Shown here: in pieces, positions 1-64,000 of the stretch
Numbering within the stretch: the stretch's first letter is position 1
Layout: every line of letters starts with the position of its first letter
Sequence record: PP216085
Length of the DNA stretch: 64,000 nucleotides
Source: Escherichia phage vB_EcoM_HZ_ZJUN4
Reading direction: 5' to 3' (one strand)
Notes under the pieces: generated by a model
Seen by the model: only the letters and a program-made list of their open reading frames with translations
Databases searched by the model: none
Told to the model about the DNA's origin: nothing
Program-made: the position numbers and the translations under genes

Positions 1-27
1 AAATCTCACTAATTGAACGAGGTTCAT

Positions 28-945
28 ATGGATTTAGAAATGATGCTGGATGAAGATTACAAAGAAGGAATTTGCTTAATTGACTTTAGTCAAATTGCAC
101 TTTCGACTGCTCTAGTAAACTTTCCAGATAAAGAAAAAATTAATTTATCAATGGTTCGTCATTTGATATTGAACTCAATTAAGTTTAATGTCAAAAAAGC
201 AAAAACTCTTGGATACACTAAAATTATACTGTGTATCGATAACGCAAAATCAGGATATTGGCGTCGTGATTTTGCTTATTATTATAAGAAAAACCGTGGA
301 AAAGCACGAGAAGAATCTACTTGGGACTGGGAAGGTTATTTTGAATCCAGTCATAAAGTTATAGATGAATTGAAAGCTTATATGCCATACATTGTTATGG
401 ATATTGATAAGTATGAAGCAGATGACCACATTGCTGTTCTTGTTAAAAAGTTCTCTTTAGAAGGACACAAGATTTTAATCATTTCATCGGATGGTGACTT
501 TACTCAACTTCATAAGTATCCAAATGTTAAGCAATGGTCACCGATGCATAAGAAATGGGTTAAAATTAAAAGCGGTTCTGCTGAAATTGACTGCATGACT
601 AAAATCCTTAAAGGTGATAAAAAGGATAACGTCGCTTCAGTTAAAGTACGATCTGACTTTTGGTTTACCAGAGTTGAAGGTGAACGAACTCCTTCAATGA
701 AAACCTCTATTGTTGAAGCTATTGCTAATGACCGTGAGCAAGCTAAGGTGCTTCTCACAGAATCTGAATATAATCGTTATAAAGAAAATTTAGTTCTAAT
801 TGATTTTGATTATATTCCTGATAATATTGCTTCAAACATTGTGAATTACTATAATTCATATAAATTACCACCGCGTGGCAAAATTTATTCATATTTTGTA
901 AAAGCGGGTCTTTCTAAATTAACTAATAGCATTAATGAATTTTGA
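28..945 (+). CDS. rnh: RNase H (5'-3' exonuclease/flap endonuclease), 305 aa
   Basis: Translation MDLEMMLDEDYKEGICLIDF... matches T4 RNase H from memory over full length; GAGG RBS 5 nt upstream of ATG at 28; ORF-track start at 13 is a TTG extension. Confidence 0.93.
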   Translation: MDLEMMLDEDYKEGICLIDFSQIALSTALVNFPDKEKINLSMVRHLILNSIKFNVKKAKTLGYTKIILCIDNAKSGYWRRDFAYYYKKNRGKAREESTWDWEGYFESSHKVIDELKAYMPYIVMDIDKYEADDHIAVLVKKFSLEGHKILIISSDGDFTQLHKYPNVKQWSPMHKKWVKIKSGSAEIDCMTKILKGDKKDNVASVKVRSDFWFTRVEGERTPSMKTSIVEAIANDREQAKVLLTESEYNRYKENLVLIDFDYIPDNIASNIVNYYNSYKLPPRGKIYSYFVKAGLSKLTNSINEF

Positions 946-953
946 GGTGAATA

Positions 954-1223
954 ATGGCTAAAAAAGAAATGGTTGAATTTGATGAAGCTATCCATGGCGA
1001 AGACTTGGCTAAATTTATTAAAGAAGCATCTGATCATAAACTGAAAATTTCTGGTTATAATGAATTGATTAAAGATATTCGAATTCGTGCCAAAGATGAA
1101 CTTGGCGTTGATGGTAAGATGTTTAATCGTCTATTAGCTTTGTATCATAAAGATAACCGTGATGTGTTTGAAGCTGAAACCGAAGAGGTAGTTGAACTTT
1201 ATGACACAGTTTTCTCTAAATGA
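954..1223 (+). CDS. dsbA: dsDNA-binding protein DsbA (late transcription enhancer), 89 aa
   Basis: 89 aa ORF MAKKEMVEFDEAIHGEDLAKF... in conserved position between rnh and gene 33; size and sequence match T4 DsbA. Confidence 0.88.
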   Translation: MAKKEMVEFDEAIHGEDLAKFIKEASDHKLKISGYNELIKDIRIRAKDELGVDGKMFNRLLALYHKDNRDVFEAETEEVVELYDTVFSK

Positions 1224-1539
1224 TATTCGTCCGGTCGATGAGACCGGTCTTTCAGAAAAAGAACTTTCAATTAAGAAAGAAAAGGATGAAATAGCAAAGC
1301 TTCTTGACCGTCAAGAAAATGGATTTATTATTGAAAAAATGGTAGAAGAGTTTGGAATGAGTTATCTTGAAGCTACAACAGCATTCTTGGAAGAAAATTC
1401 TATTCCTGAAACCCAATTTGCTAAATTTATTCCTTCGGGTATAATTGAAAAAATTCAGTCAGAAGCTATTGACGAAAATCTTTTACGTCCTTCTGTAGTT
1501 CGTTGTGAAAAAACTAATACATTAGATTTTCTACTATGA
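1201..1539 (+). CDS. 33: gp33 late-transcription co-activator, 112 aa
   Basis: MTQFSLNDIRPVDETGLSEKE... from ATG at 1201; overlaps dsbA 3' end; ORF-track start at 1192 is TTG. Confidence 0.9.
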   Translation: MTQFSLNDIRPVDETGLSEKELSIKKEKDEIAKLLDRQENGFIIEKMVEEFGMSYLEATTAFLEENSIPETQFAKFIPSGIIEKIQSEAIDENLLRPSVVRCEKTNTLDFLL

Positions 1540-2189
1540 TTAAACTCCGCATGCCTGCTGGTGGTGAAAGATACATTGATGGTAAATCAGTTTATAAATT
1601 ATACTTAATGATAAAACAACATATGAATGGAAAGTATGATGTAATTAAGTATAATTGGTGCATGCGGGTGTCTGATGCCGCTTATCAAAAGCGAAGGGAT
1701 AAGTATTTTTTCCAGAAGTTATCAGAAAAATATAAATTAAAGGAACTTGCTTTAATCTTTATAAGCAATCTTGTTGCTAACCAGGATGCTTGGATTGGTG
1801 ACATCTCTGACGCTGATGCACTTGTGTTTTATCGTGAATATATCGGACGCTTAAAGCAAATTAAATTTAAGTTTGAAGAAGATATTCGCAACATTTATTA
1901 TTTTAGTAAAAAAGTTGAAGTTTCTGCTTTTAAAGAAATTTTTGAATATAATCCAAAAGTTCAATCAAGTTATATTTTTAAACTACTTCAATCGAATATA
2001 ATTTCGTTTGAGACGTTTATCTTGCTTGATTCGTTTTTAAATATAATTGATAAACATGATGAACAGACTGATAATTTAGTCTGGAATAATTATTCTATAA
2101 AGTTAAAGGCTTATAGAAAAATTTTAAATATTGATTCACAGAAAGCCAAAAGTGTTTTCATTGAAACTGTGAAATCCTGTAAGTATTGA
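1536..2189 (+). CDS. 59: gp59 helicase loader, 217 aa
   Basis: MIKLRMPAGGERYIDGKSVYKLYLMIKQ..., 217 aa as in T4; start overlaps gene 33 stop (ATGA). Confidence 0.95.
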   Translation: MIKLRMPAGGERYIDGKSVYKLYLMIKQHMNGKYDVIKYNWCMRVSDAAYQKRRDKYFFQKLSEKYKLKELALIFISNLVANQDAWIGDISDADALVFYREYIGRLKQIKFKFEEDIRNIYYFSKKVEVSAFKEIFEYNPKVQSSYIFKLLQSNIISFETFILLDSFLNIIDKHDEQTDNLVWNNYSIKLKAYRKILNIDSQKAKSVFIETVKSCKY

Positions 2190-2190
2190 T

Positions 2191-2823
2191 ATGAATATAG
2201 TATATTGGTTTACATTTGAAGACCGTGTCAAAAATAAGACTCCGCCGTACTACTATATCGGCAGTAAATTAAATTGCTCATTTGAGAATGGAATAATATA
2301 TGACTCTTCCGGAAAGGAATACTGGAGCTCGTGCAAACAAAAAAGATTTTTAAATGCGGTGATGCTTCAAAAACCGAGCGTTAAAATAATTCAAATTGAT
2401 GATGATTTGGATGTTATTGAAGCAGAGCGAAAATACCAACTTGAAGTAAATGCCAGAGATAATCCAGACTATTTTAATCTGGTATATGCTGGCGGCGGAT
2501 TTGGTGTGAGTGGTGAAACTCATCCAGCCAAAGACCCGGAAGTTAGAGAGCATATGAGATTGGCTAATTATATGAACCGTGACGATTTTAGACCTTGGAA
2601 AACATCACGAGCTAATATAGAGTCTTGGAAATTATCTCATATTGCTTACGAGAATTATGTGTTATTATTATCCTCTAATCTGTACGGTAAAACTCCTGGA
2701 TGGCGAAGAGTTAAAGGTAATATAAATATAACTGATACAACTGCTAAATCGATGGTAAAGTATTTCAACTCAGGTTGGATACCTCTCGAAGACCCAGAGT
2801 ATTGCGAATTATGCCAGCTATGA
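2191..2823 (+). CDS. segG: GIY-YIG family homing endonuclease (SegG-like), 210 aa
   Basis: N-terminal GIY-YIG-like module (IVYWFTF ... PYYYIGSK) followed by conserved R/E/N-containing stretch; occupies the slot between genes 59 and 32 where T4 ORF 32.1/segG lies. Confidence 0.6.
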   Translation: MNIVYWFTFEDRVKNKTPPYYYIGSKLNCSFENGIIYDSSGKEYWSSCKQKRFLNAVMLQKPSVKIIQIDDDLDVIEAERKYQLEVNARDNPDYFNLVYAGGGFGVSGETHPAKDPEVREHMRLANYMNRDDFRPWKTSRANIESWKLSHIAYENYVLLLSSNLYGKTPGWRRVKGNINITDTTAKSMVKYFNSGWIPLEDPEYCELCQL

Positions 2824-2873
2824 GGTAAAGTGTCATAGCACCAACTGTTAATTAAATTAAAAAGGAAATAAAA
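2824..2873 (+). promoter_or_regulatory. gene 32 translational operator (pseudoknot plus unstructured A/U-rich leader bound by gp32)
   Basis: TGAGGTAAAGTGTCATAGCACCAACTGTTAATTAAATTAAAAAGGAAATAAAAATG matches the classic T4 gene 32 autoregulatory leader. Confidence 0.7.
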
Positions 2874-3782
2874 ATGTTTAAACGTAAATCTACTGCTGAA
2901 CTCGCTGCACAAATGGCTAAACTGGCTGGAAATAAAGGTGGTTTTTCTTCTGAAGATAAAGGCGAGTGGAAACTGAAACTCGACAATGCAGGTAACGGCC
3001 AAGCAGTAATTCGTTTTCTTCCGTCTAAAAATGATGAACAAGCACCATTCGCACTTCTTGTAAATCACGGTTTCAAGAAAAATGGTAAATGGTATATCGA
3101 AACATGCTCATCTACCTACGGTGATTACGATTCTTGTCCAGTATGTCAGTACATCAGTAAAAATGATTTGTATAACACTGACAATAAAGAGTATGGTCTT
3201 GTTAAACGTAAAACTTCTTACTGGGCTAACATTCTTGTAGTAAAAGACCCAGCTGCTCCAGAAAATGAAGGTAAAGTATTTAAATACCGTTTCGGTAAGA
3301 AAATCTGGGATAAAATCAATGCAATGATTGCAGTTGATGTTGAAATGGGTGAAACTCCGGTTGATGTAACTTGTCCGTGGGAAGGTGCTAACTTTGTACT
3401 GAAAGTTAAACAAGTTTCTGGTTTTAGTAACTACGACGAATCTAAATTCCTGAATCAATCTGCGATTCCAAACATTGATGATGAATCTTTCCAGAAAGAA
3501 CTGTTCGAACAAATGGTTGACCTTTCTGAAATGACTTCTAAAGATAAATTCAAATCGTTTGAAGAACTGAGCACTAAGTTCAGTCAAGTTATGGGAACTG
3601 CTGCTATGGGTGGTGCCGCAGCAACTGCCGCTAAGAAAGCTGATAAAGTTGCTGATGATTTGGATGCATTTAATGTTGATGACTTCAAAACAAAAACTGA
3701 AGATGATTTTATGAGCTCAAGCTCTGGCAGTTCATCTAGTGCTGATGACACGGACCTGGATGACCTTTTGAATGACCTTTAA
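2874..3782 (+). CDS. 32: gp32 single-stranded DNA-binding protein, 302 aa
   Basis: [52 protein letters not shown]..., acidic Ser/Asp-rich C-terminus; matches T4 gp32. Confidence 0.97.
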
Positions 3783-3804
3783 TAGATTATATTACTAATT
3801 AATT

Positions 3805-3830
3805 GGGGACCTCTAGGGTCCCCTTTTTTA
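3805..3830 (+). terminator. rho-independent terminator after gene 32
   Basis: GGGGACC-TCTA-GGGTCCCC stem-loop followed by TTTTTT. Confidence 0.75.
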
Positions 3831-3852
3831 TTTCAAAAATTTTCACAAAGTG

Positions 3853-3882
3853 GTTTACAAGCATAAAGCTTTATGGTACTAT
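3853..3882 (+). promoter_or_regulatory. early sigma70-type promoter
   Basis: GTTTACA -35 element, 17 bp spacer containing palindrome CATAAAGCTTTATG, -10 TACTAT. Confidence 0.5.
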
Positions 3883-3928
3883 ACAACTATCGGCAATACT
3901 GCTGATGATGATTAAAGAGGAAAATAAC

Positions 3929-4156
3929 ATGGCTAAAATTGATATTGATGTTGTTGATTTTGAATATATTGAAGAAATTATTCGTAATCGTTATCCTGAA
4001 CTCCGTATTACAAGCGCACTAAATGACCCCAATTGCAATGTTTCAGTTGTTATTGAAGGTCCTTTAAATCGTCTTGAACAATTTATGATTAATGAATATT
4101 GTGACGGTATGGATGCTGAAGATGTAGAATTTTACACAGGATTTATTGAGCAGTAA
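3929..4156 (+). CDS. hypothetical small early protein, 75 aa (frd.3-like position)
   Basis: ATG at 3929 with AAGAGG RBS 8 nt upstream; ORF-track start at 3803 lies inside the gene 32 terminator and upstream of the promoter, so the shorter start is preferred. Confidence 0.55.
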
Positions 4157-4163
4157 TTATTAA

Positions 4164-4179
4164 GGGGCTATCAAGCCCC
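4164..4179 (+). other. intercistronic GC-rich stem-loop
   Basis: GGGGCT-ATCA-AGCCCC hairpin between two small ORFs; no clear U-run. Confidence 0.4.
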
Positions 4180-4200
4180 TATTAAAATGAGGAAAACACA

Positions 4201-4566
4201 ATGTATATCGGTAGAAAATATGAACTTGTTCCAAGACTTATTGATACATTTATTAATTATCGCCCGCGTTCTAATTCATCAATAGTTAAAATTATTCAAG
4301 AAAATGGCGGATGGTTTGAAGTTAAAGAAGCTTTCTTTGCTGATGGATTTAGAGTAATAAAACACATTGAATGCGCTAATGGAAAGCATTTTTACTTCAA
4401 CGTCTGTGAAGACGAATTTCATTGTTTCCGCGAGTATAAAGAACTGACTTCTGAAGAAGATGAAGTCGAAGACAAGGTTTCTGGCGTAACAAAAATTCAC
4501 TGCATTGTAGATGAAAACAATGTAGACGAAATCATTGAACTTTTACGAAAAACTTTCAAAAAGTAG
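4201..4566 (+). CDS. hypothetical early protein, 121 aa
   Basis: ORF with TGAGGA RBS; conserved-position small ORF between 32 and frd. Confidence 0.55.
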   Translation: MYIGRKYELVPRLIDTFINYRPRSNSSIVKIIQENGGWFEVKEAFFADGFRVIKHIECANGKHFYFNVCEDEFHCFREYKELTSEEDEVEDKVSGVTKIHCIVDENNVDEIIELLRKTFKK

Positions 4567-4595
4567 TTTACAGAAGGGTAGTAGTGTGATACTAT
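4566..4595 (+). promoter_or_regulatory. early sigma70-type promoter
   Basis: GTTTACA, spacer with GGGTAGTA/TATTACCC dyad, extended -10 TGTGATACTAT. Confidence 0.5.
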
Positions 4596-4620
4596 TACCC
4601 TATCAACTGAGGAGAATAAA

Positions 4621-4863
4621 ATGAGATTACAACGCCAGAGCATCAAAGATTCAGAAGTTAGAGGTAAATGGTATTTTAATATCATCGGTAAAGATTCTGA
4701 ACTTGTTGAAAAAGCTGAACATCTTTTACGTGATATGGGATGGGAAGATGAATGCGATGGATGTCCTCTTTATGAAGATGGAGAAAGCGCAGGATTCTGG
4801 ATTTACCATTCTGACGTTGAACAGTTTAAAGCTGATTGGAAAATTGTGAAAAAGTCTGTTTAA
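4621..4863 (+). CDS. hypothetical early protein, 80 aa
   Basis: ORF with GAGGAG RBS immediately upstream. Confidence 0.55.
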   Translation: MRLQRQSIKDSEVRGKWYFNIIGKDSELVEKAEHLLRDMGWEDECDGCPLYEDGESAGFWIYHSDVEQFKADWKIVKKSV

Positions 4864-4873
4864 GGAAAATAAT

Positions 4874-5700
<827 letters not shown>

Positions 5701-5720
5701 AATAACGCGTGGCGGAAAAT

Positions 5721-6071
5721 ATGAACTTTAATTATTATCCTATTCTATTAGAAAAAGACGCGAAACAACCAAAATGGCAGGGTCCTCAGTTTATTAAAGG
5801 CGTCTATCAATTAGTAGTTCCCAAAGATAAGATTTATAGCAGCAGTTATTGCACTGAATCCGCTTGCAGTATTTTCGGTAATAGTTCTCCGTATTGGAAT
5901 TTTGATATAAAATTGGATAGAAATATCGATATTTGGTTGAAAGCTATGGATATTGGCAATATCACGTTTGATGAGAATAATTATCATATTATTGGTCGTT
6001 TTTCCAAACGTGGTAAAGAATTATATTTCACTCCTGAAATCGAAAGAAAATTTGATGCTAAACCGTATTGA
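5721..6071 (+). CDS. hypothetical protein, about 116 aa, inserted between frd and td
   Basis: ORF MNFNYYPILLEKDAKQPKWQGPQF... (ORF-track GTG start at 5709; ATG at 5721); no similarity I recognise. Confidence 0.45.
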   Translation: MNFNYYPILLEKDAKQPKWQGPQFIKGVYQLVVPKDKIYSSSYCTESACSIFGNSSPYWNFDIKLDRNIDIWLKAMDIGNITFDENNYHIIGRFSKRGKELYFTPEIERKFDAKPY

Positions 6072-6116
6072 TTATTTAGCTTCATAAAATGTATTATAAT
6101 TTATATAAGGTACTAA

Positions 6117-6977
6117 ATGAAACAATACCAAGATTTAATTAAAGACATTTTTGAAAATGGCTATGAAACTGATGACCGAACAGGCACAGGAACAATTGCT
6201 TTGTTCGGTACTAAATTACGCTGGGATTTAACTAAAGGTTTTCCTGCAGTAACAACTAAGAAGCTCGCCTGGAAAGCTTGCATTGCTGAGCTACTTTGGT
6301 TTTTATCAGGAAGCACAAATGTCAATGATTTGCGATTAATTCAACATGATTCATTAATTCAAGGCAAAACAGTCTGGGATGAAAATTACGAAAATCAAGC
6401 AAAAGATTTAGGATATCATAGTGGTGAACTTGGTCCAATTTATGGAAAACAGTGGCGTGATTTTGGCGGTGTAGACCAAATTATAGAAGTTATTGATCGT
6501 ATTAAAAAATTGCCAAATGATAGGCGTCAAATTGTTTCAGCATGGAATCCAGCTGAACTTAAACATATGGCATTACCACCTTGTCATATGTTTTATCAGT
6601 TTAATGTGCGTAATGGATATTTGGATTTACAGTGGTATCAAAGAAGTGTTGACGTGTTCTTGGGCTTGCCATTCAACATTGCATCATATGCTGCATTAGT
6701 TCATATTGTAGCTAAGATGTGTAATCTTATTCCAGGAGATTTGATATTTTCTGGCGGTAATACTCATATCTATATGAATCACGTAGAACAATGTAAAGAA
6801 ATTTTGCGTCGTGAACCTAAAGAGCTTTGTGAACTGGTAATAGGCGGATTGCCTTATAAATTCCGCCATCTTTCTACTAAAGAACAATTGGAATATGTTC
6901 TTAAACTCAGGCCTAAAGATTTCGTTCTTAAAGGTTACGAATCACACCCTCCTATTAAAGGAAAAATGGCGGTGTAA
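6117..6977 (+). CDS. td: thymidylate synthase, 286 aa, uninterrupted (no group I intron)
   Basis: MKQYQDLIKDIFENGYETDDRTGTGTIALFG...; continuous 286 aa reading frame including catalytic PCH motif; AAGG RBS. Confidence 0.97.
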   Translation: MKQYQDLIKDIFENGYETDDRTGTGTIALFGTKLRWDLTKGFPAVTTKKLAWKACIAELLWFLSGSTNVNDLRLIQHDSLIQGKTVWDENYENQAKDLGYHSGELGPIYGKQWRDFGGVDQIIEVIDRIKKLPNDRRQIVSAWNPAELKHMALPPCHMFYQFNVRNGYLDLQWYQRSVDVFLGLPFNIASYAALVHIVAKMCNLIPGDLIFSGGNTHIYMNHVEQCKEILRREPKELCELVIGGLPYKFRHLSTKEQLEYVLKLRPKDFVLKGYESHPPIKGKMAV

Positions 6978-7000
6978 TTAATTATTAATTGTGAGGATAT

Positions 7001-7264
7001 ATGATTTTACGATTTAAAGATACTTCTGGTGTAGTTCTTTTTACACTTCCTAATCCAAGTGAGTTAGAAGTTCCAGGACCAAATCAGCCTATTATCATTT
7101 ATGGCAAAAAATATTATACTCATAAAATGACTCGTGAGTATTTTGATAATAAAATTTCTACAGTTAAAACTTCTTCAGATTGTTACTATGATATTACTGT
7201 TTTAACGGAAAAACAATATGACGAATTATCACCGCGCGGGCCGTCTATGCCAAGTAGTGAATAA
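7001..7264 (+). CDS. hypothetical protein, 87 aa (nrdA.1-like position)
   Basis: ORF with GAGGA RBS between td and nrdA. Confidence 0.5.
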
Positions 7265-7544
7265 ATATAAATCCGACTTTGATGTTAATATTCACCGTGG
7301 TACATTTTGGGGAAATTACGTCGGTAAAGATGCTGGCAGCCGGGAGGCTGCCATTGAATTATTCAAAAAAGATTTTATACGTCGAATTAAATCCGGAGAA
7401 ATAACTAAAGCACATTTAGAGCCTTTACGTGGAATGAGGCTAGGATGCACATGTAAACCAAAGCCGTGTCATGGTGATATAATAGCTCATATAGTTAACC
7501 GATTGTTTAAAGACGATTTTCAAGTTGAGGACTTATGCAATTAA
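7218..7544 (+). CDS. hypothetical protein, 108 aa, Cys/His-rich C-terminal motif (nrdA.2-like position)
   Basis: ORF overlapping both neighbours; motif [12 protein letters not shown] suggests metal binding. Confidence 0.5.
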
Positions 7545-9799
7545 TTAATGTTATCAAAAGTAGTGGTGTTTCTCAGAGCTTTGACCCGCAAAAAATTATT
7601 AAAGTTTTATCTTGGGCAGCTGAAGGAACATCTGTAGATCCTTATGAATTATATGAAAATATTAAATCATATCTCCGTGATGGAATGACAACTGATGACA
7701 TTCAGACTATTGTCATTAAGGCTGCTGCGAATTCTATTTCAGTTGAAGAGCCTGATTATCAATACGTAGCTGCGCGCTGTTTAATGTTCGCTCTTCGTAA
7801 GCATGTTTACGGGCAATATGAACCGCGTTCATTTATTGACCATATTTCTTACTGTGTAAATGAAGGTAAATACGACCCTGAATTGTTGTCAAAATATTCA
7901 GCAGAAGAAATTACATTTTTAGAATCAAAAATTAAGCACGAGCGGGATATGGAATTTACTTATTCCGGGGCGATGCAATTAAAAGAAAAATATCTCGTTA
8001 AAGATAAAACCACTGGTCAAATTTATGAAACTCCGCAGTTTGCATTTATGACTATTGGAATGGCATTGCATCAAGATGAACCTGTTGACAGATTAAAACA
8101 TGTTATTCGTTTTTATGAAGCAGTATCTACTCGACAGATTTCATTACCAACTCCTATTATGGCTGGATGTCGTACTCCAACTCGGCAGTTTAGTTCATGT
8201 GTTGTTATTGAGGCAGGTGATTCGCTGAAGTCTATCAATAAGGCTTCCGCTTCAATTGTTGAATATATCTCCAAACGCGCTGGAATTGGAATTAACGTTG
8301 GTATGATTCGTGCCGAAGGTTCTAAGATTGGCACAGGTGAAGTGCGTCATACTGGTGTTATTCCTTTTTGGAAACATTTTCAGACTGCTGTTAAATCATG
8401 TTCACAGGGCGGAATTCGTGGCGGCGCTGCTACTGCTTATTATCCTATTTGGCATTTGGAAGTTGAAAATCTTCTCGTTTTGAAAAATAACAAAGGTGTA
8501 GAAGAAAACCGTATCCGTCATATGGATTATGGTGTTCAGCTGAATGATTTGATGATGGAACGATTCGGAAAGAACGATTACATTACTTTATTCAGTCCGC
8601 ATGAAATGGGTGGCGAGCTTTATTATTCTTATTTTAAAGACCAAGACCGTTTCCGCGAATTATACGAAGCAGCAGAAAAAGACCCTAATATTCGCAAAAA
8701 GCGTATTAAAGCCCGTGAACTATTTGAATTACTCATGACTGAACGATCAGGAACAGCAAGGATTTATGTACAGTTCATTGATAATACGAATAACTATACT
8801 CCGTTTATTCGTGAAAAGGCACCTATTCGTCAGAGTAACTTGTGTTGTGAAATTGCTATTCCAACAAATGATGTGAATAGTCCTGATGCTGAAATTGGAT
8901 TGTGTACGTTATCTGCATTTGTGTTGGATAACTTCGATTGGCAAGACCAAGATAAAATTAATGAATTAGCAGAAGTTCAAGTTCGCGCTCTTGATAATCT
9001 TTTGGATTACCAAGGATATCCAGTTCCTGAAGCAGAAAAAGCTAAAAAGCGTCGAAACCTTGGCGTAGGTGTTACTAACTATGCAGCTTGGCTGGCAAGT
9101 AACTTTGCTTCTTATGAAGATGCTAACGATTTAACACATGAACTATTTGAGAGATTACAGTATGGACTCATTAAAGCATCCATTAAACTCGCCAAAGAAA
9201 AAGGACCTTGCGAGTATTATTCAGACACTCGTTGGTCTCGAGGCGAATTACCTATCGACTGGTACAATAAAAAGATTGACCAAATCGCAGCTCCAAAATA
9301 CGTTTGTGACTGGTCGTCGCTGCGGGAAGACCTTAAGCTCTTTGGCATCCGTAATAGCACATTATCAGCACTTATGCCATGTGAGTCATCTTCCCAAGTT
9401 TCTAACAGTACAAACGGTATCGAGCCTCCACGTGGACCAGTCTCTGTTAAAGAATCAAAAGAGGGTTCCTTTAATCAAGTCGTGCCCAATATTGAGCATA
9501 ACATAGACCTCTATGATTATACGTGGAAATTAGCTAAGAAAGGCAATAAACCTTATCTTACGCAGGTAGCTATTATGCTGAAATGGGTATGTCAATCAGC
9601 TTCAGCGAATACATATTATGACCCGCAGATTTTTCCAAAAGGAAAGGTTCCAATGTCTGTAATGATTGATGACATGCTATACGGATGGTATTATGGCATT
9701 AAAAACTTCTATTATCATAATACTCGTGATGGTTCCGGTACTGATGATTACGAAATAGAAACTCCAAAAGCTGAAGATTGTTCATCCTGTAAATTATGA
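7535..9799 (+). CDS. nrdA: ribonucleotide reductase large subunit, 754 aa
   Basis: 754 aa; N-terminal ATP-cone-like region, catalytic Cys-containing motifs (NLCCEI, PCESS), C-terminal CSSCKL; matches T4 NrdA. Confidence 0.97.
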   Translation: MQLINVIKSSGVSQSFDPQKIIKVLSWAAEGTSVDPYELYENIKSYLRDGMTTDDIQTIVIKAAANSISVEEPDYQYVAARCLMFALRKHVYGQYEPRSFIDHISYCVNEGKYDPELLSKYSAEEITFLESKIKHERDMEFTYSGAMQLKEKYLVKDKTTGQIYETPQFAFMTIGMALHQDEPVDRLKHVIRFYEAVSTRQISLPTPIMAGCRTPTRQFSSCVVIEAGDSLKSINKASASIVEYISKRAGIGINVGMIRAEGSKIGTGEVRHTGVIPFWKHFQTAVKSCSQGGIRGGAATAYYPIWHLEVENLLVLKNNKGVEENRIRHMDYGVQLNDLMMERFGKNDYITLFSPHEMGGELYYSYFKDQDRFRELYEAAEKDPNIRKKRIKARELFELLMTERSGTARIYVQFIDNTNNYTPFIREKAPIRQSNLCCEIAIPTNDVNSPDAEIGLCTLSAFVLDNFDWQDQDKINELAEVQVRALDNLLDYQGYPVPEAEKAKKRRNLGVGVTNYAAWLASNFASYEDANDLTHELFERLQYGLIKASIKLAKEKGPCEYYSDTRWSRGELPIDWYNKKIDQIAAPKYVCDWSSLREDLKLFGIRNSTLSALMPCESSSQVSNSTNGIEPPRGPVSVKESKEGSFNQVVPNIEHNIDLYDYTWKLAKKGNKPYLTQVAIMLKWVCQSASANTYYDPQIFPKGKVPMSVMIDDMLYGWYYGIKNFYYHNTRDGSGTDDYEIETPKAEDCSSCKL

Positions 9800-9850
9800 T
9801 ATAATTTGACTCACGGACGAGTCACTATCTATTAACTAAGCGGAAAATTT

Positions 9851-11029
9851 ATGAGCACAGTTTTTAATACAAATCCAGTTGATGTTTTAAAAGAACCTAT
9901 GTTCTTCGGTTCAGGTCTTGGTATTGCGCGTTATGATATTCAACGTCATAAAGTTTTTGAAGATTTAACTGAAAAGCAGTTGTCATTTTTCTGGCGTCCT
10001 GAAGAAGTAAACTTGATGATGGATGCTGCACAATTTAACAAGCTTCCTCAGTATCAACAAGATATTTTTACTAATAACCTGAAGTATCAATCACTTCTAG
10101 ATAGCATTCAGGGTCGTGCACCGTCTGCTGTACTTATGTCGTTAATTTCAGACCCAAGTCTTGATACATGGGTTGCTACATGGACTTTTAGTGAAACTAT
10201 TCACAGTCGTTCATATACTCATATCATGCGAAATCTTTATACTGATCCATCGAAGGTATTTGATGAGATTGTACTAGATGAAGCTATCATGAAACGTGCT
10301 GAATCTATCGGTCGCTATTATGATGATGTTCTGACTAAAACCCGTGAATGGGAAAATGCTAAAGAATTTACAGAACTAGCTAAAGAATCTCCTGATGCTG
10401 TTTTTCGTTTAAATCGAGCTATTAAACAAGAAGCCGAAGCTAAACGAGCACTAATGAAATCTCTTTACCTCTGTTTGCACGTTATTAATGCCTTAGAAGC
10501 TATTCGTTTTTATGTATCTTTTGCATGTACCTTTAACTTCCATAAGAACATGGAAATCATGGAAGGTAATGCCAAGATTATGAAGTTCATTGCACGTGAT
10601 GAGCAGCTTCACCTTAAAGGCACCCAATATATTATTCGTCAACTTCAATCCGGTACTGATGGCGATGAATGGGTTAAAATTGCTCAAGAGTGTGAACAAG
10701 AAGCAGTTGATATTTTCATGGAAGTTAACCGCCAAGAAAAAGATTGGGCAGTTCATTTATTTAAAGATGGCGATGTTCCTGGATTAAATACAAATAGCAT
10801 GTGGAGCTTTATTGATTACTTAACTGTATCTCGTATGAAACAGTGCGGTCTTCCATGCCCAATTACCGATGCTCCGGTTAAACATCCATATCCTTGGATT
10901 CGTGAATATCTTAATTCTGATAATGTTCAATCCGCGCCACAAGAAGTAGAACTGTCATCTTACCTTGTTGCACAGATTGATAATGATGTTGATGATAAAG
11001 TTATGATGAGTTTTAAAAAATACTTTTAA
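9851..11029 (+). CDS. nrdB: ribonucleotide reductase small subunit, 392 aa, uninterrupted
   Basis: 392 aa continuous ORF MSTVFNTNPVDVLKEPMFFGSG...; ferritin-like di-iron ligand motifs; no intron. Confidence 0.96.
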   Translation: MSTVFNTNPVDVLKEPMFFGSGLGIARYDIQRHKVFEDLTEKQLSFFWRPEEVNLMMDAAQFNKLPQYQQDIFTNNLKYQSLLDSIQGRAPSAVLMSLISDPSLDTWVATWTFSETIHSRSYTHIMRNLYTDPSKVFDEIVLDEAIMKRAESIGRYYDDVLTKTREWENAKEFTELAKESPDAVFRLNRAIKQEAEAKRALMKSLYLCLHVINALEAIRFYVSFACTFNFHKNMEIMEGNAKIMKFIARDEQLHLKGTQYIIRQLQSGTDGDEWVKIAQECEQEAVDIFMEVNRQEKDWAVHLFKDGDVPGLNTNSMWSFIDYLTVSRMKQCGLPCPITDAPVKHPYPWIREYLNSDNVQSAPQEVELSSYLVAQIDNDVDDKVMMSFKKYF

Positions 11030-11033
11030 GGAG

Positions 11034-11056
11034 TGGGCCGTAAGGCCCATTTTATT
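11034..11056 (+). terminator. stem-loop/terminator between nrdB and denA
   Basis: TGGGCC-GTAA-GGCCCA (GNRA tetraloop) followed by TTTTATT. Confidence 0.5.
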
Positions 11057-12644
<1,588 letters not shown>

Positions 12645-12647
12645 GCT

Positions 12648-12701
12648 GTTTACAAGTCCCTCATGTTGTGTTACAGTAGTCTTACTGACACAACATGAGG
12701 A
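12648..12701 (+). promoter_or_regulatory. early promoter fused to 13-bp dyad that sequesters the alc RBS in read-through transcripts
   Basis: GTTTACA -35, -10 TACAGT; arms CCTCATGTTGTGT (12659-12671) and ACACAACATGAGG (12688-12700), the latter containing the GAGG Shine-Dalgarno. Confidence 0.5.
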
Positions 12702-12708
12702 CTTTATG

Positions 12709-13212
12709 ATGGATTTACAGCTTATTACTACTGAAATGGTCGTTGAAGCATATGGTGATACTACAGATGGGATTTCTGTATTTAAAGGAAATCGTCGAGT
12801 TGGATATATCACCGATCTTAAGAAAGATTTAGCTAAGCAAGTCAAGCGGAAAACGACCATCAAAGAATATCGAAATCGTCGTCTTGAGCAAGCCCGTGAT
12901 ATGCTTCCTGATGCGGTTGAGGAGATGAAAGTCTTTTTAGAAAATCAGCTTGCGAAATATGATTGTGATGTGTTCATTAATCAGACTCAACCTAATGTTC
13001 ATATCAATAATTGTAAATGCTACATCATCGTTAATCCTTTGACGGGAAAACATCGTCTTGGAATTAGTAATCCAAATCGTAGTGCATCAGATATGGCAGA
13101 AGATGTTGAGGCATGCTTTAAAATTTCTAAATCTCCGGCTGAACATCATATTTTAATTAACGGTCTTTCTCAAGACGATATTGTAGAGGTTATTAAAACT
13201 TTATGCATGTAA
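12709..13212 (+). CDS. alc: Alc (blocks elongation on cytosine-containing DNA), 167 aa
   Basis: MDLQLITTEMVVEAYGDTTDGISVFKGNRRVGYI... matches T4 Alc; ORF track begins one Met earlier (12706). Confidence 0.9.
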   Translation: MDLQLITTEMVVEAYGDTTDGISVFKGNRRVGYITDLKKDLAKQVKRKTTIKEYRNRRLEQARDMLPDAVEEMKVFLENQLAKYDCDVFINQTQPNVHINNCKCYIIVNPLTGKHRLGISNPNRSASDMAEDVEACFKISKSPAEHHILINGLSQDDIVEVIKTLCM

Positions 13213-13556
13213 GTAATTTTACAGCTGGATTGCTATTACTTGTAATAGCATTTGGCGGAACATCTATTATTTTAAAAAATAAGGTAGAAAGATTAGAAAC
13301 ATCGGTTACTGAAATTACAAAAACGGCCAATGAAAACGCTTTAGCATTAGATAATTTGCGAATTCAGTATAATTATATTGATGCGATGAATAATAAAAAT
13401 CGTGAGGCAATTGCTGCTATTGAGCGTGAAAATGAAAAACTGCGCAAAGATGCAAAGAAGGCGGATGTGGTGGCTCATAAGCCAGGATTGGTTGAAAAAC
13501 AAATCAACAACTCCTTCAACAAGTTCGCAGAAGACATCCAGGACCTTTCTAAATGA
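13203..13556 (+). CDS. pseT.3: i-spanin (inner-membrane spanin subunit), 117 aa
   Basis: N-terminal transmembrane helix (FTAGLLLLVIAFGGTSIIL) followed by coiled-coil-rich periplasmic domain; overlaps next ORF; T4 PseT.3 equivalent. Confidence 0.75.
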   Translation: MHVSNFTAGLLLLVIAFGGTSIILKNKVERLETSVTEITKTANENALALDNLRIQYNYIDAMNNKNREAIAAIERENEKLRKDAKKADVVAHKPGLVEKQINNSFNKFAEDIQDLSK

Positions 13557-13852
13557 TTAAACTATCGGCAGTAATATTATCTATTGGTCTTCTAGTTGGT
13601 TGTTCGACAAAGCCTCTAGAAGTAAAGAAAGAAACAGTTCATCCTAATTGGCCCGTGCAAATAAAGTCATATGATGAAGCTAAACTATCTTGGCAAGTTA
13701 AAGTTATCGATGGTAAAGCTTGGGTCGGTATGCCATTCGAAGATTCCCAGGAATTTCGTATTTGGCTTAATGATGTAAAACGATATGTACATGACCAAAA
13801 AACTATGATATGTTATTATCGTCAAGAGCTAAAAGAGGATAAATGCAAATGA
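13553..13852 (+). CDS. pseT.2: o-spanin (outer-membrane lipoprotein spanin subunit), 99 aa
   Basis: Signal peptide with lipobox LLVGC (MIKLSAVILSIGLLVGCS); T4 PseT.2 equivalent. Confidence 0.75.
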   Translation: MIKLSAVILSIGLLVGCSTKPLEVKKETVHPNWPVQIKSYDEAKLSWQVKVIDGKAWVGMPFEDSQEFRIWLNDVKRYVHDQKTMICYYRQELKEDKCK

Positions 13853-14075
13853 TTTCATGGCATCAATTTGAACATCTCAAAGGATTGATTTATGAATCCG
13901 AGATGGCTGCAATGATTTATGGACGCCAGATTCAACGGTTAGAATCTTTACCTCCAACTAATGATGTTTTATTAGCTCAATCTCGGGCTAATCTTAAAAA
14001 TGAATACCAAAATAAGTGGGGTAAAGCATCTAAAGACTTGCATGATTATATTCAATCATTAGTTGAGAAAAATAA

Positions 14076-14079
<4 letters not shown>
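13843..14079 (+). CDS. hypothetical protein, 78 aa
   Basis: ORF overlapping neighbours in operon-like arrangement. Confidence 0.5.
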
Positions 14080-15283
<1,204 letters not shown>

Positions 15284-15347
15284 TGGCTTTGCACCATGAA
15301 ACTTGGGATATTATTAATTGGCTTGAAGAAAATTATGTGAGGTAAAT

Positions 15348-15623
15348 ATGTTTCCGACTTACTCTAAAATCGTAGAAGTGGTGTTTAGCCAAATTATAGC
15401 TAATAATATGTTTGAAAAACTTGATAATGCAGCTGAGCTTCGAATCCACGCTCAAGTGACTCATGTATTGAACACTTTGCTTCCAGACCAGGTGGATTCT
15501 ATTGCAATTACGCTGTATCCAGGTTCCGCGCATATCATTGTCGTATTTGGTCTTGATGCTGAGTTAGTTATCAAAGGCGATATTCGCTTTGAATCACAGA
15601 CATCAGAATTCAAAGCAATTTAA
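15348..15623 (+). CDS. hypothetical protein, 91 aa
   Basis: ORF with GTGAGG RBS. Confidence 0.5.
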   Translation: MFPTYSKIVEVVFSQIIANNMFEKLDNAAELRIHAQVTHVLNTLLPDQVDSIAITLYPGSAHIIVVFGLDAELVIKGDIRFESQTSEFKAI

Positions 15624-15625
15624 TA

Positions 15626-15664
15626 GTTTACTTTACGGTAGAGTTGTGATATTATAGCTCTACC
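15626..15664 (+). promoter_or_regulatory. early sigma70-type promoter
   Basis: GTTTACT, extended -10 TGTGATATTAT flanked by GGTAGAG/CTCTACC dyad. Confidence 0.5.
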
Positions 15665-15685
15665 AAAACAAATGAGGAAATTGAA

Positions 15686-15922
15686 ATGCTAAGTGAAAAA
15701 CCAATTACTGCTAAAGAATTCCAAGAAAAAGTTAAACTATTTGCTCAGGAATTGGTAAATAAGGTTTCTGAACGATTTCCTGAAACATCGGTTCGTGTTA
15801 TTACCGAAACTCCTCGTTCAGTATTAGTAATTGTGAATCCAGGTGATGGTGACCAAATATCGCATCTCAAATTGGATTTTGATGGATTAGTTGAAGCACA
15901 AAGGGTGTATGGCGTACTATGA
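15686..15922 (+). CDS. hypothetical protein, 78 aa
   Basis: ORF with TGAGGAAA RBS. Confidence 0.5.
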   Translation: MLSEKPITAKEFQEKVKLFAQELVNKVSERFPETSVRVITETPRSVLVIVNPGDGDQISHLKLDFDGLVEAQRVYGVL

Positions 15923-16257
15923 TGAATTTAACTGATATAATTGATAATTGTCTTGAAAATGATACTGGCGATCATAGAGCGCTTGACTCTGAAACATCAC
16001 AGTTCATTAGAATAACTTTAATGAACGATACTCTGGTGAACAGTATTCATCCTTCTGTGTATGATGCTATTATTGTGACGAAGTATCCAGTTGAGCTTCA
16101 CAAAAAGATGACTGGTGCAGTTTTTATTGATAAGAAAAACCGCTTTAAAGATGGGCAGAATATAATTAGTTCTGTTATTAAAAGTATAACTAAACTTCGT
16201 CACGAAATTTATCGTGTTGAAACTGCTAAATCTGCTTATCTGGTGATTATGAAATGA
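15919..16257 (+). CDS. hypothetical protein, 112 aa
   Basis: ORF overlapping neighbours (ATGA couplings). Confidence 0.5.
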   Translation: MMNLTDIIDNCLENDTGDHRALDSETSQFIRITLMNDTLVNSIHPSVYDAIIVTKYPVELHKKMTGAVFIDKKNRFKDGQNIISSVIKSITKLRHEIYRVETAKSAYLVIMK

Positions 16258-16835
16258 AAGCGAGTACAGTACTTCAAATTGCATATTTAGTATCACAGGA
16301 ATCGAAATGTTGCTCCTGGAAGGTAGGAGCAGTAATTGAAAAGAATGGACGTATTATTTCTACCGGATATAATGGTTCACCTGCCGGGGGTGTGAACTGT
16401 TGTGATTATGCTACTGAGCAAGGTTGGTTGCTAAATAAACCTAAACATACTATCATTCAAGGTCATAAGCCTGAATGCGTATCATTTGGTTCAACTGATC
16501 GTTTTGTCTTGGCGAAAGAACATCGTAGTGCTCACTCGGAATGGTCGTCTAAAAATGAAATTCATGCTGAGCTAAATGCAATTTTGTTTGCTGCACGAAA
16601 TGGTTCTTCTATTGAAGGTGCTACTATGTATGTAACACTTTCTCCTTGTCCGGATTGCGCAAAAGCGATAGCTCAATCTGGTATTAAAAAGCTGGTTTAT
16701 TGCGAAACATACGATAAAAATAAACCTGGCTGGGATGATATTCTGCGAAATGCAGGTATTGAAGTGTTTAATGTTCCTAAGAAAAACTTGAATAAGTTAA
16801 ACTGGGAAAATATCAACGAATTCTGTGGTGAATAA
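16254..16835 (+). CDS. cd: dCMP deaminase, 193 aa
   Basis: Zinc-binding deaminase motifs HAE and PCxxC (SPCPDCAKAIAQSG); matches T4 Cd. Confidence 0.95.
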   Translation: MKASTVLQIAYLVSQESKCCSWKVGAVIEKNGRIISTGYNGSPAGGVNCCDYATEQGWLLNKPKHTIIQGHKPECVSFGSTDRFVLAKEHRSAHSEWSSKNEIHAELNAILFAARNGSSIEGATMYVTLSPCPDCAKAIAQSGIKKLVYCETYDKNKPGWDDILRNAGIEVFNVPKKNLNKLNWENINEFCGE

Positions 16836-17071
16836 TGAAATTTCGTTTGGTACAACTCACAGCAATTAGTTCTTATTCTAATGAGAACATCTCGTTTGCT
16901 GTAGAGTATAAGAAATATTTTTTCTCTAAATGGAAACAGTATTATAAGACAAATTGGGTTTGTATTGATAGACCATATAGTTGGAAATCTGATTTAGAAA
17001 AATGCCAAAAATTGCTTTCCACTCTTAAAGAACGTGGAACAACTCATATTAAAACTGTAATAGGTAAATAA
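16835..17071 (+). CDS. hypothetical protein, 78 aa
   Basis: ORF coupled to cd stop. Confidence 0.5.
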   Translation: MKFRLVQLTAISSYSNENISFAVEYKKYFFSKWKQYYKTNWVCIDRPYSWKSDLEKCQKLLSTLKERGTTHIKTVIGK

Positions 17072-17380
17072 ATGAAACTGACAACTGAACAGAAAGTAGC
17101 AATTCGTGAAATTTTGAAAACTAAATTGTCCATGGGTATTTCAAACGTGGTTTTTGAAAAGTCTGATGGTACTATTCGTACTATGAAAGGCACTCGTGAT
17201 GCTGACTTTATGCCAACTATGCAAACCGGTAAATTAACTGAATCTACTCGGAAAGAATCTACTGATATGATTCCAGTATTTGATGTTGAGCTTGGTGCAT
17301 GGCGAGGTTTTTCTATTGACAAATTGATTTCAGTTAATGGTATGAAAGTTGAGCATTTGCTCCAATTTATTGGTAAATAA
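17072..17380 (+). CDS. hypothetical protein, 102 aa
   Basis: ORF coupled to upstream ORF. Confidence 0.5.
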   Translation: MKLTTEQKVAIREILKTKLSMGISNVVFEKSDGTIRTMKGTRDADFMPTMQTGKLTESTRKESTDMIPVFDVELGAWRGFSIDKLISVNGMKVEHLLQFIGK

Positions 17381-17436
17381 ATGCTTTAAGAATTATTTGT
17401 TATTATTAATTCATCTGTTAACAAAAAGGAAAAACG

Positions 17437-17772
17437 ATGTCTGAAGTACAACAGCTACCAATTCGTGCTGTCGGTGAATATGTTATTTTAGTTTCTGAAC
17501 CTGCACAAGCCGGTGATGAAGAAGTCACAGAATCAGGACTTATCATCGGTAAACGTGTCCAAGGTGAAGTTCCTGAACTGTGTGTAGTTCACTCTGTTGG
17601 TCCTGATGTTCCTGAAGGTTTCTGCGAAGTTGGTGATTTGACTTCTCTTCCAGTTGGTCAAATTCGAAACGTTCCGCATCCTTTTGTAGCTCTGGGTCTT
17701 AAGCAGCCAAAAGAAATTAAACAAAAATTCGTTACTTGTCACTATAAAGCTATTCCATGTCTCTATAAGTGA
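17437..17772 (+). CDS. 31: gp31 co-chaperonin (GroES analogue for capsid folding), 111 aa
   Basis: [40 protein letters not shown]... matches T4 gp31. Confidence 0.93.
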
Positions 17773-17780
17773 TATAAATA
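17773..17780 (+). promoter_or_regulatory. late promoter (TATAAATA) upstream of rIII
   Basis: Exact TATAAATA on + strand directly after gene 31 stop. Confidence 0.45.
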
Positions 17781-17919
17781 ATAATATGAATTGGGTGTCG
17801 GAATAATAAGTTAACCGAACAATTCTATGTGGTAGTCTACAACTGAGAGATCTGTCGAAAGAAGATGAAATTCAGAAGAACGTGGCTACCGAGTTTTAAT
17901 CTCTAACGAGAATTTTTAA

Positions 17920-18168
17920 ATGATTAAACAATTACAACACGCTCTCGAACTGCAACGAAACGCATGGAATAATGGTCACGAAAACTATGGCGCATCTATT
18001 GATGTTGAAGCCGAAGCTCTTGAAATCCTGCGTTATTTCAAACATCTGAATCCTGCTCAAACTGCACTAGCTGCTGAGCTCCAGGAAAAAGATGAACTTA
18101 AATATGCTAAGCCTCTGGCTTCTGCTGCACGAAAAGCAGTTCGTCACTTTGTGGTAACACTGAAGTAA
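17920..18168 (+). CDS. rIII: rIII lysis-inhibition accessory protein, 82 aa
   Basis: MIKQLQHALELQRNAWNNGHENYGASIDVEAEALEILRYFKHLNPAQ... matches T4 RIII. Confidence 0.9.
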   Translation: MIKQLQHALELQRNAWNNGHENYGASIDVEAEALEILRYFKHLNPAQTALAAELQEKDELKYAKPLASAARKAVRHFVVTLK

Positions 18169-18288
18169 TTATGTTGACGAGGTTTATGGTTATCCTGTCG
18201 GTAAATATTCAAAACCTAAGTACCCCTTTGAGGGCTTTCGCAGGCAATGCCAATAAGTCCTGCATTTTCATTTAAAAGAGAATTTATA

Positions 18289-18465
18289 ATGGCAAAACAA
18301 GCTAAAGCAAAGAAAGCAGTTGAAAAGAAAGTTGGTGATTCTAAACGCGCTGGTTACAAGCGTGGGTCGAACTCTCGTATCAATCAAACTGTTGAGAAGA
18401 TCATGCGCCGAGCACGTGCGGTTCTTCGAGATGATGCTTCTCGTTTTGGTAAGCAGAAAGCATAA
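18289..18465 (+). CDS. small basic protein, 58 aa
   Basis: MAKQAKAKKAVEKKVGDSKRAGYKRGSNSR...; Lys/Arg-rich; ORF-track start at 18247 is upstream of the likely ATG. Confidence 0.5.
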   Translation: MAKQAKAKKAVEKKVGDSKRAGYKRGSNSRINQTVEKIMRRARAVLRDDASRFGKQKA

Positions 18466-18468
18466 GTT

Positions 18469-18497
18469 AAGGACTCCTTCGGGAGTCCTTTTTTATT
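18469..18497 (+). terminator. rho-independent terminator
   Basis: AAGGACTCC-TTCG-GGAGTCCTT followed by TTTTTTATTTT. Confidence 0.75.
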
Positions 18498-18517
18498 TTC
18501 CAAAGATTGCACAAAGT

Positions 18518-18548
18518 TGTTTACAGTATAGTTCCTTTGTGATAGTAT
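18518..18548 (+). promoter_or_regulatory. early sigma70-type promoter
   Basis: GTTTACA; extended -10 TGTGATAGTAT. Confidence 0.5.
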
Positions 18549-18575
18549 TATCTTACACAAACAAAGGAGAATAAA

Positions 18576-18908
18576 ATGAAAACGATTAATCTGAACGCTG
18601 CGGTTAAAGCTAAATGTTTCAATGGTGAATATAACGAAACTATGTGGTTCTTAATGGCAGTTGAAGGTGATATTATTGAAGTAGAAACAACAGAAGGTAT
18701 GGGAACAGATTTCACCTTTACAATTCAAGTTCATAATTTCTTTACTGGTTGGATTTATGAATTGAATACAGTAATCGTTGGAAAAATTGAACAAAATGAA
18801 TTAGGTGAATGGTATTATGTTACAGCCCGCCAACGTGCCGAACGCTTAATTGAGAAGATGAAAAAAGTTGGTAAACTTGACATGAAGCATTGGAAAGTAG
18901 TAAAATAA
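18576..18908 (+). CDS. hypothetical protein, 110 aa
   Basis: ORF with AAGGAG RBS. Confidence 0.55.
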   Translation: MKTINLNAAVKAKCFNGEYNETMWFLMAVEGDIIEVETTEGMGTDFTFTIQVHNFFTGWIYELNTVIVGKIEQNELGEWYYVTARQRAERLIEKMKKVGKLDMKHWKVVK

Positions 18909-18910
18909 TT

Positions 18911-18950
18911 GTTTACTTTGGTACAGGATATGATATTATATACCTGTACC
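18911..18950 (+). promoter_or_regulatory. early sigma70-type promoter
   Basis: GTTTACT; -10 region ATGATATTATAT enclosed by perfect 8-bp dyad GGTACAGG/CCTGTACC. Confidence 0.5.
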
Positions 18951-18963
18951 GCAATTAAACATC

Positions 18964-19341
18964 TTGGAGAATAAAATGAACTACATCAACTTTGAACGTA
19001 AATATGTTTCTAATGGTATTGCAGGTTCTATTGATACTATCTGCCTTTGGAAACATCAAAATGGATCAGTATGCGAAATTGAACAGTATATGACTCCTAA
19101 CTACGTTTATATGCGATTTGAAAATGGCATCACGGTTTCAATCACGAAAGAAGGTTCTTCTTTTAAAATCGCATTAGATGATGATTTCCGTCAACGCGAT
19201 TTAGGTACTCATCCTTGCTGGAATGGCGTCAATCGTAAGCTTCTGGTTAAAACTTGGATTCGTCATATTCTGAGTAACAGAGCTAAACCTGAGCATCTTG
19301 AAGCAATCTTTGATGTAGTTCTTAACGAATTTGATATTTAA
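18964..19341 (+). CDS. hypothetical protein, 125 aa
   Basis: ORF with GGAGAA RBS. Confidence 0.55.
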   Translation: MENKMNYINFERKYVSNGIAGSIDTICLWKHQNGSVCEIEQYMTPNYVYMRFENGITVSITKEGSSFKIALDDDFRQRDLGTHPCWNGVNRKLLVKTWIRHILSNRAKPEHLEAIFDVVLNEFDI

Positions 19342-19381
19342 AATAAAACAGGGGCTTCGGCCCCTTACTGAGGAAAATACT

Positions 19382-19656
19382 ATGTTTATGACTACTTATT
19401 TTGATACCCGCAAAAATTTCTGTGAAGTGGTTTTCTCTAAGGCACCTAAAGACCTTCCTGCTCATTTGCAGCCTACCAGTGAATCGATTATACAGTCTGC
19501 CCTTTAGAGTTTCGTACTGTAAATGGGCGTGATACTCTAGCTATCGCTAAACTCAATCGTGAAATTGACATTGACCCTTCAATTGCGCGTGAAATTAACA
19601 TTTCTGACATTGGTGGCGGTAATGTTAAATCGCACGGTTTTCAGATGAGGTTCTAA
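19382..19656 (+). pseudogene. small gene split over two overlapping reading frames (frameshift or pseudogene)
   Basis: ATG at 19382 with GAGGA RBS opens a 41-codon frame ending at TAG 19505-19507; the -1 frame is open from 19483 to TAA 19654-19656 with no start codon until three codons before its stop. Confidence 0.4.
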
Positions 19657-19853
19657 TGAAATTCTTTTTAGGTCAAACTGTTGAATTAAAGGGAGTCGGT
19701 ATACCTGGATTAATTTCTAAGGTTCTACCTCCATTTAAATGGAGAGACGTTCAAATAAAAGAAGCTTATATTGTTTCCTGGGTAGATGGAAATGAAGACC
19801 TTCGTATGGGTGATGAATTATCTCCTATCTATGGATTAAAGGAATTAGTATGA
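19656..19853 (+). CDS. hypothetical protein, 65 aa
   Basis: ORF coupled to the upstream frame (TAATG). Confidence 0.5.
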   Translation: MKFFLGQTVELKGVGIPGLISKVLPPFKWRDVQIKEAYIVSWVDGNEDLRMGDELSPIYGLKELV

Positions 19854-20056
19854 ATATAATTAATAAGATTTTTGGAATTCAGTACATTAAGGTCACATAT
19901 AAAGTAACATATAAAGGTCCGTATACCGATGAACATGAAGAACCGCAAGTTAAGTCTATTATATTAGAAAAGGACCCTAACTGGCCAATTGAATTTCGTC
20001 TTCCTTGCTATGGTCATTGGGCTGATGTTGAAATTATAAGTATTGAAAATGTCTGA
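19850..20056 (+). CDS. hypothetical protein, 68 aa
   Basis: ORF coupled to upstream ORF. Confidence 0.5.
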   Translation: MNIINKIFGIQYIKVTYKVTYKGPYTDEHEEPQVKSIILEKDPNWPIEFRLPCYGHWADVEIISIENV

Positions 20057-20507
20057 GCTAGAGATAAGAAGCAATTTTAGATGGCCATCATGTGCATTAA
20101 GCAATTTCGCCCAATGGCCTTTCGTTATGGATGGTATCCAATTTGGAGGTCTCGAAGGATTCCTCCAAGGATGTAAGGTGAAAAATGTTGAACGGCAAAG
20201 ACGTATATTTGGGTTATCCGGGCTTGCCGCCCAACAAGCTGGAAGGTCTTATGCTAGAGCTCAGGACCGTGGCACGTTGTTCTGGCTTGGAACTCCGTTT
20301 TCAAGATATTCCGAAGCATGGAAAGAATTATACACAAATGCATATTTTGAAGCAGCGATCCAAAACAGGGGCTTTCGTGAGGCATTACAAGCTTCGAAAG
20401 GAAAAGTTTTGAAGCACAGCATGGCTAGCGGTCTAACAAAAGATGATACAATACTAACCGAAGCTGAATTTATTGATGTGTTAAACCTATTAAGAGACTC
20501 TCTATGA
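20043..20507 (+). CDS. NADAR (YbiA-like, DUF1768) domain protein, 154 aa
   Basis: Motif block SNFAQWPFVMDGIQFGGLEGFLQGCKV resembles the E. coli YbiA core (DFSNFAAWPIKVDGKTWPTSEHYFQAQKF) from memory. Confidence 0.6.
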   Translation: MKMSELEIRSNFRWPSCALSNFAQWPFVMDGIQFGGLEGFLQGCKVKNVERQRRIFGLSGLAAQQAGRSYARAQDRGTLFWLGTPFSRYSEAWKELYTNAYFEAAIQNRGFREALQASKGKVLKHSMASGLTKDDTILTEAEFIDVLNLLRDSL

Positions 20508-21334
20508 AGCCTACTATTTTGACTGATATTGATGGAGTATGTTTAAGCTGGCAATCAGGCCTTCCTTATTTTGCTCAGAAATATAATCTTCCGTTAGAAC
20601 ATATTTTAAAAATGATCCAAGATGAGAAATTTATTTCTCCAGGTAAACTCTTTAATTGTGACGAAGAACTTGGCGTCAAGTTAATTGAAAAATACAATCG
20701 TTCAGATTTTATTCGTTACTTGTCTCCGTATAAAGATGCCCTGTGTGTAATTAACAAATTAAAAGAAGATTATAATTTTGTAGCTGTTACAGCATTGGGT
20801 GATTCTATTGACGCTCTGTTGAATCGTCAATTTAATTTGAACGCTCTTTTTCCTGGTGCCTTCTCAGAAGTAATGATGTGTGGTCATGATTCTTCAAAAG
20901 AAGAGCTGTTCAAAAAGGCAAAAGAGAAATATAACGTAATTTGTTATATTGACGATCTCGCTCATCACTGCGATCATGCGAGTGAAATATTAAATGTTCC
21001 AGTTTATTGGATGGCTCGAGGAGAGCGTGACAATATTCCAAAAACTGCGCAGCGAGTTTATACATGGAATGATGTAGAAAATAAGCTTTTTTCGCCGAAG
21101 GAAAATAAAGAAAGTTTTGATAGTGAAAAAGCTATAAAAGATTTAATTGAGAAGATGGTTAAAAACGATTCTTTTCCTTGGAACACTACCTGGAGAACGC
21201 CTGGATTAAATCCTTATAATCATCCATATCAGACACATCCGTTTCAGACATGGAACTATATTAAACCTGGTGGCATAGAGTATTTGTATAATAGACCTAC
21301 TAGTGGTGATAATATTTTTCAAGGAGCATTCTAA
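20504..21334 (+). CDS. HAD-superfamily 5'(3')-nucleotidase-like protein with C-terminal extension, 276 aa
   Basis: N-terminal HAD motif I ILTDIDGV and downstream YIDD motif; C-terminal about 90 aa unrelated. Confidence 0.55.
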   Translation: MKPTILTDIDGVCLSWQSGLPYFAQKYNLPLEHILKMIQDEKFISPGKLFNCDEELGVKLIEKYNRSDFIRYLSPYKDALCVINKLKEDYNFVAVTALGDSIDALLNRQFNLNALFPGAFSEVMMCGHDSSKEELFKKAKEKYNVICYIDDLAHHCDHASEILNVPVYWMARGERDNIPKTAQRVYTWNDVENKLFSPKENKESFDSEKAIKDLIEKMVKNDSFPWNTTWRTPGLNPYNHPYQTHPFQTWNYIKPGGIEYLYNRPTSGDNIFQGAF

Positions 21335-21600
21335 TGTTTGTTGTTCATACTATTTATGAAAATGAAGGTAATACTACACGTGATTACGGTCACGTAAATC
21401 AATTTTTTAGATGCAATCCAGAATTCCGTGCTCAAAAAGATGAACGAATTTTTAAAAAATGTGTAGAACAAGGTTTCATTTACGTCAAGCACTGGATGCA
21501 AGGAAATAAAGTTAGAACTACATATCATAAGTCTTTGCCTGAGCTTAATGATGAATTGATTTATAATAGAGATGTAAATCAAACTCTGAAGGATGAATAA
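21334..21600 (+). CDS. hypothetical protein, 88 aa
   Basis: ORF coupled on both sides (ATGTTTG / TAATG). Confidence 0.5.
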   Translation: MFVVHTIYENEGNTTRDYGHVNQFFRCNPEFRAQKDERIFKKCVEQGFIYVKHWMQGNKVRTTYHKSLPELNDELIYNRDVNQTLKDE

Positions 21601-23060
21601 TGATTCTTAAAATTCTGAATGAAATAGCATCTATTGGTTCAACTAAGCAGAAGCAAGCAATTCTTGAAAAGAATAAAGATAATGAATTGCTTAAACGAGT
21701 ATATCGTCTGACTTATTCTCGTGGGTTACAGTATTATATCAAGAAATGGCCTAAACCTGGTATTGCTACCCAGAGTTTTGGAATGCTGACTATTACCGAT
21801 ATGCTTGACTTCATTGAATTCACGTTAGCTACTCGGAAATTGACTGGAAATGCTGCAATTGAGGAATTAACTGGATATATCACCGATGGTAAAAAGGATG
21901 ATGTTGAAGTTTTGCGTCGAGTTATGATGCGAGACCTTGAATGCGGTGCTTCAGTATCTATTGCAAACAAAGTTTGGCCAGGTTTAATTCCTGAACAACC
22001 TCAAATGCTGGCAAGTTCTTATGATGAAAAAGGCATTAGTAAGAATATCAAGTTTCCAGCCTTTGCGCAGTTAAAAGCAGATGGAGCTCGGTGTTTTGCT
22101 GAAGTCCGAGGCGATGAATTAGATGATGTTCGTCTTTTATCACGAGCTGGTAATGAATATCTAGGATTAGATCTTCTTAAGGAAGAGTTAATCAAAATGA
22201 CTGCTGAAGCCCGCCAGATTCATCCAGAAGGTGTGTTAATTGATGGCGAATTGGTATACCATGAGCAAGTTGAAAAGGAACCAGAAGGCCTAGATTTTCT
22301 TTTTGATGCTCCTGAAATCAGTAAAGCTAAAGAGTTTGCCGAAGTAGCTGAATCTCGTACTGCTTCTAATGGAATCGCCAATAAATCTTTAAAGGGAACT
22401 ATTTCAGAAAAAGAAGCCCAATGCATGAAGTTTCAGGTCTGGGATTATGTTCCGTTAGTAGAAATATACGGTCTTCCGGCGTTTCGTTTAAAATATGATG
22501 TACGTTTTTCTAAACTAGAACAAATGACATCAGGATATGATAAAGTAATTTTAATTGAAAACCAGGTAGTAAATAACCTAGATGAAGCTAAGGTAATTTA
22601 TAAAAAATATATTGACCAGGGTCTTGAAGGTATTATTCTCAAAAATACCGATGGATTGTGGGAAAATGCTCGTTCAAAAAATCTCTATAAATTTAAAGAA
22701 GTAATTGATGTTGATTTAAAAATTGTAGGAATTTATCCTCACCGTAAAGACCCTACTAAAGCGGGTGGATTTATTCTTGAATCAGAGTGTGGAAAAATTA
22801 AAGTAAATGCAGGTTCAGGCTTAAAAGATAAAGCCGGTGTAAAATCACATGAACTTGACCGTACTCGCATTATGGAAAACCAAAATTATTATATTGGAAA
22901 AATTCTAGAGTGCGAATGCAACGGTTGGTTAAAATCTGATGGCCGCACTGATTACGTTAAATTATTTCTTCCGATTGCGATTCGTTTGCGTGAAGATAAA
23001 ACTAAAGCTAATACATTCGAGGATGTATTTGGTGATTTTCATGAGGTAACTGGTCTATGA
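21600..23060 (+). CDS. 30: ATP-dependent DNA ligase, 486 aa
   Basis: MILKILNEIASIGSTKQKQAILEKNKDNELLKRVYRLTY...; adenylation lysine motif region KADGAR; matches T4 DNA ligase. Confidence 0.96.
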   Translation: MILKILNEIASIGSTKQKQAILEKNKDNELLKRVYRLTYSRGLQYYIKKWPKPGIATQSFGMLTITDMLDFIEFTLATRKLTGNAAIEELTGYITDGKKDDVEVLRRVMMRDLECGASVSIANKVWPGLIPEQPQMLASSYDEKGISKNIKFPAFAQLKADGARCFAEVRGDELDDVRLLSRAGNEYLGLDLLKEELIKMTAEARQIHPEGVLIDGELVYHEQVEKEPEGLDFLFDAPEISKAKEFAEVAESRTASNGIANKSLKGTISEKEAQCMKFQVWDYVPLVEIYGLPAFRLKYDVRFSKLEQMTSGYDKVILIENQVVNNLDEAKVIYKKYIDQGLEGIILKNTDGLWENARSKNLYKFKEVIDVDLKIVGIYPHRKDPTKAGGFILESECGKIKVNAGSGLKDKAGVKSHELDRTRIMENQNYYIGKILECECNGWLKSDGRTDYVKLFLPIAIRLREDKTKANTFEDVFGDFHEVTGL

Positions 23061-23245
23061 AAGCTTACTTAGAAACAATTGTCGTGGCTCAAAAAGAAGG
23101 TGGAGATGTTTCTACTTCTGTATCACAAATCGTTCTTGAATTTGTAGATGCATATGCTTATAATAAATTTACAGAAACATTTGATGCCTATGAAAAAGGG
23201 CCAAAGTTTGAAATATACCGTACTCTCTTACCATTAGATTATTAA
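23057..23245 (+). CDS. hypothetical protein, 62 aa
   Basis: ORF coupled to ligase stop. Confidence 0.45.
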   Translation: MKAYLETIVVAQKEGGDVSTSVSQIVLEFVDAYAYNKFTETFDAYEKGPKFEIYRTLLPLDY

Positions 23246-23266
23246 AGGCCTTCGGGCCTTTAATTT
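23244..23266 (+). terminator. rho-independent terminator after ligase operon
   Basis: AAAGGCC-TTCG-GGCCTTT followed by AATTTTA. Confidence 0.6.
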
Positions 23267-23274
23267 TATAAATA
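23267..23274 (+). promoter_or_regulatory. late promoter (TATAAATA) for alt
   Basis: Exact TATAAATA 23 nt upstream of alt ATG. Confidence 0.6.
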
Positions 23275-23297
23275 GAATAAACACTAGAGAGGATATG

Positions 23298-25391
23298 ATG
23301 GAACTCATTACAGAATTATTTGACGAAGATACTACTCTTCCGATTACAAACTTAAATCCAAAGAAGAAAATACCGCAAATTTTTTCAGTTCATGTTGATG
23401 ACGCAATTGAACAACCAGGCTTTCGTTTATGTACCTATACATCTGGAGGTGATACTAACCGTGATCTAAAGATGGGCGATAAAATGATGCACATTGTTCC
23501 TTTTACATTAACTGCTAAAGGTTCAATTGCTAAATTGAAAGGTCTCGGTCCAAGCCCAATTAATTACATCAATTCAGTTTTTACTGTTGCGATGCAAACG
23601 ATGCGTCAGTATAAAATTGATGCCTGCATGCTTCGTATTCTTAAGTCTAAAACTGCCGGTCAAGCTCGACAAATTCAAGTTATTGCTGATAGACTTATCC
23701 GTAGTCGTTCGGGTGGCAGATACGTCCTTCTTAAGGAACTCTGGGATTACGATAAAAAGTATGCATATATTCTTATACATCGCAAAAATGTATCACTAGA
23801 AGACATTCCAGGAGTTCCAGAAATTAGTACCGAGCTCTTTACTAAAGTTGAATCGAAGGTCGGCGATGTTTATATCAATAAAGATACTGGAGCTCAAGTA
23901 ACTAAAAATGAGGCAATTGCAGCATCTATTGCGCAAGAAAATGATAAACGTTCTGACCAAGCTGTAATCGTTAAAGTTAAAATTTCCCGTAGAGCAATTG
24001 CACAAAGTCAGTCATTAGAATCTTCTAGATTTGAAAGTGAATTATTCCAGAAATATGAATCTACCGCAGCTAATTTCAATAAACCTGCTACAGCTCCTTT
24101 AATTCCCGAAGCAGAAGAAATGAAGCTTGGAATTAATTCATTAGCTTCTAAAACTAAGGCAGCAAAAATTATTGCCGAAGGAACCGCAGATGAACTTCAC
24201 TATGACTATAAATTCTTTTCAAAAAGTGAGGTTAATGAAGTTTCTGAAAAAATTAAAGACGTAATTTTTAACGCGATCAAAAATGAACCAACTACTTCAA
24301 TAAAATGTTTAGAGAAGTATGCAGCAGCTATTAATAAATTCTTTGAAGAATATAAAGATACTTGGCTTGATAAACATAATAAAACTCGTAAAGGGCAGTC
24401 AGATGAAGTCTGGGAAGAAATAACTAAAAATTCCTGGAACGCAGCAAAAACTAAATTCCTCAAACGAATGATTTATAGCTTTTCTGGAATTGGTGCAGGT
24501 CCAATGATTGATATTACTATTGCCCGTGATGGTTCTAAATATACTCCATCGCAAAAGCGCGGCATTAGAGAGTATTGTGGATCAGGATATACTGACATCA
24601 ATAATCTTCTTTTAGGCCGCTACAATCCAGAACGATATGATGTAATGAGTGAAAAAGAAATTGAATCTGCGATAAATAATTTAGATTCAGCTTTTGAAAA
24701 TGGTGACCGTATACCAGAAGGCATTACAGTTTATCGTGCTCAAAGTATGACTGCTCCTATATACGAAGCGCTAGTTAAAAATAAAGTGTTCTATTTCAGA
24801 AATTTTGTATCTACTTCTTTAACTCCTATCATTTTTGGACGTTTTGGAATTACACATGCTGGTATCGGTCTTTTAGAACCAGAAGCTCGTAATGAATTAA
24901 CAGTTGATAAAAATGAAGAAGGAATAACTATTAATCCAAACGAAATAAGAGCGTATAAAGAAAATCCTGAATACGTTAAAGTTCAAATAGGATGGGCAAT
25001 TGATGGAGCTCATAAAGTTAATGTTGTATATCCAGGAAGTCTCGGAATAGCAACAGAAGCTGAAGTTATTCTACCACGCGGATTGATGGTCAAAGTTAAT
25101 AAAATAACTGATGCTTCTAATAATGACGGAACAACATCTAATAATACAAAACTCATTCAAGCTGAAGTTATGACTACGGAAGAACTCACCGAATCGGTAA
25201 TTTATGACGGTGACCGTCTAATGGAAACGGGTGAAGTAGTTGCAATGACAGATGATATTGAAATAGAAGACAGAGTTGACTTTGCATCATTTGTTTCATC
25301 AAATGTTAAACAGAAAGCAGAATCATCTCTCGGAATTATTGCGTCTTGCATAGATATTACAAACATGCCTTACAAGTTCGTTCAAGGATAA
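23298..25391 (+). CDS. alt: Alt ADP-ribosyltransferase (capsid-packaged, injected), 697 aa
   Basis: MELITELFDEDTTLPITNLNPKKKIPQIFSVHVDDAIEQPGFRLCTYTSGGDTNRDLKMGDKMMHIV... matches T4 Alt; C-terminal ART triad elements YRAQ, FVSTSL, EAEVILPRG. Confidence 0.93.
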   Translation: MELITELFDEDTTLPITNLNPKKKIPQIFSVHVDDAIEQPGFRLCTYTSGGDTNRDLKMGDKMMHIVPFTLTAKGSIAKLKGLGPSPINYINSVFTVAMQTMRQYKIDACMLRILKSKTAGQARQIQVIADRLIRSRSGGRYVLLKELWDYDKKYAYILIHRKNVSLEDIPGVPEISTELFTKVESKVGDVYINKDTGAQVTKNEAIAASIAQENDKRSDQAVIVKVKISRRAIAQSQSLESSRFESELFQKYESTAANFNKPATAPLIPEAEEMKLGINSLASKTKAAKIIAEGTADELHYDYKFFSKSEVNEVSEKIKDVIFNAIKNEPTTSIKCLEKYAAAINKFFEEYKDTWLDKHNKTRKGQSDEVWEEITKNSWNAAKTKFLKRMIYSFSGIGAGPMIDITIARDGSKYTPSQKRGIREYCGSGYTDINNLLLGRYNPERYDVMSEKEIESAINNLDSAFENGDRIPEGITVYRAQSMTAPIYEALVKNKVFYFRNFVSTSLTPIIFGRFGITHAGIGLLEPEARNELTVDKNEEGITINPNEIRAYKENPEYVKVQIGWAIDGAHKVNVVYPGSLGIATEAEVILPRGLMVKVNKITDASNNDGTTSNNTKLIQAEVMTTEELTESVIYDGDRLMETGEVVAMTDDIEIEDRVDFASFVSSNVKQKAESSLGIIASCIDITNMPYKFVQG

Positions 25392-25394
25392 ATC

Positions 25395-27452
25395 ATGGAA
25401 CTTATTACAGAATTATTTGACGGCGCTTCGGCGCCGGTTGTTAACTTAAATCCTAAGCATAAAATACCTCAAATTTTTGCTATTCAAGCAGGTGAAGAAA
25501 GCGTGCTTCCTGGATTTAGATTTTGTACATACACCTCTGGCGGTGATACAAACAAAAACGTTAAGCCAGGCGATAAAATGATGCATATCGTAATGATAGG
25601 TGTTAATGAGAAACTATCATTAGTTAAACTTAAAAACTTGGGTGGAAATCCAATTGGTGTCATTAATGCGGTTTTTGATACTGCTCTTCAAACAATGAAA
25701 CAGTATAAAATTGACGCATGCCTATTCCGCGTACTAAAGAGTAAAACAAACGGTGCAGCTCGTCAAATGCAAGTTATTGCCGACCGTTTAGTACGTACTA
25801 AAGGAGCAGGTCGATATGTTCTTTTAAAAGAAATCTGGGACTATGATAAGAAATATGCATATATTATGGTTTACCGTAAAAATGCCAATTTAGAAGACAT
25901 TCCAGGTGTACCTCCTATTTCAACTGAGTTATTCACAAAGGTTGAATCAAAGGTTGGTGATGTTTATGTAGATGTTAAAACAGGTAATGCTGTTCCTAAA
26001 GCTGTTGCTGTTGCTGCTTCTATTGCTTTAGAAAATGATAAGCGCACAGATCAAGCTGTTATTCAGAAAACTAAAATTAGTCGTCGATTAGCAGCACAAG
26101 CTCAATATTCTACTGTCGATGCTTCGCTTCAGGGTGATAGCTTCGCTGCTAAGAAATACCAAGAGTTTGAATCTAAAGTTCCGGTATATAAAGCAGAAGG
26201 ACCAATGAACTCCGGCGTTATTCAGGTTGGTTCAAACTTCAGCAAAGGAGCTATCGGTGGTATGAGAAGTGCTTCTCGTTTTAAATCTAATGATTATGAA
26301 CTAGAAAGCTTCCGAAATCATATTGCATTGGCTCATGCACGTTTACGTGATCCATCTATCAAGTTACAGAGCGATATAACATATCAAGGTTCTCAAGAAT
26401 ATTTAAAGAATAAAGAATTTTTTGATTATAAAACTGATAAAATTTTAAGCGATCTTGCTGACATTAATATTTCTAATAGCTTTGATGTTATTAAGAAAAT
26501 TGTCAATGATTTAGTTAAAGGTTCTAAAGCCACGCCAGATGAAAAGGTAGCTATTGTTCAATTTGTCATGAATGGCATTTATAAATTGATTAATGAGTCT
26601 GCTTCTCAAGCGTATGAATATGCAAGTACTGAAGTACCCCCAAAAGGATTAACTCGGGCTGAGTCTGATGTAATTGAAGATTATTGCGCAGATTCATATG
26701 TTGAAATGAACTCGTTCCTTTTAGGTAAACCAGATTCTACTCGTGAAGAATATATGGAACGAGCTATTAAACACATCGAGACAATGGATTCTGCCTTTGC
26801 CAAAGGATCAGTTCTTCCTCCAGGAACTACGCTTTACCGTGGACAAGAAGTTACCTTTAAAACTTTACGTCATAATATTGAAAATAAAATGTTCTATTTC
26901 AAGAACTTCGTATCCACATCGCTTAAACCAAATATCTTCGGTGAGTATGGTAAAAACTATATGGCTCTAGATGATTCTGGTGCAGTATTTTCTGGTGAAG
27001 GAGAAGGTTCAGTTGATGCTGAAGATTTAATGCATATGGGTAGTCACTCTGCTTATGCGAATGAAGATGCTGAAACTAGCGTAGGTATGGTAATTAAAGG
27101 GGCTGAGCGAATTAAAGTTATCGTTCCAGGTCATTTATCAGGATTTCCATCAGAAGCTGAAGTTATTTTACCACGTGGAATTTTGCTGAAGATTAATAAA
27201 GTGAGTACGTACATGATGAAAGAAACTGCTTATAACAAGTATCTAATCGAAGGCACAATCGTTCCTCCTTCTGAACAATTAGAAGAATCGGTATATGATG
27301 GCGATCATCTAATGGAAACTGGTGAAGTTCGTCCAATGGTTGGATTTAATCAATTCCTTGTAGAAGAATCAAAAGAAGAGGAAAACGAAGTTTCTCAAAT
27401 CTTGGCTTCTTTGGTTAACATCAATGAAATGTCTAAAAAGTTCAAGATGTAG
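25395..27452 (+). CDS. second Alt-like ADP-ribosyltransferase paralog, 685 aa
   Basis: Same MELITELFD leader and conserved N-terminal/central block as alt, divergent middle region, retains ART triad elements (YRGQ, FVSTSL, EAEVILPRG); AAGGA RBS 6 nt upstream. Confidence 0.85.
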   Translation: MELITELFDGASAPVVNLNPKHKIPQIFAIQAGEESVLPGFRFCTYTSGGDTNKNVKPGDKMMHIVMIGVNEKLSLVKLKNLGGNPIGVINAVFDTALQTMKQYKIDACLFRVLKSKTNGAARQMQVIADRLVRTKGAGRYVLLKEIWDYDKKYAYIMVYRKNANLEDIPGVPPISTELFTKVESKVGDVYVDVKTGNAVPKAVAVAASIALENDKRTDQAVIQKTKISRRLAAQAQYSTVDASLQGDSFAAKKYQEFESKVPVYKAEGPMNSGVIQVGSNFSKGAIGGMRSASRFKSNDYELESFRNHIALAHARLRDPSIKLQSDITYQGSQEYLKNKEFFDYKTDKILSDLADINISNSFDVIKKIVNDLVKGSKATPDEKVAIVQFVMNGIYKLINESASQAYEYASTEVPPKGLTRAESDVIEDYCADSYVEMNSFLLGKPDSTREEYMERAIKHIETMDSAFAKGSVLPPGTTLYRGQEVTFKTLRHNIENKMFYFKNFVSTSLKPNIFGEYGKNYMALDDSGAVFSGEGEGSVDAEDLMHMGSHSAYANEDAETSVGMVIKGAERIKVIVPGHLSGFPSEAEVILPRGILLKINKVSTYMMKETAYNKYLIEGTIVPPSEQLEESVYDGDHLMETGEVRPMVGFNQFLVEESKEEENEVSQILASLVNINEMSKKFKM

Positions 27453-27506
27453 TTTACAAGTCCCTCGTGTTGTGTTATAATAATCTTACTGACATAACAT
27501 GAGGAA
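27453..27506 (+). promoter_or_regulatory. early promoter plus RBS-sequestering dyad (second copy of the module upstream of alc)
   Basis: GTTTACAAGTCCCTCGTGTTGTGTTATAAT...CTTACTGACATAACATGAGGA; arm pairing includes one G-U wobble relative to the alc copy. Confidence 0.5.
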
Positions 27507-27512
27507 TACAAA

Positions 27513-27803
27513 ATGAAATCTTCTTTGCGCTTTTTAGGTCAAGAACTTGTAGTTGAAGGCGTTATTCCTGCTGATAATGCTTTTAATGAAGCGGTTTACG
27601 ACGAATTTATCAAAATTTTTGGAACAGATAAAAAGTTCGGAATTTTTCCTTCTGAAAATTTTTCAAAGCCAGAACAGACTGAAAGCATTTTCCAGGGTGT
27701 AGTAACAGGTAAATTTGAATCAGAAGCTCCGGTAAAAATTGAAGTTTATATTGAAGACAGTTTAGTTGCTTCAGTTGCTGCTTTTATTTCATTCCGTAAA
27801 TAA
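27513..27803 (+). CDS. hypothetical protein, 96 aa
   Basis: ORF MKSSLRFLGQELVVEGVIPADNAFNEAVYDEF... with GAGGA RBS and own promoter. Confidence 0.55.
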   Translation: MKSSLRFLGQELVVEGVIPADNAFNEAVYDEFIKIFGTDKKFGIFPSENFSKPEQTESIFQGVVTGKFESEAPVKIEVYIEDSLVASVAAFISFRK

Positions 27804-27807
27804 AAAT

Positions 27808-27829
27808 ATGGGGACCTTTCGGTCCCCAT
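27808..27829. terminator. bidirectional terminator between convergent units (gene 54 on - strand, 96-aa ORF on + strand)
   Basis: ATGGGGACC-TTTC-GGTCCCCAT; U-run ATTTTTA on the - strand side. Confidence 0.65.
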
Positions 27830-27831
27830 TG

Positions 27832-28797
27832 TTATATTGCTCCTAATATTTTACTTTGCGAGTTGACAATTCCCGTCATAGTATTAATGTTTGAAATGCT
27901 TCCTGCAGTTCCTCCTAATCTACTAAGTCGTGAAAGCGAATTAGATAGTCCAGTAACACCTCCACTATTTCCGAGAACGCTTTGAATACCGTTTATGGCA
28001 GCAGATTCAAGCCACTCAAGCGCAGCCTGTCTATCAACTGACCCAGCCTGCATGACTCTATACGCAAAAGTAACATCAAATGTAGTTATTTGGTTATCTC
28101 CATCATATGATAACTCAGGAGCGCTCACTGACACTGGAATGCATCCAGTGAACATCACCGCAGTATGAGGTAATCCATTACGAGCATGAAGATTAACCTG
28201 AATATCTGCCTCGACATCTTGTGGCAAAGCGCGCAATCCAGTTACTGGGTCTTGAACAGCGTTAACCCAGTCTTGCATTGCACGATAATTACATGCTTCT
28301 GAATCCATTCTAAATGAAATAACCAAAGGGTCTAATTCTCTCCCAGTTATACGAATATTAGGAGAATTATAGTTCCAGTCAGTTTCATAGGATAATCTAT
28401 TCTCTGGCATTTTTACGGAATATATCATCAATCCAGATGAGTTATATGCCATGTTAAAGAAGTCAATTAAATATGTACCAACTGTAAATGAGCCCAATAA
28501 ACTTTGAACTGTACGTTGACTCATGGCACCAATAAGATATTTACTAACCCCTGATTTTCTTATCAGTTTTTGTGTGCCAGCAGTAATTAGCGTGGTAATT
28601 CCCTGATTAATATCGCCTTGAGTCAATCCTAACCAATCTGAATTTAGGCCCAAGTTATTATAAGAAAAGTTACTAATTGAACTTATCAACGAAGAGCTTT
28701 TAGTTGATGGAGTTGTCGCAAAAACGCAGCTAAACATATTATTACGTTGGAAATCTGCGTTTATTGCTTGATTATTAAATTCCTCTAAAGAATACAT
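27832..28797 (-). CDS. 54: gp54 baseplate tail-tube initiator, 321 aa
   Basis: MYSLEEFNNQAINADFQRNNMFSCVFATTPSTKSS... matches T4 gp54. Confidence 0.93.
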   Translation of the reverse strand: MYSLEEFNNQAINADFQRNNMFSCVFATTPSTKSSSLISSISNFSYNNLGLNSDWLGLTQGDINQGITTLITAGTQKLIRKSGVSKYLIGAMSQRTVQSLLGSFTVGTYLIDFFNMAYNSSGLMIYSVKMPENRLSYETDWNYNSPNIRITGRELDPLVISFRMDSEACNYRAMQDWVNAVQDPVTGLRALPQDVEADIQVNLHARNGLPHTAVMFTGCIPVSVSAPELSYDGDNQITTFDVTFAYRVMQAGSVDRQAALEWLESAAINGIQSVLGNSGGVTGLSNSLSRLSRLGGTAGSISNINTMTGIVNSQSKILGAI

Positions 28798-29897
28798 TAA
28801 AAAGTCCCCGCATATAAAGAAGCACGGTTTAACGTGATAATTTCTCTCATAGTAATCTCAAGAGTAAATGTACTAGGGAGGTTTGGAGCAATAGCTAATC
28901 CGTTAAAGTTACCATTAGGCGTTTTATCAAATCTGATGCTTTGTATTTGGCATGGGCCAAATATTTCCGTTTTTCCATCAAACTTAGATGTTGCACCAAA
29001 GTTTTTCACCATCCAAATTGTCGGGTTTGAAACTACTAGAACGTTAGTTAAACTCGATGTCATTTTCTCAAATAGTGTTTTATTTTTAGCTGCGTCTTCC
29101 GGAGATAAAGGTTCAATTAACGTAGAACGATACCAATCATCTAAATACCCCTTTATTTCAGCAGCATATTGAGATTTGCCAGTTTCACCATAAGAAAAAT
29201 AGTTAAAATATTGATAGATATTAATAATAGCCATTAAATCTTCTGTGGAACGTGGAGTCAAATCCCATGTAAACACTTTAGTTCTATTTTCAGCACCACC
29301 ATACATACTTCTGGCTGTCGTATAAATCTGTTCATTATTATCAGCCATTATACCTTGCGTTATACTTTCTAGCGCACCAAATACTGCAGTTGAAGCAATA
29401 TTACTTAACACACCAGTAGCAGTACCTCCGCCTCTGCTGATAAGACTTTCTTGAACATCATTAAATCTATGTGATGATGTATCAACATCGGATTTAGATC
29501 TTGGTAAAAGAATATTTGCCACAGGAGCTTTACTTATTGTTCCTGAATTATTGTTTGATATTAATCCATTTGATAGTTTTGATACTGTACTACTAATAGT
29601 GTTTCTGGCTGTACGTAAAATACTCGAAGATGAAGAAGAGTAGTTAGATCTCATCGATCTAAGACTTCCAGAATCCCTAGATGACATATTGTATGCAGTA
29701 AATAATAATCCATTCTTATATAGATCTGTTACCTGGAAGTCCCCTGTAGTGTCATTACCACTAGCACGCCCAGTTGGAAACTGGGCAGTGTATGTTTTAG
29801 TTGCTACTTCTGATTTAGTACTCTGTCCGGCTGAAATTTTCTCACCGGACTTTTTAATTAAATCAGCTGTTGCAGTTATTTCTTTAACAATTGCCAT
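28797..29897 (-). CDS. 48: gp48 baseplate tail-tube cap, 366 aa
   Basis: Size, position and sequence consistent with T4 gp48. Confidence 0.9.
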   Translation of the reverse strand: MAIVKEITATADLIKKSGEKISAGQSTKSEVATKTYTAQFPTGRASGNDTTGDFQVTDLYKNGLLFTAYNMSSRDSGSLRSMRSNYSSSSSSILRTARNTISSTVSKLSNGLISNNNSGTISKAPVANILLPRSKSDVDTSSHRFNDVQESLISRGGGTATGVLSNIASTAVFGALESITQGIMADNNEQIYTTARSMYGGAENRTKVFTWDLTPRSTEDLMAIINIYQYFNYFSYGETGKSQYAAEIKGYLDDWYRSTLIEPLSPEDAAKNKTLFEKMTSSLTNVLVVSNPTIWMVKNFGATSKFDGKTEIFGPCQIQSIRFDKTPNGNFNGLAIAPNLPSTFTLEITMREIITLNRASLYAGTF

Positions 29898-29905
29898 ATT
29901 ATTCC

Positions 29906-31678
29906 TTAATTAACTCCAGTCGCATCAAATACACCAGGAGCAGTCGTGCTCGTTACGGGTGTCATATTATGAACGACAGTATTTTTCTTAACAACATTAT
30001 TAGTATTATTGATCGAAGGAGATGCTTGTTGAACAGGAGCTTGCTGTGCTTTGTTCTTTTCTATTACCTGGACTTGTTTTGCTTCTGGCGATTTAGCAGA
30101 AGTTTCAGGTTTGGCATTAGGCTGATTTTTCTTGAGCTCTTGATAAGTAGCATCAATTTTAGAAAATCTAGCAGCAAGTTCTTTTTTAACTGCCGGTGAA
30201 TTATTTAAATCCGGGTCATCCATCCGTTTTTTAAGGTCTTCATAGGCAGCTTCAACTGATTTAACCGTTGAGTCTTTACTCATATCAGCTGAATCAGCAT
30301 ATTTTTCAAAGCGAATCATTGCGGCACGGGCTTCATTAGCCTTCATTAAAGCATTTTTTCTTTCTTCAGGTGAAAGTTGCTTTAATTTTTCTTCTTCCGC
30401 TGCACGTTCTTCGTCGGTAGTTAGTGCTTCTTTATTATCAACGCCACGAATCCAGTTAGATGCACGAGTTTTCCAATTAGCAATTTTATCTAATCCTTTT
30501 GCTATCGGACCAAGGTCTCCGTTCATTCGTTTATCTTGATAATTTGCAACTTTTTCCTGGTCTTCTTTATTGAGAGATGCTCCAGTAGAATTTTGGAAAT
30601 TTTCTAGTGCTCTTCCTTCTACTTCATCAGCAGTATCCTTCATACCAGGAATGACTCGAAGAATTGCCGCAGATAATTTAGCCATACCTAATTGAATAAG
30701 TTCTCCTAAATTATAAAGAACCTTTCCAAGCCCTTCTACAATAGCTACCGTCAAACCGCCCCAATCTCCCTCTTCCCAGAATTTTTTAATTTCATCAATA
30801 GAACTAAAGATGCTCTGTAATAAAGGACCCCATGTTCCGGTTTCGCTAGAGAATTTAGTAAAGTCTGTACTGAACAAATCCCAAGCCTGTGAAAATTTAT
30901 CTGACCAATATTTAAAGTGAACCATCAGCAGGTCTATTCCGACAACAACAGCCAATATCATTGCTGTCATTTTAGCAGCTTCAATAGCAGCACTGACTGT
31001 ATACTTAAATAACATGCTTGATATTTTATCAGTAATTGAAATGGATTTCTTAAATCCAAAATCAACAGTCTTTGTTAATTTATCTAAAGCTTGAGATAAT
31101 TTTAAGTTAAATGCGTCTTTTTTCTGTTTTTCTTCTGGCGATTCTTGTTTTGGTTCAACTGGCTGAGGGGTAGGGAAAAAATCAGCATCAGGATCATTAT
31201 TAACTGCTTCAGGAGCCGGTAATAAAGGACCCACAGATTCAGCTGTATCGTCCTCAACAACTTTAACAGGAATAGCGCTTTCAACCGTAGCTAAACTAGT
31301 TCCTGTTTGTTGAATTCCGGCTGTCTGAATTTTTTGCTCTAGTAAACTTGTTAATTTATCTAATTTGCTCCCGAGTGATTCACCGATTTCTTTATTAATA
31401 TTATTGCCAATTTCGACAGTTTCAGCAATTAACTCAGAACCAGCAGTAGTATCACTCACTGCGCTTTCTACGTTGTCAATTGCTCCAATTATTTCATTCG
31501 ATTTTTCTTCGACAGTTTGAGCAATTAATTCAGAAGCAGCTTGAGCATCATCCAATTTCGTAGATATATCGTTAAGTCCAGATAAAGTGTTGGAAGCGGA
31601 TTTAGCCGCTTCCTGTGTTGGTTTATTATCTGAAATAACTTTTCTACGCATCGTTTGCATTTCTTGTGGCTTTTTCAT
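29906..31678 (-). CDS. 29: gp29 tail tape-measure/baseplate hub protein, 590 aa
   Basis: [46 protein letters not shown]...; 590 aa as in T4. Confidence 0.95.
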   Translation of the reverse strand: MKKPQEMQTMRRKVISDNKPTQEAAKSASNTLSGLNDISTKLDDAQAASELIAQTVEEKSNEIIGAIDNVESAVSDTTAGSELIAETVEIGNNINKEIGESLGSKLDKLTSLLEQKIQTAGIQQTGTSLATVESAIPVKVVEDDTAESVGPLLPAPEAVNNDPDADFFPTPQPVEPKQESPEEKQKKDAFNLKLSQALDKLTKTVDFGFKKSISITDKISSMLFKYTVSAAIEAAKMTAMILAVVVGIDLLMVHFKYWSDKFSQAWDLFSTDFTKFSSETGTWGPLLQSIFSSIDEIKKFWEEGDWGGLTVAIVEGLGKVLYNLGELIQLGMAKLSAAILRVIPGMKDTADEVEGRALENFQNSTGASLNKEDQEKVANYQDKRMNGDLGPIAKGLDKIANWKTRASNWIRGVDNKEALTTDEERAAEEEKLKQLSPEERKNALMKANEARAAMIRFEKYADSADMSKDSTVKSVEAAYEDLKKRMDDPDLNNSPAVKKELAARFSKIDATYQELKKNQPNAKPETSAKSPEAKQVQVIEKNKAQQAPVQQASPSINNTNNVVKKNTVVHNMTPVTSTTAPGVFDATGVN

Positions 31679-32208
31679 TCAAATAATCCAATAATATTGC
31701 CAATTCCGGTTATTGGACCATTAGGGCCAGGAATTGCTAAAGTTGTAAAAATATCATTTGCCCATTTTAAAACGAATGCTGGCATCTCAAGAAAATTAAT
31801 TTCTTTAACTTCATCATTGACCTTAAGCAAGCACTTGGATAACATATCGCTCACCGTTAAAAATTGTTCAAATTTTCCAGGAGGTCTAAAATAAAATGTA
31901 TTTCCTTGGTATTGAAATTCCAATCTTTGGCATACATAAACATCATTAATGTCATAAGTATAACCATCTATTTCTTTACGAGATTTAATCTTTCCATTAA
32001 ATTCCAATAAATGAATAGAAACGAAATCAACTTCTGCCGGTGATAAATTTGGACAAATAGAATCGATCAAAAGTTTTAAATTTTCATCGGGTCCTTTAAC
32101 ATCTTTTAAAATGTTATAATGTTTAAGACCCATTTTAGGAATAGAAACTTCTTTATTGCTTATTGGAAGAACTACTTTCTTCAGTGGTAGTATCAGATTT
32201 AAATTCAT
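31675..32208 (-). CDS. 28: gp28 baseplate hub distal subunit, 177 aa
   Basis: Size and position match T4 gp28; overlaps gp29 start. Confidence 0.9.
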
Positions 32209-33328
32209 TTTTAACCTTAACTGGGTCTATTGTTTCCAGTTTCGTTGCATTAGTGAACATATATAGATGAGTTACTGAATTATTATTGGATAATTCGTGG
32301 ATAACTTCATCAACGTAAAATTCTGTTTTAAATTGGTTTTTACTATCATTAAAAATAATTTTAACGCCAGGTGTCAAGTTAAAATTACCGACAGTAGAAC
32401 ATTTAGCATAGCCATCGTATTGTGCCATAGTTTGAAGACGAATAGCTTCTTCATATCCATTCCTATAAGTCATTTCAGAATAAGCACCTGACCTTGACAC
32501 TACAATAGAGTTTTCGCCTTTTCCTGTAGTAATCATTGGCAATGAAGAATCTAAAAATGAATGCGCATAGATAGTAGCATTTTTCATTGGGTCACGTTTG
32601 TGAGGATTCGATTTAGTCAACCAAACGAAATCATACGCTAATGGATATTTTAATTCTTGGATGAATTGACCTATTAAAGATGGCTCACCGACAATCATTG
32701 GATATGGTTCTTGATTTATCATCATGTCATAGTCCATCATGTTAACTCCCATGATGTCTTGCCACACAAATACAAATTTGTCACTTCCTACAGCTAGAGC
32801 AACTTCTCTGACATACGACAAATAGTTTTCAAATGTACTAGTCCACGGAATATCAGGAACATAAGCATTTATAGCATTTATCGCTGGAGTTAATAGCGTG
32901 CGGTCTTGATAAATGACACCAAGCATTTCCTTTATAGATTCACCTGCATCAGGGAAAAACGGTCTGCCAAATTTAAGATTTTCTATAGAATGAATAGTTC
33001 CCAATTCAATAGCAATGATGTTATCACCTTTTGAATCTACTGACACTGAAAAATGCTTACATCCATAAATTCTTGTTTTAACATTATTAATATCGTTTGC
33101 ATTAGCTACAGAAATCTGAATTATTTCATTTCCATCCATTTTTGTATGGATATTTTTAGAATCATAAAACTGCAGCATTCCTTCATTTCGGCCATAAAGA
33201 GAATCCCGCATAGTTAATGTGGTAATAGTAGCAGCTAATTCAACAAATCTATTATTACTCCAAGCGTCGTAGCTATCAAATAATTTAACGCTGAGATTTG
33301 GATATCCTGGGCGTTGCAACATACTCAT
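32153..33328 (-). CDS. 27: gp27 baseplate hub subunit, 391 aa
   Basis: 391 aa, position between 28 and 51. Confidence 0.93.
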
Positions 33329-34077
33329 TATTGTTTATCCTTCTCAATCAGTTTTAATACGAATCCGCGCTCAGCAGGAATCATTTTCATTATTGAATTT
33401 AAGCTATAATTACTTTTTACGAGCGTGTGATTAATTTGATAAAAAGTAAATATTTCATCTGGGTTAACTAATAGCTTAAACACATCTACTATATCAGTGT
33501 ATTTTTTTACATACTTATCACAGCAGGACATATGTAGCGTTAAATTAATAGGATTCATTGCATCGAGAATTTTTTCTAATGTTTCTATCTCGATGGCGTC
33601 AACAAGTTCTATTTGACTTGATTCACTAATTTCCTTCCAATCATACCATGTTTCATCTACTTGAACAGAATGAATATTTTCAGTAATCATCTTCGCTTTA
33701 TTTTCATAAAACTCAGAAGGAAACTTTAATTTAATTTTAACATTAGCTACATCAAAAACAGGTTCCTTTAATTCTTTTTGATATATTTCAAATGGAACTG
33801 TCTTTTCTTTTTTACATTTTGGACATACAAATGTGACCGGTACTTTAGTTTTACCTATTGACCCTACAAATACCTGCAAAAATATAAATGGTTGCCAAGT
33901 CTTCGGATAGTCTCCAAAATAATCAGCAATTAAATCAGCAATTATTTCTTTTTGTTCTTGTGGTGACCGATGTTCTATATCGTTTCGAACTAACAAAAAA
34001 TCTCGATAATCTTCTACCGTAAATGGTTTAAAACGATGAACACCATCTGGTAATTTACAACGAATAATGTTTGCCAT
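33328..34077 (-). CDS. 51: gp51 baseplate hub assembly catalyst, 249 aa
   Basis: 249 aa; divergent to gene 26 across late promoter palindrome. Confidence 0.9.
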
Positions 34078-34094
34078 AGATGCTCCTTTTATTC

Positions 34095-34106
34095 TATTTA
34101 TAAATA
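34095..34106. promoter_or_regulatory. palindromic divergent late promoters (TATTTATAAATA) for genes 51 (-) and 26 (+)
   Basis: 12-mer palindrome contains TATAAATA on both strands, 22 nt upstream of gene 26 ATG and 18 nt upstream of gene 51 start. Confidence 0.6.
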
Positions 34107-34127
34107 TGATAAATAAAGGAGCTAAAT

Positions 34128-34754
34128 ATGTATGAATACAAATTTGGCGTGAGAGTTGGTTCTAAAATAATCAACTGTCGCGCATTTACTCTTAAAGAAT
34201 ATCTAGAACTTATTACTGCTAAAAAGAACGGTTCAGTAGAAGAGATCGTTAAAAAGCTAATCAAAGACTGTACAAATGCAAAAGATTTAAACCGCCAAGA
34301 ATCAGAACTCTTGTTGATTCATTTATGGGCACATTCTCTTGGGGAAGTTAATCACGAAAACTCCTGGAAGTGCACCTGTGGAACTGAAATACCAACCCAT
34401 ATAAATCTATTACATACGCAAATAGATGCACCAGAAGACCTCTGGTATACACTGGGTGACATTAAAATTAAGTTCCATTACCCTAAAATTTTTGATGATA
34501 AAAATATAGCCCACATGATAGTATCATGTATAGAAACGATTCATGCTAACGGTGAAAGCATTCCAATTGAAGACTTAAATGAAAAAGAGTTGGAAGATTT
34601 ATATTCTATCATCACAGAGTCAGATATTGTAGCTATAAAAGATATGCTTTTAAAGCCTACTGTTTATTTGGCTGTTCCAATTAAATGTCCAGAGTGTGGA
34701 AAATCTCACGCTCACGTAATAAGAGGACTCAAAGAATTCTTTGAGCTATTGTAA
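34128..34754 (+). CDS. 26: gp26 baseplate hub subunit, 208 aa
   Basis: 208 aa as in T4; AAGGAG RBS. Confidence 0.9.
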
Positions 34755-35152
34755 TGGCAAATATTAATAAGCTTTATTCTGACATTGACCCAGAAATGAA
34801 AATGGATTGGAACAAAGATGTTTCTAGATCTCTTGGATTAAGGTCAATTAAAAATAGCCTTTTGGGAATTATTACAACCAGAAAAGGGTCAAGACCTTTT
34901 GACCCAGAATTTGGATGCGATTTATCTGATCAGCTTTTTGAGAATATGACTCCTCTTACTGCTGATACAGTTGAGCGTAACATCGAAAGCGCAGTAAGAA
35001 ACTACGAGCCACGTATTGATAAATTAGCAGTTAATGTAATACCAGTTTATGATGATTATACTTTGATAGTAGAAATACGCTTTTCGGTCATCGATAACCC
35101 TGATGATATTGAACAGATAAAACTACAACTGGCTTCCAGTAATAGAGTATAA
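34754..35152 (+). CDS. 25: gp25 baseplate wedge subunit (lysozyme-like fold), 132 aa
   Basis: [54 protein letters not shown]... matches T4 gp25. Confidence 0.93.
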   Translation: MANINKLYSDIDPEMKMDWNKDVSRSLGLRSIKNSLLGIITTRKGSRPFDPEFGCDLSDQLFENMTPLTADTVERNIESAVRNYEPRIDKLAVNVIPVYDDYTLIVEIRFSVIDNPDDIEQIKLQLASSNRV

Positions 35153-35179
35153 TGCTTCACGTATAAACGTGGTATAATG
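35152..35179 (+). promoter_or_regulatory. MotA-dependent middle promoter for uvsY
   Basis: MotA box AATGCTTCA at 35152-35160, 13 nt gap, -10 TATAAT at 35174-35179. Confidence 0.6.
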
Positions 35180-35218
35180 AATCTAAGTCCATCCAATAAC
35201 AATTGAATAGAGAACAAT

Positions 35219-35632
35219 ATGAGATTAGAAGATCTTCAAGAAGAATTGAAGAAAGATGTGTTTATAGATTCGACTAAATTACAGTATGAAGCAGCTAATA
35301 ATGTGATGTTATATAGTAAATGGCTTAATAAGCATTCAAGTATTAAAAAGGAAATGCTTAGAATTGAAGCACAGAAAAAAGTTGCTCTTAAAGCTAAATT
35401 AGACTACTACTCGGGACGAGGAGATGGTGATGAATTTAGTATGGATCGTTATGAAAAATCAGAAATGAAGACAGTTCTATCAGCTGATAAGGATGTTTTA
35501 AAAGTTGATACTTCATTACAATATTGGGGAATTTTATTGGATTTCTGTAGCGGAGCTCTTGATGCTATTAAATCACGTGGATTTGCTATTAAGCATATTC
35601 AAGACATGCGAGCATTTGAGGCTGGAAAATAA
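35219..35632 (+). CDS. uvsY: UvsY recombination mediator, 137 aa
   Basis: MRLEDLQEELKKDVFIDSTKLQYEAANNVMLYSKWLNKH... matches T4 UvsY. Confidence 0.95.
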   Translation: MRLEDLQEELKKDVFIDSTKLQYEAANNVMLYSKWLNKHSSIKKEMLRIEAQKKVALKAKLDYYSGRGDGDEFSMDRYEKSEMKTVLSADKDVLKVDTSLQYWGILLDFCSGALDAIKSRGFAIKHIQDMRAFEAGK

Positions 35633-35856
35633 TGAAATATAGCATTGATGATGCTTTTAATTATGAAGAAGAATTCGAAACGGAAATTCAATTTTTAATG
35701 AAAAAGTATAATCTCAAGCGTCAGGATATTCGTATCCTGGCCGACCACCCATGCGGTGAAGATGTACTTTATATTAAAGGAAAATTTGCCGGATATCTTG
35801 ATGAATATTTTTATTCTAAAGATATGGGCATTGATATGCATATGAGAGTTATATAA
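35632..35856 (+). CDS. hypothetical protein, 74 aa (uvsY.-1 position)
   Basis: ORF coupled to uvsY stop (TAATG). Confidence 0.6.
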   Translation: MKYSIDDAFNYEEEFETEIQFLMKKYNLKRQDIRILADHPCGEDVLYIKGKFAGYLDEYFYSKDMGIDMHMRVI

Positions 35857-35884
35857 ATAGATATATAATTTAGAGGAGACAATC

Positions 35885-36052
35885 ATGTCAGATAAGATTT
35901 GTGTTGTCTGTAAAACTCCAATCGATTCTGCATTGGTTGTTGAAACAGACAAAGGTCCTGTACATCCTGGGCCTTGCTATAATTACATTAAAGAACTACC
36001 AGTTTCAGAAAGTTCGGAAGAACAATTAAATGAAACACAACTTTTGCTATAG
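35885..36052 (+). CDS. small Cys-containing protein, 55 aa (uvsY.-2 position)
   Basis: MSDKICVVCKTPIDSALVVETDKGPVHPGPCYNY...; GGAGA RBS; below the 60-aa cutoff of the ORF track. Confidence 0.5.
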   Translation: MSDKICVVCKTPIDSALVVETDKGPVHPGPCYNYIKELPVSESSEEQLNETQLLL

Positions 36053-36075
36053 TGTGACCTTTAGTCTATAGTTTT

Positions 36076-36104
36076 GGCCCTTCCTTTTTGGTTGGGCCTT
36101 TTTT
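36076..36104 (+). terminator. terminator between convergent uvsY operon and uvsW.1
   Basis: GGCCC ... GGGCC stem followed by TTTTTT. Confidence 0.5.
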
Positions 36105-36107
36105 AAT

Positions 36108-36350
36108 TTAAAAGCTTTCTTCTACTTCATCGTCTGAATCTTCTAATTCAGCTCTTTTTCCTGCCAAAGCATCTCTGACTGAGATGTCATCAGTATCTTT
36201 TAATTCAGTTTCTTTAACTCTTTTCTTATAATAAGCTTCAAGTTCTTCTAGACCTTCTAATGTTTGGCAAGAGGCAATTTTACCCATAAATTCATCAATA
36301 GAAGCTTCATAAAGAAATTGTTTAAATTCTAGTAACATCTTTTTCTCCAA
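36108..36350 (-). CDS. uvsW.1: UvsW.1 small acidic protein, 80 aa
   Basis: ORF immediately downstream of uvsW on the same strand. Confidence 0.7.
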   Translation of the reverse strand: MEKKMLLEFKQFLYEASIDEFMGKIASCQTLEGLEELEAYYKKRVKETELKDTDDISVRDALAGKRAELEDSDDEVEESF

Positions 36351-36363
36351 AGGGCCGAAGCCC

Positions 36364-37875
36364 TTATAAATTAACTGTTTTCATTACGTAATTAAATTTT
36401 TCATCTGCGTAGCGCTGAATACGATCAATGCCGTGTTTTAAAAGATAGTTCAAATGAACATATTTCTTTTTCGTATTAGCAGATTTTGGCTTGACGCCAC
36501 AATCATCAATGAGGTCCCAGACCGTTGCGATTGTTTTAGAACCATGCTTACGTAATACACGACCTATTGTTTGCAATACAATAATTTTAGATTTAACACC
36601 GTGCGCTAAAACAACGTGATGCAGATTTTTAACTGAAATACCAGTAGAAAATACACCATAACTAGCTACTATAATTATTCCTTTACCGTTTTCAGCTAAG
36701 GTTTTCATTACATTGCGAGTTTCGGTATCAACTTCCCCCGATACGTAATAAACTTTATCGTATTCATTTTTAATTAAATCGAAAATAGCTTTACCATGTG
36801 ATACATGTTTAAACATGACAAAAGCGTTTTCATCTTTTTGTGCAAGTTTAATAGCTAATTTAGCGATCCATTTATTTCTTTTACTGAGCCCAGTAATAAT
36901 TTTTATTTCTTCTTGGTAAGTTTTTCCCTTTAATTTAGTAGTGAACTCATCAGGATAACGAAGAAAAATACTATTAATTTTTAGCTCAGTTACTTGTCCA
37001 TCTTCCATTAATTTAGAAGTCGTTACTGGCTTAAATATTTCACCAAACATTCCAACATACTGCATGATATTAGCTTTGCCATCACGTAATGAACCTGATA
37101 GACCAAATTTGAACATGCAGTTATTTAAACCTGATATGATAGATGAAATACTTTTTCCTGTGGCAAGATGGCATTCATCATTCATCATCATTCCAAACTG
37201 TGAGAACCATTCTTTTGGTTGTTTTACTACAGTTTGCCATGTACCAACAATTACCGGTGCATCATTTTTATATTTATCATCTTTTGATGCTCCACCACCG
37301 ATTTTCTTTATCATTGCATGACTGAATAAACGATAGTCAACAAAGTCATCAGCCATCTGAGTTGTCAGAGCAGTTGTTGGAACAATGATAAGAATTTTAC
37401 CTTCATAATTTTCCAAATAATAACGTGCAAGCAAAGCTTGAATTAAAGATTTACCTGCGGATGTTGGAAGATTAAGAATTCTACGACGATTAACTAATCC
37501 TTCGAACACTGCATCTTTTTGATACCAGTGTGGTTCAATTCTTTTATTTCCTGAATAGATTTCTAACTTAGAAAGCCATTCATCAAAATCTTTTCTTGAT
37601 AATTCTTCTTTTTCGTTAATTTGCGGGTCAATCCAAGCTTTATAGCCAAAGTTATCGCAGAACTTTTTAATTTGCCCAACTAAGCCGAATGGAAGAAGGC
37701 GATTATAATCTAAAAGACGGATTCGTCCATCCCAGTGACCATATTTGTATTTCGGATTAAAACGATACCCATCAGCTTCAAAGCTAAAGAAATCACGGAG
37801 TTCATGAAATGTACTTTCTTCACAATCAATTCTCACGTGACTAAAATCATAAAAATGTACTTTAATGTCAGTCAT
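36364..37875 (-). CDS. uvsW: UvsW SF2 DNA/RNA helicase, 503 aa
   Basis: Walker A LPTSAGKS, DECH box (MMMNDECHLA), helicase motif VI QTIGRVLR; matches T4 UvsW. Confidence 0.96.
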   Translation of the reverse strand: MTDIKVHFYDFSHVRIDCEESTFHELRDFFSFEADGYRFNPKYKYGHWDGRIRLLDYNRLLPFGLVGQIKKFCDNFGYKAWIDPQINEKEELSRKDFDEWLSKLEIYSGNKRIEPHWYQKDAVFEGLVNRRRILNLPTSAGKSLIQALLARYYLENYEGKILIIVPTTALTTQMADDFVDYRLFSHAMIKKIGGGASKDDKYKNDAPVIVGTWQTVVKQPKEWFSQFGMMMNDECHLATGKSISSIISGLNNCMFKFGLSGSLRDGKANIMQYVGMFGEIFKPVTTSKLMEDGQVTELKINSIFLRYPDEFTTKLKGKTYQEEIKIITGLSKRNKWIAKLAIKLAQKDENAFVMFKHVSHGKAIFDLIKNEYDKVYYVSGEVDTETRNVMKTLAENGKGIIIVASYGVFSTGISVKNLHHVVLAHGVKSKIIVLQTIGRVLRKHGSKTIATVWDLIDDCGVKPKSANTKKKYVHLNYLLKHGIDRIQRYADEKFNYVMKTVNL

Positions 37876-37904
37876 GTCTAAATACCATGTAATAAATATA
37901 TCTA

Positions 37905-37912
37905 TATTTATA
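37905..37912 (-). promoter_or_regulatory. late promoter (TATAAATA on - strand) for uvsW
   Basis: + strand TATTTATA 30 nt upstream of uvsW start. Confidence 0.55.
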
Positions 37913-37925
37913 CTGAGGAAATATT

Positions 37926-38606
37926 ATGATAGATAAAGATTATATTGCAGAGCTGAAGGCTCTTGATGATAATAAAGAAGCTAAAGCTAAATTAGCTGAA
38001 TATGCTGAACAGTTTGGTATAAAGGTCAAAAAGAATAAATCTTTTGATAATATCGTTATTGATATTGAAGAAGCCCTCCAGAAGCTCGCTAGTGAACCTA
38101 TGCCAGAGACTGATGGGTTATCTATTAAAGACTTAATCAATGCTGCTGATGCTGCAGAGGGATTAAAATATGACGATGAAGAGGTCAATCCAGAAGCAGC
38201 ACTTCTGATTGATTCTCCGGTTAAATCTGATATTAAAATTGAAGTAGTAGAAACGGATAAAATTCCTGAAAATACCGATGTTTTGATTGAAGATACTCCT
38301 TTTGTTGAAGAAAAATTCGAACAGGCTGTAGCTGAGATTATTGAATCTGAAAAACCGTCTGTATTTACTCTTCCGGAAAACTTTAGTCCGAATCTTCAGC
38401 TGATTGGAAAAAATCCAGGATTCTGCACTGTTCCTTGGTGGATTTACCAGTGGATTGCTGAAACTCCGGATTGGAAATCTCACCCAACTAGTTTTGAACA
38501 CGCGTCGGCACATCAAACTTTATTTAGCTTAATTTACTACATTAATCGTGACGGATCAGTTCTAATTCGTGAAACACGTAATTCTTCTTTCGTAACATTA
38601 AAATAA
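37926..38606 (+). CDS. inh: Inh inhibitor of prohead protease gp21, 226 aa
   Basis: MIDKDYIAELKALDDNKEAKAKLAEYAEQFGIK...; size and position match T4 inh. Confidence 0.85.
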   Translation: MIDKDYIAELKALDDNKEAKAKLAEYAEQFGIKVKKNKSFDNIVIDIEEALQKLASEPMPETDGLSIKDLINAADAAEGLKYDDEEVNPEAALLIDSPVKSDIKIEVVETDKIPENTDVLIEDTPFVEEKFEQAVAEIIESEKPSVFTLPENFSPNLQLIGKNPGFCTVPWWIYQWIAETPDWKSHPTSFEHASAHQTLFSLIYYINRDGSVLIRETRNSSFVTLK

Positions 38607-38615
38607 GGATAACTT

Positions 38616-39749
38616 ATGGCTTTTACAGTTGATATAACTCCTAAAACACCTACTGGAGTTATAGATCAGACTCAGCAGTTTACTGCTACACCCAGTGGTG
38701 AAACTGGAGGTGGAACTATTACCTATGCTTGGACTGTAGATAATGTTCCACAAGATGGGGCTGAAGCAACTTTTAGTTATGTACTAAAAGGACCTGCCGG
38801 TCAAAAGACTATTAAGGTGGTTGCAACAAATACAATTCCAGATACTGATGCTGAAACAGCAGAAGCTACTACAACTATTACAGTTCAAAACAAGACACAG
38901 ACAACTACCTTAGCTGTAACTCCTGCTAGTCCTGCTGCTGGAGTAATTGGAACCCCAGTTCAATTTACTGCTGCCTTAGCTTCTCAACCATCAGGTGCAT
39001 CTGCTACGTATCAGTGGCATGTAGATGATTCTCCTGTGAGCGAAGCAACTAGTGCTACATTCAATTACACTCCTACTACAAGCGGAGTTAAAAAAATTAA
39101 GTGTGTAGCTCAAGTAACCGCGGCAGATTATGATGCACTGAGCGTTACTTCTAATGAAGTATCACTGACTGTTAATAAGAAGACAATGAATCCACAGGTT
39201 ACACTGACTCCTCCTTCTATTAATGTTCAGCAAGATGCTTCGGCTACATTTACTGCTAATGTTACTGGCGCACCTGACGCAGCACAAATTACTTACTCGT
39301 GGAAGAAAGATTCTTCTCCTGCAGAAGGGTCAACTAATGTATACACTGTTGATACATCATCTATTGGAAGTCAAACCATTGAAGTTACTGCAACTGTTAC
39401 TGCAACTGACTATGATAGCAAAACTATCACAGCAGAAGGTCAAGTTCAGGTAACTGATAAAGTTGTTGCTCCGGAACCAGAAGGTGAATTACCTTATGTT
39501 CATCCTCTTCCACATCGTACTTCAGCTTATATCTGGTGCGGTTGGTGGGTTATGGATGAAATCCAAAAAATGACTGAAGAAGGTAAAGATTGGAAAACTG
39601 AAGATCCAGATAGTAAGTACTACTTGCATCGTTACACTCTTCAGAAGATGATGAAAGACTATCCAGAAGTTGATGTTCAAGAATCACGTAATGGATACAT
39701 CATTCATAAAACTGCTTTAGAAACTGGTATCATCTATACCTATCCATAA
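38616..39749 (+). CDS. hoc: Hoc highly immunogenic outer capsid protein (Ig-like repeats), 377 aa
   Basis: Three T/S/V-rich Ig-like repeat units then C-terminal capsid-binding domain ...LPYVHPLPHR...GIIYTYP; matches T4 Hoc. Confidence 0.95.
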   Translation: MAFTVDITPKTPTGVIDQTQQFTATPSGETGGGTITYAWTVDNVPQDGAEATFSYVLKGPAGQKTIKVVATNTIPDTDAETAEATTTITVQNKTQTTTLAVTPASPAAGVIGTPVQFTAALASQPSGASATYQWHVDDSPVSEATSATFNYTPTTSGVKKIKCVAQVTAADYDALSVTSNEVSLTVNKKTMNPQVTLTPPSINVQQDASATFTANVTGAPDAAQITYSWKKDSSPAEGSTNVYTVDTSSIGSQTIEVTATVTATDYDSKTITAEGQVQVTDKVVAPEPEGELPYVHPLPHRTSAYIWCGWWVMDEIQKMTEEGKDWKTEDPDSKYYLHRYTLQKMMKDYPEVDVQESRNGYIIHKTALETGIIYTYP

Positions 39750-39754
39750 TCATA

Positions 39755-39776
39755 AGGGGCTTCGGCCCCTTTCTTC
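39755..39776 (+). terminator. rho-independent terminator after hoc
   Basis: AGGGGC-TTCG-GCCCCT followed by TTCTTCATTTT. Confidence 0.65.
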
Positions 39777-39838
39777 ATTTTGAAAGCACACAAAACACAA
39801 TCAGAAAACGATGTATATAATGGCACCAACTCGATAAC

Positions 39839-40054
39839 ATGAGATTGATTATGAGAACTGAGGTTGTGGTGTTTACACTCCATGAGTCTGGAAAGTCATT
39901 CATTGAAATTGCTCGTGAATTGAACTTACAGGCAAAGGAAGTGGCTGTATTATGGGCTCGAGCTATGACTGCTAAGAATAAATTTGAGACTCGAGAAAAA
40001 GTTGTCTATAGAAAAAGACATATTAATAAAAAGGTGAAAAATGGAACAGTATGA
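39839..40054 (+). CDS. hypothetical small helix-turn-helix-like protein, 71 aa (24.3-like position)
   Basis: ORF with HTH-like segment KSFIEIARELNLQAKEV; start may be a downstream Met. Confidence 0.5.
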   Translation: MRLIMRTEVVVFTLHESGKSFIEIARELNLQAKEVAVLWARAMTAKNKFETREKVVYRKRHINKKVKNGTV

Positions 40055-40319
40055 TCTTTATGAAAATGAATCTTTTGCTAATCAATTACGCGAAAAAGCA
40101 CTTAAAAGTAAACAGTTTAAACTAGAGTGTTTTATTAAAGATTTTTCGGAACTTGCTAATAAAGCAGCTGAACAAGGTAAAACATATTTTAGTTATTATT
40201 GCACTGCTCGCGATAAATTGATTACTGAAGAAATTGGTGATTGGCTGAGAAAAGAAGGATTTAGCTTTAAAGTCAATAGTGATCAGCGTGATGGTGATTG
40301 GTTAGAAATTACATTTTGA
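40041..40319 (+). CDS. hypothetical protein, 92 aa (24.2-like position)
   Basis: ORF with GGTGAAAAATG start context. Confidence 0.5.
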   Translation: MEQYDLYENESFANQLREKALKSKQFKLECFIKDFSELANKAAEQGKTYFSYYCTARDKLITEEIGDWLRKEGFSFKVNSDQRDGDWLEITF

Positions 40320-40328
40320 GGATTAATT

Positions 40329-41333
40329 ATGTTTAAAAAGTATAGCAGTCTTGAAAATCATTACAATTCTAAATTCATTGAAAAACTTTACAGTTTAGGA
40401 TTGACTGGCGGCGAATGGGTAGCTCGTGAAAAGATTCATGGCACAAATTTCTCACTAATTATTGAACGCGATAAAGCAACTTGTGCTAAACGTACTGGAC
40501 CGATTCTTCCTGCTGAAGATTTCTTTGGGTATGAAATTATTCTAAAGAATTACGCTGATTCCATTAAAGCAGTACAAGATATTATGGAAACTTCGGCAGT
40601 TGTATCTTATCAAGTCTTTGGCGAATTCGCTGGACCTGGCATTCAGAAGAATGTTGATTATGGTGATAAAGATTTTTATGTATTTGACATTATTGTTACT
40701 ACCGAAAGTGGTGATGTGACTTATGTCGATGATTATATGATGGAATCATTCTGTAATACATTTAAATTTAAAATGGCTCCACTTTTAGGTCGCGGTAAAT
40801 TTGAAGAGCTTATTAAATTGCCAAATGATTTAGATTCTGTCGTTCAAGATTATAATTTTACAGTAGACCATGCTGGATTAGTTGATGCAAATAAATGCGT
40901 TTGGAATGCCGAAGCAAAAGGCGAAGTATTTACCGCTGAAGGTTATGTATTGAAACCTTGTTATCCTTCTTGGATGCCTAACGGAAATCGTGTAGCTATT
41001 AAATGCAAGAACTCTAAATTTAGTGAAAAGAAAAAGTCTGATAAGCCTATTAAAGCTAAAGTTGAACTGTCAGAAGCTGATAACAAATTGGTGGGAATTT
41101 TAGCTTGTTACGTTACACTGAACCGAGTAAATAACGTTATTTCTAAAATTGGCGAAATTGGTACAAAAGATTTTGGAAAGGTGATGGGACTAACTGTTCA
41201 AGATATTTTGGAAGAAACTTCTCGTGAAGGTATTACTCTAACTCAAGCAGATAATCCTTCTTTGGTTAAAAAGGAATTAGTTAAAATGGTACAAGATGTA
41301 CTTCGTCCGGCTTGGATTGAATTGGTAAGTTAA
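40329..41333 (+). CDS. rnlB: RNA ligase 2, 334 aa
   Basis: [49 protein letters not shown]... with ligase lysine motif KIHGTN; matches T4 Rnl2. Confidence 0.95.
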
Positions 41334-41337
41334 ATAA

Positions 41338-41365
41338 AAAGGGACCGAAAGGTCCCTTTGTTTTA
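41338..41365. terminator. bidirectional terminator between rnlB (+) and gene 24 (-)
   Basis: AAAGGGACC-GAAA-GGTCCCTTT with T-runs on both strands. Confidence 0.7.
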
Positions 41366-42646
41366 TTCATCAACAATAATTTTTGGTAGCTTAACACCTA
41401 ATAAAACAGACAAATCTGAACGACCCGCCATTTTATCCATGTCTCCACCATCAATTATTCTTGCTTCTTTTTCATCTTTTGCTACAGTGTAAGGATTTGC
41501 AGATAAAGCATATCTAACTAATAAACCGATAGATGGCTGCAAACTTTCTGGATCAACTACAACTTTAAATGCACCTACATGTTCAGGGTCATCTAAGTCA
41601 AGACCTTCTGTATACGGAGCATAGAAAATTGATCCAACAATTTCTTTTTCGCCAATATTTTCTACCACGCCAACGATTACATAATCTAATGGGCTGTTAG
41701 TATCGCAATAAAGCGGTAAACCATTAGCTAAGAACCCGTAGGCATTTTGTGAAAGATATTTGTCATCTTCTGGTTTATGTTTTAACCAACCTGATGCAGC
41801 AAGAATCGCAGCGGCACGAGCTGAAGCAACACAGAACGTTGCTGTATAAGTTGATTCTTTTTGGATATGCGAAACCATTTCACACACCATTCGATATAAT
41901 GAACGACCAGCTTCAGGTGCAGATGCATAACTCAAATCAATGAAACCGGTATCAGTAATTCCTGTAACTTTATAGCGTTTTGATACTGTAATCAAAGACT
42001 GTAGAATATCTTTATTGATTTCATCCGCCATTTCAGTTGCAAGCAAATCTTCCAAGAAATTAGGAGCATCGAATCCATTTGCTTCTAAATCTTGTGCTAA
42101 TTCAACTGTGATGCCAGTTTTAAGTTTACGAGATTTAACTGCGGTTTGCCATTTATTAATCTGGAATCTAGCATCCGCAATTTCGCTATCAGAGCTTTCA
42201 AATTTGCTCGTTGACGCTGCATCAGAAAATAGACGAACCTTTAAAAGAACAATTGCAATCTGAAGAGCTAATTCTAAATCGCTTTCTTCAATGGTAGCAA
42301 ATGGTGTATCTTCTAATACTTTATAAACGATATTATTGTATTTGAATAAATCGCCTTTATTGAGAGTTAATTTAGACTCTTCTGTTAATTCTGTGATTTG
42401 TTCTCGGTCTACATACCCAGCTTCGCCAGCGTAAGTAGCACCAGTTTTAAAAGTAAATTCGTTATCTGGATTAAGGTATTTGATACCATAAAAAGCAGCA
42501 ACAGGTTGATTAGTTCTTTGCGTTGCTACAATGTCAGAATATATTAATTTAGTGGTAGCGCGAGTCAAAGCAACGAGATTTGGGCGACCGATTGAGTTGC
42601 TATTCGTTGTGGTTGATTCGCGCAGAAGTTCGTTGATTTTAGCCAT
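41363..42646 (-). CDS. 24: gp24 capsid vertex protein, 427 aa
   Basis: MAKINELLRESTTTNSNSIGRPNLVALTRATTKLIYSDIVATQRTNQP...; matches T4 gp24. Confidence 0.96.
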   Translation of the reverse strand: MAKINELLRESTTTNSNSIGRPNLVALTRATTKLIYSDIVATQRTNQPVAAFYGIKYLNPDNEFTFKTGATYAGEAGYVDREQITELTEESKLTLNKGDLFKYNNIVYKVLEDTPFATIEESDLELALQIAIVLLKVRLFSDAASTSKFESSDSEIADARFQINKWQTAVKSRKLKTGITVELAQDLEANGFDAPNFLEDLLATEMADEINKDILQSLITVSKRYKVTGITDTGFIDLSYASAPEAGRSLYRMVCEMVSHIQKESTYTATFCVASARAAAILAASGWLKHKPEDDKYLSQNAYGFLANGLPLYCDTNSPLDYVIVGVVENIGEKEIVGSIFYAPYTEGLDLDDPEHVGAFKVVVDPESLQPSIGLLVRYALSANPYTVAKDEKEARIIDGGDMDKMAGRSDLSVLLGVKLPKIIVDE

Positions 42647-42674
42647 TGCGCTTTCCTTGTTGAGAGTATATGTT

Positions 42675-42682
42675 TATTTATA
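42675..42682 (-). promoter_or_regulatory. late promoter (TATAAATA on - strand) for gene 24
   Basis: + strand TATTTATA 29 nt upstream of gene 24 start. Confidence 0.6.
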
Positions 42683-42687
42683 AAAGT

Positions 42688-42718
42688 TGTTTACAGCAAG
42701 GTTATCACATGTTACTAT
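42688..42718 (+). promoter_or_regulatory. early sigma70-type promoter
   Basis: GTTTACA, about 17-18 bp spacer, -10 TACTAT. Confidence 0.45.
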
Positions 42719-42748
42719 AGACCTATCAAAAACATGAGGAGATTAAAA

Positions 42749-43015
42749 ATGAACAAGTTAAACTTTATTCGTACTACTCTGTCCGCTCTTGATAAAGACA
42801 TCAAAGCCCTGGTAGAAAAATATGGTTCCAATCCTAACGGTAATGCAGTGAATGCCCTAGTTAAGAAATATGAAACCATGGCTTATGCTACTGACTTCTG
42901 GTGGAACGGTGAATATTCTACCCATACCAAAGACAAATCTGGTAACTGGCTGAAAATCCAAGAAAATCGTATTGACTTCCGTGACATCATCAACCGTCGA
43001 GTTAAGATTGCGTAG
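42749..43015 (+). CDS. hypothetical protein, 88 aa, in the gene 23-24 intergenic slot
   Basis: MNKLNFIRTTLSALDKDIKALVEKYGSNPNG... with GAGGAG RBS; ORF track starts 5 codons earlier. Confidence 0.5.
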   Translation: MNKLNFIRTTLSALDKDIKALVEKYGSNPNGNAVNALVKKYETMAYATDFWWNGEYSTHTKDKSGNWLKIQENRIDFRDIINRRVKIA

Positions 43016-43028
43016 TATAGAAACAAGA

Positions 43029-43050
43029 ATGGGAGACCGAAGTCTCCCAT
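43029..43050. terminator. stem-loop/terminator downstream of gene 23 (-) and the 88-aa ORF (+)
   Basis: ATGGGAGAC-CGAA-GTCTCCCAT. Confidence 0.5.
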
Positions 43051-43064
43051 AATAAGGTTATATC

Positions 43065-44630
43065 TTAGATACCTTTAACATATACACGGCGGAAGTAAGC
43101 GTTTTTACCAAGGCTATTCAGAATAGAAGGCATACCGCTCTGGATGCGAGAAGCCGGAGCCTGAGCAGCGGATTCTGCAAATGGGTTGATACCGATACCG
43201 TAACGAGTTTTGAATCCCATTACTGGTTGGAAGTTCTTCGGATCGGAACCACGCAGCGGAGTCAGAGCTACATATGGAGCATAGTAAATACCAGCATCCA
43301 TTTCGTTCGGACCTTTATAACCTACAGTGAAATAATCCTGTTTAGCATACTGGTCGATATATACACGGTATTTACCACCCAGAACACCCGCAAATACTGA
43401 CTTGGTAGTATCAGTGTTAAAGCCGGTAGCCAGACCCTGTGCAGCATAAGAAATGCCAGTATCAACTGAAGCCAGAACGTTAACTACGTTACGGGAAGCG
43501 ATAATGAAGTTACCTTCACCACGACCGGTCTGACGAGCAATTTCAACTGCTTCTTTGTCAATCTGGAACAACAGAGCTTTAAAGGATTCACCCGCCCAGC
43601 GAGCACCACGAATATCAATCGGATCCTGGAAGTCAAATACACCAGCTTTAGAACCCGGAGTCAGGGTCATACCAGATTTACCAACCTGAGCCGAGTAGTT
43701 AATCCAATCGACAACTTCACGGTTGATTTCCAGCATGATTTCTGTAGCCAGAATACCAGACAGTTCAGCATCAGCATCCATACCGTGAACAGCGCGGAGG
43801 TCTTGTGCTAATTCGATAGAGTAAGCAGCTTTCAGCTGGCGAGATTTAGCTTCGATAACTTGTTTATCGATACGGAAGCCCATTTCATTCCATGGGTTAT
43901 CGGTAGAACCGTTGAAACCTTCCTGAAGTTCAGCGATAGAAGTAGCCATACCTTCAGCGATTTCTACCAGTACACCAGCTTCCATTTGTTTCTTAATTTC
44001 AGCATCTAATTTAGCTGCGTCAGTTGCACTAGTATCAATTTGCTTAACTTCTGTAGCTTGCAGATACACAGTACCAGTGTCCTGGAAGAAGTGGGTGTAA
44101 ATAGTTCCAACTTCAAGAGTATCACTTGCTTTCAAAGCAGCGAATTTCTTAGCAGCACCCTGACCAGAGAACATTGCATCTGGACCATACATTGGGTGGA
44201 ATGCTTCTTTAGCACCGGCAGCGATTGGGTCTTTACCATATACTGCGCGCAGTGCGAATACCTGACCGGTCGGGCTATTCATCGGCTGAACACCGCAAAT
44301 ATCGAAAGCAATCAGGTTAGGAATAGCACGACGTACCATACCCATAACAGCTGGGCCAATCTGAGTTACTGCACCAGAAGTCTGACCGGCAGCGATGTTA
44401 GTAGCATTGTAACCGTGGTCACCACCGATTTCAGCTTCTGTTAAGAAAGAACCGAACGCCTGAGCGATTTTTTCGTCTTTGTACTCTGGAGCTGTCTGGA
44501 AATCTTTTTCCTGGTTTTCAAAGATTTTAGCGATAATCGCTTGTTTGCTATTAGCAATTTCCGGTAAACCTTCACCTTCCAGTAATGGCTTCCATTTGTT
44601 CAAAAGTTCAGCTTTAGTTTTGATAGTCAT
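43065..44630 (-). CDS. 23: gp23 major capsid protein precursor, 521 aa
   Basis: MTIKTKAELLNKWKPLLEGEGLPEIANSKQAIIAKIFENQEKDFQTAPEYKDEKIAQAFGSFLTEAEIGGDHGYNATNIAAGQTSGAVTQIGPAVMGMVRRAIPNLIAFDICGVQPMNSPTGQVFAL... matches T4 gp23. Confidence 0.98.
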   Translation of the reverse strand: MTIKTKAELLNKWKPLLEGEGLPEIANSKQAIIAKIFENQEKDFQTAPEYKDEKIAQAFGSFLTEAEIGGDHGYNATNIAAGQTSGAVTQIGPAVMGMVRRAIPNLIAFDICGVQPMNSPTGQVFALRAVYGKDPIAAGAKEAFHPMYGPDAMFSGQGAAKKFAALKASDTLEVGTIYTHFFQDTGTVYLQATEVKQIDTSATDAAKLDAEIKKQMEAGVLVEIAEGMATSIAELQEGFNGSTDNPWNEMGFRIDKQVIEAKSRQLKAAYSIELAQDLRAVHGMDADAELSGILATEIMLEINREVVDWINYSAQVGKSGMTLTPGSKAGVFDFQDPIDIRGARWAGESFKALLFQIDKEAVEIARQTGRGEGNFIIASRNVVNVLASVDTGISYAAQGLATGFNTDTTKSVFAGVLGGKYRVYIDQYAKQDYFTVGYKGPNEMDAGIYYAPYVALTPLRGSDPKNFQPVMGFKTRYGIGINPFAESAAQAPASRIQSGMPSILNSLGKNAYFRRVYVKGI

Positions 44631-44648
44631 TTGTGTTAACCTTTAAAA

Positions 44649-45458
44649 TTAGAAACGAGATGCGACTTTCGCATATACACTTACAATATCTTCTGCACCA
44701 GGTGCAGCTTTATCTTCTACAGCTTCAGTGACGAAATTCAGTCCGGCTGCTTCAGTATCAGGAGTATTTATACCCTCAGTAATAGTGCTTTCATCTTTAT
44801 TAGACTTCTTCACCATTTCTACGATGGCACTCAATTTATTTGAGAATTCATCTGAATAATCCATACCTTCGACCAGAGCAGAGACTTTTTCTTTTTGAGA
44901 CTCAGTCAGATCTTTAGTACTTTCGCTCAATGCCACTTCACGCTGCACATAATTGATATATGCGTCGCGCATATTGAGTTCTTCGAACAGACGAGCTGAT
45001 TCTTCTTTATGTTCTTGCAGCTCTTCTTCCATTTCAGCCACAACATCAACTGATTCTTCTGGAACAACAACGTTGTGTTCAACAAAGAGCTCTTTTAATC
45101 CACCAAGCATGGATTCAAACAGTTCGGCTTTGATGCCTTTATCAACTGCTAATTTATTTTCAGCGAGCCATTCTTTCGCAAGATGGTCGATGAATTTAGA
45201 AGCTTGCTCAGCGATTTTCTTCTCAGCTTTTTCTTCGGCTTCTTCTTTATTTTTTTCTACTTCTTCTTCTGCTTTTTCAGCAATTTTAGCGATATGAGAT
45301 TCAGCTAATTTAACGGCGTGCTGCTTGACGGTAGCTTCGAATACAGTGCCGAAAGTTTCTTTTGCTTCCGGAGAAATATTAACTGATTCGAAAATACTAT
45401 CAAGAGCAACGGAAGCATCAATTTTTTGCGCTTCAGCAATCAGTTGTTCTTTAAGCAT
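44649..45458 (-). CDS. 22: gp22 prohead core scaffolding protein, 269 aa
   Basis: Acidic coiled-coil-rich 269 aa protein MLKEQLIAEAQKIDASVALDSIFESVNISPEAKE... Confidence 0.95.
   Translation of the reverse strand: MLKEQLIAEAQKIDASVALDSIFESVNISPEAKETFGTVFEATVKQHAVKLAESHIAKIAEKAEEEVEKNKEEAEEKAEKKIAEQASKFIDHLAKEWLAENKLAVDKGIKAELFESMLGGLKELFVEHNVVVPEESVDVVAEMEEELQEHKEESARLFEELNMRDAYINYVQREVALSESTKDLTESQKEKVSALVEGMDYSDEFSNKLSAIVEMVKKSNKDESTITEGINTPDTEAAGLNFVTEAVEDKAAPGAEDIVSVYAKVASRF
44765..44772 (-). promoter_or_regulatory. late promoter (TATAAATA on - strand) for gene 23, inside gene 22 3' end
   Basis: + strand TATTTATA about 135 nt upstream of gene 23 start. Confidence 0.55.
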
Positions 45459-45485
45459 TTTGTAGTCCTGTTGTTTAGATAATAA

Positions 45486-45493
45486 TATTTATA
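45486..45493 (-). promoter_or_regulatory. late promoter (TATAAATA on - strand) for gene 22
   Basis: + strand TATTTATA 28 nt upstream of gene 22 start, overlapping gene 21 stop. Confidence 0.6.
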
Positions 45494-46127
45494 ACGCTTT
45501 TTTCATGGCCTCTGCGAGAGCCATATAGGCGTCATCGGCACTTGTATCGGCTTCCGCCGTCTGTGATTCGGTAATTTCCTTAGGAGTTACCCATGCATCT
45601 GGAGCACTTGGACCCCATACTGCATCAACACCTACAGTTAATTTGAATCCTTCGTTTACGATACGATAACCTTTATTTGTGTCAGTCAATGAACCTAATC
45701 CACGAGAAGAAACTCCTGGAATCCATCCGGCACGAATATTAGCTGCTAATTTATCTCCAGGACCGTGGTCACCTTCAATAACACGAGCTCGTCCGTATAC
45801 GTCATTTCCTTTCCACCACATATCTTCTATAATGATAGCGGCTTGCATCGGGTCAACATTAGCGCGTGGAGGATGATTTAATTCTCCGAGAGCTTGTTTA
45901 GTTAAAACTTGCTCATTAATATAGTCTTTTACCGCTTTTTCTAATATGCGTTTTGGATAAAGACGTTTATTTCTATTGACGACTTCTGCTTGCATGAATA
46001 TTCCTTCGATGTATAAACCCGGTTTTAAACCTAAGTCTTTTCCATCGTGGGATTCAAGCATTGGCACACCATCAATAATTTCGCCAGGTTGACCCCAAGT
46101 TTCAATTAGTAATTGGGGTTCATTCAT
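45489..46127 (-). CDS. 21: gp21 prohead core protease, 212 aa
   Basis: [59 protein letters not shown]...; matches T4 gp21. Confidence 0.95.
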   Translation of the reverse strand: MNEPQLLIETWGQPGEIIDGVPMLESHDGKDLGLKPGLYIEGIFMQAEVVNRNKRLYPKRILEKAVKDYINEQVLTKQALGELNHPPRANVDPMQAAIIIEDMWWKGNDVYGRARVIEGDHGPGDKLAANIRAGWIPGVSSRGLGSLTDTNKGYRIVNEGFKLTVGVDAVWGPSAPDAWVTPKEITESQTAEADTSADDAYMALAEAMKKAL

Positions 46128-46552
46128 TAGCTTAATCCTAATGCTTTACGGCGTTTAAGAGCTTTTTTACGCTTACGCTGAGCACGAGATTGACCTGCTG
46201 GATTGGCAATCTTCGTTTTGGTAGCTTTGCGAGCAATTTGTCTACGTTTTGCTTTAGACAGCCCAGTGGTTTGAAATGCATTACGTTCGCGTGTTTTGCG
46301 GTCTTTAGTACGTGTAATTTCACCACGAGCTGAAACGTGCTTAACAATGAATTCATTTAACGGCATGTTTTCATTAATAGAAGCTAATGCAACTGCTAAA
46401 TCAGTTTCATCATCAAGCATATTCTCGACAATTGTATTTATATCGTCTTTATTTAAAGCAGAAGACAATTCGTCAAAGCGACCCTGTGCTTCAGGAATAA
46501 GTGCTTCGACATTCTCGAGAACTAATTCATGAGTTTCAGGGATCAGAAGCAT
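46127..46552 (-). CDS. 68: gp68 prohead core protein, 141 aa
   Basis: 141 aa with basic C-terminus ([15 protein letters not shown]...). Confidence 0.9.
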
Positions 46553-46790
46553 TATTCATCATCCTCGTCTTCGTCATCTTCGTCAGAGTCTTTGTCTTTT
46601 TTATCATCACCATCTTCGTCTTCGTCATCATCCTCGTCTTCAGGTTCTTCACCTTCGATTAAGAAATTACGAGCGATAGCGATTTTTTCTTCTTTAATTA
46701 AATCAATCGTTCTTGCAGCCATGGCTTCAGCAAATAATTTACGAGCGGCTACGAGGTCGTTTGATTTAATAGCTTCAATTAAACCTTCCA

Positions 46791-46791
<1 letters not shown>
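46552..46791 (-). CDS. 67: gp67 prohead core protein, 79 aa
   Basis: Small protein with poly-acidic C-terminus ([16 protein letters not shown]...). Confidence 0.9.
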
Positions 46792-48416
<1,625 letters not shown>

Positions 48417-48425
48417 TTAAGCAGG

Positions 48426-48443
48426 ATGGGGATTTCTCCCCAT
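48426..48443 (-). other. GC-rich stem-loop downstream of gene 19
   Basis: ATGGGGA-TTTC-TCCCCAT hairpin between gene 19 stop and gene 20 promoter. Confidence 0.45.
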
Positions 48444-48448
48444 TCATT

Positions 48449-48940
48449 TTATTCCCAATAATCGAGAGCGAGAGTTACTTCAAAGGTTTGGATTTCATTG
48501 TTTGAATCCCAATCTAATTGAAGTTCACCCACGTTAGTAGGCCACAGGCCTTTAATTTCGACTTCTTTTGTTACAGTTTTAGCGTCACGAGCATATTGGC
48601 GTACAATAGCACTCTTTTTATACTCTGCTGGTTTTCCACCAGTAATTTCGTTTCCTTGCCCAGCAGCAATGCTTTGCCAATCAACAAACTTCTGACGTGC
48701 ATCATGCGCCTCATCATTCATTACTGTAATAGTCCAGTCATCGAATGTACGATCGCCTGCTACGTTAATTTTACGGTTCATAAATCCGACTGGAATTTTT
48801 TCTACAATACCAGCTGGTAAAGCAGTGGCTTTACATTGAAACGTAAAATTTTGTCCAAGATAAGAAATTTCTACTTGGAATAAGTTAGGTCGAGCAAAAT
48901 CACCAGATTCAAACGCTCGTGTTACATCATCTACAAACAT
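48449..48940 (-). CDS. 19: gp19 tail tube protein, 163 aa
   Basis: MFVDDVTRAFESGDFARPNLFQVEISYLGQNFTFQCKATALPAG... matches T4 gp19. Confidence 0.96.
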   Translation of the reverse strand: MFVDDVTRAFESGDFARPNLFQVEISYLGQNFTFQCKATALPAGIVEKIPVGFMNRKINVAGDRTFDDWTITVMNDEAHDARQKFVDWQSIAAGQGNEITGGKPAEYKKSAIVRQYARDAKTVTKEVEIKGLWPTNVGELQLDWDSNNEIQTFEVTLALDYWE

Positions 48941-48954
48941 ATTAGCCTCTGTAG

Positions 48955-48962
48955 TATTTATA
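48955..48962 (-). promoter_or_regulatory. late promoter (TATAAATA on - strand) for gene 19
   Basis: + strand TATTTATA 15 nt upstream of gp19 start. Confidence 0.55.
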
Positions 48963-49056
48963 TCCCTATGTTTAACCTAGGGCATATAGAATTAAAGAAT
49001 TAAGGATATAGTGTATTTATATGGCCTGCCGAAACAGGCCTTTAGAATGCACCATA

Positions 49057-51036
49057 TTAACCTGCAAGACCAGTTAACTCATCGAAATCTGCACCAGTAG
49101 CAGTTGCTACGAAGTTCAAGGTAATGTAGTTAATGCTTCTAGCCGGTTGGATGTAGAATGTTGCAACAAACTCATTTCTATCAATTACTGACGGAGTGTT
49201 ATTTGTTGTATCGCAAACTACACGATATTCATAAATTCCACCGAGAGCTTTAATTCCCTGTAAGTATTGGGCAGTTTCTGTGCGGAATGATGAACGAGTA
49301 AACGCGTTGTTTAATTCGAACAAACGATATTTTGAACTACGTCCGATATTCGTTTTCAGCATATTAAACAGACGACGAACGTTAATACGATCAAATGGAG
49401 AAGGAACAGAAGTAGCTGTTTTATCACCATACAATACGTAACCATCACCACCTGTACCGGTTACCGGGTTGATAGCTTCTTGGTATAAACGATCGCGCTG
49501 CGCCTGGCGAGTTTCAATAGCAAGTTTAATAACGTTAAGAATCTGGCCGCGATTATAACCAGCTGGAGACATCCAAGTCTGAGAAACGTTATCGGTTCTT
49601 GCACATAAACCGGCAATATCAGCTGCTAATGGAACCCAACGATTCACATCATTATATTTGTCATACTGATACTTGTAGTTACCATCAATTGCTGCGTAGG
49701 TTGAACTGATATTAAAGTTATTATCGGTGTATGAACCTGCTGCAGTTCTCCAATTGACTAAGTTATCAACAGCACGAGTTACAGGAATTCCAACTACAGT
49801 TTCACGCGGTGGTGAGCACAATACTAAGCAATCTTGGCGAGCATCCCCAATTGAAACGACGTGTTTTTGGACAGTAGATGCTGTTTCTAAAGATTCACCG
49901 GCACAAGAACCCGCAATAAACAACTGAACGTCAACAGATTCACGGTCAGCAAAGAAGTCCCAGGCTTCCATCAAATCTCCTGCTGTTACTTCAGCATTTG
50001 ACGATAATCCACCAGACAGAGTTAAAATTCCGGAGAAGCCTTCTGGCCAGTTTTGTGCAGTTGCGAAAATATATTCTGAACCGCCTTTTGCGAAAAAGTC
50101 ATCAATATAGATGTTACTATCGTAAATATCTTTTTCACCACGCTTTGTTGAAAGAACAACGCTTTGAACAATAGCATCATTACGACGAACTATAATAGCG
50201 TATTGCGAATCAGTTTGTGGTCCATATCCAAACACTGCTTTGGCAGTAGATGCGCGTGTTCCGCCACCTGGATAAATTGGTAGTAATGCAGAAGCACCTT
50301 TTGCGTAGTCAGCTTTAGATACGATTTCGATTTCGATTTTATCGCCCAACTCGCCTGGATAAAGAGCTACTACTCCTGGAATTCCATATTTTTCGAGATT
50401 TGTTTGAAATTCAACTGCTGTCATAGCAGCTTCAGCATTTTCAATCTCAGCTAATAAAATACCGGAATCAGTAATAATTTTTCCAAGAGTTATTACTGCA
50501 GCTAAACCAGATGAAGACGAAGAAATTTCCGCGGTCCAGTTAGAACCTAATGCTGGATATTCACCGACTTCTTTCGCTTTAGCGATAATTTTTGCGGTAG
50601 GAATATTAATTTTCTTAATTTTTCCATCAGCATCTACTTCGGTAATTTTACCTTCCGTTTCAATGTCTTCTGAAACATACTTAACTGTGATTTTATCTCC
50701 AACCGCGTAGTTACTACCTGGAGTAGAAATAGTGTATTCAATATTACCGGCAATCGGAGATGAGTTTTTAGCGGTATCTCTATCGACAGCACGCACAACT
50801 CGCAAATCATTTCCATATTGTAAGAAATTCATTGCAGACATAAAATAGTCAGCAGTTTCAGCTGTAGGTTGACCAAAAGTATTAACTAAATCTACTTCAT
50901 TTGTAACCTGTTTAATCTGAAAAGCAGGACCCCACTGGAATTTACCGGCCAAAGCTGCTGTACCAGTAGAGTTATTAACCACGGTGCTTTGAACCGTAGT
51001 TTCTTTGAGCTCAATGCCCGGAGATAATAAAGTCAT
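49057..51036 (-). CDS. 18: gp18 contractile tail sheath protein, 659 aa
   Basis: MTLLSPGIELKETTVQSTVVNNSTGTAALAGKFQWGPAFQIKQVTNEVDLVNTFGQP...; 659 aa as in T4. Confidence 0.97.
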   Translation of the reverse strand: MTLLSPGIELKETTVQSTVVNNSTGTAALAGKFQWGPAFQIKQVTNEVDLVNTFGQPTAETADYFMSAMNFLQYGNDLRVVRAVDRDTAKNSSPIAGNIEYTISTPGSNYAVGDKITVKYVSEDIETEGKITEVDADGKIKKINIPTAKIIAKAKEVGEYPALGSNWTAEISSSSSGLAAVITLGKIITDSGILLAEIENAEAAMTAVEFQTNLEKYGIPGVVALYPGELGDKIEIEIVSKADYAKGASALLPIYPGGGTRASTAKAVFGYGPQTDSQYAIIVRRNDAIVQSVVLSTKRGEKDIYDSNIYIDDFFAKGGSEYIFATAQNWPEGFSGILTLSGGLSSNAEVTAGDLMEAWDFFADRESVDVQLFIAGSCAGESLETASTVQKHVVSIGDARQDCLVLCSPPRETVVGIPVTRAVDNLVNWRTAAGSYTDNNFNISSTYAAIDGNYKYQYDKYNDVNRWVPLAADIAGLCARTDNVSQTWMSPAGYNRGQILNVIKLAIETRQAQRDRLYQEAINPVTGTGGDGYVLYGDKTATSVPSPFDRINVRRLFNMLKTNIGRSSKYRLFELNNAFTRSSFRTETAQYLQGIKALGGIYEYRVVCDTTNNTPSVIDRNEFVATFYIQPARSINYITLNFVATATGADFDELTGLAG

Positions 51037-51064
51037 TTTTAATCCTCTTTAATATGCTTTAATA

Positions 51065-54205
<3,141 letters not shown>

Positions 54206-54246
54206 GATTTCTCCTAATCTGGGCTTTAATTAGTTTATAATATTTA

Positions 54247-55948
<1,702 letters not shown>

Positions 55949-55961
55949 TTAAAAATCCTTT

Positions 55962-55977
55962 GGGGCCTTGCGGCCCC
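55962..55977 (-). terminator. stem-loop/terminator downstream of wac
   Basis: GGGGCC-TTGC-GGCCCC; on the - strand followed by AAAGGATTTTT. Confidence 0.5.
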
Positions 55978-55980
55978 ATG

Positions 55981-57438
55981 TTATGCTGGTGATAAAAAGG
56001 TAGAAAGTAGTACCCATTCGCCGTCTTTACGAACGTAAGCTTGGCCATCTTTTGGAGCTTCAGGGATATAACCTGCTTCCTGTAAAGTCTGAACATCCCC
56101 CTGTAATGAAGATACATTACTTTTAATACTACGCATTTCTTGATTAATAGAAGAAATGTTAGTTTCATTAGCTTTTATTGAATTAGTTAATCCGCGCTCT
56201 TCTACCGTTGAACCATTTGGATTTGTGCCGCTTACTAGTTTATTTAGTGCAACAACTTGGCCTTTAATTCCAGTAGTGTTATTACCAATTTCAACTTGTA
56301 AGTTTTGAACATCATTGTTCAGTCTATTAACTGAAGTTTCAACAGTTGAAACCCTATTTAAAAGAGACCCAGGAGGAGAAGGCTGACCTCCACTAGAATC
56401 AGTTCCAACGATTTGGTTTAGCCATGAAACGTTTGCTCGTAGTCCAGATGAAGTGTTTTCACCAACAATTCCATTTAAAAACTCAATAGATGTTGTATTA
56501 TCTTTAATTCTACCTTTAATACTAGAAGGAATATCATCTGAGCCAATTGACGTTTCAATGACAGTCAATCGTTGTTTAATACCTCCGCTTTTATTTAGTT
56601 CATCATTTAAAGCTGAAACTTCTCGTGTATTAGTGTTAACATCTGTGATTATTGAAGTATTTCCTGGATATCCAATAGAAGTTTTGATAGATTTAATTTC
56701 GGAACTAAGATTAATCTGCGATTGATCTAAATTATGAACACGTGAATATATGCTTTCACTGAATGAAGATGGTCTTTGTCCAAGTTCTTGTCTAAGATTT
56801 CCGACTTCAATTGTCAGTGAACCTACATCAGATTCAATAAATTTTTCTTCCAAATCACTTAGACGTATTCCTTGGGAAGTTATAGCATCTGTATTATTAA
56901 TGATACGGTGCTTCATCCCCGTGCTGCTATTTCCTACAACAGGAAGACCATTAATGTCTTGCCCAGCATATTGTCCTAATTCCCTTTTAATCCATAACAA
57001 ATCATTTCTAATCGTTCTATAAACTGAATTTGCTTGCGAATTAAATGGACCAATATCAGAAAGAATATTATCAACCGTGGTATTTGTACCATTTAATATA
57101 TCAGTGTGTTCATTCGTGAGTGTCTTTAAATTTGATATATCATTTTTATTAATGCTGATCTGTGATAGCGCTTCTATATCTCCTGATACATCTAAAATGC
57201 CTTGAATGGTTTTAATATCTTCCTGAGATGTTTCAATGGCAGTTTTAAGAATTCCTACATTTTCGTCGAGAACCTCGACATTTTTAAACACGGAAACAGT
57301 TGGTCTATTCATTGACCCATCGTTTCCATACTTAGTACTAGCTCCTAATATTTCTTCACCATTTTTAATCCATGAAATACGTTCCTGACCTTCGCCAGGA
57401 ACGCTATCAACAAAAGGTAACTCTTTTAATTCAATCAT
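55981..57438 (-). CDS. wac: fibritin (whisker antigen control), 485 aa
   Basis: Coiled-coil protein ending in foldon [27 protein letters not shown]. Confidence 0.96.
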
Positions 57439-57447
57439 TTGTAATCC

Positions 57448-58998
57448 TTAGTAATGAACTTTAATAATATAGTTTAATGATATATTCCATGGTCTAGTTT
57501 CATAACCAATTAATCCTTCACGATTAAGTGTACCATGAGCATCTCTCGGTCCACCTAATTCAAATCCATCATTAGTGAAGTATGAAGCATTATCCCAGTC
57601 GGAATATTTTCTAGTTCCAAGATATCCTTGATAAACTGACGCGCCAAATGGGCCTTCACTTCTGTTATATTCACCCCAACCACCAGCATGTTTATGGTAT
57701 GACATTTGTTGTGCCTGAACACCACCAACATGCATTCCGTCACATCCTACACCAAGTCTATCCTTCCCATAGCCATCTTGTCCTCGTTGATTTAAAATAT
57801 GACCGCCCGTGCCAGCTCCTCTGACGAAAAGACCTCGCATATCAGGAATGCCAGGGTTATTCCAATCACCACCAAATCTTGTTCCAACTGTGTTTCTATA
57901 ATCAGGATATTGATCTCCTGACACGGTTCCGCCGTGGCACATAATCCAACCCGGAGGTGCTGAATCACCCGCAAACATCATAATAGTTCCAACTGGAACT
58001 CTTTCGGACGCATATCTTTCAGTGGCAACAGGTTGATCGCCATTTTTCCACATACCGCCGCGTGACCAAATTCCGTTTGCTGTAAGATGGTCTAAATTTA
58101 AAGAACCATTAATAGTTTGTCCACCACGAGTATTAATTACATCTGCGTTCCATGCTAATGCTCCAGAGCTATCACCCTCGGGGGCAATACCGGCTTGCGT
58201 CGTTAATTTTACCACCCCACGCATAGAACCAGTAGCTCCTCGACCATTTAGTGTTTCACCTGTTACTGCAACATCTCCTAAATTACTGTTAATTTCCGAT
58301 TGTGTTCCTAAACGTATAACACCCTTATATTCTTGTGTTGCAACAGAATTCATAAAGGTATACGGAGAAATTGCATATCCTTCGCGGAGAGTTCCTTGAC
58401 GAGTTTGCGCAACGGTAGATAATTGAACTACACCTCTCACAGATTCTGATGCAGTATCTTCGGAAGGAGCTATTTGTGAAATTAATTTTATTGCAAGTTT
58501 TTGCGTTTTTAATGGAGTCATTGCCGTAGTATCATCAACACCAGCTAAAGCTGCAGGTGTTGATGATATTTTAATAACCCCGTTTGATGACTCAGACGAA
58601 TATCTATTTTGGAACACATCGTCAGTATGGTATTTCAGTTTTTGCGGCGTTATTGATGAATTATTATCTGAGCCTTCTAATGTTTCTTCATTTGTTGAAT
58701 AGCGCGTTAAACCATACTTAGTTTCAGTAGCATTTGGATACAATAATCTTGTTGCTAATGTAGCTGGTGTAACGATTTTAGAATTATTAGTTCCATCTAA
58801 AACCTCTTGCTCTGACGCAATCATTGCTATTCCTTTAACTTCCATAGTTGCATCAGGAATACCATTTACACCGATATTACTTATTTTTGATAATGCAGAC
58901 TGCACTGTCGTGACAGTGTCAGGAAAATTCGATCCAGTAGGATCGAATTTAACATATTTTGATTCATTTGATACGTGCTGATATGTATTGTTACTCAT
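57448..58998 (-). CDS. 12: gp12 short tail fibre, 516 aa
   Basis: [26 protein letters not shown]... N-terminus and C-terminal ...[13 protein letters not shown] as in T4 gp12; central region appears more divergent. Confidence 0.93.
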
Positions 58999-59654
58999 GC
59001 TATTCTCTCAAAATAATAAAATACCGTAGGTTGTGTGTGACTATCTAGCGTGACAGTTTGCGCACCTAATAATTGCCAAGTTCCGTATCCAGGTTTAGAA
59101 GGAGAAATTATTTCTTGTTTGAAAGTAATTCCTTTATCAGAGTATTGTTCTAAGATATGTTCTTGGTTATCTAAATACTTAACTTGTATTTTATTTCCTA
59201 TGGTAGGATGGTCTTCAAATGAATCAATTGCAATAAATTTTGCAACCATTTCCTGCAGAGCTGTTCTAACGGCACTGGTAAATTCGATTGAAGTCATTCC
59301 GTTAGTAGCTTTAACAGGAATGCCAAACATATTAACAATAACTGGGTCACCTGGTTTGGCTGAAGTATCATTGACAGTTCCTTCAAATGACCAATAGTCT
59401 GTTTGCTGCACGCCAGTAGGAGATACGCCACTTATATTAACTAATACAGCTCCAACCTGTTGCTCTGCCATATTTCTAACATCATTAATAGCAGATTCTA
59501 CATTTGGGTCATAAAACCCTTTTGCTATTTGTGAAATTGTTACAGCACCTACTGGCTGATTATTCATAACCGAAATATCATTTTTCTTAGTTCTAAAACC
59601 AAGAAAATCTGCTAAGCGGGAAATAACTCCCGCTTTATTATTAAGTAAACTCAT
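58995..59654 (-). CDS. 11: gp11 baseplate wedge/short-fibre attachment protein, 219 aa
   Basis: [21 protein letters not shown]... from ATG at 59654; ORF track extends 6 codons upstream. Confidence 0.92.
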
Positions 59655-61459
59655 TATGCAATCCTTATCCAACGGTATACAGTAATAGACGGTTGAATAT
59701 TACTAATATTAGCAGGAGGAGTATGTGAAGAGTTTGTTGTTGCGTAGTCTTCACGATATTTTGTATATATAGGACCAGTTTCATCTGGGTCATATTGGCA
59801 ACCTCCAATAATAACCGATCCATTTTCGTCTTCAATTAAAACTCTTTCGTCGGTTTTAGTTGCAGGAAGATTTGCGTTTTCAAGCGTTACTGATGTTGTT
59901 CCAACTGTTCCACCGGCAGTATGTGAAGGATTTCCGCTAGAATCTAAATCATTATTGTTTAAAGCAAAGTTTGGATCCGTAACATCATCATTCCATCCTA
60001 CTAAAACTTGTCCTTTACCAAATAATTTCCATGAACCAAATCCCATATAAGTCACCGGATTATTTGGATTTATAGCATTTTCATAAATTGAACCTACAGG
60101 ATAAATGCTATCGAAAATAGATGATATTGAATTATACGTTCTAGTATAAGAATCAACTTTTTCAACATTTGGCCAACCGATTTTATCAAAATCTGTTAAG
60201 GCCACATCACCAGTAACTTCAGTAGATGATCCTTTGCTAACATAGCGGTCATCAGTCAATTCAATAATGTCATCTTTTTCTAAAAGAGTTCCTAAATCGT
60301 TATTGAACCATGTTATAACGATAATGTCACCTGATTCAAATTTTCTATCAAATAAAAGACTGGTAGGTTTTCCATCTTCATATTCTATAGAATAATCTGT
60401 GTTTGATTCTTTCCATTCGCCACCAAGAGATATACATCCTTCTTGTGTATCTGAACTAGCGCCTTCACACAAAAACAGAGGATATCCAGCTGTTCCAGCC
60501 TGCTGCTGTAAAATTCCATTAAAACGAACCTCAAGAGAATTAGGATTAATGGGTTCACCAGGAATTAATCCAAATGCAGAAAATGGAATTGATTTCATCG
60601 CCGATAAATCAGTAACATAAATGCTTCCTTCTAAAGAAGTCTTTGATGTTAGTTTTGAATCTAGTACTTTTATTTGGCGTCTTGTATATGAACTTCTCCA
60701 TTGTGATACACCATCCATAAATGTTTCAATTTGAACAGTGTCACCAATATTACAAGGCTGTCTTAATCGAATATTAAATCCATCAAGAGGAACTAATTCG
60801 CCTTCATTTTCGCCCGGAGAGCCAAAGTCACTGTTTTCACTAAATACATCGCCGTAATACAATTCGTTACCACGATGTTTTACTCTGATGTTATTGACAT
60901 TATAACTAGTTCCATTGAAAACATCTAAAAAGTCAGTTTGTCCTTGAACTTCAACTAAAAATTCTTTGCGAGCTACATTACTAATATCTGAACTAACAAT
61001 TTTGTCAATTTGTTTGTTTTTGACATATTCCCAACGTCCTGGAGCGCAATAAACGAGCTCTAAATCACTAAATTGAATATTAATTTCAACTGACGATGAC
61101 GACCCTTTAATTGTATCTCCGGAAGCAGCTACTAAAGTAACTGGATTGATGTTCCACGTTGCAAATACATCCCTGGCTCTAATTACCTTGTTGTAATCAT
61201 TGACAGTTCCTTTAGGAAGTTGTAGAGTTACTCTTCCAGAAGAGGTATTAATAGCGTATGATTTTCCCCATTCTGCCGTTAGTGTTTGTCCAGATGAAGC
61301 ATCATAAGTTTTCCAGGCACCGGCTGAATATGGAACATCTCCATCACCAAGTTCATAATAAAGTTCATCAAAGTTTTCATTTATTTTTATACCACCTTTA
61401 CGCAGGTAGTCACCGGTACCATCATCAACAACATTACCGATATTAATATTTTGTTTCAT
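59654..61459 (-). CDS. 10: gp10 baseplate wedge protein, 601 aa
   Basis: [33 protein letters not shown]...; 601 aa. Confidence 0.95.
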
Positions 61460-62325
61460 TATTGAGCCACCCCGATTTTCTGCGTAGCGATAACTTTAAC
61501 TGCTGCTCTCATACCGACAGTTGAAGAACTTATAGTCGCCGTTACATAATTTTCTTTAATACTAAATGCAATATTAGCGATTTCGTCTTCTTCGGTTTCA
61601 TTCCCAACCCGCATGACAGCATATTCAGAAGAAATGACCGTTGAATTAACAGTATCTACAAGAATATTTATTTCTGCCGTTTTAATTTTTCTTCCATCTA
61701 CCGATTGACAAGTAACTAGCAATTTAGCCATATTGTATTCAGTACGATGAAATAATGGAATGTCAACTGATCCAGATGTAGAAATATTCCATGTACCTTC
61801 AGCCGGTGATTCCTTTTGGCCAAACATACTTTCAATAGAATAATTCCAAACTGACGTAGAATTATCAGATGAAATACAACGTAAAGTAACTTTACTATAT
61901 GGACTAGTTACTACCAAATTACCTGAAACACCTTTAATTGAATCAATCGCTTGAATCGTTAAAGGATTGGTAACTGATATAGATCCATTTGAGTTAATAA
62001 ATTCAACGCAATCACCAAGTTCGCCTCTTTCAATGATAACTTTAACACCTACAGCAGAGGTATCAATATCATGTCTAGTACCAACTTTCACCGGAGTTGC
62101 GTACTCTGTGATAGAATGCTTTTGATAATATCCAGTAGCATGGATAATTTGGCCGTCAGCACCAGTACCATTTGCTACTGCCATTTTACGCTGATCGCCA
62201 AACGCGTTATAAATTGCATTAAAATCACTATTAATTTTATTACCACCGTCGAATAAGATATCACCAGTAGAAGCGTTACCAATTTCGCCGGTATCAATCA
62301 ATTTCTTTGGTTCTTGAATGAACAT
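61459..62325 (-). CDS. 9: gp9 baseplate wedge/long-fibre socket protein, 288 aa
   Basis: MFIQEPKKLIDTGEIGNASTGDILFDGGNKINSDF...; 288 aa as in T4. Confidence 0.95.
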   Translation of the reverse strand: MFIQEPKKLIDTGEIGNASTGDILFDGGNKINSDFNAIYNAFGDQRKMAVANGTGADGQIIHATGYYQKHSITEYATPVKVGTRHDIDTSAVGVKVIIERGELGDCVEFINSNGSISVTNPLTIQAIDSIKGVSGNLVVTSPYSKVTLRCISSDNSTSVWNYSIESMFGQKESPAEGTWNISTSGSVDIPLFHRTEYNMAKLLVTCQSVDGRKIKTAEINILVDTVNSTVISSEYAVMRVGNETEEDEIANIAFSIKENYVTATISSSTVGMRAAVKVIATQKIGVAQ

Positions 62326-62349
62326 AGCGGTTTCCTTATGAGTTTATAG

Positions 62350-62357
62350 TATTTATA
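62350..62357 (-). promoter_or_regulatory. late promoter (TATAAATA on - strand) for gene 9
   Basis: + strand TATTTATA 25 nt upstream of gp9 start. Confidence 0.6.
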
Positions 62358-62365
62358 AAGAAAAA

Positions 62366-62383
62366 GGGAGCCCATGGGCTCCC
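62366..62383 (-). terminator. terminator hairpin downstream of gene 8
   Basis: Perfect 18-nt palindrome GGGAGCCCATGGGCTCCC; on the - strand followed by TTTTTCTTT. Confidence 0.6.
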
Positions 62384-62388
62384 TTAAT

Positions 62389-63393
62389 TTAAAATGTAAA
62401 CAGAATATTGATTTCTTCTGTTTGATCCATTGCCATAATAATAGGTGGCCTATTTTCCATATAAATCATTTCGCCCGAATGCCTCATTAAATCTTCCGGA
62501 TCATAGTAATCCTTTTCAGCTTTAACGTTTGGGTCATTTGGATGAACTTTAGCTTCAAGAGGATTCGTGATTATCGATATTTGTCTAAATCCTTTATTTC
62601 CTGGCAATGCAGCTTCAGGAAAATAAACTGAATCTAAGTATGCTTTAAAACGAATAGTATTTGCCTTAACCCGGTAAATTAATCCAAAATCATCTTGCTG
62701 CCAAGTGAGGTTATCTTCATACCCCCATCTAGTCGGGTCTTCTTTTAATTCCTCGGGCCAAGGAACCACGATATATTCATTCGTGCATCTGTTTATAGAT
62801 ACATCAGGCGGAATCTCAAAAAGATATTCCCATACATACCCGTCTCCAGGTTCGATTGTTCCTTCCGCGTCTCCTCGACCTTCAGGAGGAGTCATTGACC
62901 TAACAGAAGGAGTCCATTTTCCACCTAACTTAAGGCATTCATCCTTATTAGTTAAAGACTCAATTGAGCACACTCCTGTATCAGGAACATCTAAACAACG
63001 ATATACTAACCAACCTGCACCTGATTCAGTAGCATTGTAAGGAGCTGAGTTACACACTACAATATCGTTAATTCTAAATGTGTATGGATCCGGATATCTA
63101 GTATCTCCCCAATCTCTACGAGGAATAACTGCATCAAGCATAGATGGAAGAACCTTTACGGTTCCCATCATATGAGTCCACATGTCAGTTACACCTAACA
63201 CAGAATCGGTGGGATAAGGTGGGGCAAATCCCACCTCATTTTCGTTTGATGACCACGGTTCTGATCTTCCAAATGTAATAAAGATAGTGTTTTTATCCGG
63301 ACCACTTCCAATTGAATTATAAAAATTCAACATTTTTTCTGTTCTAAATTTTGAAGTAACTATCGCACGATAGATAACACTTGAATCATTCAT
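62389..63393 (-). CDS. 8: gp8 baseplate wedge protein, 334 aa
   Basis: MNDSSVIYRAIVTSKFRTEKMLNFYNSIGSGPDKNTIFITFGRSEPW...; 334 aa as in T4. Confidence 0.95.
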   Translation of the reverse strand: MNDSSVIYRAIVTSKFRTEKMLNFYNSIGSGPDKNTIFITFGRSEPWSSNENEVGFAPPYPTDSVLGVTDMWTHMMGTVKVLPSMLDAVIPRRDWGDTRYPDPYTFRINDIVVCNSAPYNATESGAGWLVYRCLDVPDTGVCSIESLTNKDECLKLGGKWTPSVRSMTPPEGRGDAEGTIEPGDGYVWEYLFEIPPDVSINRCTNEYIVVPWPEELKEDPTRWGYEDNLTWQQDDFGLIYRVKANTIRFKAYLDSVYFPEAALPGNKGFRQISIITNPLEAKVHPNDPNVKAEKDYYDPEDLMRHSGEMIYMENRPPIIMAMDQTEEINILFTF

Positions 63394-64000
63394 CTATTTT
63401 AACCTGTGTTGGATTTTCAGGGTCTCTTGGATTTCCTATATTATCTTTTAGACGTTTATTAACTAAATCCCTAAATTGCGCAAATGTTGTTCCAGATGCA
63501 TCAAATAGAGGACTCATTAATTTACGTCGTTCAGAAGGCAATTGACCTTGAAATATTGAATTATTATTTTCAGCATTATAGTCATCAGGAAGAGGATATT
63601 CTACACCAGCCATTGGGCCAGGTTCATAAATTGCTTCGCCTGTTACTGAATCATGCTCAATTTCACCGGTTGGAGTCAATTTAGCTACTCTATCAGCGTA
63701 TTCAGTAGGCAATCCAGAATCCCATTTATAGTTTTTGTATTTATTAATTATAGTCTCTGTGTGTTTAAGAGTTAAACCAACATTAATAAACATTGTTAAA
63801 AGGGTAATTGCTATAAATCCAAATCCTACTGGATGAACAAAACGAATAACGTCAGATTTCCAGCGGGAAGAAGGTAAATTGGATTTAATTTTCATTACAT
63901 AATATGATCTACTTCTATTAATATAGTCTATATTATTTTGAAGCAAATCCTTTCCTTTAACCCCGCGAATAATTTCGCCTTCGAAACTAGGGAGTCTTTC
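63386..64000 (-). CDS. 7: gp7 baseplate wedge initiator, C-terminal portion (gene continues beyond window)
   Basis: Reading frame stays open upstream of the ORF-track TTG start at 63946 to the window edge; located upstream of gene 8 as in T4. Confidence 0.8.
   Translation of the reverse strand, partial: ERLPSFEGEIIRGVKGKDLLQNNIDYINRSRSYYVMKIKSNLPSSRWKSDVIRFVHPVGFGFIAITLLTMFINVGLTLKHTETIINKYKNYKWDSGLPTEYADRVAKLTPTGEIEHDSVTGEAIYEPGPMAGVEYPLPDDYNAENNNSIFQGQLPSERRKLMSPLFDASGTTFAQFRDLVNKRLKDNIGNPRDPENPTQVKIDE

Follow-up and report, generated by a model that had tools for sequence, protein, structure and literature searches.

A Tequatrovirus genome segment with the T2 gene order, an 88-aa ORF cassette and segG as its sole T4 homing-endonuclease element

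We analysed a continuous stretch of phage DNA of 64,000 nt (hereafter the window). With high confidence we regard it as a typical Tequatrovirus segment which combines the gene order of T2 with segG and with a cassette holding an 88-aa ORF, in which segG is the sole T4 element, and which would act as a donor of segG and as a recipient at the other sites. In the alignment the window corresponds to the reverse complement of T4 (NC_000866) at about 150.7-85.5 kb and is collinear with it except at the sites where T4 elements are missing or replaced. Megablast of positions 1-14000 matched hundreds of Tequatrovirus genomes, the best being Escherichia phage W143 with 97.9% identity in one collinear piece. 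For positions 28001-53000 phage GEP001 likewise gave a single collinear match, at 98.2% identity. The identity of ~98% to W143 and GEP001 and of 94-97% to T4 and T2, over tens of kb and in syntenic order, places the window in the genus Tequatrovirus. Over the homologous span six homing-endonuclease elements are annotated in T4: segG, the td intron with I-TevI, mobE (with nrdB.1), the nrdB intron with a defective I-TevIII, segE and segD. The window has segG alone and the other five are absent. A preliminary description of this DNA had listed the td intron, the nrdB intron, mobE and segD as missing. This is correct for all four, and the absence of segE has to be added, as it had been overlooked. 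The whole-window alignments against T4 and T2 verified every structural claim made there.

The one T4-type element lies between genes 59 and 32:

1536-2189, + strand: gene 59 (helicase loader), upstream flank of segG; Pfam T4_Gp59_N/C, E 1e-53; collinear with T4 and T2
2191-2823, + strand: segG, a free-standing GIY-YIG homing endonuclease gene, the only T4-type one in the window
2874-3782, + strand: gene 32 (ssDNA-binding protein), the published SegG target gene (PMC2988022, Table 1); Pfam gp32, E 4.8e-66

The product of ORF 2191-2823 is identical to T4 SegG at 209 of 210 aa (99.5%) over the full length, L57V being the sole difference. At the nucleotide level the identity to T4 is 98%, and the protein matches phrog_7504 with an E-value of 1.9e-133. 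The gene is on the same strand as its neighbours, its 3' end overlaps the gene 32 leader and both junctions align to T4; the final 12 nt are common to the empty site of T2. The label "segG-like" given to this ORF earlier therefore understates the case: judged by its sequence, it is the T4 SegG orthologue. We observed no nucleotide differences from T4 in the 3' half of the gene (2501-2800) and 12 in the 5' half, 11 of them synonymous. The gene 32 promoters, an RNase E site and the translational-operator pseudoknot are embedded in this part of segG (PMC2988022, PMC535899), which fits the lack of differences in the 3' half. The gene 32 polymorphisms in the window form a mosaic of T4-like and T2-like states. 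Endonuclease activity, cleavage of gene 32 DNA and exclusion of T2 gene 32 are published for T4 SegG (cited in PMC2330249, PMC535899 and PMC2988022). Given the single amino-acid difference (L57V), the enzyme encoded here would be expected to cleave gene 32 from segG-less phages and its gene to be inherited preferentially.

Database searches gave little indication of the enzyme class. The Pfam GIY-YIG model PF01541 did not match SegG even at E ≤ 10, none of the 29 SegG homologues in the database has a precomputed Pfam domain, and phmmer of SegG against PDB sequences returned noise only. Foldseek of SegG against the PDB ranked I-TevI first, at a non-significant E-value of 1.1. The alignment of 26 family members displays a conserved N-terminal domain of ~105 aa in which Y22-I23-G24, E79 and N96 are the same in all sequences and Y5 in nearly all. 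This domain has the GIY-YIG alpha/beta fold and contains the GIY-YIG tyrosines and the downstream catalytic Glu/Asn. Three of these residues (Y22, G24 and N96) line up with I-TevI, SegD and SegE as well, and an unambiguous equivalent of the I-TevI catalytic Arg27 was not seen. Across the family the N-terminal domain is fused to at least three different C-terminal domains, a modular layout as expected of GIY-YIG homing endonucleases. The lack of GIY-YIG catalytic residues that would have spoken against the preliminary description was thus not observed on the family alignment. The GIY-YIG assignment of the ORF between genes 59 and 32 is supported by the near-identity to the experimentally characterised T4 SegG together with the fold and the conserved residues.

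For the ribonucleotide reductase genes we found the following arrangement:

7535-9799, + strand: nrdA; Pfam Ribonuc_red_lgC/lgN and ATP-cone
9800-9850, + strand: nrdA-nrdB spacer, 51 bp, the empty mobE site; T4 mobE and nrdB.1 missing
9851-11029, + strand: nrdB, intronless, 392-aa ORF; intron site about 10526/10527; 5' part a T2-type allele with the mapped MobE nick region
11033-11467, + strand: denA (endonuclease II), a GIY-YIG enzyme; Pfam GIY-YIG, E 8e-6; 98.6% identical to T4 DenA

The spacer, described earlier as about 50 bp and without a mobE-like insertion, measures 51 bp and stands in place of about 700 bp of T4 mobE and nrdB.1. A gap of the same length is found in T2, W143 and GEP001. 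The reading frame of nrdB is continuous, and the junction alignment places the missing 598-nt T4 intron at about 10526/10527 with no extra sequence across the junction, in agreement with the claim that the I-TevIII intron is absent. NrdB is longer than the T4 protein (392 vs 388 aa) owing to a 4-aa indel in a hypervariable segment and has the length of T2 NrdB. Across positions 9911-10030 we counted, per 60 nt, 1-2 positions that differ from T2 as against 11-16 that differ from T4. The nick that MobE makes in T2 nrdB lies in the 5' part of the gene, and through it mobE and the defunct nrdB intron move into T2 (PMC2790892). Around the intron site the sequence is near-identical to the T4 exon junction, with 1 mismatch nearby; this exon junction is the substrate of the functional I-TevIII of RB3, which cuts 14/16 bp upstream (PMC1865063). 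The gene downstream of nrdB, denA, is a resident T4 gene rather than a homing element.

The second empty intergenic site is that of segE:

37876-37925, no strand assigned: uvsW-inh spacer, 50 bp, the empty segE site; T4 segE (618 bp) absent

The spacer is bounded by the starts of uvsW (37875, - strand) and inh (37926, + strand). Positions 37740-37919 are identical to T2; within the first ~120 nt of uvsW there are 32 differences from T4.

For the thymidylate synthase gene two features were recorded:

6117-6977, + strand: td, thymidylate synthase, intronless, insertion site 6665/6666; continuous 286-aa ORF with a full-length Pfam match
6627-6686, + strand: recoded I-TevI homing-site patch in td; 16/60 synonymous differences from T4 and T2

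Aligned to T4 td, the ~1 kb intron with I-TevI is precisely missing at 6665/6666, and the single frame and the clean exon junctions agree with the claim of a continuous, intronless td. An Rfam scan of the window for group I introns at the gathering threshold was also negative, but the same scan missed both introns in the T4 positive control and the result was thus discarded as evidence.

Within the patch, whose 60 nt stretch from the I-TevI cleavage motif to shortly beyond the point of intron insertion, the window departs from T4 and from T2 alike at 16 positions, and every one of these changes is synonymous. The rest of td differs by 5-6%, and the excess in the patch has a binomial P of about 2e-7 for a window that was chosen post hoc. 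Some of the changes are switches between codon families (Arg CGC to AGA, Ser TCA to AGT). The cleavage motif at 6639-6643 reads CAAAG in the window and CAACG in T4 and T2, so that the critical C1 and G5 are retained. The recoded allele occurs in about 28-32 records, including W143, GEP001, RB32 and HY01, and is a minority allele.

The concentration of silent changes on the cleavage-to-insertion interval, codon-family switches included, raises the question of whether the patch evolved under selection as an I-TevI-resistant homing-site allele that keeps the lineage free of the intron. The 28 full-length matches to the allele all lack the intron, though partly by construction since the query spans the intron junction, and I-TevI requires C1 and G5 and finds many CNNNG triplets to be poor substrates (PMC5009752). 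However, both required bases are kept in CAAAG, and I-TevI is notoriously sequence-tolerant (PMC2988022, PMC5009752); our literature search returned no published data on its activity on the CAAAG motif. Furthermore the recoded allele coexists with the intron: in WL-3 the same recoded exon-1 sequence is followed directly by a td intron 96% identical to that of T4, and the td intron of JE01 has partly recoded exons on both sides. These intron-containing phages with the same exon polymorphisms weaken the case for a clean resistance allele, and we consider selected resistance improbable. We hold it to be similarly doubtful that the RB32-type allele is a circulating homing-site variant which lowers I-TevI cleavage or the efficiency of intron homing; if it were, target-site escape in the homing-endonuclease life cycle of T-even phages would have an example from the field. 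A reshuffling of old td alleles around the insertion site by homing-associated recombination would be the more economical explanation. The allele series (T4, T2 and RB32 types, with WL-3 and JE01 as mosaics) could serve as a natural dataset for co-conversion tracts.

The segD slot of T4 is occupied in the window:

41363-42646, - strand: gene 24
42683-43016, + strand: insert of 334 bp in the segD slot of T4, with a Shine-Dalgarno sequence and the 88-aa ORF 42749-43015, function unassigned
43065-44630, - strand: gene 23

The gap had been described as holding only an 88-aa ORF instead of a segD-sized GIY-YIG gene, and this is what we found: the ORF is the single small + strand ORF of the gap, starts with ATG at 42749 after a GAGGAG Shine-Dalgarno sequence and ends at 43015. 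It matches phrog_6003 (function uncharacterised) with an E-value of 7e-50. The insert is absent from T2 and occurs in 86 phage records, W143 and GEP001 among them. As the ORF occupies the same intergenic slot as T4 segD in the same antisense orientation, and as a homing endonuclease is annotated beside it in phage LF82-8, we also considered a degenerate remnant or a functional replacement of a segD-type endonuclease. Against this, the protein showed no similarity to SegD (E 2.8) and no nuclease family match in Pfam or PHROGs, the ORF comes with a Shine-Dalgarno sequence of its own as well as a promoter-like site, and it is conserved intact at 88 aa across those records, which span several genera. 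A relationship to segD of either kind is most improbable, and given the absent SegD similarity and nuclease domain we rejected the candidate SegD remnant.

Several readings are conceivable for the history of the empty sites. Tblastn of T4 I-TevI, MobE, I-TevIII, NrdB.1, SegD and SegE against the entire window detected no remnants (all E > 0.3), and td and nrdB align across the T4 exon junctions without extra sequence, so the remnants that would have spoken against the preliminary description are absent. One may suppose that the endonuclease-poor state is secondary, T4-type elements having been lost precisely, and does not go back to a backbone that they had never invaded. In favour of such a loss, segG was kept despite a T2-like flanking backbone, and the embedded gene 32 promoters would disfavour its removal (PMC2988022); its 3' half is 100% identical to T4, and around the nrdB intron site the sequence almost matches the T4 exons. 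The empty sites are nevertheless identical or near-identical to those of T2, including the linked flanking polymorphisms at the 5' ends of nrdB and uvsW, and the window holds no endonuclease remnants. Recombination with an element-free phage explains the data equally well. Secondary loss seems unlikely to us, although less so than the resistance reading of the td patch.

To place the window among sequenced relatives we counted each element, taking as the denominator about 537 records that match the structural region at 90% identity or more. Among the records counted are RefSeq/GenBank duplicates and a few of gene size:

segG: 141 records
td intron (at least 80% coverage): 197 records
nrdB intron: 118 records
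full T4-type mobE: 21 records
some mobE-like 5' part: 139 records
segE: 159 records
segD: 53 records
88-aa cassette: 86 records

Individual T4 elements thus occur in about 10-37% of about 540 Tequatrovirus records, percentages that are approximate because of the duplicates and gene-sized records. For each T4 element absence is the majority state among the sequenced Tequatroviruses. This agrees with the published view of T4 as an outlier, most T-even genomes having few endonuclease insertions (PMC2988022). The preliminary description had read the mosaic as the mark of a T-even relative with a mobile-element history of its own. The alignments to T4 and T2 support the structure it described, but not the distinctiveness, as the window has the T2 arrangement plus segG and absence is the common state. 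The arrangement is ordinary and already known, since the literature already calls T4 an endonuclease-rich outlier; near-identical configurations are found in GenBank and nothing about it is mechanistically new. Particular to the window are the combination of elements (segG alone with the 88-aa ORF) and the td allele.

In co-infections the phage would be expected to play both roles. By extension from the T4 x T2 work, SegG would cut gene 32 of co-infecting segG-less phages, and double-strand-break repair would then copy segG and its flanking markers into the cut phages. The empty sites would make this phage a recipient. Its nrdB 5' region is T2-type and so probably of the kind nicked by MobE, its uvsW 5' end and spacer are T2-identical and its nrdB intron site is almost identical to the T4 exons; for these reasons mobE, the nrdB intron and segE, and probably the td intron, would be expected to convert its loci in a co-infection with T4. 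By the same extension the converting enzymes would be the T4-encoded MobE and SegE and perhaps I-TevI and SegD. The susceptibility to I-TevI is uncertain because the td homing site is heavily recoded. The relevance for marker exclusion that had been proposed for this DNA follows from the published T4 x T2 work. Beyond annotation the significance is small, as it has been known for ~20 years that T-even phages vary in their homing-endonuclease content and that this variation is linked to marker exclusion. In practice ORF 2191-2823 should be called segG, and denA and the 88-aa ORF should not be mis-annotated as mobile elements. The results may also help to predict which loci are converted in mixed infections with T4-like phages, e.g. 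in phage cocktails.

We conclude with the comparison to known phages. T2 (AP018813) has the same gene order and empty sites as the window from rnh to gene 23. It shares the uninterrupted td, the 51-bp nrdA-nrdB gap, the 392-aa NrdB and the 50-bp inh-uvsW gap, as well as a pair of full alt paralogues and additional small ORFs around frd. At its 5' end uvsW is identical in the two phages, and nrdB is near-identical in its 5' region. The window is collinear with T2 over 2814-18170 and 19988-42682, and in the regions of interest it has just two insertions that T2 lacks, 2191-2813 (segG) and 42683-43016. T2 differs accordingly in lacking segG (99-bp gap between genes 59 and 32) and the 88-aa ORF (83-bp gap between genes 23 and 24), and it has another td homing-site allele. 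T4 belongs to the same genus, has a 99.5% identical SegG at the same locus and is about 94-97% identical over the shared DNA, but adds the td intron with I-TevI, mobE with nrdB.1, the nrdB intron with I-TevIII, segE and segD. W143 (MZ189262) and GEP001 (PV173775) are the nearest database relatives and differ from the window only by such cassettes. Both carry the recoded td allele. The collinear match to W143 over 1-14000 includes segG, whereas W143 has an extra MobE-like ORF between uvsW and uvsW.1 and an extra RB3_165-like ORF between genes 18 and 19. The match to GEP001 over 28001-53000 includes the 88-aa ORF and the empty segE site, whereas GEP001 lacks segG. Finally, the element and the empty sites of the window are those studied in T4 x T2 crosses for the intronless homing of the T4 Seg and Mob endonucleases (Edgell, Gibb & Belfort 2010, PMC2988022; Wilson & Edgell 2009, PMC2790892), and hence the behaviour of this phage in mixed infections would be expected to follow the Seg/Mob framework.

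The sites of the window at which the T4 genes segE and mobE are missing differ from T4 well beyond the absence of the endonuclease genes themselves. The flanking sequences, 37740-37919 at the empty segE site (the uvsW-inh spacer) and 9911-10030 at the empty mobE site (the nrdA-nrdB spacer), are identical to T2 or T2-like and far from T4. In comparison with T4 the 5' end of uvsW shows 32 differences in about 120 nt and the 5' region of nrdB shows 27 differences in 120 nt. These flanks are dimorphic alleles, linked to the presence or absence of the endonuclease. Further into nrdB there is a hypervariable segment (10331-10450, approximately amino acids 161-200 of NrdB). Here T4, T2 and the window each have a distinct sequence, with 18-34 differences per 60 nt and an indel of 4 amino acids. 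Outside this segment nrdB is >95% identical.

At the td homing site we observed 16 substitutions in 60 nt (6627-6686) against T4 and T2 alike, and all of them are synonymous. Both the I-TevI cleavage motif (CAAAG, 6639-6643) and the intron insertion site (6665/6666) lie within the recoded stretch, which takes in the interval between them. The allele found in the window, which we call RB32-type, is a minority allele; WL-3 and JE01, both of which have the intron, carry mosaics of it. As a positive control for the intron scans we used T4 (7500-15800 of the T4 segment), and at the gathering thresholds of Rfam 15 neither the td nor the nrdB group I intron was detected. Rfam misses these classic introns of T4, so a negative Rfam scan is no ground for excluding ORF-containing group I introns in phages.

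Over the 300 nt of the 3' half of segG (2501-2800) the window and T4 are identical, compared to 12 nucleotide differences across the 5' 310 nt of the gene. The invariance of the 3' half is consistent with overlapping regulatory signals of gene 32. In the gene 23/24 gap, the slot of segD in T4, the window holds a small cassette:

42683-43016: 88-aa ORF cassette, phrog_6003, on the strand opposite the late genes 23 and 24

The cassette comes with a Shine-Dalgarno sequence of its own and with a sigma70-like promoter, shares the bidirectional terminator hairpin (43029-43050) and occurs in several genera (Tequatrovirus, JS10/JS98-like phages and others).

Identity to T4 drops to about 86% in the baseplate and short-tail-fibre region (58199-64000, genes 12 to 8), compared to 94-97% elsewhere, and 57761-58198 at the gene 12/wac boundary did not align to T4 at all.

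The gene content of the window also departs from T4 in the following features:

4874-5119: 81-aa ORF, phrog_3183, before frd
5709-6071: ORF of about 115-120 aa, phrog_1928, between frd and td
14076-14378: 100-aa ORF between pseT.1 and pseT
23295-25391: full-length alt (ADP-ribosyltransferase) paralogue, 698 aa
25395-27452: second, tandem full-length alt paralogue, 685 aa

The three small ORFs are present in T2 and W143 but missing from T4, where frd and td overlap instead of being separated by the phrog_1928 ORF. The two alt paralogues are about 68% identical to each other at the nucleotide level. T2 likewise has two full-length tandem copies, whereas T4 has a single alt and the remnants alt.-1 and alt.-2. 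W143, the nearest relative, in turn carries two ORF inserts at sites that are empty in the window (8358-8951 and 21730-22347 of L008, the W143 sequence). The first, between uvsW and uvsW.1, is MobE-like; the second, between genes 18 and 19, is an RB3_165-like ORF of 205 aa.

Follow-up and report, generated by a model that had tools for sequence, protein, structure and literature searches.

In bacteriophage T4, the genes for dihydrofolate reductase (frd) and thymidylate synthase (td) are fused end to start: on the minus strand of NC_000866, frd lies at 145109-145690 and td ends at 145112, a 4-nt ATGA overlap. In Escherichia phage vB_EcoM_HZ_ZJUN4 (record PP216085), of which a stretch of 64,000 nucleotides was analyzed (hereafter the window), the two genes are separated by about 415 bp that contain a 116-aa open reading frame (ORF), here called gene X. 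A first reading made from the sequence only had named the T4 overlap, which we confirmed, and had taken the additional DNA for an unusual insertion, probably mobile cargo. The locus thus raises the question of which junction is the derived one, and of what the product of X might do next to these two enzymes.

Layout of the frd-td interval

The window belongs to a T2-like Tequatrovirus. Its frd-td segment is 97% identical to that of vB_EcoM_WL-3 and 95% identical to that of T2, and its Frd protein shares 95-97% identity with the T4 and T2 proteins. The interval between the end of frd at 5700 and the start of td at 6117 is organized as first described, with these elements:

5119-5700, + strand: frd (dihydrofolate reductase, 193 aa), with the stop codon TGA at 5698-5700; from the ORF list, with which the T2 annotation agrees
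5694-5702, + strand: left copy of the 9-nt direct repeat TAAATGAAA, the left edge of a 420-bp indel relative to T4 (T4/T2 alignment)
5701-5720, + strand: frd-X spacer of 20 nt, with a Shine-Dalgarno-like GGCGGA at 5711-5716
5721-6071, + strand: gene X, 116-aa orphan protein with an ATG start; PHROG 1928, the same as RB32ORF229c, T2 EcT2_00240 and T6 AXN58269
6072-6116, + strand: X-td spacer (td leader) of 45 nt, identical by sequence in six Tequatrovirus copies
6076-6107, + strand: 32-nt indel segment TTAGCTTCATAAAATGTATTATAATTTATATA, with a MotA-box-like AGCTTCA at 6078-6084 and TATAAT at 6095-6100; candidate middle promoter for td
6107-6110, + strand: AAGG, ribosome-binding site of td, 6 nt before the ATG; AGGT is retained in short-spacer variants
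6114-6122, + strand: right copy of TAAATGAAA, including the td start codon
6117-6977, + strand: td (thymidylate synthase, 286 aa), uninterrupted; from the ORF list

The translation of X starts with MNFNYYPILLEKDAKQPKWQG..., and an in-frame GTG upstream of the gene, at 5709, is not used by the homologues.

X is already known as an annotated hypothetical gene of T2, T6 and RB phages. In T2, the gene at the frd-td junction is annotated as hypothetical (EcT2_00240, BBF63391.1); in T6, it is annotated as AXN58269.1 with the note "RB32ORF229c" and lies beside an intron-containing td; and it is also present at the junction in RB14, RB7, RB27, RB68 and AR1. As the sequence-only reading had named annotation in reference T-even genomes as what would speak against it, its mobile-cargo view is largely refuted by these records. 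A literature search with the locus names of X gave no match, and the accessible part of a phage accessory-gene screen (PMC12373910) has no match for "thymidylate" or "accessory region" and no mention of the frd-td locus.

Several features around the interval were noted in passing. The td gene of the window lacks the group I intron and the I-TevI gene, both found in T4 and T6; some phages have X together with an insertion in td, so one does not preclude the other. Upstream, an 81-aa ORF at 4874-5119 (PHROG 3183, the RB32ORF231c of T2 and T6) overlaps the frd start in a TAATG. T4 has only a 71-bp gap between frd.1 and frd and no 81-aa gene, so it appears reduced on both sides of frd. Downstream, the nrdA.1 homolog (108 aa, 7218-7544) matches only the C-terminal third of the PHROG 464 profile (positions 182-300 of 322) and, weakly, a family labelled NrdA-like; in a relative, the copy has the Pfam domain DUF4326.

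Gene X is conserved as a protein

Six Tequatrovirus copies of X were compared codon by codon. Of the variable sites, 26 fall on third, 6 on first and 5 on second codon positions, and the only length changes are one in-frame 3-nt indel and a 2-nt gap at the last codon in two copies, a pattern of substitution by which X is under purifying selection. The ribosome-binding site and start codon of X, GGCGGAAAATATG, are unchanged even in the Mosigvirus copies, and GGCGGAAAATATGAA, within the frd-X spacer, shows no variation among six phages, Mosigvirus copies included. The minus-strand ORFs of the interval (58, 39 and 33 aa) have no coding support comparable to that of X. The interval almost certainly holds a real, already annotated protein-coding gene.

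At the protein level, X matches the PHROG 1928 profile with E=1.2e-33 over residues 4-112 of 116 (profile positions 2-125 of 126), and a family HMM built here recovers it at 4e-34 and detects no other family member in the window. When 1.84 billion representative proteins were searched with a profile, the family came to only 39 clusters; the 90%-identity cluster that contains the window X has 154 member sequences in the protein collection. Members are ~95-139 aa long (two longer weak matches look unrelated), and the identity of homologs to X falls to ~20-30%. In an alignment of 48 sequences, W19, G92, K96 and G98 are invariant, and Q16, G27, Y29, F94 and F103 nearly so. By tblastn, 362 phage records have a copy at >90% amino-acid identity and 193 have distant copies. 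As far as sampled, the family is confined to T4-like (Straboviridae) phages of Enterobacterales.

A 195-aa protein from a 100-kb NCBI contig (P0015) has as its last ~45 residues the C-terminus of a Jiaodavirus-type X, its 150-aa N-terminal part being unrelated. It was rejected as a natural fusion partner of X; it probably represents a rearrangement or a frameshifted or miscalled gene and is uninformative.

The slot between frd and td across genera

Loci were fetched from Kanagawavirus, Jiaodavirus, Marfavirus, Moonvirus, Karamvirus, Bragavirus, Gelderlandvirus, Tegunavirus and Mosigvirus, as well as from IMG/VR and Logan contigs, and a script located Frd, Td and the X family members in them, a 14-member alignment being used for the locus search. 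In each of the 25 fetched loci with a family member, one or two copies of it stand directly between frd and td and share their strand. With Tequatrovirus, the slot is shared by at least 10 genera, and also by Morganella and Providencia phages; matches in phages of Morganella, Providencia, Serratia, Erwinia, Enterobacter and Yersinia are annotated beside DHFR or TS. Among the homolog-bearing loci examined, X was never seen outside this slot, and the stop and start codons of the copies usually overlap those of their neighbors.

In many genera the slot holds a second, longer tandem copy, X', which is a paralogue of X (hhalign probability 98%, same PHROG). The fullest arrangement seen, frd-X-X'-Y-td, occurs in two metagenomic relatives (X identity 61-65%), where Y is an unrelated 68-aa ORF (PHROG 9550). 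Klebsiella phage Merci (Jiaodavirus), which has a single X, carries a putative I-TevI-type endonuclease on the opposite strand directly downstream of td (locus L004, 3668-4399).

Within Tequatrovirus, allele classes were drawn from records that match the fused flanks, sampled at even spacing. The X allele (insert of ~415 bp) is the majority among the sampled Tequatrovirus records. A second allele has an insert of 202 bp consisting of the 68-aa ORF Y with ATGA-type overlaps on both sides, and is found in ~134 Tequatrovirus-like records at >90% identity. One example is the following:

L007 497-703, at the junction equivalent to window 5698-6119: gene CHD2BS1_148 of vB_EcoM-CHD2BS1, starting with MSNKLKVKDVPNAMALFICRQ...

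The empty, T4-type fused junction was found in only 32 records (T4 strains, RB55, RB59 and ~10 natural isolates), which are 97.5-100% identical to one another across the junction. On these sequence comparisons, the frd-td junction is a polymorphic accessory slot with three Tequatrovirus alleles, namely X, the unrelated 68-aa ORF Y, and the empty state. In Marfavirus and in the frd-X-X'-Y-td contig, the ORF that immediately precedes td shares 78% identity with Y, so the Tequatrovirus alleles look like different remnants of a single larger cassette; T2-like phages, the window included, would have kept X, others Y, and T4 neither. Distant Y homologs (38-42% identity) occur in phages of ~150 kb, and two of the records that match carry the name Phapecoctavirus.

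A candidate promoter in the td leader

The td leader pointed out in the sequence-only reading, with TATTATAAT at 6092-6100 and the AAGG, is present as described. All 45 nt of it are identical in the six Tequatrovirus copies, while 22% of the third codon positions of X vary. Part of the leader is itself an indel: Shf125875 and PTK (Mosigvirus) and Phaginator (Tequatrovirus) keep X but have only 13-15 nt before td, and the 30-32 nt absent from them correspond to window 6076-6107, which is the promoter-like part.

Middle promoters consist of a MotA box, wwwTGCTTtA, followed after 12 ± 1 bp by an excellent -10 element, TAtaaT (PMC2988021). The leader contains tttAGCTTCA, with one core mismatch to this box, followed by TATAAT after 10 bp and by TAATTT after 12 bp, and a sigma-70-like match lies at 6068-6097. 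A td-proximal promoter in the leader is a plausible candidate. We propose tentatively, as a possibility that is somewhat doubtful, that in T2-like phages td is transcribed from a start of its own, provided by the segment 6076-6107 as either a middle promoter dependent on MotA or a sigma-70 promoter. The invariance of the spacer and the behavior of the segment as a discrete unit that is present or absent as a whole would suit such a role, as would the likeness to the MotA box and the perfect TATAAT. However, the perfect -10 element lies one base too close to the box for the published rule, the first T of TGCTT is replaced by A, and the phages that lack the segment still have X and td. Moreover, a relaxed MotA-like pattern is not enriched in the window (10 matches vs 6.5 ± 2.3), and promoter-like matches are at background level for this AT-rich region (16 vs 11.2 ± 3.3).

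The leader RNA has an unremarkable predicted fold (z = -0.94) with no stable structure, and an Rfam scan of the spacers returned only two chance-level matches to eukaryotic families, far below gathering scores. At the other end of X, in the equivalent of window 5690-5725, the three short-spacer phages Shf125875, PTK (L036, L037) and Phaginator (L038) have two extra A before the frd stop (TATAAAAATGAAATA). These shift the frame, and Frd is annotated there with 204-205 aa and an 11-nt overlap with the start of X.

Predicted structure and possible function of X

The absence of a recognizable motif, reported in the sequence-only reading, holds after database searches: X has no Pfam match at E up to 10 and no match in NCBIfam or in PADLOC (anti-phage defense), and a PDB sequence-profile search gave nothing better than E 0.17. 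An AlphaFold2 model computed from a 14-sequence alignment (pLDDT 83, pTM 0.78) has strands at residues 6-12, 27-34 and 63-65, a helix at 69-77, and strands at 81-83, 87-97 and 100-105. The model appears as a small beta-barrel with one helix, at best weakly similar to an OB fold. Its structural matches are weak and dominated by OB folds (SSB, RPA14/32, Stn1-Ten1, S1 and Teb1), with which the predicted protein shares the element order b1-b2-b3-helix-b4-b5, and its conserved aromatic and basic residues would fall on or near the b1-b2 loop, b2 and the b4-b5 hairpin. In BFVD, only uncharacterized T4-like phage proteins match the model. A cold-shock domain, considered for the KW...KG(I/V)Y motif, was rejected: hhalign against E. 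coli CspA gave a probability of 0.4%, and there is no Pfam CSD match.

The conserved residues of the 48-sequence alignment are aromatic, basic or glycine, with no acidic, His, Ser or Cys catalytic candidates, so X is most likely a binding protein and not an enzyme. The family has a median pI of 8.7, and 17% of the window X is aromatic. X shares the strand of frd and td and has a conserved ribosome-binding site of its own; by analogy with T4, the protein would be made in the prereplicative period from frd/td transcripts. We infer that it could bind a partner in the nucleotide-precursor module, either DHFR, thymidylate synthase, or a nucleic-acid or nucleotide ligand. The only functional clue is the constant association, with frequent translational coupling, to frd and td, and it favors a nucleotide-precursor role over host takeover only slightly. 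X is absent from T4, RB69 and Gaprivervirus and is thus dispensable and not required for DHFR or TS function, and its constant place may be no more than gene order handed down in a densely packed operon. The identities of X correlate with those of Frd (r=0.98) and of Td (r=0.83), but the correlation stems from two relatedness clusters and was therefore not used as evidence of interaction.

X could instead be an accessory host-takeover or counter-defense protein that came to lie between frd and td by historical accident and acts on a host factor or defense system, which we regard as unlikely, though worth keeping in view. X is indeed small and dispensable, sits in the prereplicative gene block, belongs to a family limited to phages of Enterobacterales, and occupies a site with three alleles and identical breakpoints within one genus, as is typical of T-even accessory loci; the alternative allele Y, with its distant homologs in ~150-kb phages, also fits such an origin. 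Yet X has been kept in the slot while Frd diverged to 29-48% identity, and the retention of two paralogues in many genera makes it steadier than most counter-defense genes. The basic family pI does not suggest an acidic DNA mimic, and the lack of matches in Pfam, NCBIfam and PADLOC counts against this reading as well, although this last point is a weak one.

A binding protein functionally tied to DHFR and TS has, in our estimate, a low probability. The more specific model, in which X, with X' where present, serves the phage thymidylate cycle as a dedicated OB-like adaptor subunit binding DHFR, thymidylate synthase or both, is very unlikely to be right in this form. Under that model, X would tether the two enzymes for the hand-over of dihydrofolate or dock them into the dNTP-synthesizing complex. 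If this were true, the deletion of the gene in T4 would be the sole reason why sixty years of work on T4 genetics missed X.

Insertion into the window or deletion from T4

Compared with T4, the window has exactly 420 extra bases, whose edges are the two TAAATGAAA copies at 5694-5702 and 6114-6122. A check for flanking repeats and endonuclease remnants, proposed in the sequence-only reading, thus yielded a 9-bp direct repeat and no homing-endonuclease remnant. Exact copies of TAAATGAAA number 10 in the window against 3.85 ± 2.0 expected; besides the two at this locus, they occur at the real gene junctions 14073 and 17069 and at six further sites. Judged from this distribution, TAAATGAAA is a general stop/start junction motif of the genome. 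Being over-represented and located at several stop/start junctions, it could act as a microhomology for cassette loss or exchange elsewhere.

In T4, deletions are known to arise between short direct repeats. Since the fused allele is rare and uniform, and since the synonymous diversity of X in Tequatrovirus equals that of its flanks, a deletion in the T4 lineage by this route is the most economical explanation. The ATGA overlap of T4 would then have arisen by loss of 420 bp between two copies of TAAATGAAA, the motif that couples stop and start codons. The polarity first proposed is thereby most likely reversed, T4 looking like the deleted form, and we consider it probable that X is a resident gene of this junction.

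The opposite reading, in which X is mobile or recent cargo inserted into an ancestral frd/td ATGA overlap with the 9-bp repeat as target-site duplication, is improbable. It gains from the repeat, which flanks the extra DNA exactly, and from the wider distribution of the two states: the fused junction also occurs in RB69 (Frd identity 58%) and in Gaprivervirus (62-64%), the nearest genera by Frd identity, and the frd-X-td segment has crossed into Mosigvirus. Shf125875 and PTK of that genus carry a Tequatrovirus-like frd-X-td at 89-94% identity, while RB69, of the same genus (Frd 58%), has no X, so exchange between genera is indicated. The X proteins of Tequatrovirus and of the L030/L031 lineage are also closer (61-65% identity) than the Frd proteins (48%). 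Together with the fused junctions of RB69 and Gaprivervirus, this makes it possible that the Tequatrovirus ancestor regained X by recombination.

A mobile origin of X agrees poorly with the remaining evidence. Neither the ORF nor the DNA beside it showed a transposase or any domain or remnant of a GIY-YIG or HNH homing endonuclease, and when 48 members of the family were searched against Pfam (E up to 1), the only matches were scattered, single and weak (best E 0.011), none of them to a nuclease family. The supposed duplication is the general stop/start motif of the genome, found at other gene junctions; X lies in the same slot in every homolog-bearing locus examined, in at least 10 genera; and within Tequatrovirus it is as polymorphic as its flanks. 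Two particular candidates were also rejected: a free-standing homing endonuclease (seg/mob, GIY-YIG, HNH) or its remnant, as the X family contains no nuclease domain or fragment, and a transposable insertion with target-site duplication, for which the 9-bp direct repeat is present but terminal inverted repeats at the boundaries and a transposase are not. What stands of the first interpretation is an accessory slot that is polymorphic, the T4 overlap and a distinct td leader; the new mobile insertion does not, the ORF being annotated in T2, T6 and RB phages and the fused state of T4 being rare.

The weakest alternative, in which 5721-6071 is a chance open frame in a non-coding spacer, could appeal to the lack of a database domain match and has practically no probability left, being already refuted by the strong third-position bias, the conservation of the protein to ~20-30% identity with invariant motifs in 48 aligned members, the confident fold prediction (pLDDT 83) and the conserved ribosome-binding site.

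Taken as a whole, the explanation that we favor, with moderate confidence, is that of a long-resident orphan gene X, deleted in T4, whose product would be a non-enzymatic binder co-expressed with DHFR and TS.

Comparison with known systems

The closest known counterpart is RB32ORF229c of T2, T6, RB14, RB32, RB51 and AR1, which is the same gene as the window X, with the same position, strand and spacers. The window protein is 97% identical to those of T2 and T6 and 100% identical to the vB_EcoM_SP1 and FL33 copies; it differs from that of T2 only by point differences and one in-frame 3-nt indel, which adds a Ser codon at 5838-5840.

X shares with the rest of PHROG 1928, X' included, the motifs QxKW, (K/H)G(I/V/L)Y, GN and GRFxKxGxxxxF, as well as the frd-td slot. 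The long form X' of Kanagawavirus, Marfavirus, Moonvirus, Karamvirus, Gelderlandvirus and Bragavirus differs by an insertion of ~15-25 aa (PTIxEYxxNP...) after QxKW. In contrast to the phages with X', the window has the short form only, as one copy flanked on either side by an untranslated spacer, and no overlapping stop and start codons. The Y family, PHROG 9550, uses exactly the same frd/td junction as X, with breakpoints in the same ATGA motifs, but its sequence is unrelated. The comparison across T4-like phages of Enterobacterales yields, as a by-product, a description of the small-gene cassette between frd and td, which extends up to X-X'-Y. Phages that differ in X and are otherwise isogenic-like would offer a natural experiment on the function of an orphan family that travels with DHFR and TS.

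Finally, T4 itself is without the 420 bp of X and its leader. Its junction has one copy of TAAATGAAA, and the 3' end of frd and the 5' end of td are 95-98% identical to those of the window. The main value of the analysis is thus a correction: at the frd-td junction, it is T4, the model phage, that is exceptional.

Follow-up and report, generated by a model that had tools for sequence, protein, structure and literature searches.

The stretch of Escherichia phage vB_EcoM_HZ_ZJUN4 (PP216085) that was analysed, 64,000 nucleotides in length and referred to here as the window, is part of a Tequatrovirus (T4-like) genome, with positions 11500-14000 showing 97-98% identity to approximately 500 Tequatrovirus genomes by megablast. 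Its plus strand corresponds to the minus strand of T4. Two short intergenic regions of the window are of concern here, one lying between rnlA and alc and the other between the second of two alt genes and a homolog of alt.-3 (Table 1). Pfam searches identified alc (PF17527), both alt paralogs (ADP-ribosyltransferase) and Alt.-3 (DUF5498). The second of these regions is rearranged relative to T4, which has the remnants alt.-1 and alt.-2 at the position of the window's second full alt gene. Late read-through into the second region probably originates from the late-promoter consensus found before the first alt gene, as late alt transcripts should run on into it. A terminator scan of positions 11000-29000 found no terminator before either module described below, including between rnlA and the first of them.

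Table 1. Genes and sequence features at the two modules of the window.
Feature	Position	Strand	Remarks
rnlA (RNA ligase 1)	11484..12644	+	Upstream of module copy 1, which its transcripts would enter
Module copy 1 (promoter, hairpin and Shine-Dalgarno)	12648..12701	+	GTTTACAAGTCCCTCATGTTGTGTTACAGTAGTCTTACTGACACAACATGAGGA; between the rnlA stop codon (12642-12644) and alc
Copy 1 -35 hexamer TTTACA (within GTTTACA)	12649..12654	+	Promoter scan; invariant in 25 orthologous modules
Copy 1 5′ arm CCTCATGTTGTGT	12659..12671	+	Inside the -35/-10 spacer; 13 contiguous pairs with 12688-12700; helix from 12654 if a 1-nt bulge is allowed
Copy 1 -10 hexamer TACAGT	12672..12677	+	In the hairpin loop; TGn at 12669-12671; promoter scan
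Copy 1 predicted transcription start, A	12684	+	Within the loop, 7 nt past the -10 and 4 nt ahead of the 3′ arm; inferred from promoter geometry
Copy 1 3′ arm ACACAACATGAGG	12688..12700	+	Shine-Dalgarno GAGG at 12697-12700; extended helix ends at 12704
alc (inhibitor of host transcription)	12706..13212	+	PF17527, E 4.5e-92; ATG codons at 12706 and 12709, the T4 annotation using the second
Late-promoter consensus TATAAATA	23267..23274	+	Directly upstream of the first alt gene
Second alt paralog, full-length	25395..27452	+	Upstream of module copy 2, which its transcripts would enter
Module copy 2	27452..27505	+	GTTTACAAGTCCCTCGTGTTGTGTTATAATAATCTTACTGACATAACATGAGGA; starts on the G of the second alt gene's stop codon, TAG
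Copy 2 -35 hexamer TTTACA	27453..27458	+	Promoter scan, 11/12 match, with TG
Copy 2 5′ arm CCTCGTGTTGTGT	27463..27475	+	Within the -35/-10 spacer; 13 contiguous pairs with 27492-27504
Copy 2 -10 hexamer TATAAT with TGn	27476..27481	+	Promoter scan
Copy 2 predicted transcription start, A	27488	+	7 nt past the -10, in the loop
Copy 2 3′ arm ACATAACATGAGG	27492..27504	+	Shine-Dalgarno GAGG at 27501-27504; two G-U pairs with the 5′ arm
alt.-3 homolog, 96 aa, DUF5498	27513..27803	+	Downstream of module copy 2
Terminator-like hairpin	27808..27829	both	Terminator scan; closes the alt/alt.-3 unit against gene 54

Each of the two regions possesses a copy of a 54-nt module combining a promoter, an inverted repeat and a Shine-Dalgarno (SD) sequence. 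The two copies are 91% identical and have unrelated flanks, with the similarity beginning at the G of GTTTACA, the motif of the -35, and ending with GAGGA. An initial annotation of this DNA had reported a near-identical 54-nt module occurring twice, and this was borne out by direct reading of the sequence and by a pattern search allowing up to three mismatches, which found only these two sites in the window (chance expectation 0.00). The limits it gave for copy 1 were exact, while those for copy 2 (27453-27506) have to be moved one base earlier. It was also right in describing 13 bp between the arms and in stating that pairing is preserved in the second copy; there it counted one G-U wobble, however, where there are two, namely pairs 5 and 10 of the 13, the stem of copy 1 being Watson-Crick throughout. 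With one bulge allowed, the helix of copy 1 extends from 12654 to 12704, reaching two bases before the AUG. The GAGG of the SD, which had been placed in the 3′ arm, is seen there directly in both copies.

A scan for sigma-70 promoters of the extended -10 type identified TTTACA-17-TACAGT in copy 1 and TTTACA-17-TATAAT in copy 2, with TG before each -10 hexamer. The location of the -10 and of a probable start site in the hairpin loop, also suggested by the initial annotation, holds as a prediction, resting on this sigma-70 match and on the conservation of the -35, TGn, -10 and +1 A, the last of which is nearly invariant across genera. Consensus and conservation together support the identification of each module as an early promoter. 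The late promoter motif TATAAATA is absent in and near either module. In the GenBank records of T4 no promoter features are annotated at the two module sites; one related phage record has a predicted promoter annotated over its alt.-3 copy.

Folded as sense RNA, copy 1 is predicted to form a hairpin of -28.0 kcal/mol (z -4.6) and copy 2 one of -20.4 kcal/mol (z -4.4), with no shuffled sequence folding as well (0/200), and the hairpin is still predicted in contexts of 150 nt. RNAs beginning at the predicted start are, by contrast, equal to their shuffles in structure (z ~0). On the antisense strand the G-U pairs of copy 2 turn into C-A, and its fold there is consequently weak (-12.5 kcal/mol, z -1.1). 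The probability of the SD being unpaired is predicted to be 0.00 in the long form of both copies. In the short form it is 0.43 for alc and 0.10 for the alt.-3 leader of the window, whose SD is predicted to pair weakly with downstream codons. The suggestion that transcripts reading through from upstream would fold and hide the ribosome-binding site agrees with these values for the long form. The comparison of the two transcript forms, which had been recommended as a check, gave the contrast expected, with the long form burying the SD and the promoter-initiated form being devoid of the 5′ arm. As far as folding predictions go, sequestration of the ribosome site in transcripts from upstream is supported. 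A scan of the whole window against Rfam 15 gave no family match at or above the gathering score, with only sub-threshold hits to generic hairpins of the miRNA type around copy 1, and assignment of the module to a known RNA family was rejected on this basis.

Phage T4 has both copies of the module in the same two places, its positions ~136300 and ~123057 corresponding to the predicted starts at 12684 and 27488. A blastn search with the 54-mer found it at 995 places in 499 phage records, equivalent to two per genome, with no match outside Tequatrovirus. Judged from these records, the module is a fixed two-copy feature of the genus. The search for further genome copies that had been proposed gave none beyond the two, either in the window by pattern or in the 499 records by blastn, and the idea of a dispersed cassette was rejected accordingly. 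In natural Tequatrovirus variants, sense-strand pairing is retained via A-U/G-U and G-C/G-U transitions. T4 has G-U at two positions where copy 1 of the window has A-U and G-C, and the module of another locus (L171) has one further U-G pair. An exact scan of IMG/VR with a 14-nt pattern (TTTACAAGTCCCTC) yielded at least 120 loci, nearly all of them chance matches in unrelated contigs and two of them real modules; this pattern was rejected as a probe, being too short to separate modules from chance.

To extend the comparison, rnlA-alc junctions of eight further Tevenvirinae genera were collected together with those of 39 IMG/VR contigs, resulting in a set of 25 distinct alc modules, each of 60-64 nt from GTTTACA to ATG. 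The columns of GTTTACA, TG, the TA...T of the -10 and the A at the predicted +1 are invariant or nearly so in this set, while the sequence between the promoter elements has undergone complete turnover between genera. Despite this turnover, a strong hairpin with its 5′ arm in the spacer is present in 23 of the 25, and the arms pair with a mean of -17.2 kcal/mol when cognate versus -9.0 when non-cognate. A plain MAFFT alignment of the modules (A2) mis-registered the 3′ arms, and covariation was therefore counted with per-sequence registers and then again on a covariance-model alignment. Canonical pairs made up 85.9% with per-sequence registers versus 37-51% when slid and 65.5 +/- 1.7% when shuffled (0/1000 shuffles reaching the observed value), while in the covariance-model alignment of 27 sequences 92.5% of cells were paired versus 71.3 +/- 1.5 shuffled (0/500 reaching it) and 39-49% slid, both alignments being fitted to structure, which inflates these pairing counts somewhat. 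Double (compensatory) changes were found in 11 of the 14 pairs of the latter alignment, which has a covariation score of 0.564 versus 0.212. In addition, a covariance model (R1) trained on non-Tequatrovirus modules only recovered both copies of the window, at 12648-12711 (33 bits, E 4.9e-5) and at 27452-27515 (38 bits, E 2.7e-6). With an effect of this size and complete turnover of the sequence, a selected RNA helix is the only reasonable reading of these alignments.

The alc modules differ in how their hairpin relates to the SD. In 20 of the 25, termed class A and including those of Tequatrovirus, Karamvirus, Gelderlandvirus, Jiaodavirus, Dhakavirus and several further lineages, the SD is part of the 3′ arm, which stops 3-9 nt short of the ATG. 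Their loops are of 16-26 nt and the base of their stem is always an anti-SD motif (CCTC, TCTCC or TCCTC) immediately past the -35. Loops of this size cost stability and, going by the arrangement of these modules, would make sense only with the SD as a required pairing partner. The predicted probability of the SD being unpaired is 0.00 in the long form of all class A modules except two (L155, 0.10; L168, 0.25), and 0.1-0.7 in the short form. In class B, consisting of two Tegunavirus and one Kanagawavirus alc modules, a 13-15-bp stem sits tightly around the -10 and the SD is free, 2-3 nt outside the stem. No significant hairpin was found at alc in two of the 25 distinct modules, those of Mosigvirus and of locus L166. 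From these predicted folds, masking of the SD at alc is common, not universal. At the Gaprivervirus rnlA junction (L142) there is a terminator-like hairpin with the -35 in its loop, and past it a second hairpin that involves the SD, the strand pairing with the SD being situated between the -10 and the predicted start. The predicted probability of an unpaired SD at this junction is 0.25 for the long form as compared with 0.66 for the short form, so that the same predicted outcome would be reached through a different geometry.

With regard to alt.-3, its orthologs in Gaprivervirus, Dhakavirus, Mosigvirus, Marfavirus, Karamvirus and Kanagawavirus also have GTTTACA directly past the alt stop codon. 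In all of these but Kanagawavirus, i.e., five of the six genera, the spacer has a small local hairpin only, an example being CCACAAGGATGTGG, and pairing between SD and spacer at alt.-3 was found in none of the six. On this comparison, the alc-type stem at alt.-3 is specific to Tequatrovirus. As the orthologous promoters are without the stem, the Tequatrovirus alt.-3 copy would be a replacement by an alc-type module, and from its sequence copy 2 looks like a conversion from the module of alc. On the simplest account, the inner ~45 bp of an older promoter would have been replaced by the alc module in the Tequatrovirus lineage, with the -35 and SD ends common to both serving as the sites of recombination or gene conversion. 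The initial annotation had proposed the recombinational spread of a regulatory cassette. A lineage-specific replacement at alt.-3 is in keeping with the recombinational part of this proposal, while its dispersal is not, there being two copies per genome only. A similar exchange is visible in Dhakavirus, where one alc module (L153) and the alt.-3 module of phage IME341 have identical 3′ halves and an overall identity of 87%. For the Mosigvirus alc promoter, a conversion from the alt.-3 type was considered as well; the identity is 78-79%, which is no higher than to other genera.

Hairpins straddling the -10 are also present at other extended -10 early promoters of the window. Those at 4567, 15627 and 18912 leave the SD free, while that at 18520 has the SD in its 3′ arm. 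A census of T4 gave 30 candidate early promoters directly upstream of ORFs, 13 of which have a spacer-to-leader duplex with z <= -4. The SD lies fully inside the 3′ arm at about eight of the 30 (motB.2, nrdC.8, regB, denV, 30.8, ndd.4, alc and alt.-3), with a stem that differs at each, alc and alt.-3 being the only near-identical pair of the census. At five promoters (dmd, mobD.2, ipII, ipI and 30.7) the hairpin closes tightly around the -10 without involving the SD, and among the strong promoter-straddling hairpins of T4 about half leave the SD free. The hairpins of early promoters may thus serve a different, broader function.

The reading favoured here, to which we give a probability of about 0.6, is the mechanism put forward in the initial annotation, namely that each module is a composite of early promoter and translational gate, by which upstream transcripts would be silent and internal ones translatable. 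It is supported by the predicted folds and by strong evidence from the comparison of genera. Transcription by host sigma-70 RNA polymerase from the internal early promoter would begin near A12684 (alc) or A27488 (alt.-3), and the resulting leader of ~22-25 nt would have the 3′ arm only. With the GAGG of the SD free in this short leader, alc and alt.-3 would be translated in the first minutes of infection. Read-through transcripts, the existence and amount of which we infer, would carry both arms, having come through rnlA in the case of alc and through the alt genes with their late promoter in the case of alt.-3. These long transcripts would form the 13-bp helix, at approximately -20 to -28 kcal/mol and in alc reaching to 2 nt before the AUG, which would bury the SD so that 30S subunits could not bind. 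The anti-SD strand would in each case be the promoter's own spacer. Synthesis of Alc and Alt.-3 would thereby depend on early-promoter activity and be insulated from middle or late read-through. In published T4 time-course omics data, alc, alt.-3, regB, denV, motB.2 and nrdC.8 are early in both RNA and protein, while rnlA has early RNA and late protein. In the same data the RNA of alt.-1 and alt.-2 is middle and Alt protein is still rising late.

Stem-loops associated with early promoters (PeSLs) have been described in T4-type phages, and the hairpin could be mainly of this kind, functioning as an attenuator or terminator, or as a 3′-end barrier that stabilises the processed rnlA or alt message, with its overlap of the SD a by-product of packing into ~60 nt. 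The PeSL stem-loops of phages RB49 and phi1 reduce downstream lacZ as much as a strong terminator does, and are usually situated between the -35 and -10 or over the -10 (PMC2839356). The hairpins straddling the -10 with a free SD, as seen at alc in Tegunavirus and Kanagawavirus and at around five T4 early promoters, would suit this explanation, as would the real terminator-like hairpin at the Gaprivervirus rnlA-alc junction. However, no U-tract is present past either copy (the tails being ACTTTATG for copy 1 and AATACAAAATG, also given as AATACAAA, for copy 2), neither copy was picked up by the terminator scan of 11000-29000, and it is the stem that the copies have in common, not the tail. The large loops of class A are a poor geometry for a terminator, tight loops being possible as class B demonstrates, and the stem base consists precisely of anti-SD and SD paired to each other in 20 of the 25 distinct alc modules. 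We regard this explanation, the main alternative, as unlikely on the whole. An intrinsic (Rho-independent) terminator was rejected for lack of a scan hit and a U-tract and for its loop of 16 nt. Translational gating and an action on the upstream RNA are not mutually exclusive.

The arms of the repeat lie on either side of the -10 of a strong promoter, and the mechanism by which T4 early promoters are shut off is described as incompletely understood (PMC3014915), which might suggest a role at the level of DNA, as an operator for a dimeric shut-off regulator of early promoters or as a cruciform tuning promoter strength. Such a role is very improbable. The stems are wholly different between promoters of one genome and between genera, so that no single protein could read them; furthermore, natural variants retain G-U pairs of the sense strand, which in the opposite strand or in a cruciform are C-A mismatches, and copy 2 has no significant antisense fold. 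It is scarcely credible that the repeat has no function at all, with the likeness of the copies due only to recent duplication or gene conversion and the hairpin incidental. Their 91% identity and their position in a region rearranged between T4 (alt.-1/alt.-2 remnants) and the window (second full alt) could be taken in that sense, but the stem covaries across genera despite complete sequence turnover, and both copies are retained in all 499 matching Tequatrovirus records (995 places).

Should the composite promoter and translational gate be confirmed, an early-promoter version would be added to the classic hairpins of T4 that hide a ribosome-binding site. Production of Alc, involved in the shut-off of host transcription, and of Alt.-3 would be limited to the time when early promoters are firing, regardless of later read-through, which would help to explain sharp protein timing in a dense genome with few terminators and long overlapping transcripts. 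It would also provide a new reading of the PeSLs of T4-type phages and, for phage engineering, a compact 60-nt part that couples translation to transcript origin. Current understanding would not be overturned, as genes e, soc, 49 and I-TevI already exemplify the principle.

A wider proposal, tentative and to our mind somewhat short of an even chance, is that the alc and alt.-3 modules are the most visible cases of a general Tevenvirinae rule whereby a gene is translated only from transcripts of its own promoter. Many of the PeSL "terminators" would then be translational insulators, and the immediate-early protein programme would be set independently of read-through transcription. It is worth mentioning that the approximately eight of 30 T4 candidates with a masked SD include regB and denV, and that the alc design occurs in at least five named genera despite full turnover of the stem.

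In T4-type phages, the ribosome site is known to be sequestered in long transcripts of genes e (lysozyme), soc, 49, I-TevI, I-TevII, I-TevIII, mobE and segB, with release by a late promoter inside the structure in the case of e and I-TevI, and with repression of approximately 100-fold for gene e (2010 review, PMC3014915). The analogy to gene e drawn in the initial annotation matches this literature. Like e, soc, 49 and I-TevI, the modules have a helix, here predicted, which in upstream transcripts hides the SD and/or AUG, and a promoter in the DNA of the 5′ strand that gives shorter, translated transcripts devoid of that strand, which is likewise predicted here, while the design is conserved in relatives in both instances. 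However, alc and alt.-3 have an internal promoter of the early, sigma-70 type (GTTTACA-17-TGnTAnnnT), unlike the late TATAAATA of those genes. A late TATAAATA promoter is a trait of all described members of this kind, not a requirement of the mechanism, and the alc and alt.-3 modules are without it. Their 5′ strand also differs in being the promoter's own -35/-10 spacer, and the timing is reversed, as translation would be confined to the early period, in contrast to the late translation of the known genes. Neither alc nor alt.-3 appears in the review's list of sequestered genes (PMC3014915). In the literature searched, which covers older T4 work only in part so that an earlier mention is possible, neither mapped T4 start sites nor a previous description of the alc hairpin were found.

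PeSL cassettes consist of a strong sigma-70-like early promoter, a stem-loop and then an SD and start codon within a compact intergenic space; their stem-loops are described as terminators or attenuators with the SD outside the stem, those of phages PST and T4 as lying just upstream of the promoter, and their repeated copies have been proposed as recombination sites that shuffle the genes they flank (Arbiol et al., 2010, PMC2839356; Comeau et al., 2014, PMC4122927). Like these, both copies of the module fit the PST/T4 promoter consensus TTTACW-N17-TAYWAT, are followed by an SD and start codon in a short intergenic space, and have a stable stem-loop, by predicted fold, that is tied to the promoter. 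Unlike these, their 3′ arm is downstream of the start site and includes the SD, a position not described for PeSLs, and they have no terminator tail and only two copies per genome. The replacement from alc to alt.-3 and the sharing of a 3′ half in Dhakavirus fit the proposal of PeSLs as recombination sites (PMC2839356, PMC4122927), without proving it.

In promoter-coupled terminators, the -35 is provided by a terminator hairpin, the T-tract of which falls within the spacer, and the 3′ end is located ~10 bp upstream of the next transcription start (Fletcher et al., 2026 preprint, 10.64898/2026.08.19.745784). They resemble the modules in that short intergenic DNA of tandem genes serves both as the end of the upstream unit and as the next promoter. 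However, the hairpin of the modules closes 4-17 nt past the predicted start and has no T-tract, and only the Gaprivervirus rnlA junction (L142) resembles promoter-coupled terminators. Another means of limiting early expression is the endoribonuclease RegB, which inactivates T4 early mRNAs at GGAG SD sequences (PMC3014915). The hairpin proposed here would likewise act through the SD to confine early-gene translation to the first minutes of infection. RegB, however, is a trans-acting nuclease that needs GGAG, and the SD regions of alc and alt.-3 (TGAGGA) are without GGAG, so that the hairpin would be an independent, cis-acting route. The modules of alc and alt.-3 thus follow a principle known from T4, with an early promoter in place of the late one, and overlap with the concept of the PeSL.

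The loop of the 54-nt early promoter and hairpin module found upstream of alc and alt.-3 carries a CTTAC-like motif around the predicted +1, which different genera share even though their stem sequences differ (about columns 34-38 of A2, a plain MAFFT alignment of the modules that mis-registers the 3' arms), and its A is nearly invariant. This conservation despite stem turnover suggests that, in early promoters of this type, the region where transcription initiates is under constraint.

A third cassette of early promoter and hairpin is present in the window, upstream of the 30.8 homologue, with the Shine-Dalgarno (SD) sequence covered by the 3' arm ACAAAGGA. Its stem is unrelated to that of the alc/alt.-3 module. 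The covariance model built from non-Tequatrovirus alc modules matches the cassette (23.9 bits, E 0.009). Extended -10 early-type promoters with hairpins that leave the SD free (class B) were also identified, the hairpin lying within or straddling the -35/-10 spacer. Another hairpin, small and located in the spacer, follows the pattern CCACA-(A/T)GGA(T/A/G)-TGTGG; it occurs several times and displays some covariation (GCAC/GTGC, CCAC/GTGG).

Coordinates of promoter, hairpin and repeat features in the window, T4 and related phages
Feature	Location	Setting
CTTAC-like motif	window 12681-12685 and 27485-27489	around predicted +1
Third SD-covering cassette	window 18519-18578 (T4 about 130309)	5' of 30.8 homologue
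Class B promoters	window 4567, 15627, 18912; also 3854, 42690	15627: counterpart of early promoter Pe133295 named in T4 record
CCACA...TGTGG hairpin	L175-L180, about 440-470	alt.-3 promoters, five other genera
CCACA...TGTGG hairpin	T4 2457 and 50972	promoters 5' of rIIA.1 and nrdC.4
CCACA...TGTGG hairpin	window 11470-11484	putative rnlA promoter
GATGCTTCCACATGGAGTGTGGTACTAT	window 11466-11495	immediately 5' of rnlA
Terminator-like hairpin TGGGCCGTAAGGCCCA, then TTTTATT	window 11035-11056	just ahead of denA start
Terminator-like hairpin and partial alc duplicate, Gaprivervirus	L142, L141, L167 about 735-800; L125 289-603	3' of rnlA
Full-length alt paralogues	window 23295-25391 (698 aa) and 25395-27452 (685 aa)	tandem
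Direct repeats, family D2	window 46556-46653	minus-strand coding region

Two full-length paralogues of the ADP-ribosyltransferase gene alt lie in tandem in the window, with 72-84% DNA identity over the detected repeat segments, whereas T4 has a single alt and, where the window has the second copy, the remnants alt.-1 and alt.-2. Elsewhere there is a run of short TCATCATCCTCGTCTTCGTC-like direct repeats, whose opposite strand probably codes for a low-complexity stretch that is acidic and rich in Asp/Glu.

The segment GATGCTTCCACATGGAGTGTGGTACTAT looks like a MotA-box middle promoter, judging by TGCTTC about 12 nt ahead of TGgTACTAT; the published T4 middle promoter table lists no rnlA promoter. 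The terminator-like hairpin ahead of denA may restrict the transcription from nrdB, upstream, that reaches rnlA and alc. In Gaprivervirus, rnlA is followed by a terminator-like hairpin (GGGGTGTACAAGCCCC, then TTCTTTCT), an additional ORF representing a partial duplicate of alc and, only 10 nt further on, alc itself. The loop of this hairpin holds the -35 TGTACA, an arrangement similar to a promoter-coupled terminator.

Follow-up and report, generated by a model that had tools for sequence, protein, structure and literature searches.

A 13-nt deletion splits the ortholog of T4 gene 30.6 across two reading frames in an Escherichia phage genome

Layout of the locus between 30.7 and 30.5

The window analysed here is a 64,000-nt stretch of DNA from Escherichia phage vB_EcoM_HZ_ZJUN4 (record PP216085), and the features of the locus described below lie on its plus strand. 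Upstream of the locus stands an ORF (18976-19341) that matches the Pfam family Phage_T4_Gp30_7 with E=1.3e-51, and downstream, on the same strand, follow the orthologs of 30.5, 30.4 and 30.3, the ORF at 20049-20507 matching Phage_30_3 with E=3.2e-68. This order is collinear with that of phages EP01 and T4T. Between the stop codon of 30.7 and the ribosome-binding site of the next gene lies a C(UUCG)G-type hairpin, AGGGGC-UUCG-GCCCCU (19350-19365, plus strand), which is the only stable element in a fold of 19340-19420 and is conserved in phages JE01 and W143. On the plus strand the hairpin is not followed by a T-run; read on the minus strand, it has a T-rich tail and scores like a terminator. 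A similar UUCG hairpin, this one with a T-run, is found at 18469-18490, after 30.9.

The gene that follows the hairpin begins conventionally. A Shine-Dalgarno sequence, GAGGA, can be read at 19370-19374, with 7-nt spacing to an ATG at 19382, and the identical sequence precedes 30.6 in those relatives in which the gene is annotated from this ATG. The frame opened by this ATG runs for 41 sense codons to a TAG at 19505-19507, and its product would be MFMTTYFDTRKNFCEVVFSKAPKDLPAHLQPTSESIIQSAL. The -1 frame is closed upstream by a TGA at 19480-19482, is open from 19483 to a TAA at 19654-19656 (57 sense codons plus the stop), and contains a single ATG, GTG or TTG codon, the ATG at 19645, three codons ahead of the stop. 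The two frames overlap by 22 nt (19483-19504). The ATG of the next gene, 30.5, lies at 19656 and overlaps the stop of the -1 frame as TAATG. A preliminary description of this DNA, made from the letters alone, had listed the GAGGA, the ATG and its 41 codons up to the TAG, the nearly startless -1 frame, the overlap of about 22 nt and the TAATG junction, and each of these elements proved correct on re-reading the sequence.

Relationship to gene 30.6 and the missing 13 nucleotides

Phage records that match a 1.2-kb segment surrounding the locus number 723, nearly all of them Tequatrovirus, with identities of up to 97.9%, and a 24-kb stretch of the window is matched in phage records at up to 97.5%; with these as the best identities, the window must come from a T4-like phage that is itself absent from the searched collection. 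Where relatives are annotated, 30.7 and 30.5 flank an ORF of 95 codons. It is named 30.6 in T4T, JS98 and VR7, and in W143 the orthologous ORF carries the label of the T4 protein, 'uncharacterized 10.8 kDa protein in Gp30-rIII intergenic region'. When the products of the two frames were compared with the phrog_2153 profile, the N-terminal fragment covered positions 1-37 (E=9e-15) and the C-terminal fragment positions 42-95 (E=5e-26), and such complementary halves of one profile in two adjoining frames are far beyond chance. A tblastn search gave the same division: residues 1-36 of EP01 gp30.6 match window positions 19382-19489 with 100% identity, and residues 42-95 match 19492-19653 in the other frame. 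The translation of the C-terminal remnant is identical to residues 42-95 of JE01 gp30.6.

The split locus is the ortholog of the bacteriophage T4 early gene 30.6 in a Tequatrovirus genome. The preliminary description had placed a single gene of about 90 aa, spread over two frames, in the T4 30.x region, and synteny together with the two profile halves confirms both the placement and the gene's identity. With T4 gene 30.6 the window locus shares its position between 30.7 and 30.5, its Shine-Dalgarno sequence, its start and the TAATG overlap, and Tequatrovirus orthologs share 94-100% identity with its first 36 and its last 54 residues. It differs from the T4 gene in being 13 nt short, which divides the ORF between two frames and limits the product to a 41-aa fragment. 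Precomputed public annotation assigns Pfam PF26902 (Phage_T4_Y12K) to all homologs, including a 58-aa product (P0018) called at this locus. The label of 'early' gene given in the preliminary description fits the transcript of the neighbouring 30.7, a known early mRNA that is cleaved by RegB (PMC9409239).

Elsewhere the gene is intact almost without exception. A tblastn search with the intact gp30.6 protein found 721 phage records, in 719 of which a single locus accounts for 80% or more of the query; the other two very likely represent one and the same phage, vB_EcoM_005 (discussed below), deposited in both GenBank and RefSeq. In a protein-guided scan of IMG/VR, all 13 loci with a homolog match residues 1-95. 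Nine orthologs drawn from Tequatrovirus, Dhakavirus and Mosigvirus all have 95 codons, and their pairwise Nei-Gojobori dN/dS values are 0.01-0.24, low in both halves of the gene. Given the intact copies and the low dN/dS, 30.6 is a real coding gene under purifying selection, and its split state is exceptional. Set against these selected, intact orthologs, the window copy carries a frame-disrupting lesion, as a pseudogene made by deletion would. The uninterrupted ORF of about 95 codons expected of the gp30.6 family is absent here, its place taken by two frames and a 13-nt deletion, and the locus thus reads, on its sequence, as a broken version of the family gene, whether a disrupted allele or a pseudogene, and not as a functional member.

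The nature of the lesion is the one point on which the preliminary description went astray, since it had supposed a single-nucleotide indel. Alignment with the T4-family orthologs of JE01 and W143 located the indel at 19489-19491 (plus strand) and revealed a single gap of 13 nt in the window (AAAAACTATGTTA, or equivalently AAAACTATGTTAA) and otherwise nothing notable. An exhaustive placement test found two equally good positions, one A apart, with the junction at 19489/19490 or 19490/19491 and the missing bases at positions 109-121 or 110-122 of the gene. Four whole codons, K37-N38-Y39-V40, are lost along with the initial base of codon 41; of these residues, K37 and Y39 are shared without exception by 16 homologs. 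Beyond the deletion, the 54 conserved codons of the C-terminus are no longer in frame. The truncated 5' part of the gene (19382-19507) accordingly consists, by translation, tblastn and phrog_2153, of 36 native codons, five out-of-frame codons (IQSAL) and the TAG, and the 3' remnant (19492-19656) consists, by the same three lines of evidence, of codons 42-95 and the TAA, with neither a start nor a Shine-Dalgarno sequence of its own. Because codons 37-40 and a base of codon 41 are gone, frameshifting of any kind could not rebuild the native protein.

Microhomology at the deletion amounts to 1 nt only. Slippage between TTAA direct repeats was considered and rejected: the near-repeats ATTAA and GTTAA lie 12 nt apart and predict an in-frame loss of 12 nt. 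No simple slippage mechanism for the loss of 13 nt seems evident from the bases around the junction.

The lesion is private to one deposited genome. All full-coverage phage matches to a 91-nt query laid across the junction span 104 nt. Exact-pattern scans of IMG/VR, metagenome contigs and GTDB genome contigs did not find the junction sequence, negatives that are weak on their own, since an exact-pattern scan of IMG/VR for the intact allele also gave nothing. The 58-aa product called at the locus (P0018) is WVX92605.1, 'hypothetical protein N4000037' of Escherichia phage vB_EcoM_HZ_ZJUN4, and with about 15 billion proteins compared, this truncated product stands as a singleton. Besides the deletion, the gene differs from that of JE01 by 2 synonymous substitutions, and its C-terminal 54 codons encode the same residues as those of JE01 (100% protein identity). 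The remnant shows no decay subsequent to the deletion, a state that suits a very recent event and an artefact equally.

Origin of the split frame

The reading that best accommodates these observations is a recent, gene-inactivating 13-bp deletion in a conserved 30.6, which would make the locus a young pseudogene; we regard this as likely, and the deletion as presumably biological rather than an assembly error. Ribosomes starting at the ATG at 19382 would add 36 native residues and five wrong ones before stopping at the TAG at 19505. The sole product to be expected is thus a 41-aa fragment in which the best-conserved portion, VCPxEFRTVNGRDTL together with the C-terminus, is missing, and the last 54 codons of 30.6 would stay in the mRNA untranslated. 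The obvious competitor is an artefact of sequencing or assembly, in which the phage truly has an intact 95-codon 30.6 and 13 nt were lost when the consensus was built. Such an origin would explain why the junction occurs in a single deposited genome only and why the remnant is otherwise perfectly preserved, but a loss of 13 nt in non-repetitive, non-homopolymer DNA is an atypical base-calling error, and 19470-19511 contains no run of 5 or more identical bases. The quality of the consensus was gauged by translating the 88 annotated CDS of EP01, the closest relative, that are syntenic with the window, and searching them against it. Full-length, single-frame matches, one apiece, were obtained for 83 of the 88; three are absent, as differences in gene presence; one (Hoc) differs in length while keeping a single frame; and 30.6 alone is split across frames. 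With 83 genes full-length and none of the other compared CDS split, the consensus does not appear to be prone to indels, and an artefact is rather unlikely. The preliminary description had favoured a pseudogene or a sequencing error over recoding, and this preference is upheld by the private 13-nt deletion, the want of a recoding signal and the intact relatives.

Recoding would have to join the two frames during gene expression. A -1 frameshift in 19483-19504, whether programmed or fortuitous, would yield a fusion of about 91 aa, one possible route being a slip of the P-site tRNA-Leu from CUU to CCU with UAG in the A site. A stop codon in the A site (CUU-UAG) does provide a pause, and ribosomes shifting at any point of the 22-nt overlap would enter the C-terminal frame. 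Programmed -1 frameshifting is known from the A AAA AAG site of E. coli dnaX and from the G/GT tail chaperone of phage lambda, and the window resembles these systems in that two overlapping frames together make one protein. Unlike them, however, it has no in-register heptamer, no significant stimulatory structure and no conserved split. The absence of a canonical X XXY YYZ heptamer, remarked upon in the preliminary description, holds for the whole of 19483-19504: CCCTTTA at 19500 fits the register of the downstream frame and misses that of the upstream one, and AAATTTC at 19414 is in register, but its -1 frame is closed by the TGA at 19480-19482. The fold of 19500-19690 has an energy of -42.7 kcal/mol (z=-1.5), and 14 of 200 shuffled sequences fold equally well. 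Nor is the two-frame state conserved, given the single frame seen in 719 of 721 phage records and in 13 of 13 IMG/VR loci, and a fused product would still be without the invariant K37 and Y39. With the junction created by a private deletion and the gene a single ORF in relatives, selection has had no opportunity to build a recoding signal here. Programmed frameshifting, the alternative raised by the preliminary description, thus finds no support in a usable slippery site, a conserved split or a significant fold, and -1 frameshifting of either kind is very improbable. Other forms of recoding are harder still to credit, namely a prfB-like +1 shift at CUU-UAG, transcriptional slippage, or a bypass of the kind seen in gene 60, from the CUU at 19502 to a CUC at 19552. 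A sense codon CUU immediately before a stop codon does recall the take-off context of prfB and of T4 gene 60, and the CUC at 19552-19554, read by the same tRNA, lies 47 nt downstream in the correct frame. The +1 frame, however, stops at 19532 and never joins the C-terminal frame; transcriptional slippage lacks a homopolymer run of at least 5 in 19470-19511; and a bypass would leave out residues 42-61, the best-conserved motif. In contrast to prfB and gene 60, the arrangement stems from a private deletion, which rules out the evolution of bypass signals at the junction, and no gene 60 signal could be seen. The remaining reading, that two truly separate small genes are present, has in its favour the two open frames themselves and is scarcely tenable: the downstream frame has no Shine-Dalgarno sequence and no ATG, GTG or TTG until three codons before its stop, one family profile covers both parts, the first with its N-terminal and the second with its C-terminal half, and relatives with two separate small genes, which were looked for, are absent, a single 95-codon ORF standing in their place.

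Probable loss of gene 30.6, the downstream gene and other features of the window

The gp30.6 protein has no match in NCBIfam or in the copy of Pfam searched (a copy that does not hold the PF26902 model) and no relative in the PDB (best E=0.94), and an AlphaFold2 model built from 16 homologs is poor, with a pLDDT of 56 and a pTM of 0.43. A literature search on 30.6 found nothing. There is a second natural knockout. Escherichia phage vB_EcoM_005 (MK295203.1 / NC_055783.1; L005:3001-3168) has a 112-nt frameshifting deletion in 30.6, the remnant of which is annotated as a short hypothetical protein of 55 aa (YP_010100462.1); among 93 matching records, this deletion is carried by that phage only. 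The two cases are alike in that each is an independent frameshifting deletion in 30.6, their starts lying about 8 nt apart. They differ in size, 112 nt lost as against 13, in the place where the shifted frame stops, and in genus-level background, vB_EcoM_005 being closest to Bp7-type Dhakavirus sequences.

The independent deletion in vB_EcoM_005 supports the dispensability of 30.6 and suggests that this conserved gene is not needed for plaque formation on at least some hosts. That a strongly conserved gene (dN/dS about 0.1, intact in 719 of 721 records) has been knocked out twice, by deletions whose starts lie within about 8 nt, also invites an adaptive explanation, in which gp30.6 is sensed by a host defence and the deletions are escape mutations; this is a long shot, and the two losses could equally be neutral, arising from laboratory propagation. 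The recorded host of vB_EcoM_005 is O157:H7. Whatever their cause, the second natural knockout makes the pair a modest lead for the study of the uncharacterised T4 30.x cluster.

The 30.5 ortholog downstream of the lesion is intact (19656-19850). The TAATG overlap between the 30.6 stop and the 30.5 start has the same arrangement in T4T, JS98, Bp7 and p000v, and upstream truncation of 30.6 would deprive 30.5 of any termination-reinitiation coupling at this site. The protein is probably still made from its own signals, a GAGG at 19647-19650 and the ATG at 19656-19658, all on the plus strand. An RNAalifold analysis of nine phages retained a 7-bp helix between 19505-19511 and 19649-19655 (UAGAGUU with GGUUCUA), with no compensatory changes. 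Its 3' arm (19649-19655) covers part of the 30.5 Shine-Dalgarno sequence and the spacer, and its 5' arm starts exactly at the new premature TAG. Conservation of this predicted helix could stem from coding constraint, and it is best regarded as an unproven lead. Searches against Rfam gave no match at the gathering score anywhere in the window, and near the locus only a chance-level miRNA match.

The chief value of these observations lies in annotation: the locus should be flagged as a disrupted 30.6 and not mistaken for a novel small gene or a site of recoding. The 58-aa ORF of the public record (19331-19507, plus strand), which appears in the ORF list with a TTG start and is identical to WVX92605.1, is an over-extended call that begins within the 3' end of 30.7 and runs across the hairpin. 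Several 30.6 homologs (P0003, P0009, P0010 and P0015; 105-107 aa) likewise have N-terminal extensions that pass through the intergenic hairpin, and these are probably annotation artefacts. Another homolog, P0017 (82 aa, from a 997-bp ENA contig), switches at its C-terminus to CLLYTSPSPRDLS, which we take to be translated sequencing adapter at the contig end and not a real variant.

Other features of the window came to light in the course of these comparisons. Inside 30.3 (20049-20507) the alternative frame of 30.3' is open at 20185-20412 on the plus strand, encoding 75 aa that are 80% identical to T4T gp30.3'. The Hoc-like ORF at 38616-39749 encodes 377 aa in one frame, as against 283 aa in EP01, a difference that appears to correspond to a domain-sized segment. 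The window lacks two small ORFs that adjoin the polynucleotide kinase gene in EP01, as well as the homing endonuclease that EP01 has next to its helicase gene (sites at about 15281-15347 and about 37876-37925). In T4 the genes for thymidylate synthase and the ribonucleotide reductase beta subunit carry introns. Their counterparts here (6117-6974 and 9851-11026, respectively) give uninterrupted, single-frame matches, and because no Rfam family reaches the gathering score in the window either, this phage seems to be without the T4-type introns in both genes. Finally, two Alt-like RNA polymerase ADP-ribosyltransferase genes stand in tandem at 23298-25388 and 25395-27449, as they do in EP01.

What the first reader, a model, noticed from the sequence alone, without database searches (positions are those of the whole stretch)
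20043..20507. NADAR (YbiA-like) domain ORF in the early accessory cluster
The 154-aa ORF contains SNFAQWPFVMDGIQFGGLEGFLQGCKV, closely resembling the core of the NADAR/DUF1768 family (E. coli YbiA: DFSNFAAWPIKVDGKTWPTSEHYFQAQKF). NADAR proteins have been reported to hydrolyse ADP-ribose from guanine bases and so reverse DarT-type DNA ADP-ribosylation. Within a phage that also injects Alt-type ADP-ribosyltransferases, this ORF is a candidate counter-defence enzyme against ADP-ribosylating toxin systems, or a regulator of the phage's own ADP-ribosylation.
Basis: partly seen in the sequence, partly recalled or inferred. Interest (0 to 1): 0.55.

Follow-up and report, generated by a model that had tools for sequence, protein, structure and literature searches.

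The report
Phage T4 AdfN (gp30.3) NADAR orthologue
This gene is the intact counterpart of phage T4 gene 30.3 (AdfN), an enzyme already shown to strip ADP-ribose off phage DNA and so defeat the bacterial DarTG1 defence.

Summary
The ORF is real. Its likely start is the ATG at 20049 (152 aa), not the TTG at 20043. The window is a T4-like phage (Tequatrovirus). The protein is 96% identical to T4 gp30.3 and lies in the same position: 30.4, 30.3, 30.2, 30.1, DNA ligase, alt.

It matches Pfam PF08010 (Phage_30_3) at E=3e-68 but does not match Pfam NADAR (PF08719) directly. The link to NADAR is nevertheless solid:
- 20 of 53 family members hit PF08719.
- A family profile finds E. coli YbiA as the only credible PDB hit (E=0.0017; hhalign 94%, E=1e-7).

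The catalytic Glu36 and Lys43, the phage-specific His123 and the C-terminal helix that RB69 lacks are all present.

T4 gp30.3 was named AdfN by Johannesman et al., Nat Commun 2025. It removes ADP-ribose from guanine in DNA and is necessary and sufficient for resistance to DarTG1. In-vitro work (Toxins 2024) and a T4 transposon screen (HIDEN-SEQ, 2025) agree.

One published question stays open: which T-even factor AdfN needs for full activity.

The parts
20049..20507 (+). adfN (T4 gene 30.3 orthologue): 152 codons plus a TGA stop
   Evidence: ORF. PF08010 at E=3e-68. 96% identical, with no gaps, to T4 gp30.3 NP_049816. AlphaFold model pLDDT 92.9 with a NADAR fold.
20049..20056 (+). ATGTCTGA: the adfN start codon overlaps the stop codon of the upstream 68-aa gene (the 30.4 orthologue)
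   Evidence: Read from the sequence. The same arrangement is annotated in T4. The mechanical TTG start at 20043 would add only two residues.
20100..20108 (+). Codons for Ser18-Asn19-Phe20, the SNF motif shared with YbiA
   Evidence: Invariant in 53 family members. Aligned to the YbiA SNF motif by hmmsearch, hhalign and BLASTP.
20154..20156 (+). GAA, Glu36: catalytic glutamate, equivalent to PnNADAR E43 and E. coli C7 NADAR E88
   Evidence: Invariant. Aligned to the Glu of the YbiA SEHYFQ motif. In T4 AdfN the E36A change abolishes de-ADP-ribosylation in vitro and weakens rescue (PMC11825919).
20175..20177 (+). AAG, Lys43: ADP-ribose phosphate-binding lysine, equivalent to PnNADAR K50 and C7 NADAR K95
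   Evidence: Conserved in at least 90% of family members. It lies seven residues after the Glu, as in PnNADAR and C7 NADAR. The K43A variant of T4 AdfN is impaired.
20415..20417 (+). CAC, His123: in the last beta-strand. This is the phage-clade replacement of the Glu (YbiA family) or Asp (DarG1 family) found at this position.
   Evidence: Invariant in 53 sequences. The model places it in strand 120-123. The hhalign register puts it opposite the Glu of YbiA LVEH; the printed alignment ends one residue earlier, so this is an extrapolation. The literature describes His at this position as the mark of gp30.3 NADARs.
20460..20504 (+). C-terminal alpha-helix (residues 138-152), needed for full activity
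   Evidence: Helix 138-151 in the model. It is intact here. RB69 loses it through a frameshift, which I re-derived. The paper links that truncation to DarTG1 sensitivity.
20504..20507 (+). ATGA: the adfN stop overlaps the start of 30.2 (20504-21334), so the two are probably translationally coupled
   Evidence: Read from the sequence. The 30.2 orthologue belongs to PHROG 420 and begins with a HAD-type DIDGV motif. This is context only, not shown to be part of the mechanism.

Best explanation
The gene is the orthologue of phage T4 gene 30.3, named adfN (anti-DarT factor NADAR).

Shown for T4 and inferred here: when the phage infects a cell carrying the DarTG1 toxin-antitoxin defence, the DarT1 toxin attaches ADP-ribose to guanine bases in phage DNA and blocks replication. 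AdfN is a small stand-alone NADAR-fold N-glycosidase. It binds the ADP-ribose moiety (Lys43 on the phosphates; Glu36 and His123 around the distal ribose) and hydrolyses the guanine-ribose bond. This restores normal DNA and allows replication. It acts as an orphan antitoxin and does not bind the toxin.

Shown here: orthology, synteny, NADAR fold, intact catalytic residues and intact C-terminal helix.

Taken from published experiments on the 96%-identical T4 protein: enzymatic activity, DarTG1 counter-defence, no activity against thymidine-modifying DarTG2, and dependence on a T-even infection context.
For: - Orthology: 96% identity over all 152 residues to T4 gp30.3. Same gene order as T4, from 31 and rIII through 30.9-30.4, 30.3, 30.2, 30.1 and 30 to alt. 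95-98% nucleotide identity to T4 across the region. PF08010 at E=3e-68.
- Sequence links: the family profile finds YbiA as the only credible PDB hit, E=0.0017. hhalign against YbiA gives probability 94.3%, E=1e-7. 20 of 53 family members hit Pfam NADAR, best E=1.5e-7.
- Residues: Glu36 and His123 are invariant and Lys43 is at least 90% conserved.
- C-terminus: full length, unlike the RB69 frameshift allele.
- Function from the literature: deleting adfN in T4 and T2 abolishes plaquing on DarTG1 cells. Ectopic AdfN rescues RB69. Purified AdfN removes ADP-ribose from DNA, and the E36A protein does not (PMC11825919). T4 gp30.3 hydrolyses guanosine-ADPr but not thymidine-ADPr in vitro (PMC11125620). 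Transposon insertions in 30.3/adfN are lost on DarTG1 hosts (10.1101/2025.11.20.689424).
Against: - No experiment was done on this allele. It differs from T4 at six positions: R49 (T4 Q), T82 (V), E89 (P), R107 (K), E111 (D) and M125 (I). None is an invariant family column, and E89 and M125 also occur in RB69.
- This protein gives no direct Pfam PF08719 hit at E<=1 and no direct PDB sequence hit.
- T4 AdfN does not neutralise DarT1 in uninfected cells and only weakly rescues T5 and Bas25. The simple picture of a free-standing antitoxin is therefore incomplete, and an unknown T-even factor or context is needed.
Confidence: 0.9

Rival explanations
1. Besides or instead of acting on DNA, the protein degrades soluble ADP-ribose-derived molecules that host immunity makes as signals or toxins. 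This is the role Iyer et al. 2022 proposed for most phage NADARs.
For: [quoted passage not shown] It notes that in T4-like phages they are early genes encoded with the ADP-ribosyltransferases. The window has that arrangement: adfN lies about 2.8 kb upstream of two alt paralogues. T4 AdfN's dependence on an infection context is unexplained.
Against: The only phenotypes and activities demonstrated for T4 gp30.3 are on guanine-ADP-ribosylated DNA and DarTG1. No soluble substrate has been reported in the papers I read. Nothing here tests it.
Confidence: 0.06
2. It regulates the phage's own ADP-ribosylation by removing marks laid down by Alt, ModA or ModB.
For: Only proximity to the two alt paralogues in the window.
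Against: I found no experiment in the papers I read that supports it. Characterised NADARs, including T4 gp30.3, cleave the guanine N-glycosidic ADP-ribose linkage in DNA and do not even cleave thymidine-ADPr. Alt is annotated as a protein-targeting RNA polymerase mono-ADP-ribosyltransferase. AdfN is dispensable on E. coli K-12, which lacks DarTG1.
Confidence: 0.02
3. It is a YbiA-type housekeeping N-glycosidase acting on riboflavin-pathway intermediates.
For: The best sequence-level PDB hit is E. coli YbiA, which RefSeq annotates as an N-glycosidase.
Against: The residue that defines the YbiA family, a Glu in the last strand, is His in every gp30.3 family member. Published phylogeny places the gp30.3 clade nearest the DarG1-type NADARs. 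The demonstrated phenotype is DarTG1 counter-defence.
Confidence: 0.01
4. This particular allele is inactive, a decayed copy like the one in RB69.
For: Truncated or fused gp30.3 fragments are common among natural phages: clusters of 83-126 aa, and the RB69 frameshift.
Against: The window ORF is full length. It has the C-terminal helix and all invariant family residues.
Confidence: 0.02

Closest known systems
Phage T4 gp30.3 = AdfN (anti-DarT factor NADAR); Pfam PF08010 Phage_30_3
   Same: 96% identical over the same 152 residues and in the same genomic slot. Same Glu36, Lys43 and His123, and the same C-terminal helix.
   Different: Six conservative or variable-position substitutions. Activity was not tested for this allele.
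DarG1, the NADAR antitoxin of DarTG1 (e.g. E. coli C7 NADAR; Geobacter lovleyi NADAR, PDB 8bat)
   Different: The window gene is an orphan with no adjacent DarT1. There are no PADLOC hits and its neighbours are 30.4 and 30.2. It lacks the DarG1 N-terminal extension (152 aa against 219 for 8bat). The last-strand catalytic residue is His, not Asp. T4 AdfN cannot replace DarG1 in uninfected cells.
E. coli YbiA (PDB 2b3w) and Phytophthora NADAR (PDB 8bau): the YbiA family of NADARs, Pfam PF08719
   Different: Only about 17-20% identity. His replaces the family-defining Glu in the last strand. No direct PF08719 hit for this protein. Different biological role.
AdfN(Bas32) and AdfN(Bas60): NADARs of T5-like and Vequintavirinae phages
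   Same: Phage-borne orphan NADARs that counter DarTG1.
   Different: They belong to other NADAR clades and were acquired independently. They neutralise DarT1 without phage infection, whereas T4-type AdfN needs a T-even context.

Membership tests
NADAR superfamily | [quoted passage not shown] | tested here: met
NADAR superfamily | Direct match of this protein to Pfam PF08719 (NADAR) | tested here: not met
   hmmscan at E<=1 returns only PF08010. phmmer against PDB sequences returns nothing. Pfam keeps the gp30.3 clade as a separate family.
NADAR superfamily | Family-level (profile) sequence relationship to NADAR/YbiA | tested here: met
   20 of 53 gp30.3 family members hit PF08719, best E=1.5e-7. 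The family HMM finds YbiA at E=0.0017 as the only credible PDB hit. hhalign gives probability 94.3%, E=1e-7.
NADAR superfamily | Catalytic Glu and phosphate-binding Lys seven residues apart (PnNADAR E43/K50; C7 NADAR E88/K95) | tested here: met
   Glu36 is invariant and Lys43 is at least 90% conserved. Both align to the YbiA E...K pair. Residue roles come from PMC11543638.
NADAR superfamily | Hydrolysis of guanine-linked ADP-ribose on DNA | not testable with these tools
   Shown for the 96%-identical T4 protein (PMC11125620; PMC11825919).
Phage gp30.3 / AdfN(T4) clade (PF08010) | Match to PF08010 above the gathering score | tested here: met
   228.3 bits against a cut-off of 36, E=3e-68, covering profile positions 1-138 of 138.
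Phage gp30.3 / AdfN(T4) clade (PF08010) | Histidine in the last beta-strand, in place of the Glu or Asp of other NADARs | tested here: met
   His123 is invariant in 53 sequences and lies in strand 120-123. The literature states this as the clade's mark.
Phage gp30.3 / AdfN(T4) clade (PF08010) | Orthologous position in the T4 30.x cluster upstream of the DNA ligase gene | tested here: met
   Window gene order compared with the T4 annotation. Collinear blastn at 95-98% identity.
Phage gp30.3 / AdfN(T4) clade (PF08010) | Intact C-terminal helix, which is lost in the inactive RB69 allele | tested here: met
   The window protein ends ...EAEFIDVLNLLRDSL, as T4 does. RB69 stops after ...DDTILT.
Phage gp30.3 / AdfN(T4) clade (PF08010) | Protects the phage from DarTG1 in vivo | not testable with these tools
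   Shown for T4 and T2 and by HIDEN-SEQ.
DarG1 antitoxin of a DarTG1 operon | Encoded next to a DarT1 ADP-ribosyltransferase toxin | tested here: not met
   The flanking genes are the 30.4 and 30.2 orthologues. Neither the protein nor 30.2 has a PADLOC hit. It is an orphan.
DarG1 antitoxin of a DarTG1 operon | N-terminal extension and a catalytic Asp in the last strand | tested here: not met
   The protein is 152 aa and its NADAR core starts at about residue 10. The last-strand residue is His123, not Asp. PMC11825919 notes the same differences.

The most novel reading that the evidence does not exclude
Two groups report that T4-type AdfN is active on DNA in vitro and during T-even infection, yet cannot neutralise DarT1 in uninfected cells. 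The authors infer an unidentified T-even potentiating factor.

The most novel reading my evidence leaves open is that this factor is the downstream gene 30.2 (20504-21334). Its start codon overlaps the adfN stop (ATGA). It begins with a HAD-phosphatase motif (DIDGV). It has almost the same spread in phage records as 30.3 (1439 against 1510 records) and sits beside it in T4, RB69, MX01 and Acinetobacter phage 133.

Against this reading:
- Krischvirus Phi1 has 30.3 directly next to the ligase gene with no 30.2 between them.
- In Aeromonas phage PS49 the two genes are about 57 kb apart.
- The T4 transposon screen text names only adfN as conditionally essential on DarTG1.
Probability: 0.04. Interest if true: 0.5.

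Novelty: already known. Interest (0 to 1): 0.12.

Why it matters
AdfN is an example of a lytic phage using an orphan antitoxin-like enzyme to undo a bacterial immune modification of its DNA. Recognising it matters for annotation: most deposited T4-like genomes still label this gene "hypothetical protein". It also helps predict whether therapeutic T4-like phages can grow on hosts carrying DarTG1. This window adds no new biology. It holds an intact allele, so the phage is predicted to resist DarTG1. The real open question lies in the published work: which T-even factor makes T4-type AdfN work only during infection.

Tried and rejected
- Direct Pfam scan for NADAR (PF08719) on this protein: no hit at E<=1. 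NCBIfam and PADLOC gave no hits. Direct phmmer against PDB sequences gave no hits. These negatives reflect divergence of the gp30.3 clade, because the profile and structure tests were positive.
- Possible group of C-terminally shortened alleles (tblastn coverage 1-144). Rejected: CHD16UKE1 encodes a full-length 152-aa protein with the same C-terminus, so the short coverage is an alignment artefact.
- T4's annotated overlapping gene 30.3' (window 20185-20412, frame +1) as a conserved second product. The frame is open in the window, T4, TH40 and MX01. The start codon is missing in CHD16UKE1 and RB69 has an internal stop. Conservation is weak, so I did not pursue it.
- 30.2 as an obligatory partner of AdfN: not supported.
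- Single-sequence AlphaFold of 30.2: unusable (pLDDT 35.9), so no fold search was run. phmmer of 30.2 against the PDB found nothing credible.
- Promoter and terminator consensus scan of 17000-25600: counts were no higher than in shuffled sequence. It is not used as evidence.

Full report
**1. Observation**

The + strand carries an ORF at 20043..20507 with the quoted peptide. The mechanical ORF starts at TTG 20043 (154 aa). The ATG at 20049 is the likely start, giving 152 aa, for three reasons:
- T4 gene 30.3 is annotated as 459 nt.
- The two proteins align end to end without gaps.
- The published catalytic residue numbers E36 and K43 then fall on Glu and Lys.

The ATG overlaps the stop of the upstream 68-aa gene (ATGTCTGA). 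The TGA stop overlaps the ATG of the next gene (ATGA).

With 36% GC, only about 0.15 stop-free runs of this length are expected in all six frames of the window. The product scores 228 bits (E=3e-68) on Pfam PF08010, "Bacteriophage protein GP30.3".

**2. Context**

The window is a T4-like phage (Tequatrovirus).
- The 2.1 kb around the ORF is 98% identical to Escherichia phage vB_EcoM_JE01 and similar to about 700 phage records.
- It is collinear with T4 at 95-98% nucleotide identity.
- The gene order is that of T4 read on its minus strand: 31, rIII, 30.9 to 30.4, 30.3, 30.2, 30.1 (DUF3045), DNA ligase 30, alt.1, alt.
- The protein is 96% identical (146 of 152) to T4 gp30.3.

**3. Is it a NADAR?**

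This protein does not hit Pfam PF08719 at E<=1. It hits no PDB sequence by phmmer and no NCBIfam or PADLOC model. The relationship shows up one step further out.

I collected 96 homologues and aligned 53 full-length ones.
- Each of the 53 members was scanned on its own. Twenty hit PF08719, best E=1.5e-7. No other family beyond PF08010 was hit by more than four members.
- A profile of the alignment finds E. coli YbiA (2b3w) as the only credible hit among 177,635 PDB sequences, E=0.0017.
- hhalign of the profile against the YbiA sequence taken from E. coli K-12 gives probability 94.3%, E=1e-7 over 91 aligned columns.
- Pairwise BLASTP gives 33% identity over 57 residues.

An AlphaFold2 model built with the alignment is confident (pLDDT 92.9, pTM 0.88).
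- Foldseek returns the same three entries, followed only by noise.
- Against viral predicted structures, the hits after the gp30.3 relatives are dominated by annotated NADAR-domain proteins.

**4. Catalytic residues**

Schuller et al. 2023 (PMC11543638) define three mechanistically relevant positions:
- A Glu (PnNADAR E43, E. coli C7 E88).
- A Lys seven residues later (K50, K95).
- An acidic residue in the last strand: Glu in the YbiA family and Asp in the DarG1 family. It is replaced by His in phage NADARs.

The window protein has Glu36 and Lys43, seven residues apart, aligned to the YbiA E...K pair. His123 lies in the last beta-strand of the model. Glu36 and His123 are invariant and Lys43 is at least 90% conserved among the 53 family members.

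The six differences from T4 are R49, T82, E89, R107, E111 and M125. All fall in variable columns.

The C-terminal helix (residues 138-151) is intact. In RB69 a frameshift removes it, which I re-derived from the RB69 sequence. That allele is the natural loss-of-function case.

**5. What it does**

This has been settled experimentally for the T4 orthologue.
- De Souza and Aravind, and later Schuller et al., placed gp30.3 among the NADARs.
- Toxins 2024 (PMC11125620) showed that the T4 protein hydrolyses guanosine-ADPr but not thymidine-ADPr on DNA in vitro.
- Johannesman et al. 2025 (PMC11825919) mapped DarTG1 resistance to 30.3 using RB69 x T2 and RB69 x T4 chimeras and renamed the gene adfN.
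- They showed that T4 and T2 lacking adfN cannot plaque on DarTG1 cells, and that ectopic AdfN rescues RB69.
- E36A, K43A and the RB69-like truncation impair AdfN, and the protein does not bind DarT1.
- Purified AdfN, but not the E36A protein, removes ADP-ribose from DNA.
- A T4 transposon screen (HIDEN-SEQ preprint) independently found 30.3/adfN conditionally essential on DarTG1.

I therefore assign the window gene as adfN. It is an orphan, antitoxin-like DNA guanine-ADP-ribosylglycohydrolase that counters DarTG1. My confidence is about 0.9. The remaining doubt is that this allele itself is untested.

**6. Rivals**

The published activity is specific to guanine-linked ADP-ribose in DNA, and the gene is dispensable on hosts without DarTG1.
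- The Iyer et al. 2022 proposal that phage NADARs mainly degrade soluble ADPr signals is not excluded as an additional role. It has no direct support for this clade.
- A YbiA-like riboflavin-pathway role is unlikely because His replaces the family-defining Glu.
- A decayed allele is excluded by the intact ORF.

**7. Comparison and membership**

The protein is a member of the NADAR superfamily: fold, profile link and catalytic residues all pass, and only the direct PF08719 hit fails. Within the superfamily it belongs to the gp30.3/AdfN(T4) clade, by its PF08010 match, the His in the last strand, its orthologous position and its intact C-terminus.

It works like DarG1 but is not a DarG1. There is no adjacent DarT1 and no N-terminal extension, and the last-strand residue is His instead of Asp. 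T4 AdfN also cannot substitute for DarG1 in uninfected cells.

**8. What remains open**

Both experimental papers report that T4-type AdfN needs a T-even infection context, and they infer an unknown potentiating factor. I looked at whether the translationally coupled neighbour 30.2 could be that factor.

In favour:
- It starts with a HAD-type DIDGV motif.
- It belongs to PHROG 420, with a weak hit to a polynucleotide kinase family (phrog_415).
- It has nearly the same spread in phage records as 30.3 (1439 against 1510 records).
- It is adjacent to 30.3 in T4, RB69, MX01 and Acinetobacter phage 133.

Against:
- It is absent between 30.3 and the ligase gene in Krischvirus Phi1.
- It is not adjacent in Aeromonas phage PS49.
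- In Vibrio phage V07 and Sinorhizobium phage phiM12 the gene sits in a different context, with no DNA ligase gene nearby. I did not test whether their neighbouring genes are 30.2 homologues.
- The HIDEN-SEQ text names only adfN for DarTG1.

I rate this possibility at about 4%. A single-sequence structure prediction of 30.2 was unusable.

**9. Verdict**

The feature is already known: published in 2023-2025 and named AdfN. Interest is low. Its practical value is in annotation, since most T4-like genomes still call this gene hypothetical, and in predicting that this phage resists DarTG1.

Noticed in passing
window 23295-25391 and 25395-27452 (+): There are two full-length Alt-type ADP-ribosyltransferase paralogues in tandem. 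The first (698 aa) is 70% identical to T4 Alt overall. Its first ~247 residues are almost identical to T4 Alt and the rest is clearly divergent, so it looks mosaic. The second (685 aa) is only 41% identical to T4 Alt and 41% to the first. T4 has only the remnants alt.-1 and alt.-2 at that position.
   Followed up: partly
window 20185-20412 (+), inside adfN in frame +1: This 75-aa ORF corresponds to T4's annotated gene 30.3' ('internal translation in a different reading frame'). It is open in the window, T4, TH40 and MX01. Its start codon is missing in phage CHD16UKE1 and RB69 has an internal stop, so conservation as a coding frame is weak.
   Followed up: partly
window 20504-21334 (+), 30.2 orthologue: A 276-aa protein of unknown function. 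Its start overlaps the adfN stop (ATGA). It begins MKPTILTDIDGV, a HAD-phosphatase motif I. It belongs to PHROG 420, with a weak hit to a polynucleotide kinase family (phrog_415). It has no Pfam, NCBIfam, PADLOC or PDB sequence hit. It occurs in 1439 phage records. The single-sequence AlphaFold model was unusable.
   Followed up: partly
homologues (e.g. P0008, P0015, P0017, P0045, P0096); L008 1501-1965: Many natural T4-like phages carry truncated or fused gp30.3 fragments (83-126 aa, some fused to other Pfam families), in addition to the known RB69 frameshift. Loss of AdfN may be recurrent. Alternatively these may be assembly or annotation errors.
   Followed up: no
BFVD hit A0A1B4XWL9 (Tenacibaculum phage pT24, 292 aa); PHROG 652 profile length 296: Some relatives carry the gp30.3-type NADAR domain as the C-terminal half of a protein about twice as long. 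The window protein matches positions 126-272 of the 296-position PHROG profile. The N-terminal partner domain was not identified.
   Followed up: no
window 18469-18490 (+) and 18877-18906 (+): A strong hairpin followed by a T-run (AAGGACTCC-TTCG-GGAGTCCTT TTTTATTTT) lies just after the 30.9-like ORF. A near-consensus sigma-70 promoter match (TTGACA-18-TAAAAT) lies ahead of the 30.7-like ORF. These could delimit the transcription unit that contains adfN. They are consensus matches only, and site counts in the region are no higher than in shuffled sequence.
   Followed up: no

Follow-up and report, generated by a model that had tools for sequence, protein, structure and literature searches.

The two-gene alt locus of a T4-like phage and its probable second head-packaged ADP-ribosyltransferase

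The closest described system is the Alt protein of bacteriophage T4 (gpAlt, NP_049811), an NAD+:arginine mono-ADP-ribosyltransferase that is packaged in the phage head and injected. It is a protein of the prohead core, present in about 40 copies, and mass spectrometry demonstrated that gp21 cuts it at ITE-6, with removal of residues 1-6, and at LTE-619, with removal of the 63 C-terminal residues. The alt gene of T4 is non-essential. Its product counters Mokosh type I, a function in which the corresponding allele of phage Bas37 (Bas37_0033), 98.7% identical to the protein called Alt-A below, cannot replace it. Publications of 2006 and 2014 already mention Alt duplications in T4-like phages, and genome papers describe tandem Alt paralogs beside alt in 44RR, RB49, JS98, Bp7, Ac42 and ZZ1.

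The window considered here is a stretch of 64,000 nucleotides from Escherichia phage vB_EcoM_HZ_ZJUN4 (PP216085), a Tequatrovirus, that is, a T4-like phage, with the two genes normally found at the alt locus. The locus is composed of the following features.

23057..23245, plus strand: orthologue of alt.1, the upstream neighbour, 62 aa (PF24647 Phage_blade, 1e-29; labelled Alt.1 in PP01 and T4).
23244..23261, plus strand: hairpin AAAGGCC-TTCG-GGCCTTT followed by a T-run, 3' of alt.1, read from the sequence.
23267..23274, plus strand: late promoter box of the T4 type, TATAAATA, lying 23 nt ahead of the Alt-A start codon at 23298.
23298..25391, plus strand: Alt-A, orthologue of alt, T6-type allele, 697 aa (BLASTP, Pfam, PHROG and orthologue comparison).
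25395..27452, plus strand: Alt-B (= 'Alt2'), the second paralog, 685 aa, intact here and truncated in T4 (full-length match to phrog_802, residues 1-685, 5e-254).
27453..27481, plus strand: sigma-70-type promoter-like site before alt.-3, TTTACA-17-TATAAT with TG extension (11/12 consensus match, by consensus only).
27513..27803, plus strand: orthologue of alt.-3, the downstream neighbour, 96 aa, DUF5498 (PF17602, 1.4e-64; T4 and PP01 annotation).
27808..27829, no strand assigned: G+C-rich hairpin between alt.-3 and gene 54, terminator-like on both strands (sequence scan).

The first-pass annotation had described two open reading frames of 697 and 685 aa lying 3 nt apart behind one late promoter, and this layout is confirmed. 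Specifically, the stop codon of Alt-A ends at 25391 and the ATG of Alt-B begins at 25395, leaving a gap of 3 nt (ATC); the frame of Alt-A can be started at 23295 or 23298, giving 698 or 697 aa. The box at 23267-23274 is the sole plus-strand TATAAATA between 23000 and 27900 (the whole window holds 17 late promoter boxes against 9.3 expected), and no promoter-like box was found between Alt-A and Alt-B. The hairpin 3' of alt.1 is a probable terminator of the upstream early unit: a simple terminator scan did not list it, and phage G4507 has a terminator annotated at the equivalent site, as it has at the place of the hairpin at 27808..27829. Genes 54, 48 and 29 (baseplate) lie downstream of the pair, which, to judge from the promoter motif, would be transcribed late as a whole from its one promoter.

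The novelty that the first-pass annotation attached to the pair does not hold. The part specific to Alt-B is present in 401 of the 498 Tequatrovirus records, and is therefore the majority state, with about 400 records carrying Alt-B at 90% protein identity or more. T6 (EcT6_00197), T2, RB18 and Bas37 (BASEL phage KarlGJung) have the orthologue in identical arrangement, and in the last of these bas37_0032, annotated 'ADP-ribosyltransferase Alt2', is 98.4% identical to Alt-B; position, length and an identity of at least 97% all agree on this orthology. In other words, Alt-B is already known as a gene and the tandem pair is normal for the genus. That the second frame might turn out to be a recognised and characterised gene had been foreseen, and the first half of this proved right, as the gene is recognised and reference T-even genomes carry it; functional characterisation, on the other hand, was not found in the literature, which yielded, for Alt-B of any phage, neither proteomic data on virions nor an activity assay nor a list of targets.

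Alt-A matches phrog_802 over residues 1-696 (5e-272) and can be divided into a propeptide (residues 1-6), an N-domain (7-238), a variable centre (239-415), an ADP-ribosyltransferase (ART) domain (416-632) and a C-propeptide (633-697). Its position and its first 250 residues, about 100% identical to those of T4 Alt, fit a strict orthologue of T4 alt; beyond these residues, identity falls to 25-46% in the centre and to about 60% in the ART domain, with dS above 1. By these comparisons, Alt-A represents a second allele class of alt, common to T6 and Bas37, and the gene occurs as two old alleles, a T4 type and a T6 type, which are not interchangeable against Mokosh type I.

The deletion that T4 carries in its Alt-B gene can be placed by the following pair of sites in the window.

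25733..25741, plus strand: left 9-bp repeat CTAAAGAGT, left end of the T4 deletion.
27433..27441, plus strand: right 9-bp repeat CTAAAAAGT, right end of the T4 deletion of 1,700 bp.

The T4 products alt.-1 (NP_049810) and alt.-2 (NP_049809) are near-identical to residues 1-54 and 62-116 of Alt-B, and the PHROG families of the two hit Alt-B more strongly (about 1e-40) than Alt-A (about 1e-21). The second gene of T4 bears two lesions, a 1-nt frameshift and an out-of-frame deletion of 1,700 bp between the 9-bp repeats. Read in this way, alt.-1 and alt.-2 are the wreck of the Alt-B gene, which T4 lost. The earlier statement that T4 has a single alt is correct as to intact genes and incomplete as to the remnants of Alt-B that persist beside it.

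The organisation of the two products is as follows.

24735..25064, plus strand: catalytic residues of Alt-A, namely R480 (24735-24737), S505-T-S507 (24810-24818) and E587-A-E589 (25056-25064).
25395..25412, plus strand: N-terminal propeptide MELITE of Alt-B, carrying ITE-6, the same gp21 site as in T4 Alt, present in 9/9 orthologues.
25413..26099, plus strand: N-domain of Alt-B, residues 7-235, alpha/beta fold, 67% identical to Alt-A; zone of crossovers between the two genes.
26100..26639, plus strand: all-helical central region of Alt-B, residues 236-415, 18% identical to Alt-A (model pLDDT 80-92).
26640..27287, plus strand: ART domain of Alt-B, residues 416-631, ending at the predicted gp21 site L-E-E631.
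27288..27449, plus strand: predicted C-terminal propeptide of Alt-B, residues 632-685, acidic, disordered in the model, in alignment with the C-propeptide of T4 Alt (63 residues).

The pair had been proposed to be diverged tandem Alt-type ADP-ribosyltransferases with a common leader that both retain the catalytic elements, and careful alignment bears out both points. Both proteins begin with MELITELFD and align over their full length with 41% identity (BLASTP, E = 5e-159), a likeness that is unevenly distributed, with 0.67 in the N-domain, 0.18 in the helical centre, 0.12 in the insert that separates the STS motif from the ARTT loop and 0.61 in the ARTT/ExE segment; the effector parts range from 0.12 to 0.35. 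R, Ser-Thr-Ser and Glu-x-Glu occur in this order in both, and are invariant in nine orthologues and 23 aligned homologues. In Alt-A, R480 lies in VYRAQ and FVSTSL spans 503-508; in Alt-B, R482 (26838-26840) lies in LYRGQ, FVSTSL spans 505-510 with S507-T-S509 at 26913-26921, and E587-A-E589 is at 27153-27161, with F584 in the ARTT loop. The residue three positions before the first Glu is thus F in Alt-B; at this position Alt-A has I and T4 Alt has P. Both proteins have the ART fold of the Alt/VIP2/C3 clade and score above the cut-off of 23.4 for PF03496 (ADPrib_exo_Tox), Alt-A with 129.2 bits (1.6e-37) and Alt-B with 71.6 bits (7.3e-20). PF26846 (Tevenvirinae_ADPRT) is a precomputed Pfam assignment on homologues, and our own Pfam search did not report it for either protein. 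In this family of ARTs, ExE instead of QxE suggests arginine specificity. The structure model of Alt-B, built on a shallow alignment of 23 sequences, has a moderate pLDDT of 74.6, dropping below 50 from residue 629.

Selection points in the same direction as the motifs. Nine Alt-B orthologues are all 685 aa long and intact, with R482, STS and E587xE589 invariant, at a dN/dS of 0.039 (dS 0.20) overall and 0.032 in the ART domain, and the Alt-A and Alt-B lineages are each under strong purifying selection (dN/dS 0.03-0.06). As all nine orthologous pairs are intact and under purifying selection, Alt-A and Alt-B are real genes and not chance reading frames. In the transposon screen of Bas37 (supplement), Alt2 was hit at 116 of 164 TA sites and classed as 'Intermediate' with a mean count of 44.5, against 203.6 for Alt and 170-395 for non-essential neighbours. 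The low counts could also arise without loss of function, if truncated products are toxic, if insertion is locally biased or if neighbours are affected; strong polarity on Alt2 is unlikely, since the upstream Alt tolerates insertions well. Taking together the dN/dS of 0.04, the invariant motifs, the retention of both gp21 sites and a Bas37 class that is intermediate and not neutral, Alt-B is clearly functional. It is highly improbable that Alt-B has no catalytic activity and serves as a structural or scaffolding protein of the head, or that it is a duplicate decaying towards the T4 state: the loss of the gene from T4 and its close relatives and the lower PF03496 score would fit such a fate, which the low dN/dS of the ART domain, the invariant residues and the large number of closely similar records contradict.

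The locus also recombines. Six clean crossovers from A to B were found, all of them between residues 43 and 224. ECML-134 and PST have, as their sole alt gene, a hybrid Alt-A::Alt-B that arose via unequal crossing-over. The N-domains of the two proteins are interchangeable, and natural phages exist with the Alt-A effector alone (T4) or the Alt-B effector alone (ECML-134 and PST), a state that fits partial redundancy as well as distinct accessory roles. Alt-B as a redundant back-up or dosage copy, packaged, active and modifying essentially the substrates of Alt-A, such as RNA polymerase alpha, is nonetheless unlikely. Such a copy would account for the natural loss of either effector, for the shared catalytic motifs and ExE signature and for the dispensability of T4 alt, and would not be expected to remain in two sequences for long, with effector parts so different and both lineages so constrained. 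In addition, Alts of the JS10 and KM16 types share 47-57% identity with Alt-B and 37-38% with Alt-A; B-type ART domains are thus found beyond the genus, and the split between A and B is therefore old. The much closer T4- and T6-type alleles of Alt-A already differ functionally, and Alt and Alt2 behave differently in the Bas37 screen.

As regards delivery, CTS function has been demonstrated for IPIII, and the capsid-targeting role of the MELITE leader and N-domain, T4 Alt included, is an extrapolation from that protein. Putative gp21 motifs are found at ITE-6 and LTE-632 in Alt-A and at ITE-6 and LEE-631 (LKE in PP01) in Alt-B, where ITE-6 and L[E/K]E-631 are kept in 9/9 orthologues. The predicted mature masses are 70.2 kDa for Alt-A and 69.1 kDa for Alt-B, by a calculation that returns the published 68.2 kDa for T4 Alt. 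That Alt-B instead works as a late intracellular enzyme on phage or host proteins of the producing cell, or stays in the head without being ejected, seems quite improbable. It would agree with a late promoter as the only one, with a Bas37 fitness effect seen in ordinary K-12 growth and not in a defence-specific condition, and with a literature search that found no direct evidence of Alt-B in virions; but every Alt-B orthologue has kept the N-propeptide, the N-domain and the gp21 site towards the C-terminus that are seen in T4 Alt, a packaged protein, N-domains are swapped between the two proteins in viable phages, and late expression is in any case what packaging requires (Iyer et al.).

On this weighing, the alt locus holds two genes, of which Alt-B probably encodes a second head-packaged, injected arginine ADP-ribosyltransferase with targets of its own. 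By analogy with T4 Alt, the delivery part of both proteins, made of the MELITE propeptide, the N-domain of about 230 residues and the acidic C-terminal propeptide, would bring them into the prohead core, where gp21 would trim both ends. The mature proteins would be injected with the DNA and, through an ExE-type active site, use NAD+ to mono-ADP-ribosylate arginines of host proteins. The cargo, that is, the helical centre, the STS-to-ARTT insert and the ARTT loop, is strongly diverged, so that the host proteins modified by Alt-A and by Alt-B most likely differ, with perhaps some overlap. A second host target, possibly a defence protein, as proposed in the first-pass annotation, is plausible, and the failure of the Bas37 allele to replace T4 Alt against Mokosh type I lends it indirect support. 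The locus may thus behave as a recombining effector cassette, from which either effector can be lost and in which N-domain crossovers generate hybrids. A bolder and somewhat doubtful extension is that the target set of Alt-B is distinct from that of Alt and perhaps includes a defence or stress-response component. On this view the head-delivery module of propeptides and N-domain would stay constant, and recombination, responding to host defences, would exchange the ART cargo among T4-type A, T6-type A, B and hybrid forms. If this is true, the chance deletion of Alt-B from the model phage, T4, would explain why the field has overlooked the gene.

Among known systems, T4 Alt occupies the same locus position as Alt-A and resembles both proteins in its phrog_802 architecture, R/STS/ExE residues, ITE-6 and C-terminal LxE gp21 sites and late promoter. 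Alt-B is a separate paralog of it, whose overall identity of 41% falls to about 35% across the ART domain and to 8-18% across the helical centre, and substrates (RNA polymerase alpha and others) are known for T4 Alt only. The equivalents in Bas37 (Alt2), T6, T2 and RB18 are the Alt-B gene itself, with 97-98% amino-acid identity, 685 aa, the 3-nt spacing and the same neighbours; they are described by annotation, with transposon counts as the only data, and alt.-1 and alt.-2 of T4 are the broken form of the gene that is intact here. The duplications in 44RR, RB49, JS98, Bp7, Ac42 and ZZ1 belong to other genera, at 30-50% identity and with some copies split or partial, and in the JS10-type Alt the ART domain resembles that of Alt-B, at 57% identity. 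The bacterial R-S-E toxins C3, VIP2, iota and Vis share only 14-27% identity with the window proteins, have no phage N-domain, helical centre or propeptides, and enter by way of secretion or binary toxin pores and not from a phage head. ModA and ModB of T4 are R-S-E ARTs as well, but small, early and not packaged. Finally, IPI-IPIII of T4 are likewise head-packaged, trimmed by gp21, injected and highly variable across T-even phages, but they are small, basic and not enzymes, and their CTS, of 10 residues, is unlike MELITE.

The window is a Tequatrovirus (T4-like) genome segment, collinear in reverse orientation with T4 150.7-85.5 kb. Its alt region shares 98% identity with phages including JE01 and PP01 and holds two consecutive genes for Alt-type ADP-ribosyltransferases (ARTs), here called Alt-A, the orthologue of T4 alt, and Alt-B. 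As the first-pass annotation had described, these are tandem ORFs of 697 and 685 aa with a 3-nt gap, preceded by one late promoter box; on the plus strand between 23000 and 27900 there is no second T4-type late promoter box.

Features of the alt region, in gene order
Plus strand, first in order and before alt.1: gene 30 (DNA ligase)
23057-23245, plus strand: alt.1
23267-23274, plus strand: T4-type late promoter box TATAAATA, directly after the hairpin ending the upstream unit
23298-25391, plus strand: Alt-A, 697-aa ORF
25395-27452, plus strand: Alt-B, 685-aa ORF, 3 nt after Alt-A
27513-27803, plus strand: alt.-3, 96 aa, DUF5498
Minus strand, after alt.-3: genes 54, 48 and 29

The hairpin after alt.1, which a simple terminator scan did not list, was recognised by reading the sequence and by the annotation of another phage. 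An additional in-frame ATG at 23295-23297, immediately before the MELITE start, would give a protein beginning MMELITE. The annotation of Bas37 uses this first ATG and those of T4, T6 and PP01 the second, the promoter box lying 20 and 23 nt from the two; the choice is without effect on mature Alt-A, because residues 1-6 are removed. Downstream, alt.-3 has its own predicted strong sigma-70-type promoter match right after the Alt-B stop (27453-27803 with the gene). In T4, C-terminal extension mutations of alt.-3 lead to escape from the CmdTAC defence, and in E. coli CFT073 the Bas37 orthologue scores as conditionally important (log2FC -2.70, adjusted p 0.02; 10.1101/2025.11.20.689424). A tRNA scan of the window found none.

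Alt-A and Alt-B can be aligned over their full length with 41% identity (E = 5e-159) from a shared MELITELFD start. Both match PF03496, both are matched end to end by phrog_802 ('Alt-like RNA polymerase ADP-ribosyltransferase'), and the Arg, Ser-Thr-Ser and Glu-x-Glu motifs are present in each. In all features of sequence and fold, the two proteins belong to the Alt/VIP2 R-S-E ART clade and have the T4 Alt-type architecture. The common leader and the kept catalytic motifs reported at first reading were therefore found in both proteins, and pairwise comparison agreed with the strong divergence also reported (41% overall, 0.18 in the centre). NCBIfam has no family for Alt-A or Alt-B. As to the N-terminal halves of Alt-A and Alt-B, PF26846 ('Tevenvirinae_ADPRT') appears in the precomputed annotation of all full-length homologues; our Pfam-A scan of the two gave PF03496 only, with a Pfam-A copy probably older than PF26846.

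The tandem arrangement, which the first-pass annotation had set against the single alt described for T4, is not unusual. A pair with equal lengths and an equal 3-nt spacer occurs in T6, RB18, PP01, HY01, phiD1, UFV-AREG1 and the BASEL phage Bas37/KarlGJung, whose second gene (bas37_0032) is annotated 'ADP-ribosyltransferase Alt2'. T2 carries Alt-B (97% identical as a protein) and, in addition, a second Alt place. In particular, the Alt-B-specific 1.7 kb is found in 401 phage records at 90-99% nucleotide identity, the adjacent ligase gene being found in 498. Duplications of alt in T4-like phages were described in a 2006 genome paper (44RR, RB49 and T4's own alt.-1/alt.-2) and again in the 2014 genome paper on ZZ1 (JS98, Bp7, Ac42 and ZZ1). 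The pair is therefore known already and does not make a new type of system: such pairs are common in the genus, have been deposited and annotated with the name Alt2 for the second gene, and appear in genome papers. A functional study of Alt-B/Alt2 was not found in the literature covered by the library.

The exception is T4 itself. The view that T4 has a single alt stands as far as intact genes are concerned, but T4 also keeps a broken remnant of Alt-B. Specifically, the small ORFs alt.-1 and alt.-2, labelled in the T4 record 'an old duplication of the first part of gene alt', correspond near-perfectly to Alt-B residues 1-54 and 62-116 and resemble the Alt of T4 itself to only about 60%; PHROG families derived from these two ORFs hit Alt-B at about 1e-40 versus about 1e-21 for Alt-A. 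DNA alignment maps two lesions in T4, a 1-nt deletion within an A-run (window position about 25553) and a 1,700-bp out-of-frame deletion removing most of Alt-B, with imperfect 9-bp direct repeats at the exact ends of the latter.

Direct repeats at the deletion ends
25733-25741: CTAAAGAGT
27433-27441: CTAAAAAGT

Given these matches and the two mapped lesions, T4 formerly had a full Alt-B and then lost it.

Elsewhere, the window differs from T4 in lacking the td intron with I-TevI, mobE with nrdB.1, the nrdB intron, segE and segD, at sites 6664-6669, 9795-9851, 10524-10527, 37869-37889 and 42696-43056; at the segD position there are instead 361 bp with a 93-aa ORF (42734-43015). These mobile-element differences are the usual presence/absence variation. 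Small ORFs at 4874-5119, 5709-6071 and 14076-14378 (81, 120 and 100 aa), placed near frd.1, between frd and td, and between pseT.1 and pseT, lie in stretches without a T4 counterpart. The last 5.8 kb (58199-64000, genes 12 to 8 region) is 85.6% identical to T4 versus 94-97% elsewhere, and 57761-58198, in the region of the short tail fibre gene 12, gives no alignment to T4; the divergence of the gene 12 region is probably receptor-binding variation.

Alt-B is a working gene. In nine of nine genomes it encodes 685 aa with zero stops and invariant catalytic motifs, its dN/dS over these genomes is 0.039 at a dS of 0.20 (0.032 in the ART domain), and its 90% cluster comprises 772 member sequences. 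The only experimental data found on Alt-B come from the HIDEN-SEQ preprint and its supplement (10.1101/2025.11.20.689424), for which a Bas37 library was grown on E. coli K-12. The Bas37 Alt2 protein, 98.4% identical to Alt-B of the window, was hit at 116 of 164 TA sites, with a mean normalised count of 44.5 and the class 'Intermediate'; Bas37 Alt was hit at 164 of 179 sites (mean count 203.6, 'Non-essential'), and the non-essential genes beside the two had mean counts of 170-395. In CFT073 there was no further effect for Alt2 (log2FC 0.11), and the preprint authors make no comment on it. These transposon counts suggest that disruption of Alt2 in Bas37 is not neutral, although toxic truncated products or insertion bias may also account for the low values.

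About 40 copies of T4 Alt are contained in the prohead core and are injected along with the DNA. By mass spectrometry, the prohead protease gp21 removes 6 N-terminal (ITE-6) and 63 C-terminal residues (LTE-619), leaving 68.2 kDa. Candidate gp21 sites are ITE-6 and LTE-632 in Alt-A, and ITE-6 and LEE-631 (LKE in PP01) in Alt-B, both Alt-B sites being kept in nine of nine orthologues. A mass calculation that returns the published 68.2 kDa for mature T4 Alt predicts 70.2 kDa for Alt-A and 69.1 kDa for Alt-B. A PDB sequence search with Alt-B gave zero matches at E <= 0.01, and there is therefore no solved Alt structure as a guide; an AlphaFold model of Alt-B (pLDDT 74.6, pTM 0.61, alignment of 23 sequences) is divided as follows.

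Regions of the Alt-B model, in residues
About 25-215: alpha/beta N-domain
About 250-470: helical region, confident
About 470-625: ART domain
From 629: disordered tail, the expected start of the C-propeptide

By analogy, Alt-B would enter the head, be trimmed by gp21 and be injected in the manner of T4 Alt, and the pair probably works like T4 Alt in mechanism. Among the virion-proteomics papers matched by a search, none reports Alt-B; the fPS-phage paper contains no proteomics, and Alt is not treated in the T4 head review.

Conservation between Alt-A and Alt-B is very unevenly distributed.

Identity between Alt-A and Alt-B by segment
Propeptide: 1.00
N-domain: 0.67
Helical centre: 0.18
Helical lobe of the ART domain: 0.32
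Arg strand to STS: 0.50
Insert from STS to ARTT loop: 0.12
ARTT/ExE: 0.61
C-propeptide: 0.36

In the C3-like toxins, position -3 relative to the first catalytic Glu, in the ARTT loop, contributes to substrate recognition; here Alt-B has Phe, Alt-A has Ile and T4 Alt has Pro. A conserved delivery part joined to a diverged cargo is, at the level of sequence, consistent with different substrates. [quoted passage not shown] If two alleles of Alt-A whose ART domains share about 60% identity are functionally distinct, Alt-B, at about 35%, is probably distinct too.

Alt-A is itself variable. The T6 type (697 aa) is found in the window, T6, Bas37 and about 354 records, and the T4 type (682 aa) in T4, G4507, fPS-65 and others. 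The two are nearly identical over the first 238 codons (dS about 0.15), and in the centre and ART domain (24012-25193) dS exceeds 1, dN is 0.26-0.64 and identity 25-60%. By these comparisons, Alt-A of the window is a mosaic relative to T4 Alt, and there are two old allele classes of Alt-A. In G4507, an intact Alt-B accompanies an Alt-A of the T4 type; therefore, Alt-A allele and paralog content assort independently. Furthermore, clean single switches from A-type to B-type sequence occur in four metagenomic proteins (P0003, P0004, P0006 and P0007) and two cultured phages, with six switch points, all within the shared N-domain (residues 43-54, 98-102, 102-110, 147-158, 174-192 and 218-224).

A::B hybrid genes of 686 aa, by locus compared
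L014, 2201-4261: ECML-134
L015, 2201-4261: Yersinia phage PST
L012, 4001-6061

ECML-134 and PST, both complete genomes, have the hybrid as their sole alt gene between alt.1 and alt.-3, which indicates unequal crossing-over of the tandem paralogs. That the A::B mosaics (P0003-P0007) are assembly artefacts was rejected, the hybrid being the sole alt gene in cultured ECML-134, SCS4 and PST (complete genomes). The ART domains of JS10- and KM16-type Alts share 47-57% identity with Alt-B versus 37-38% with Alt-A, and a more divergent contig carries a tandem pair with a 74%-identical Alt-B in second place; judged by such identities, B-type ART domains predate the genus Tequatrovirus. The alt locus thus has at least four states, namely T6-type A with B, T4-type A with B, T4-type A with the remnant, and the A::B hybrid alone. 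Loss of either effector singly is tolerated, and in the sets examined no genome without both was seen.

T4 is the source of almost all knowledge on injected phage ARTs, yet T4 is exceptional, its second enzyme having been lost. Two diverged ARTs are encoded, and perhaps injected, by most T-even phages, therapy and defence-screen phages included, with allelic variants of Alt-A in addition. As Alt has recently been tied to Mokosh type I evasion and one of its alleles cannot stand in for another, differences in host range and anti-defence among T2, T4, T6 and the BASEL phages could partly trace to the alt locus, a question testable with existing phages. The pair will be no surprise to the specialist; that T4 misses an enzyme retained under strong selection by most of its relatives is a useful lead. 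By analogy, and with no claim of membership, the Alt locus resembles polymorphic effector systems, which likewise combine a constant delivery module with variable cargo.
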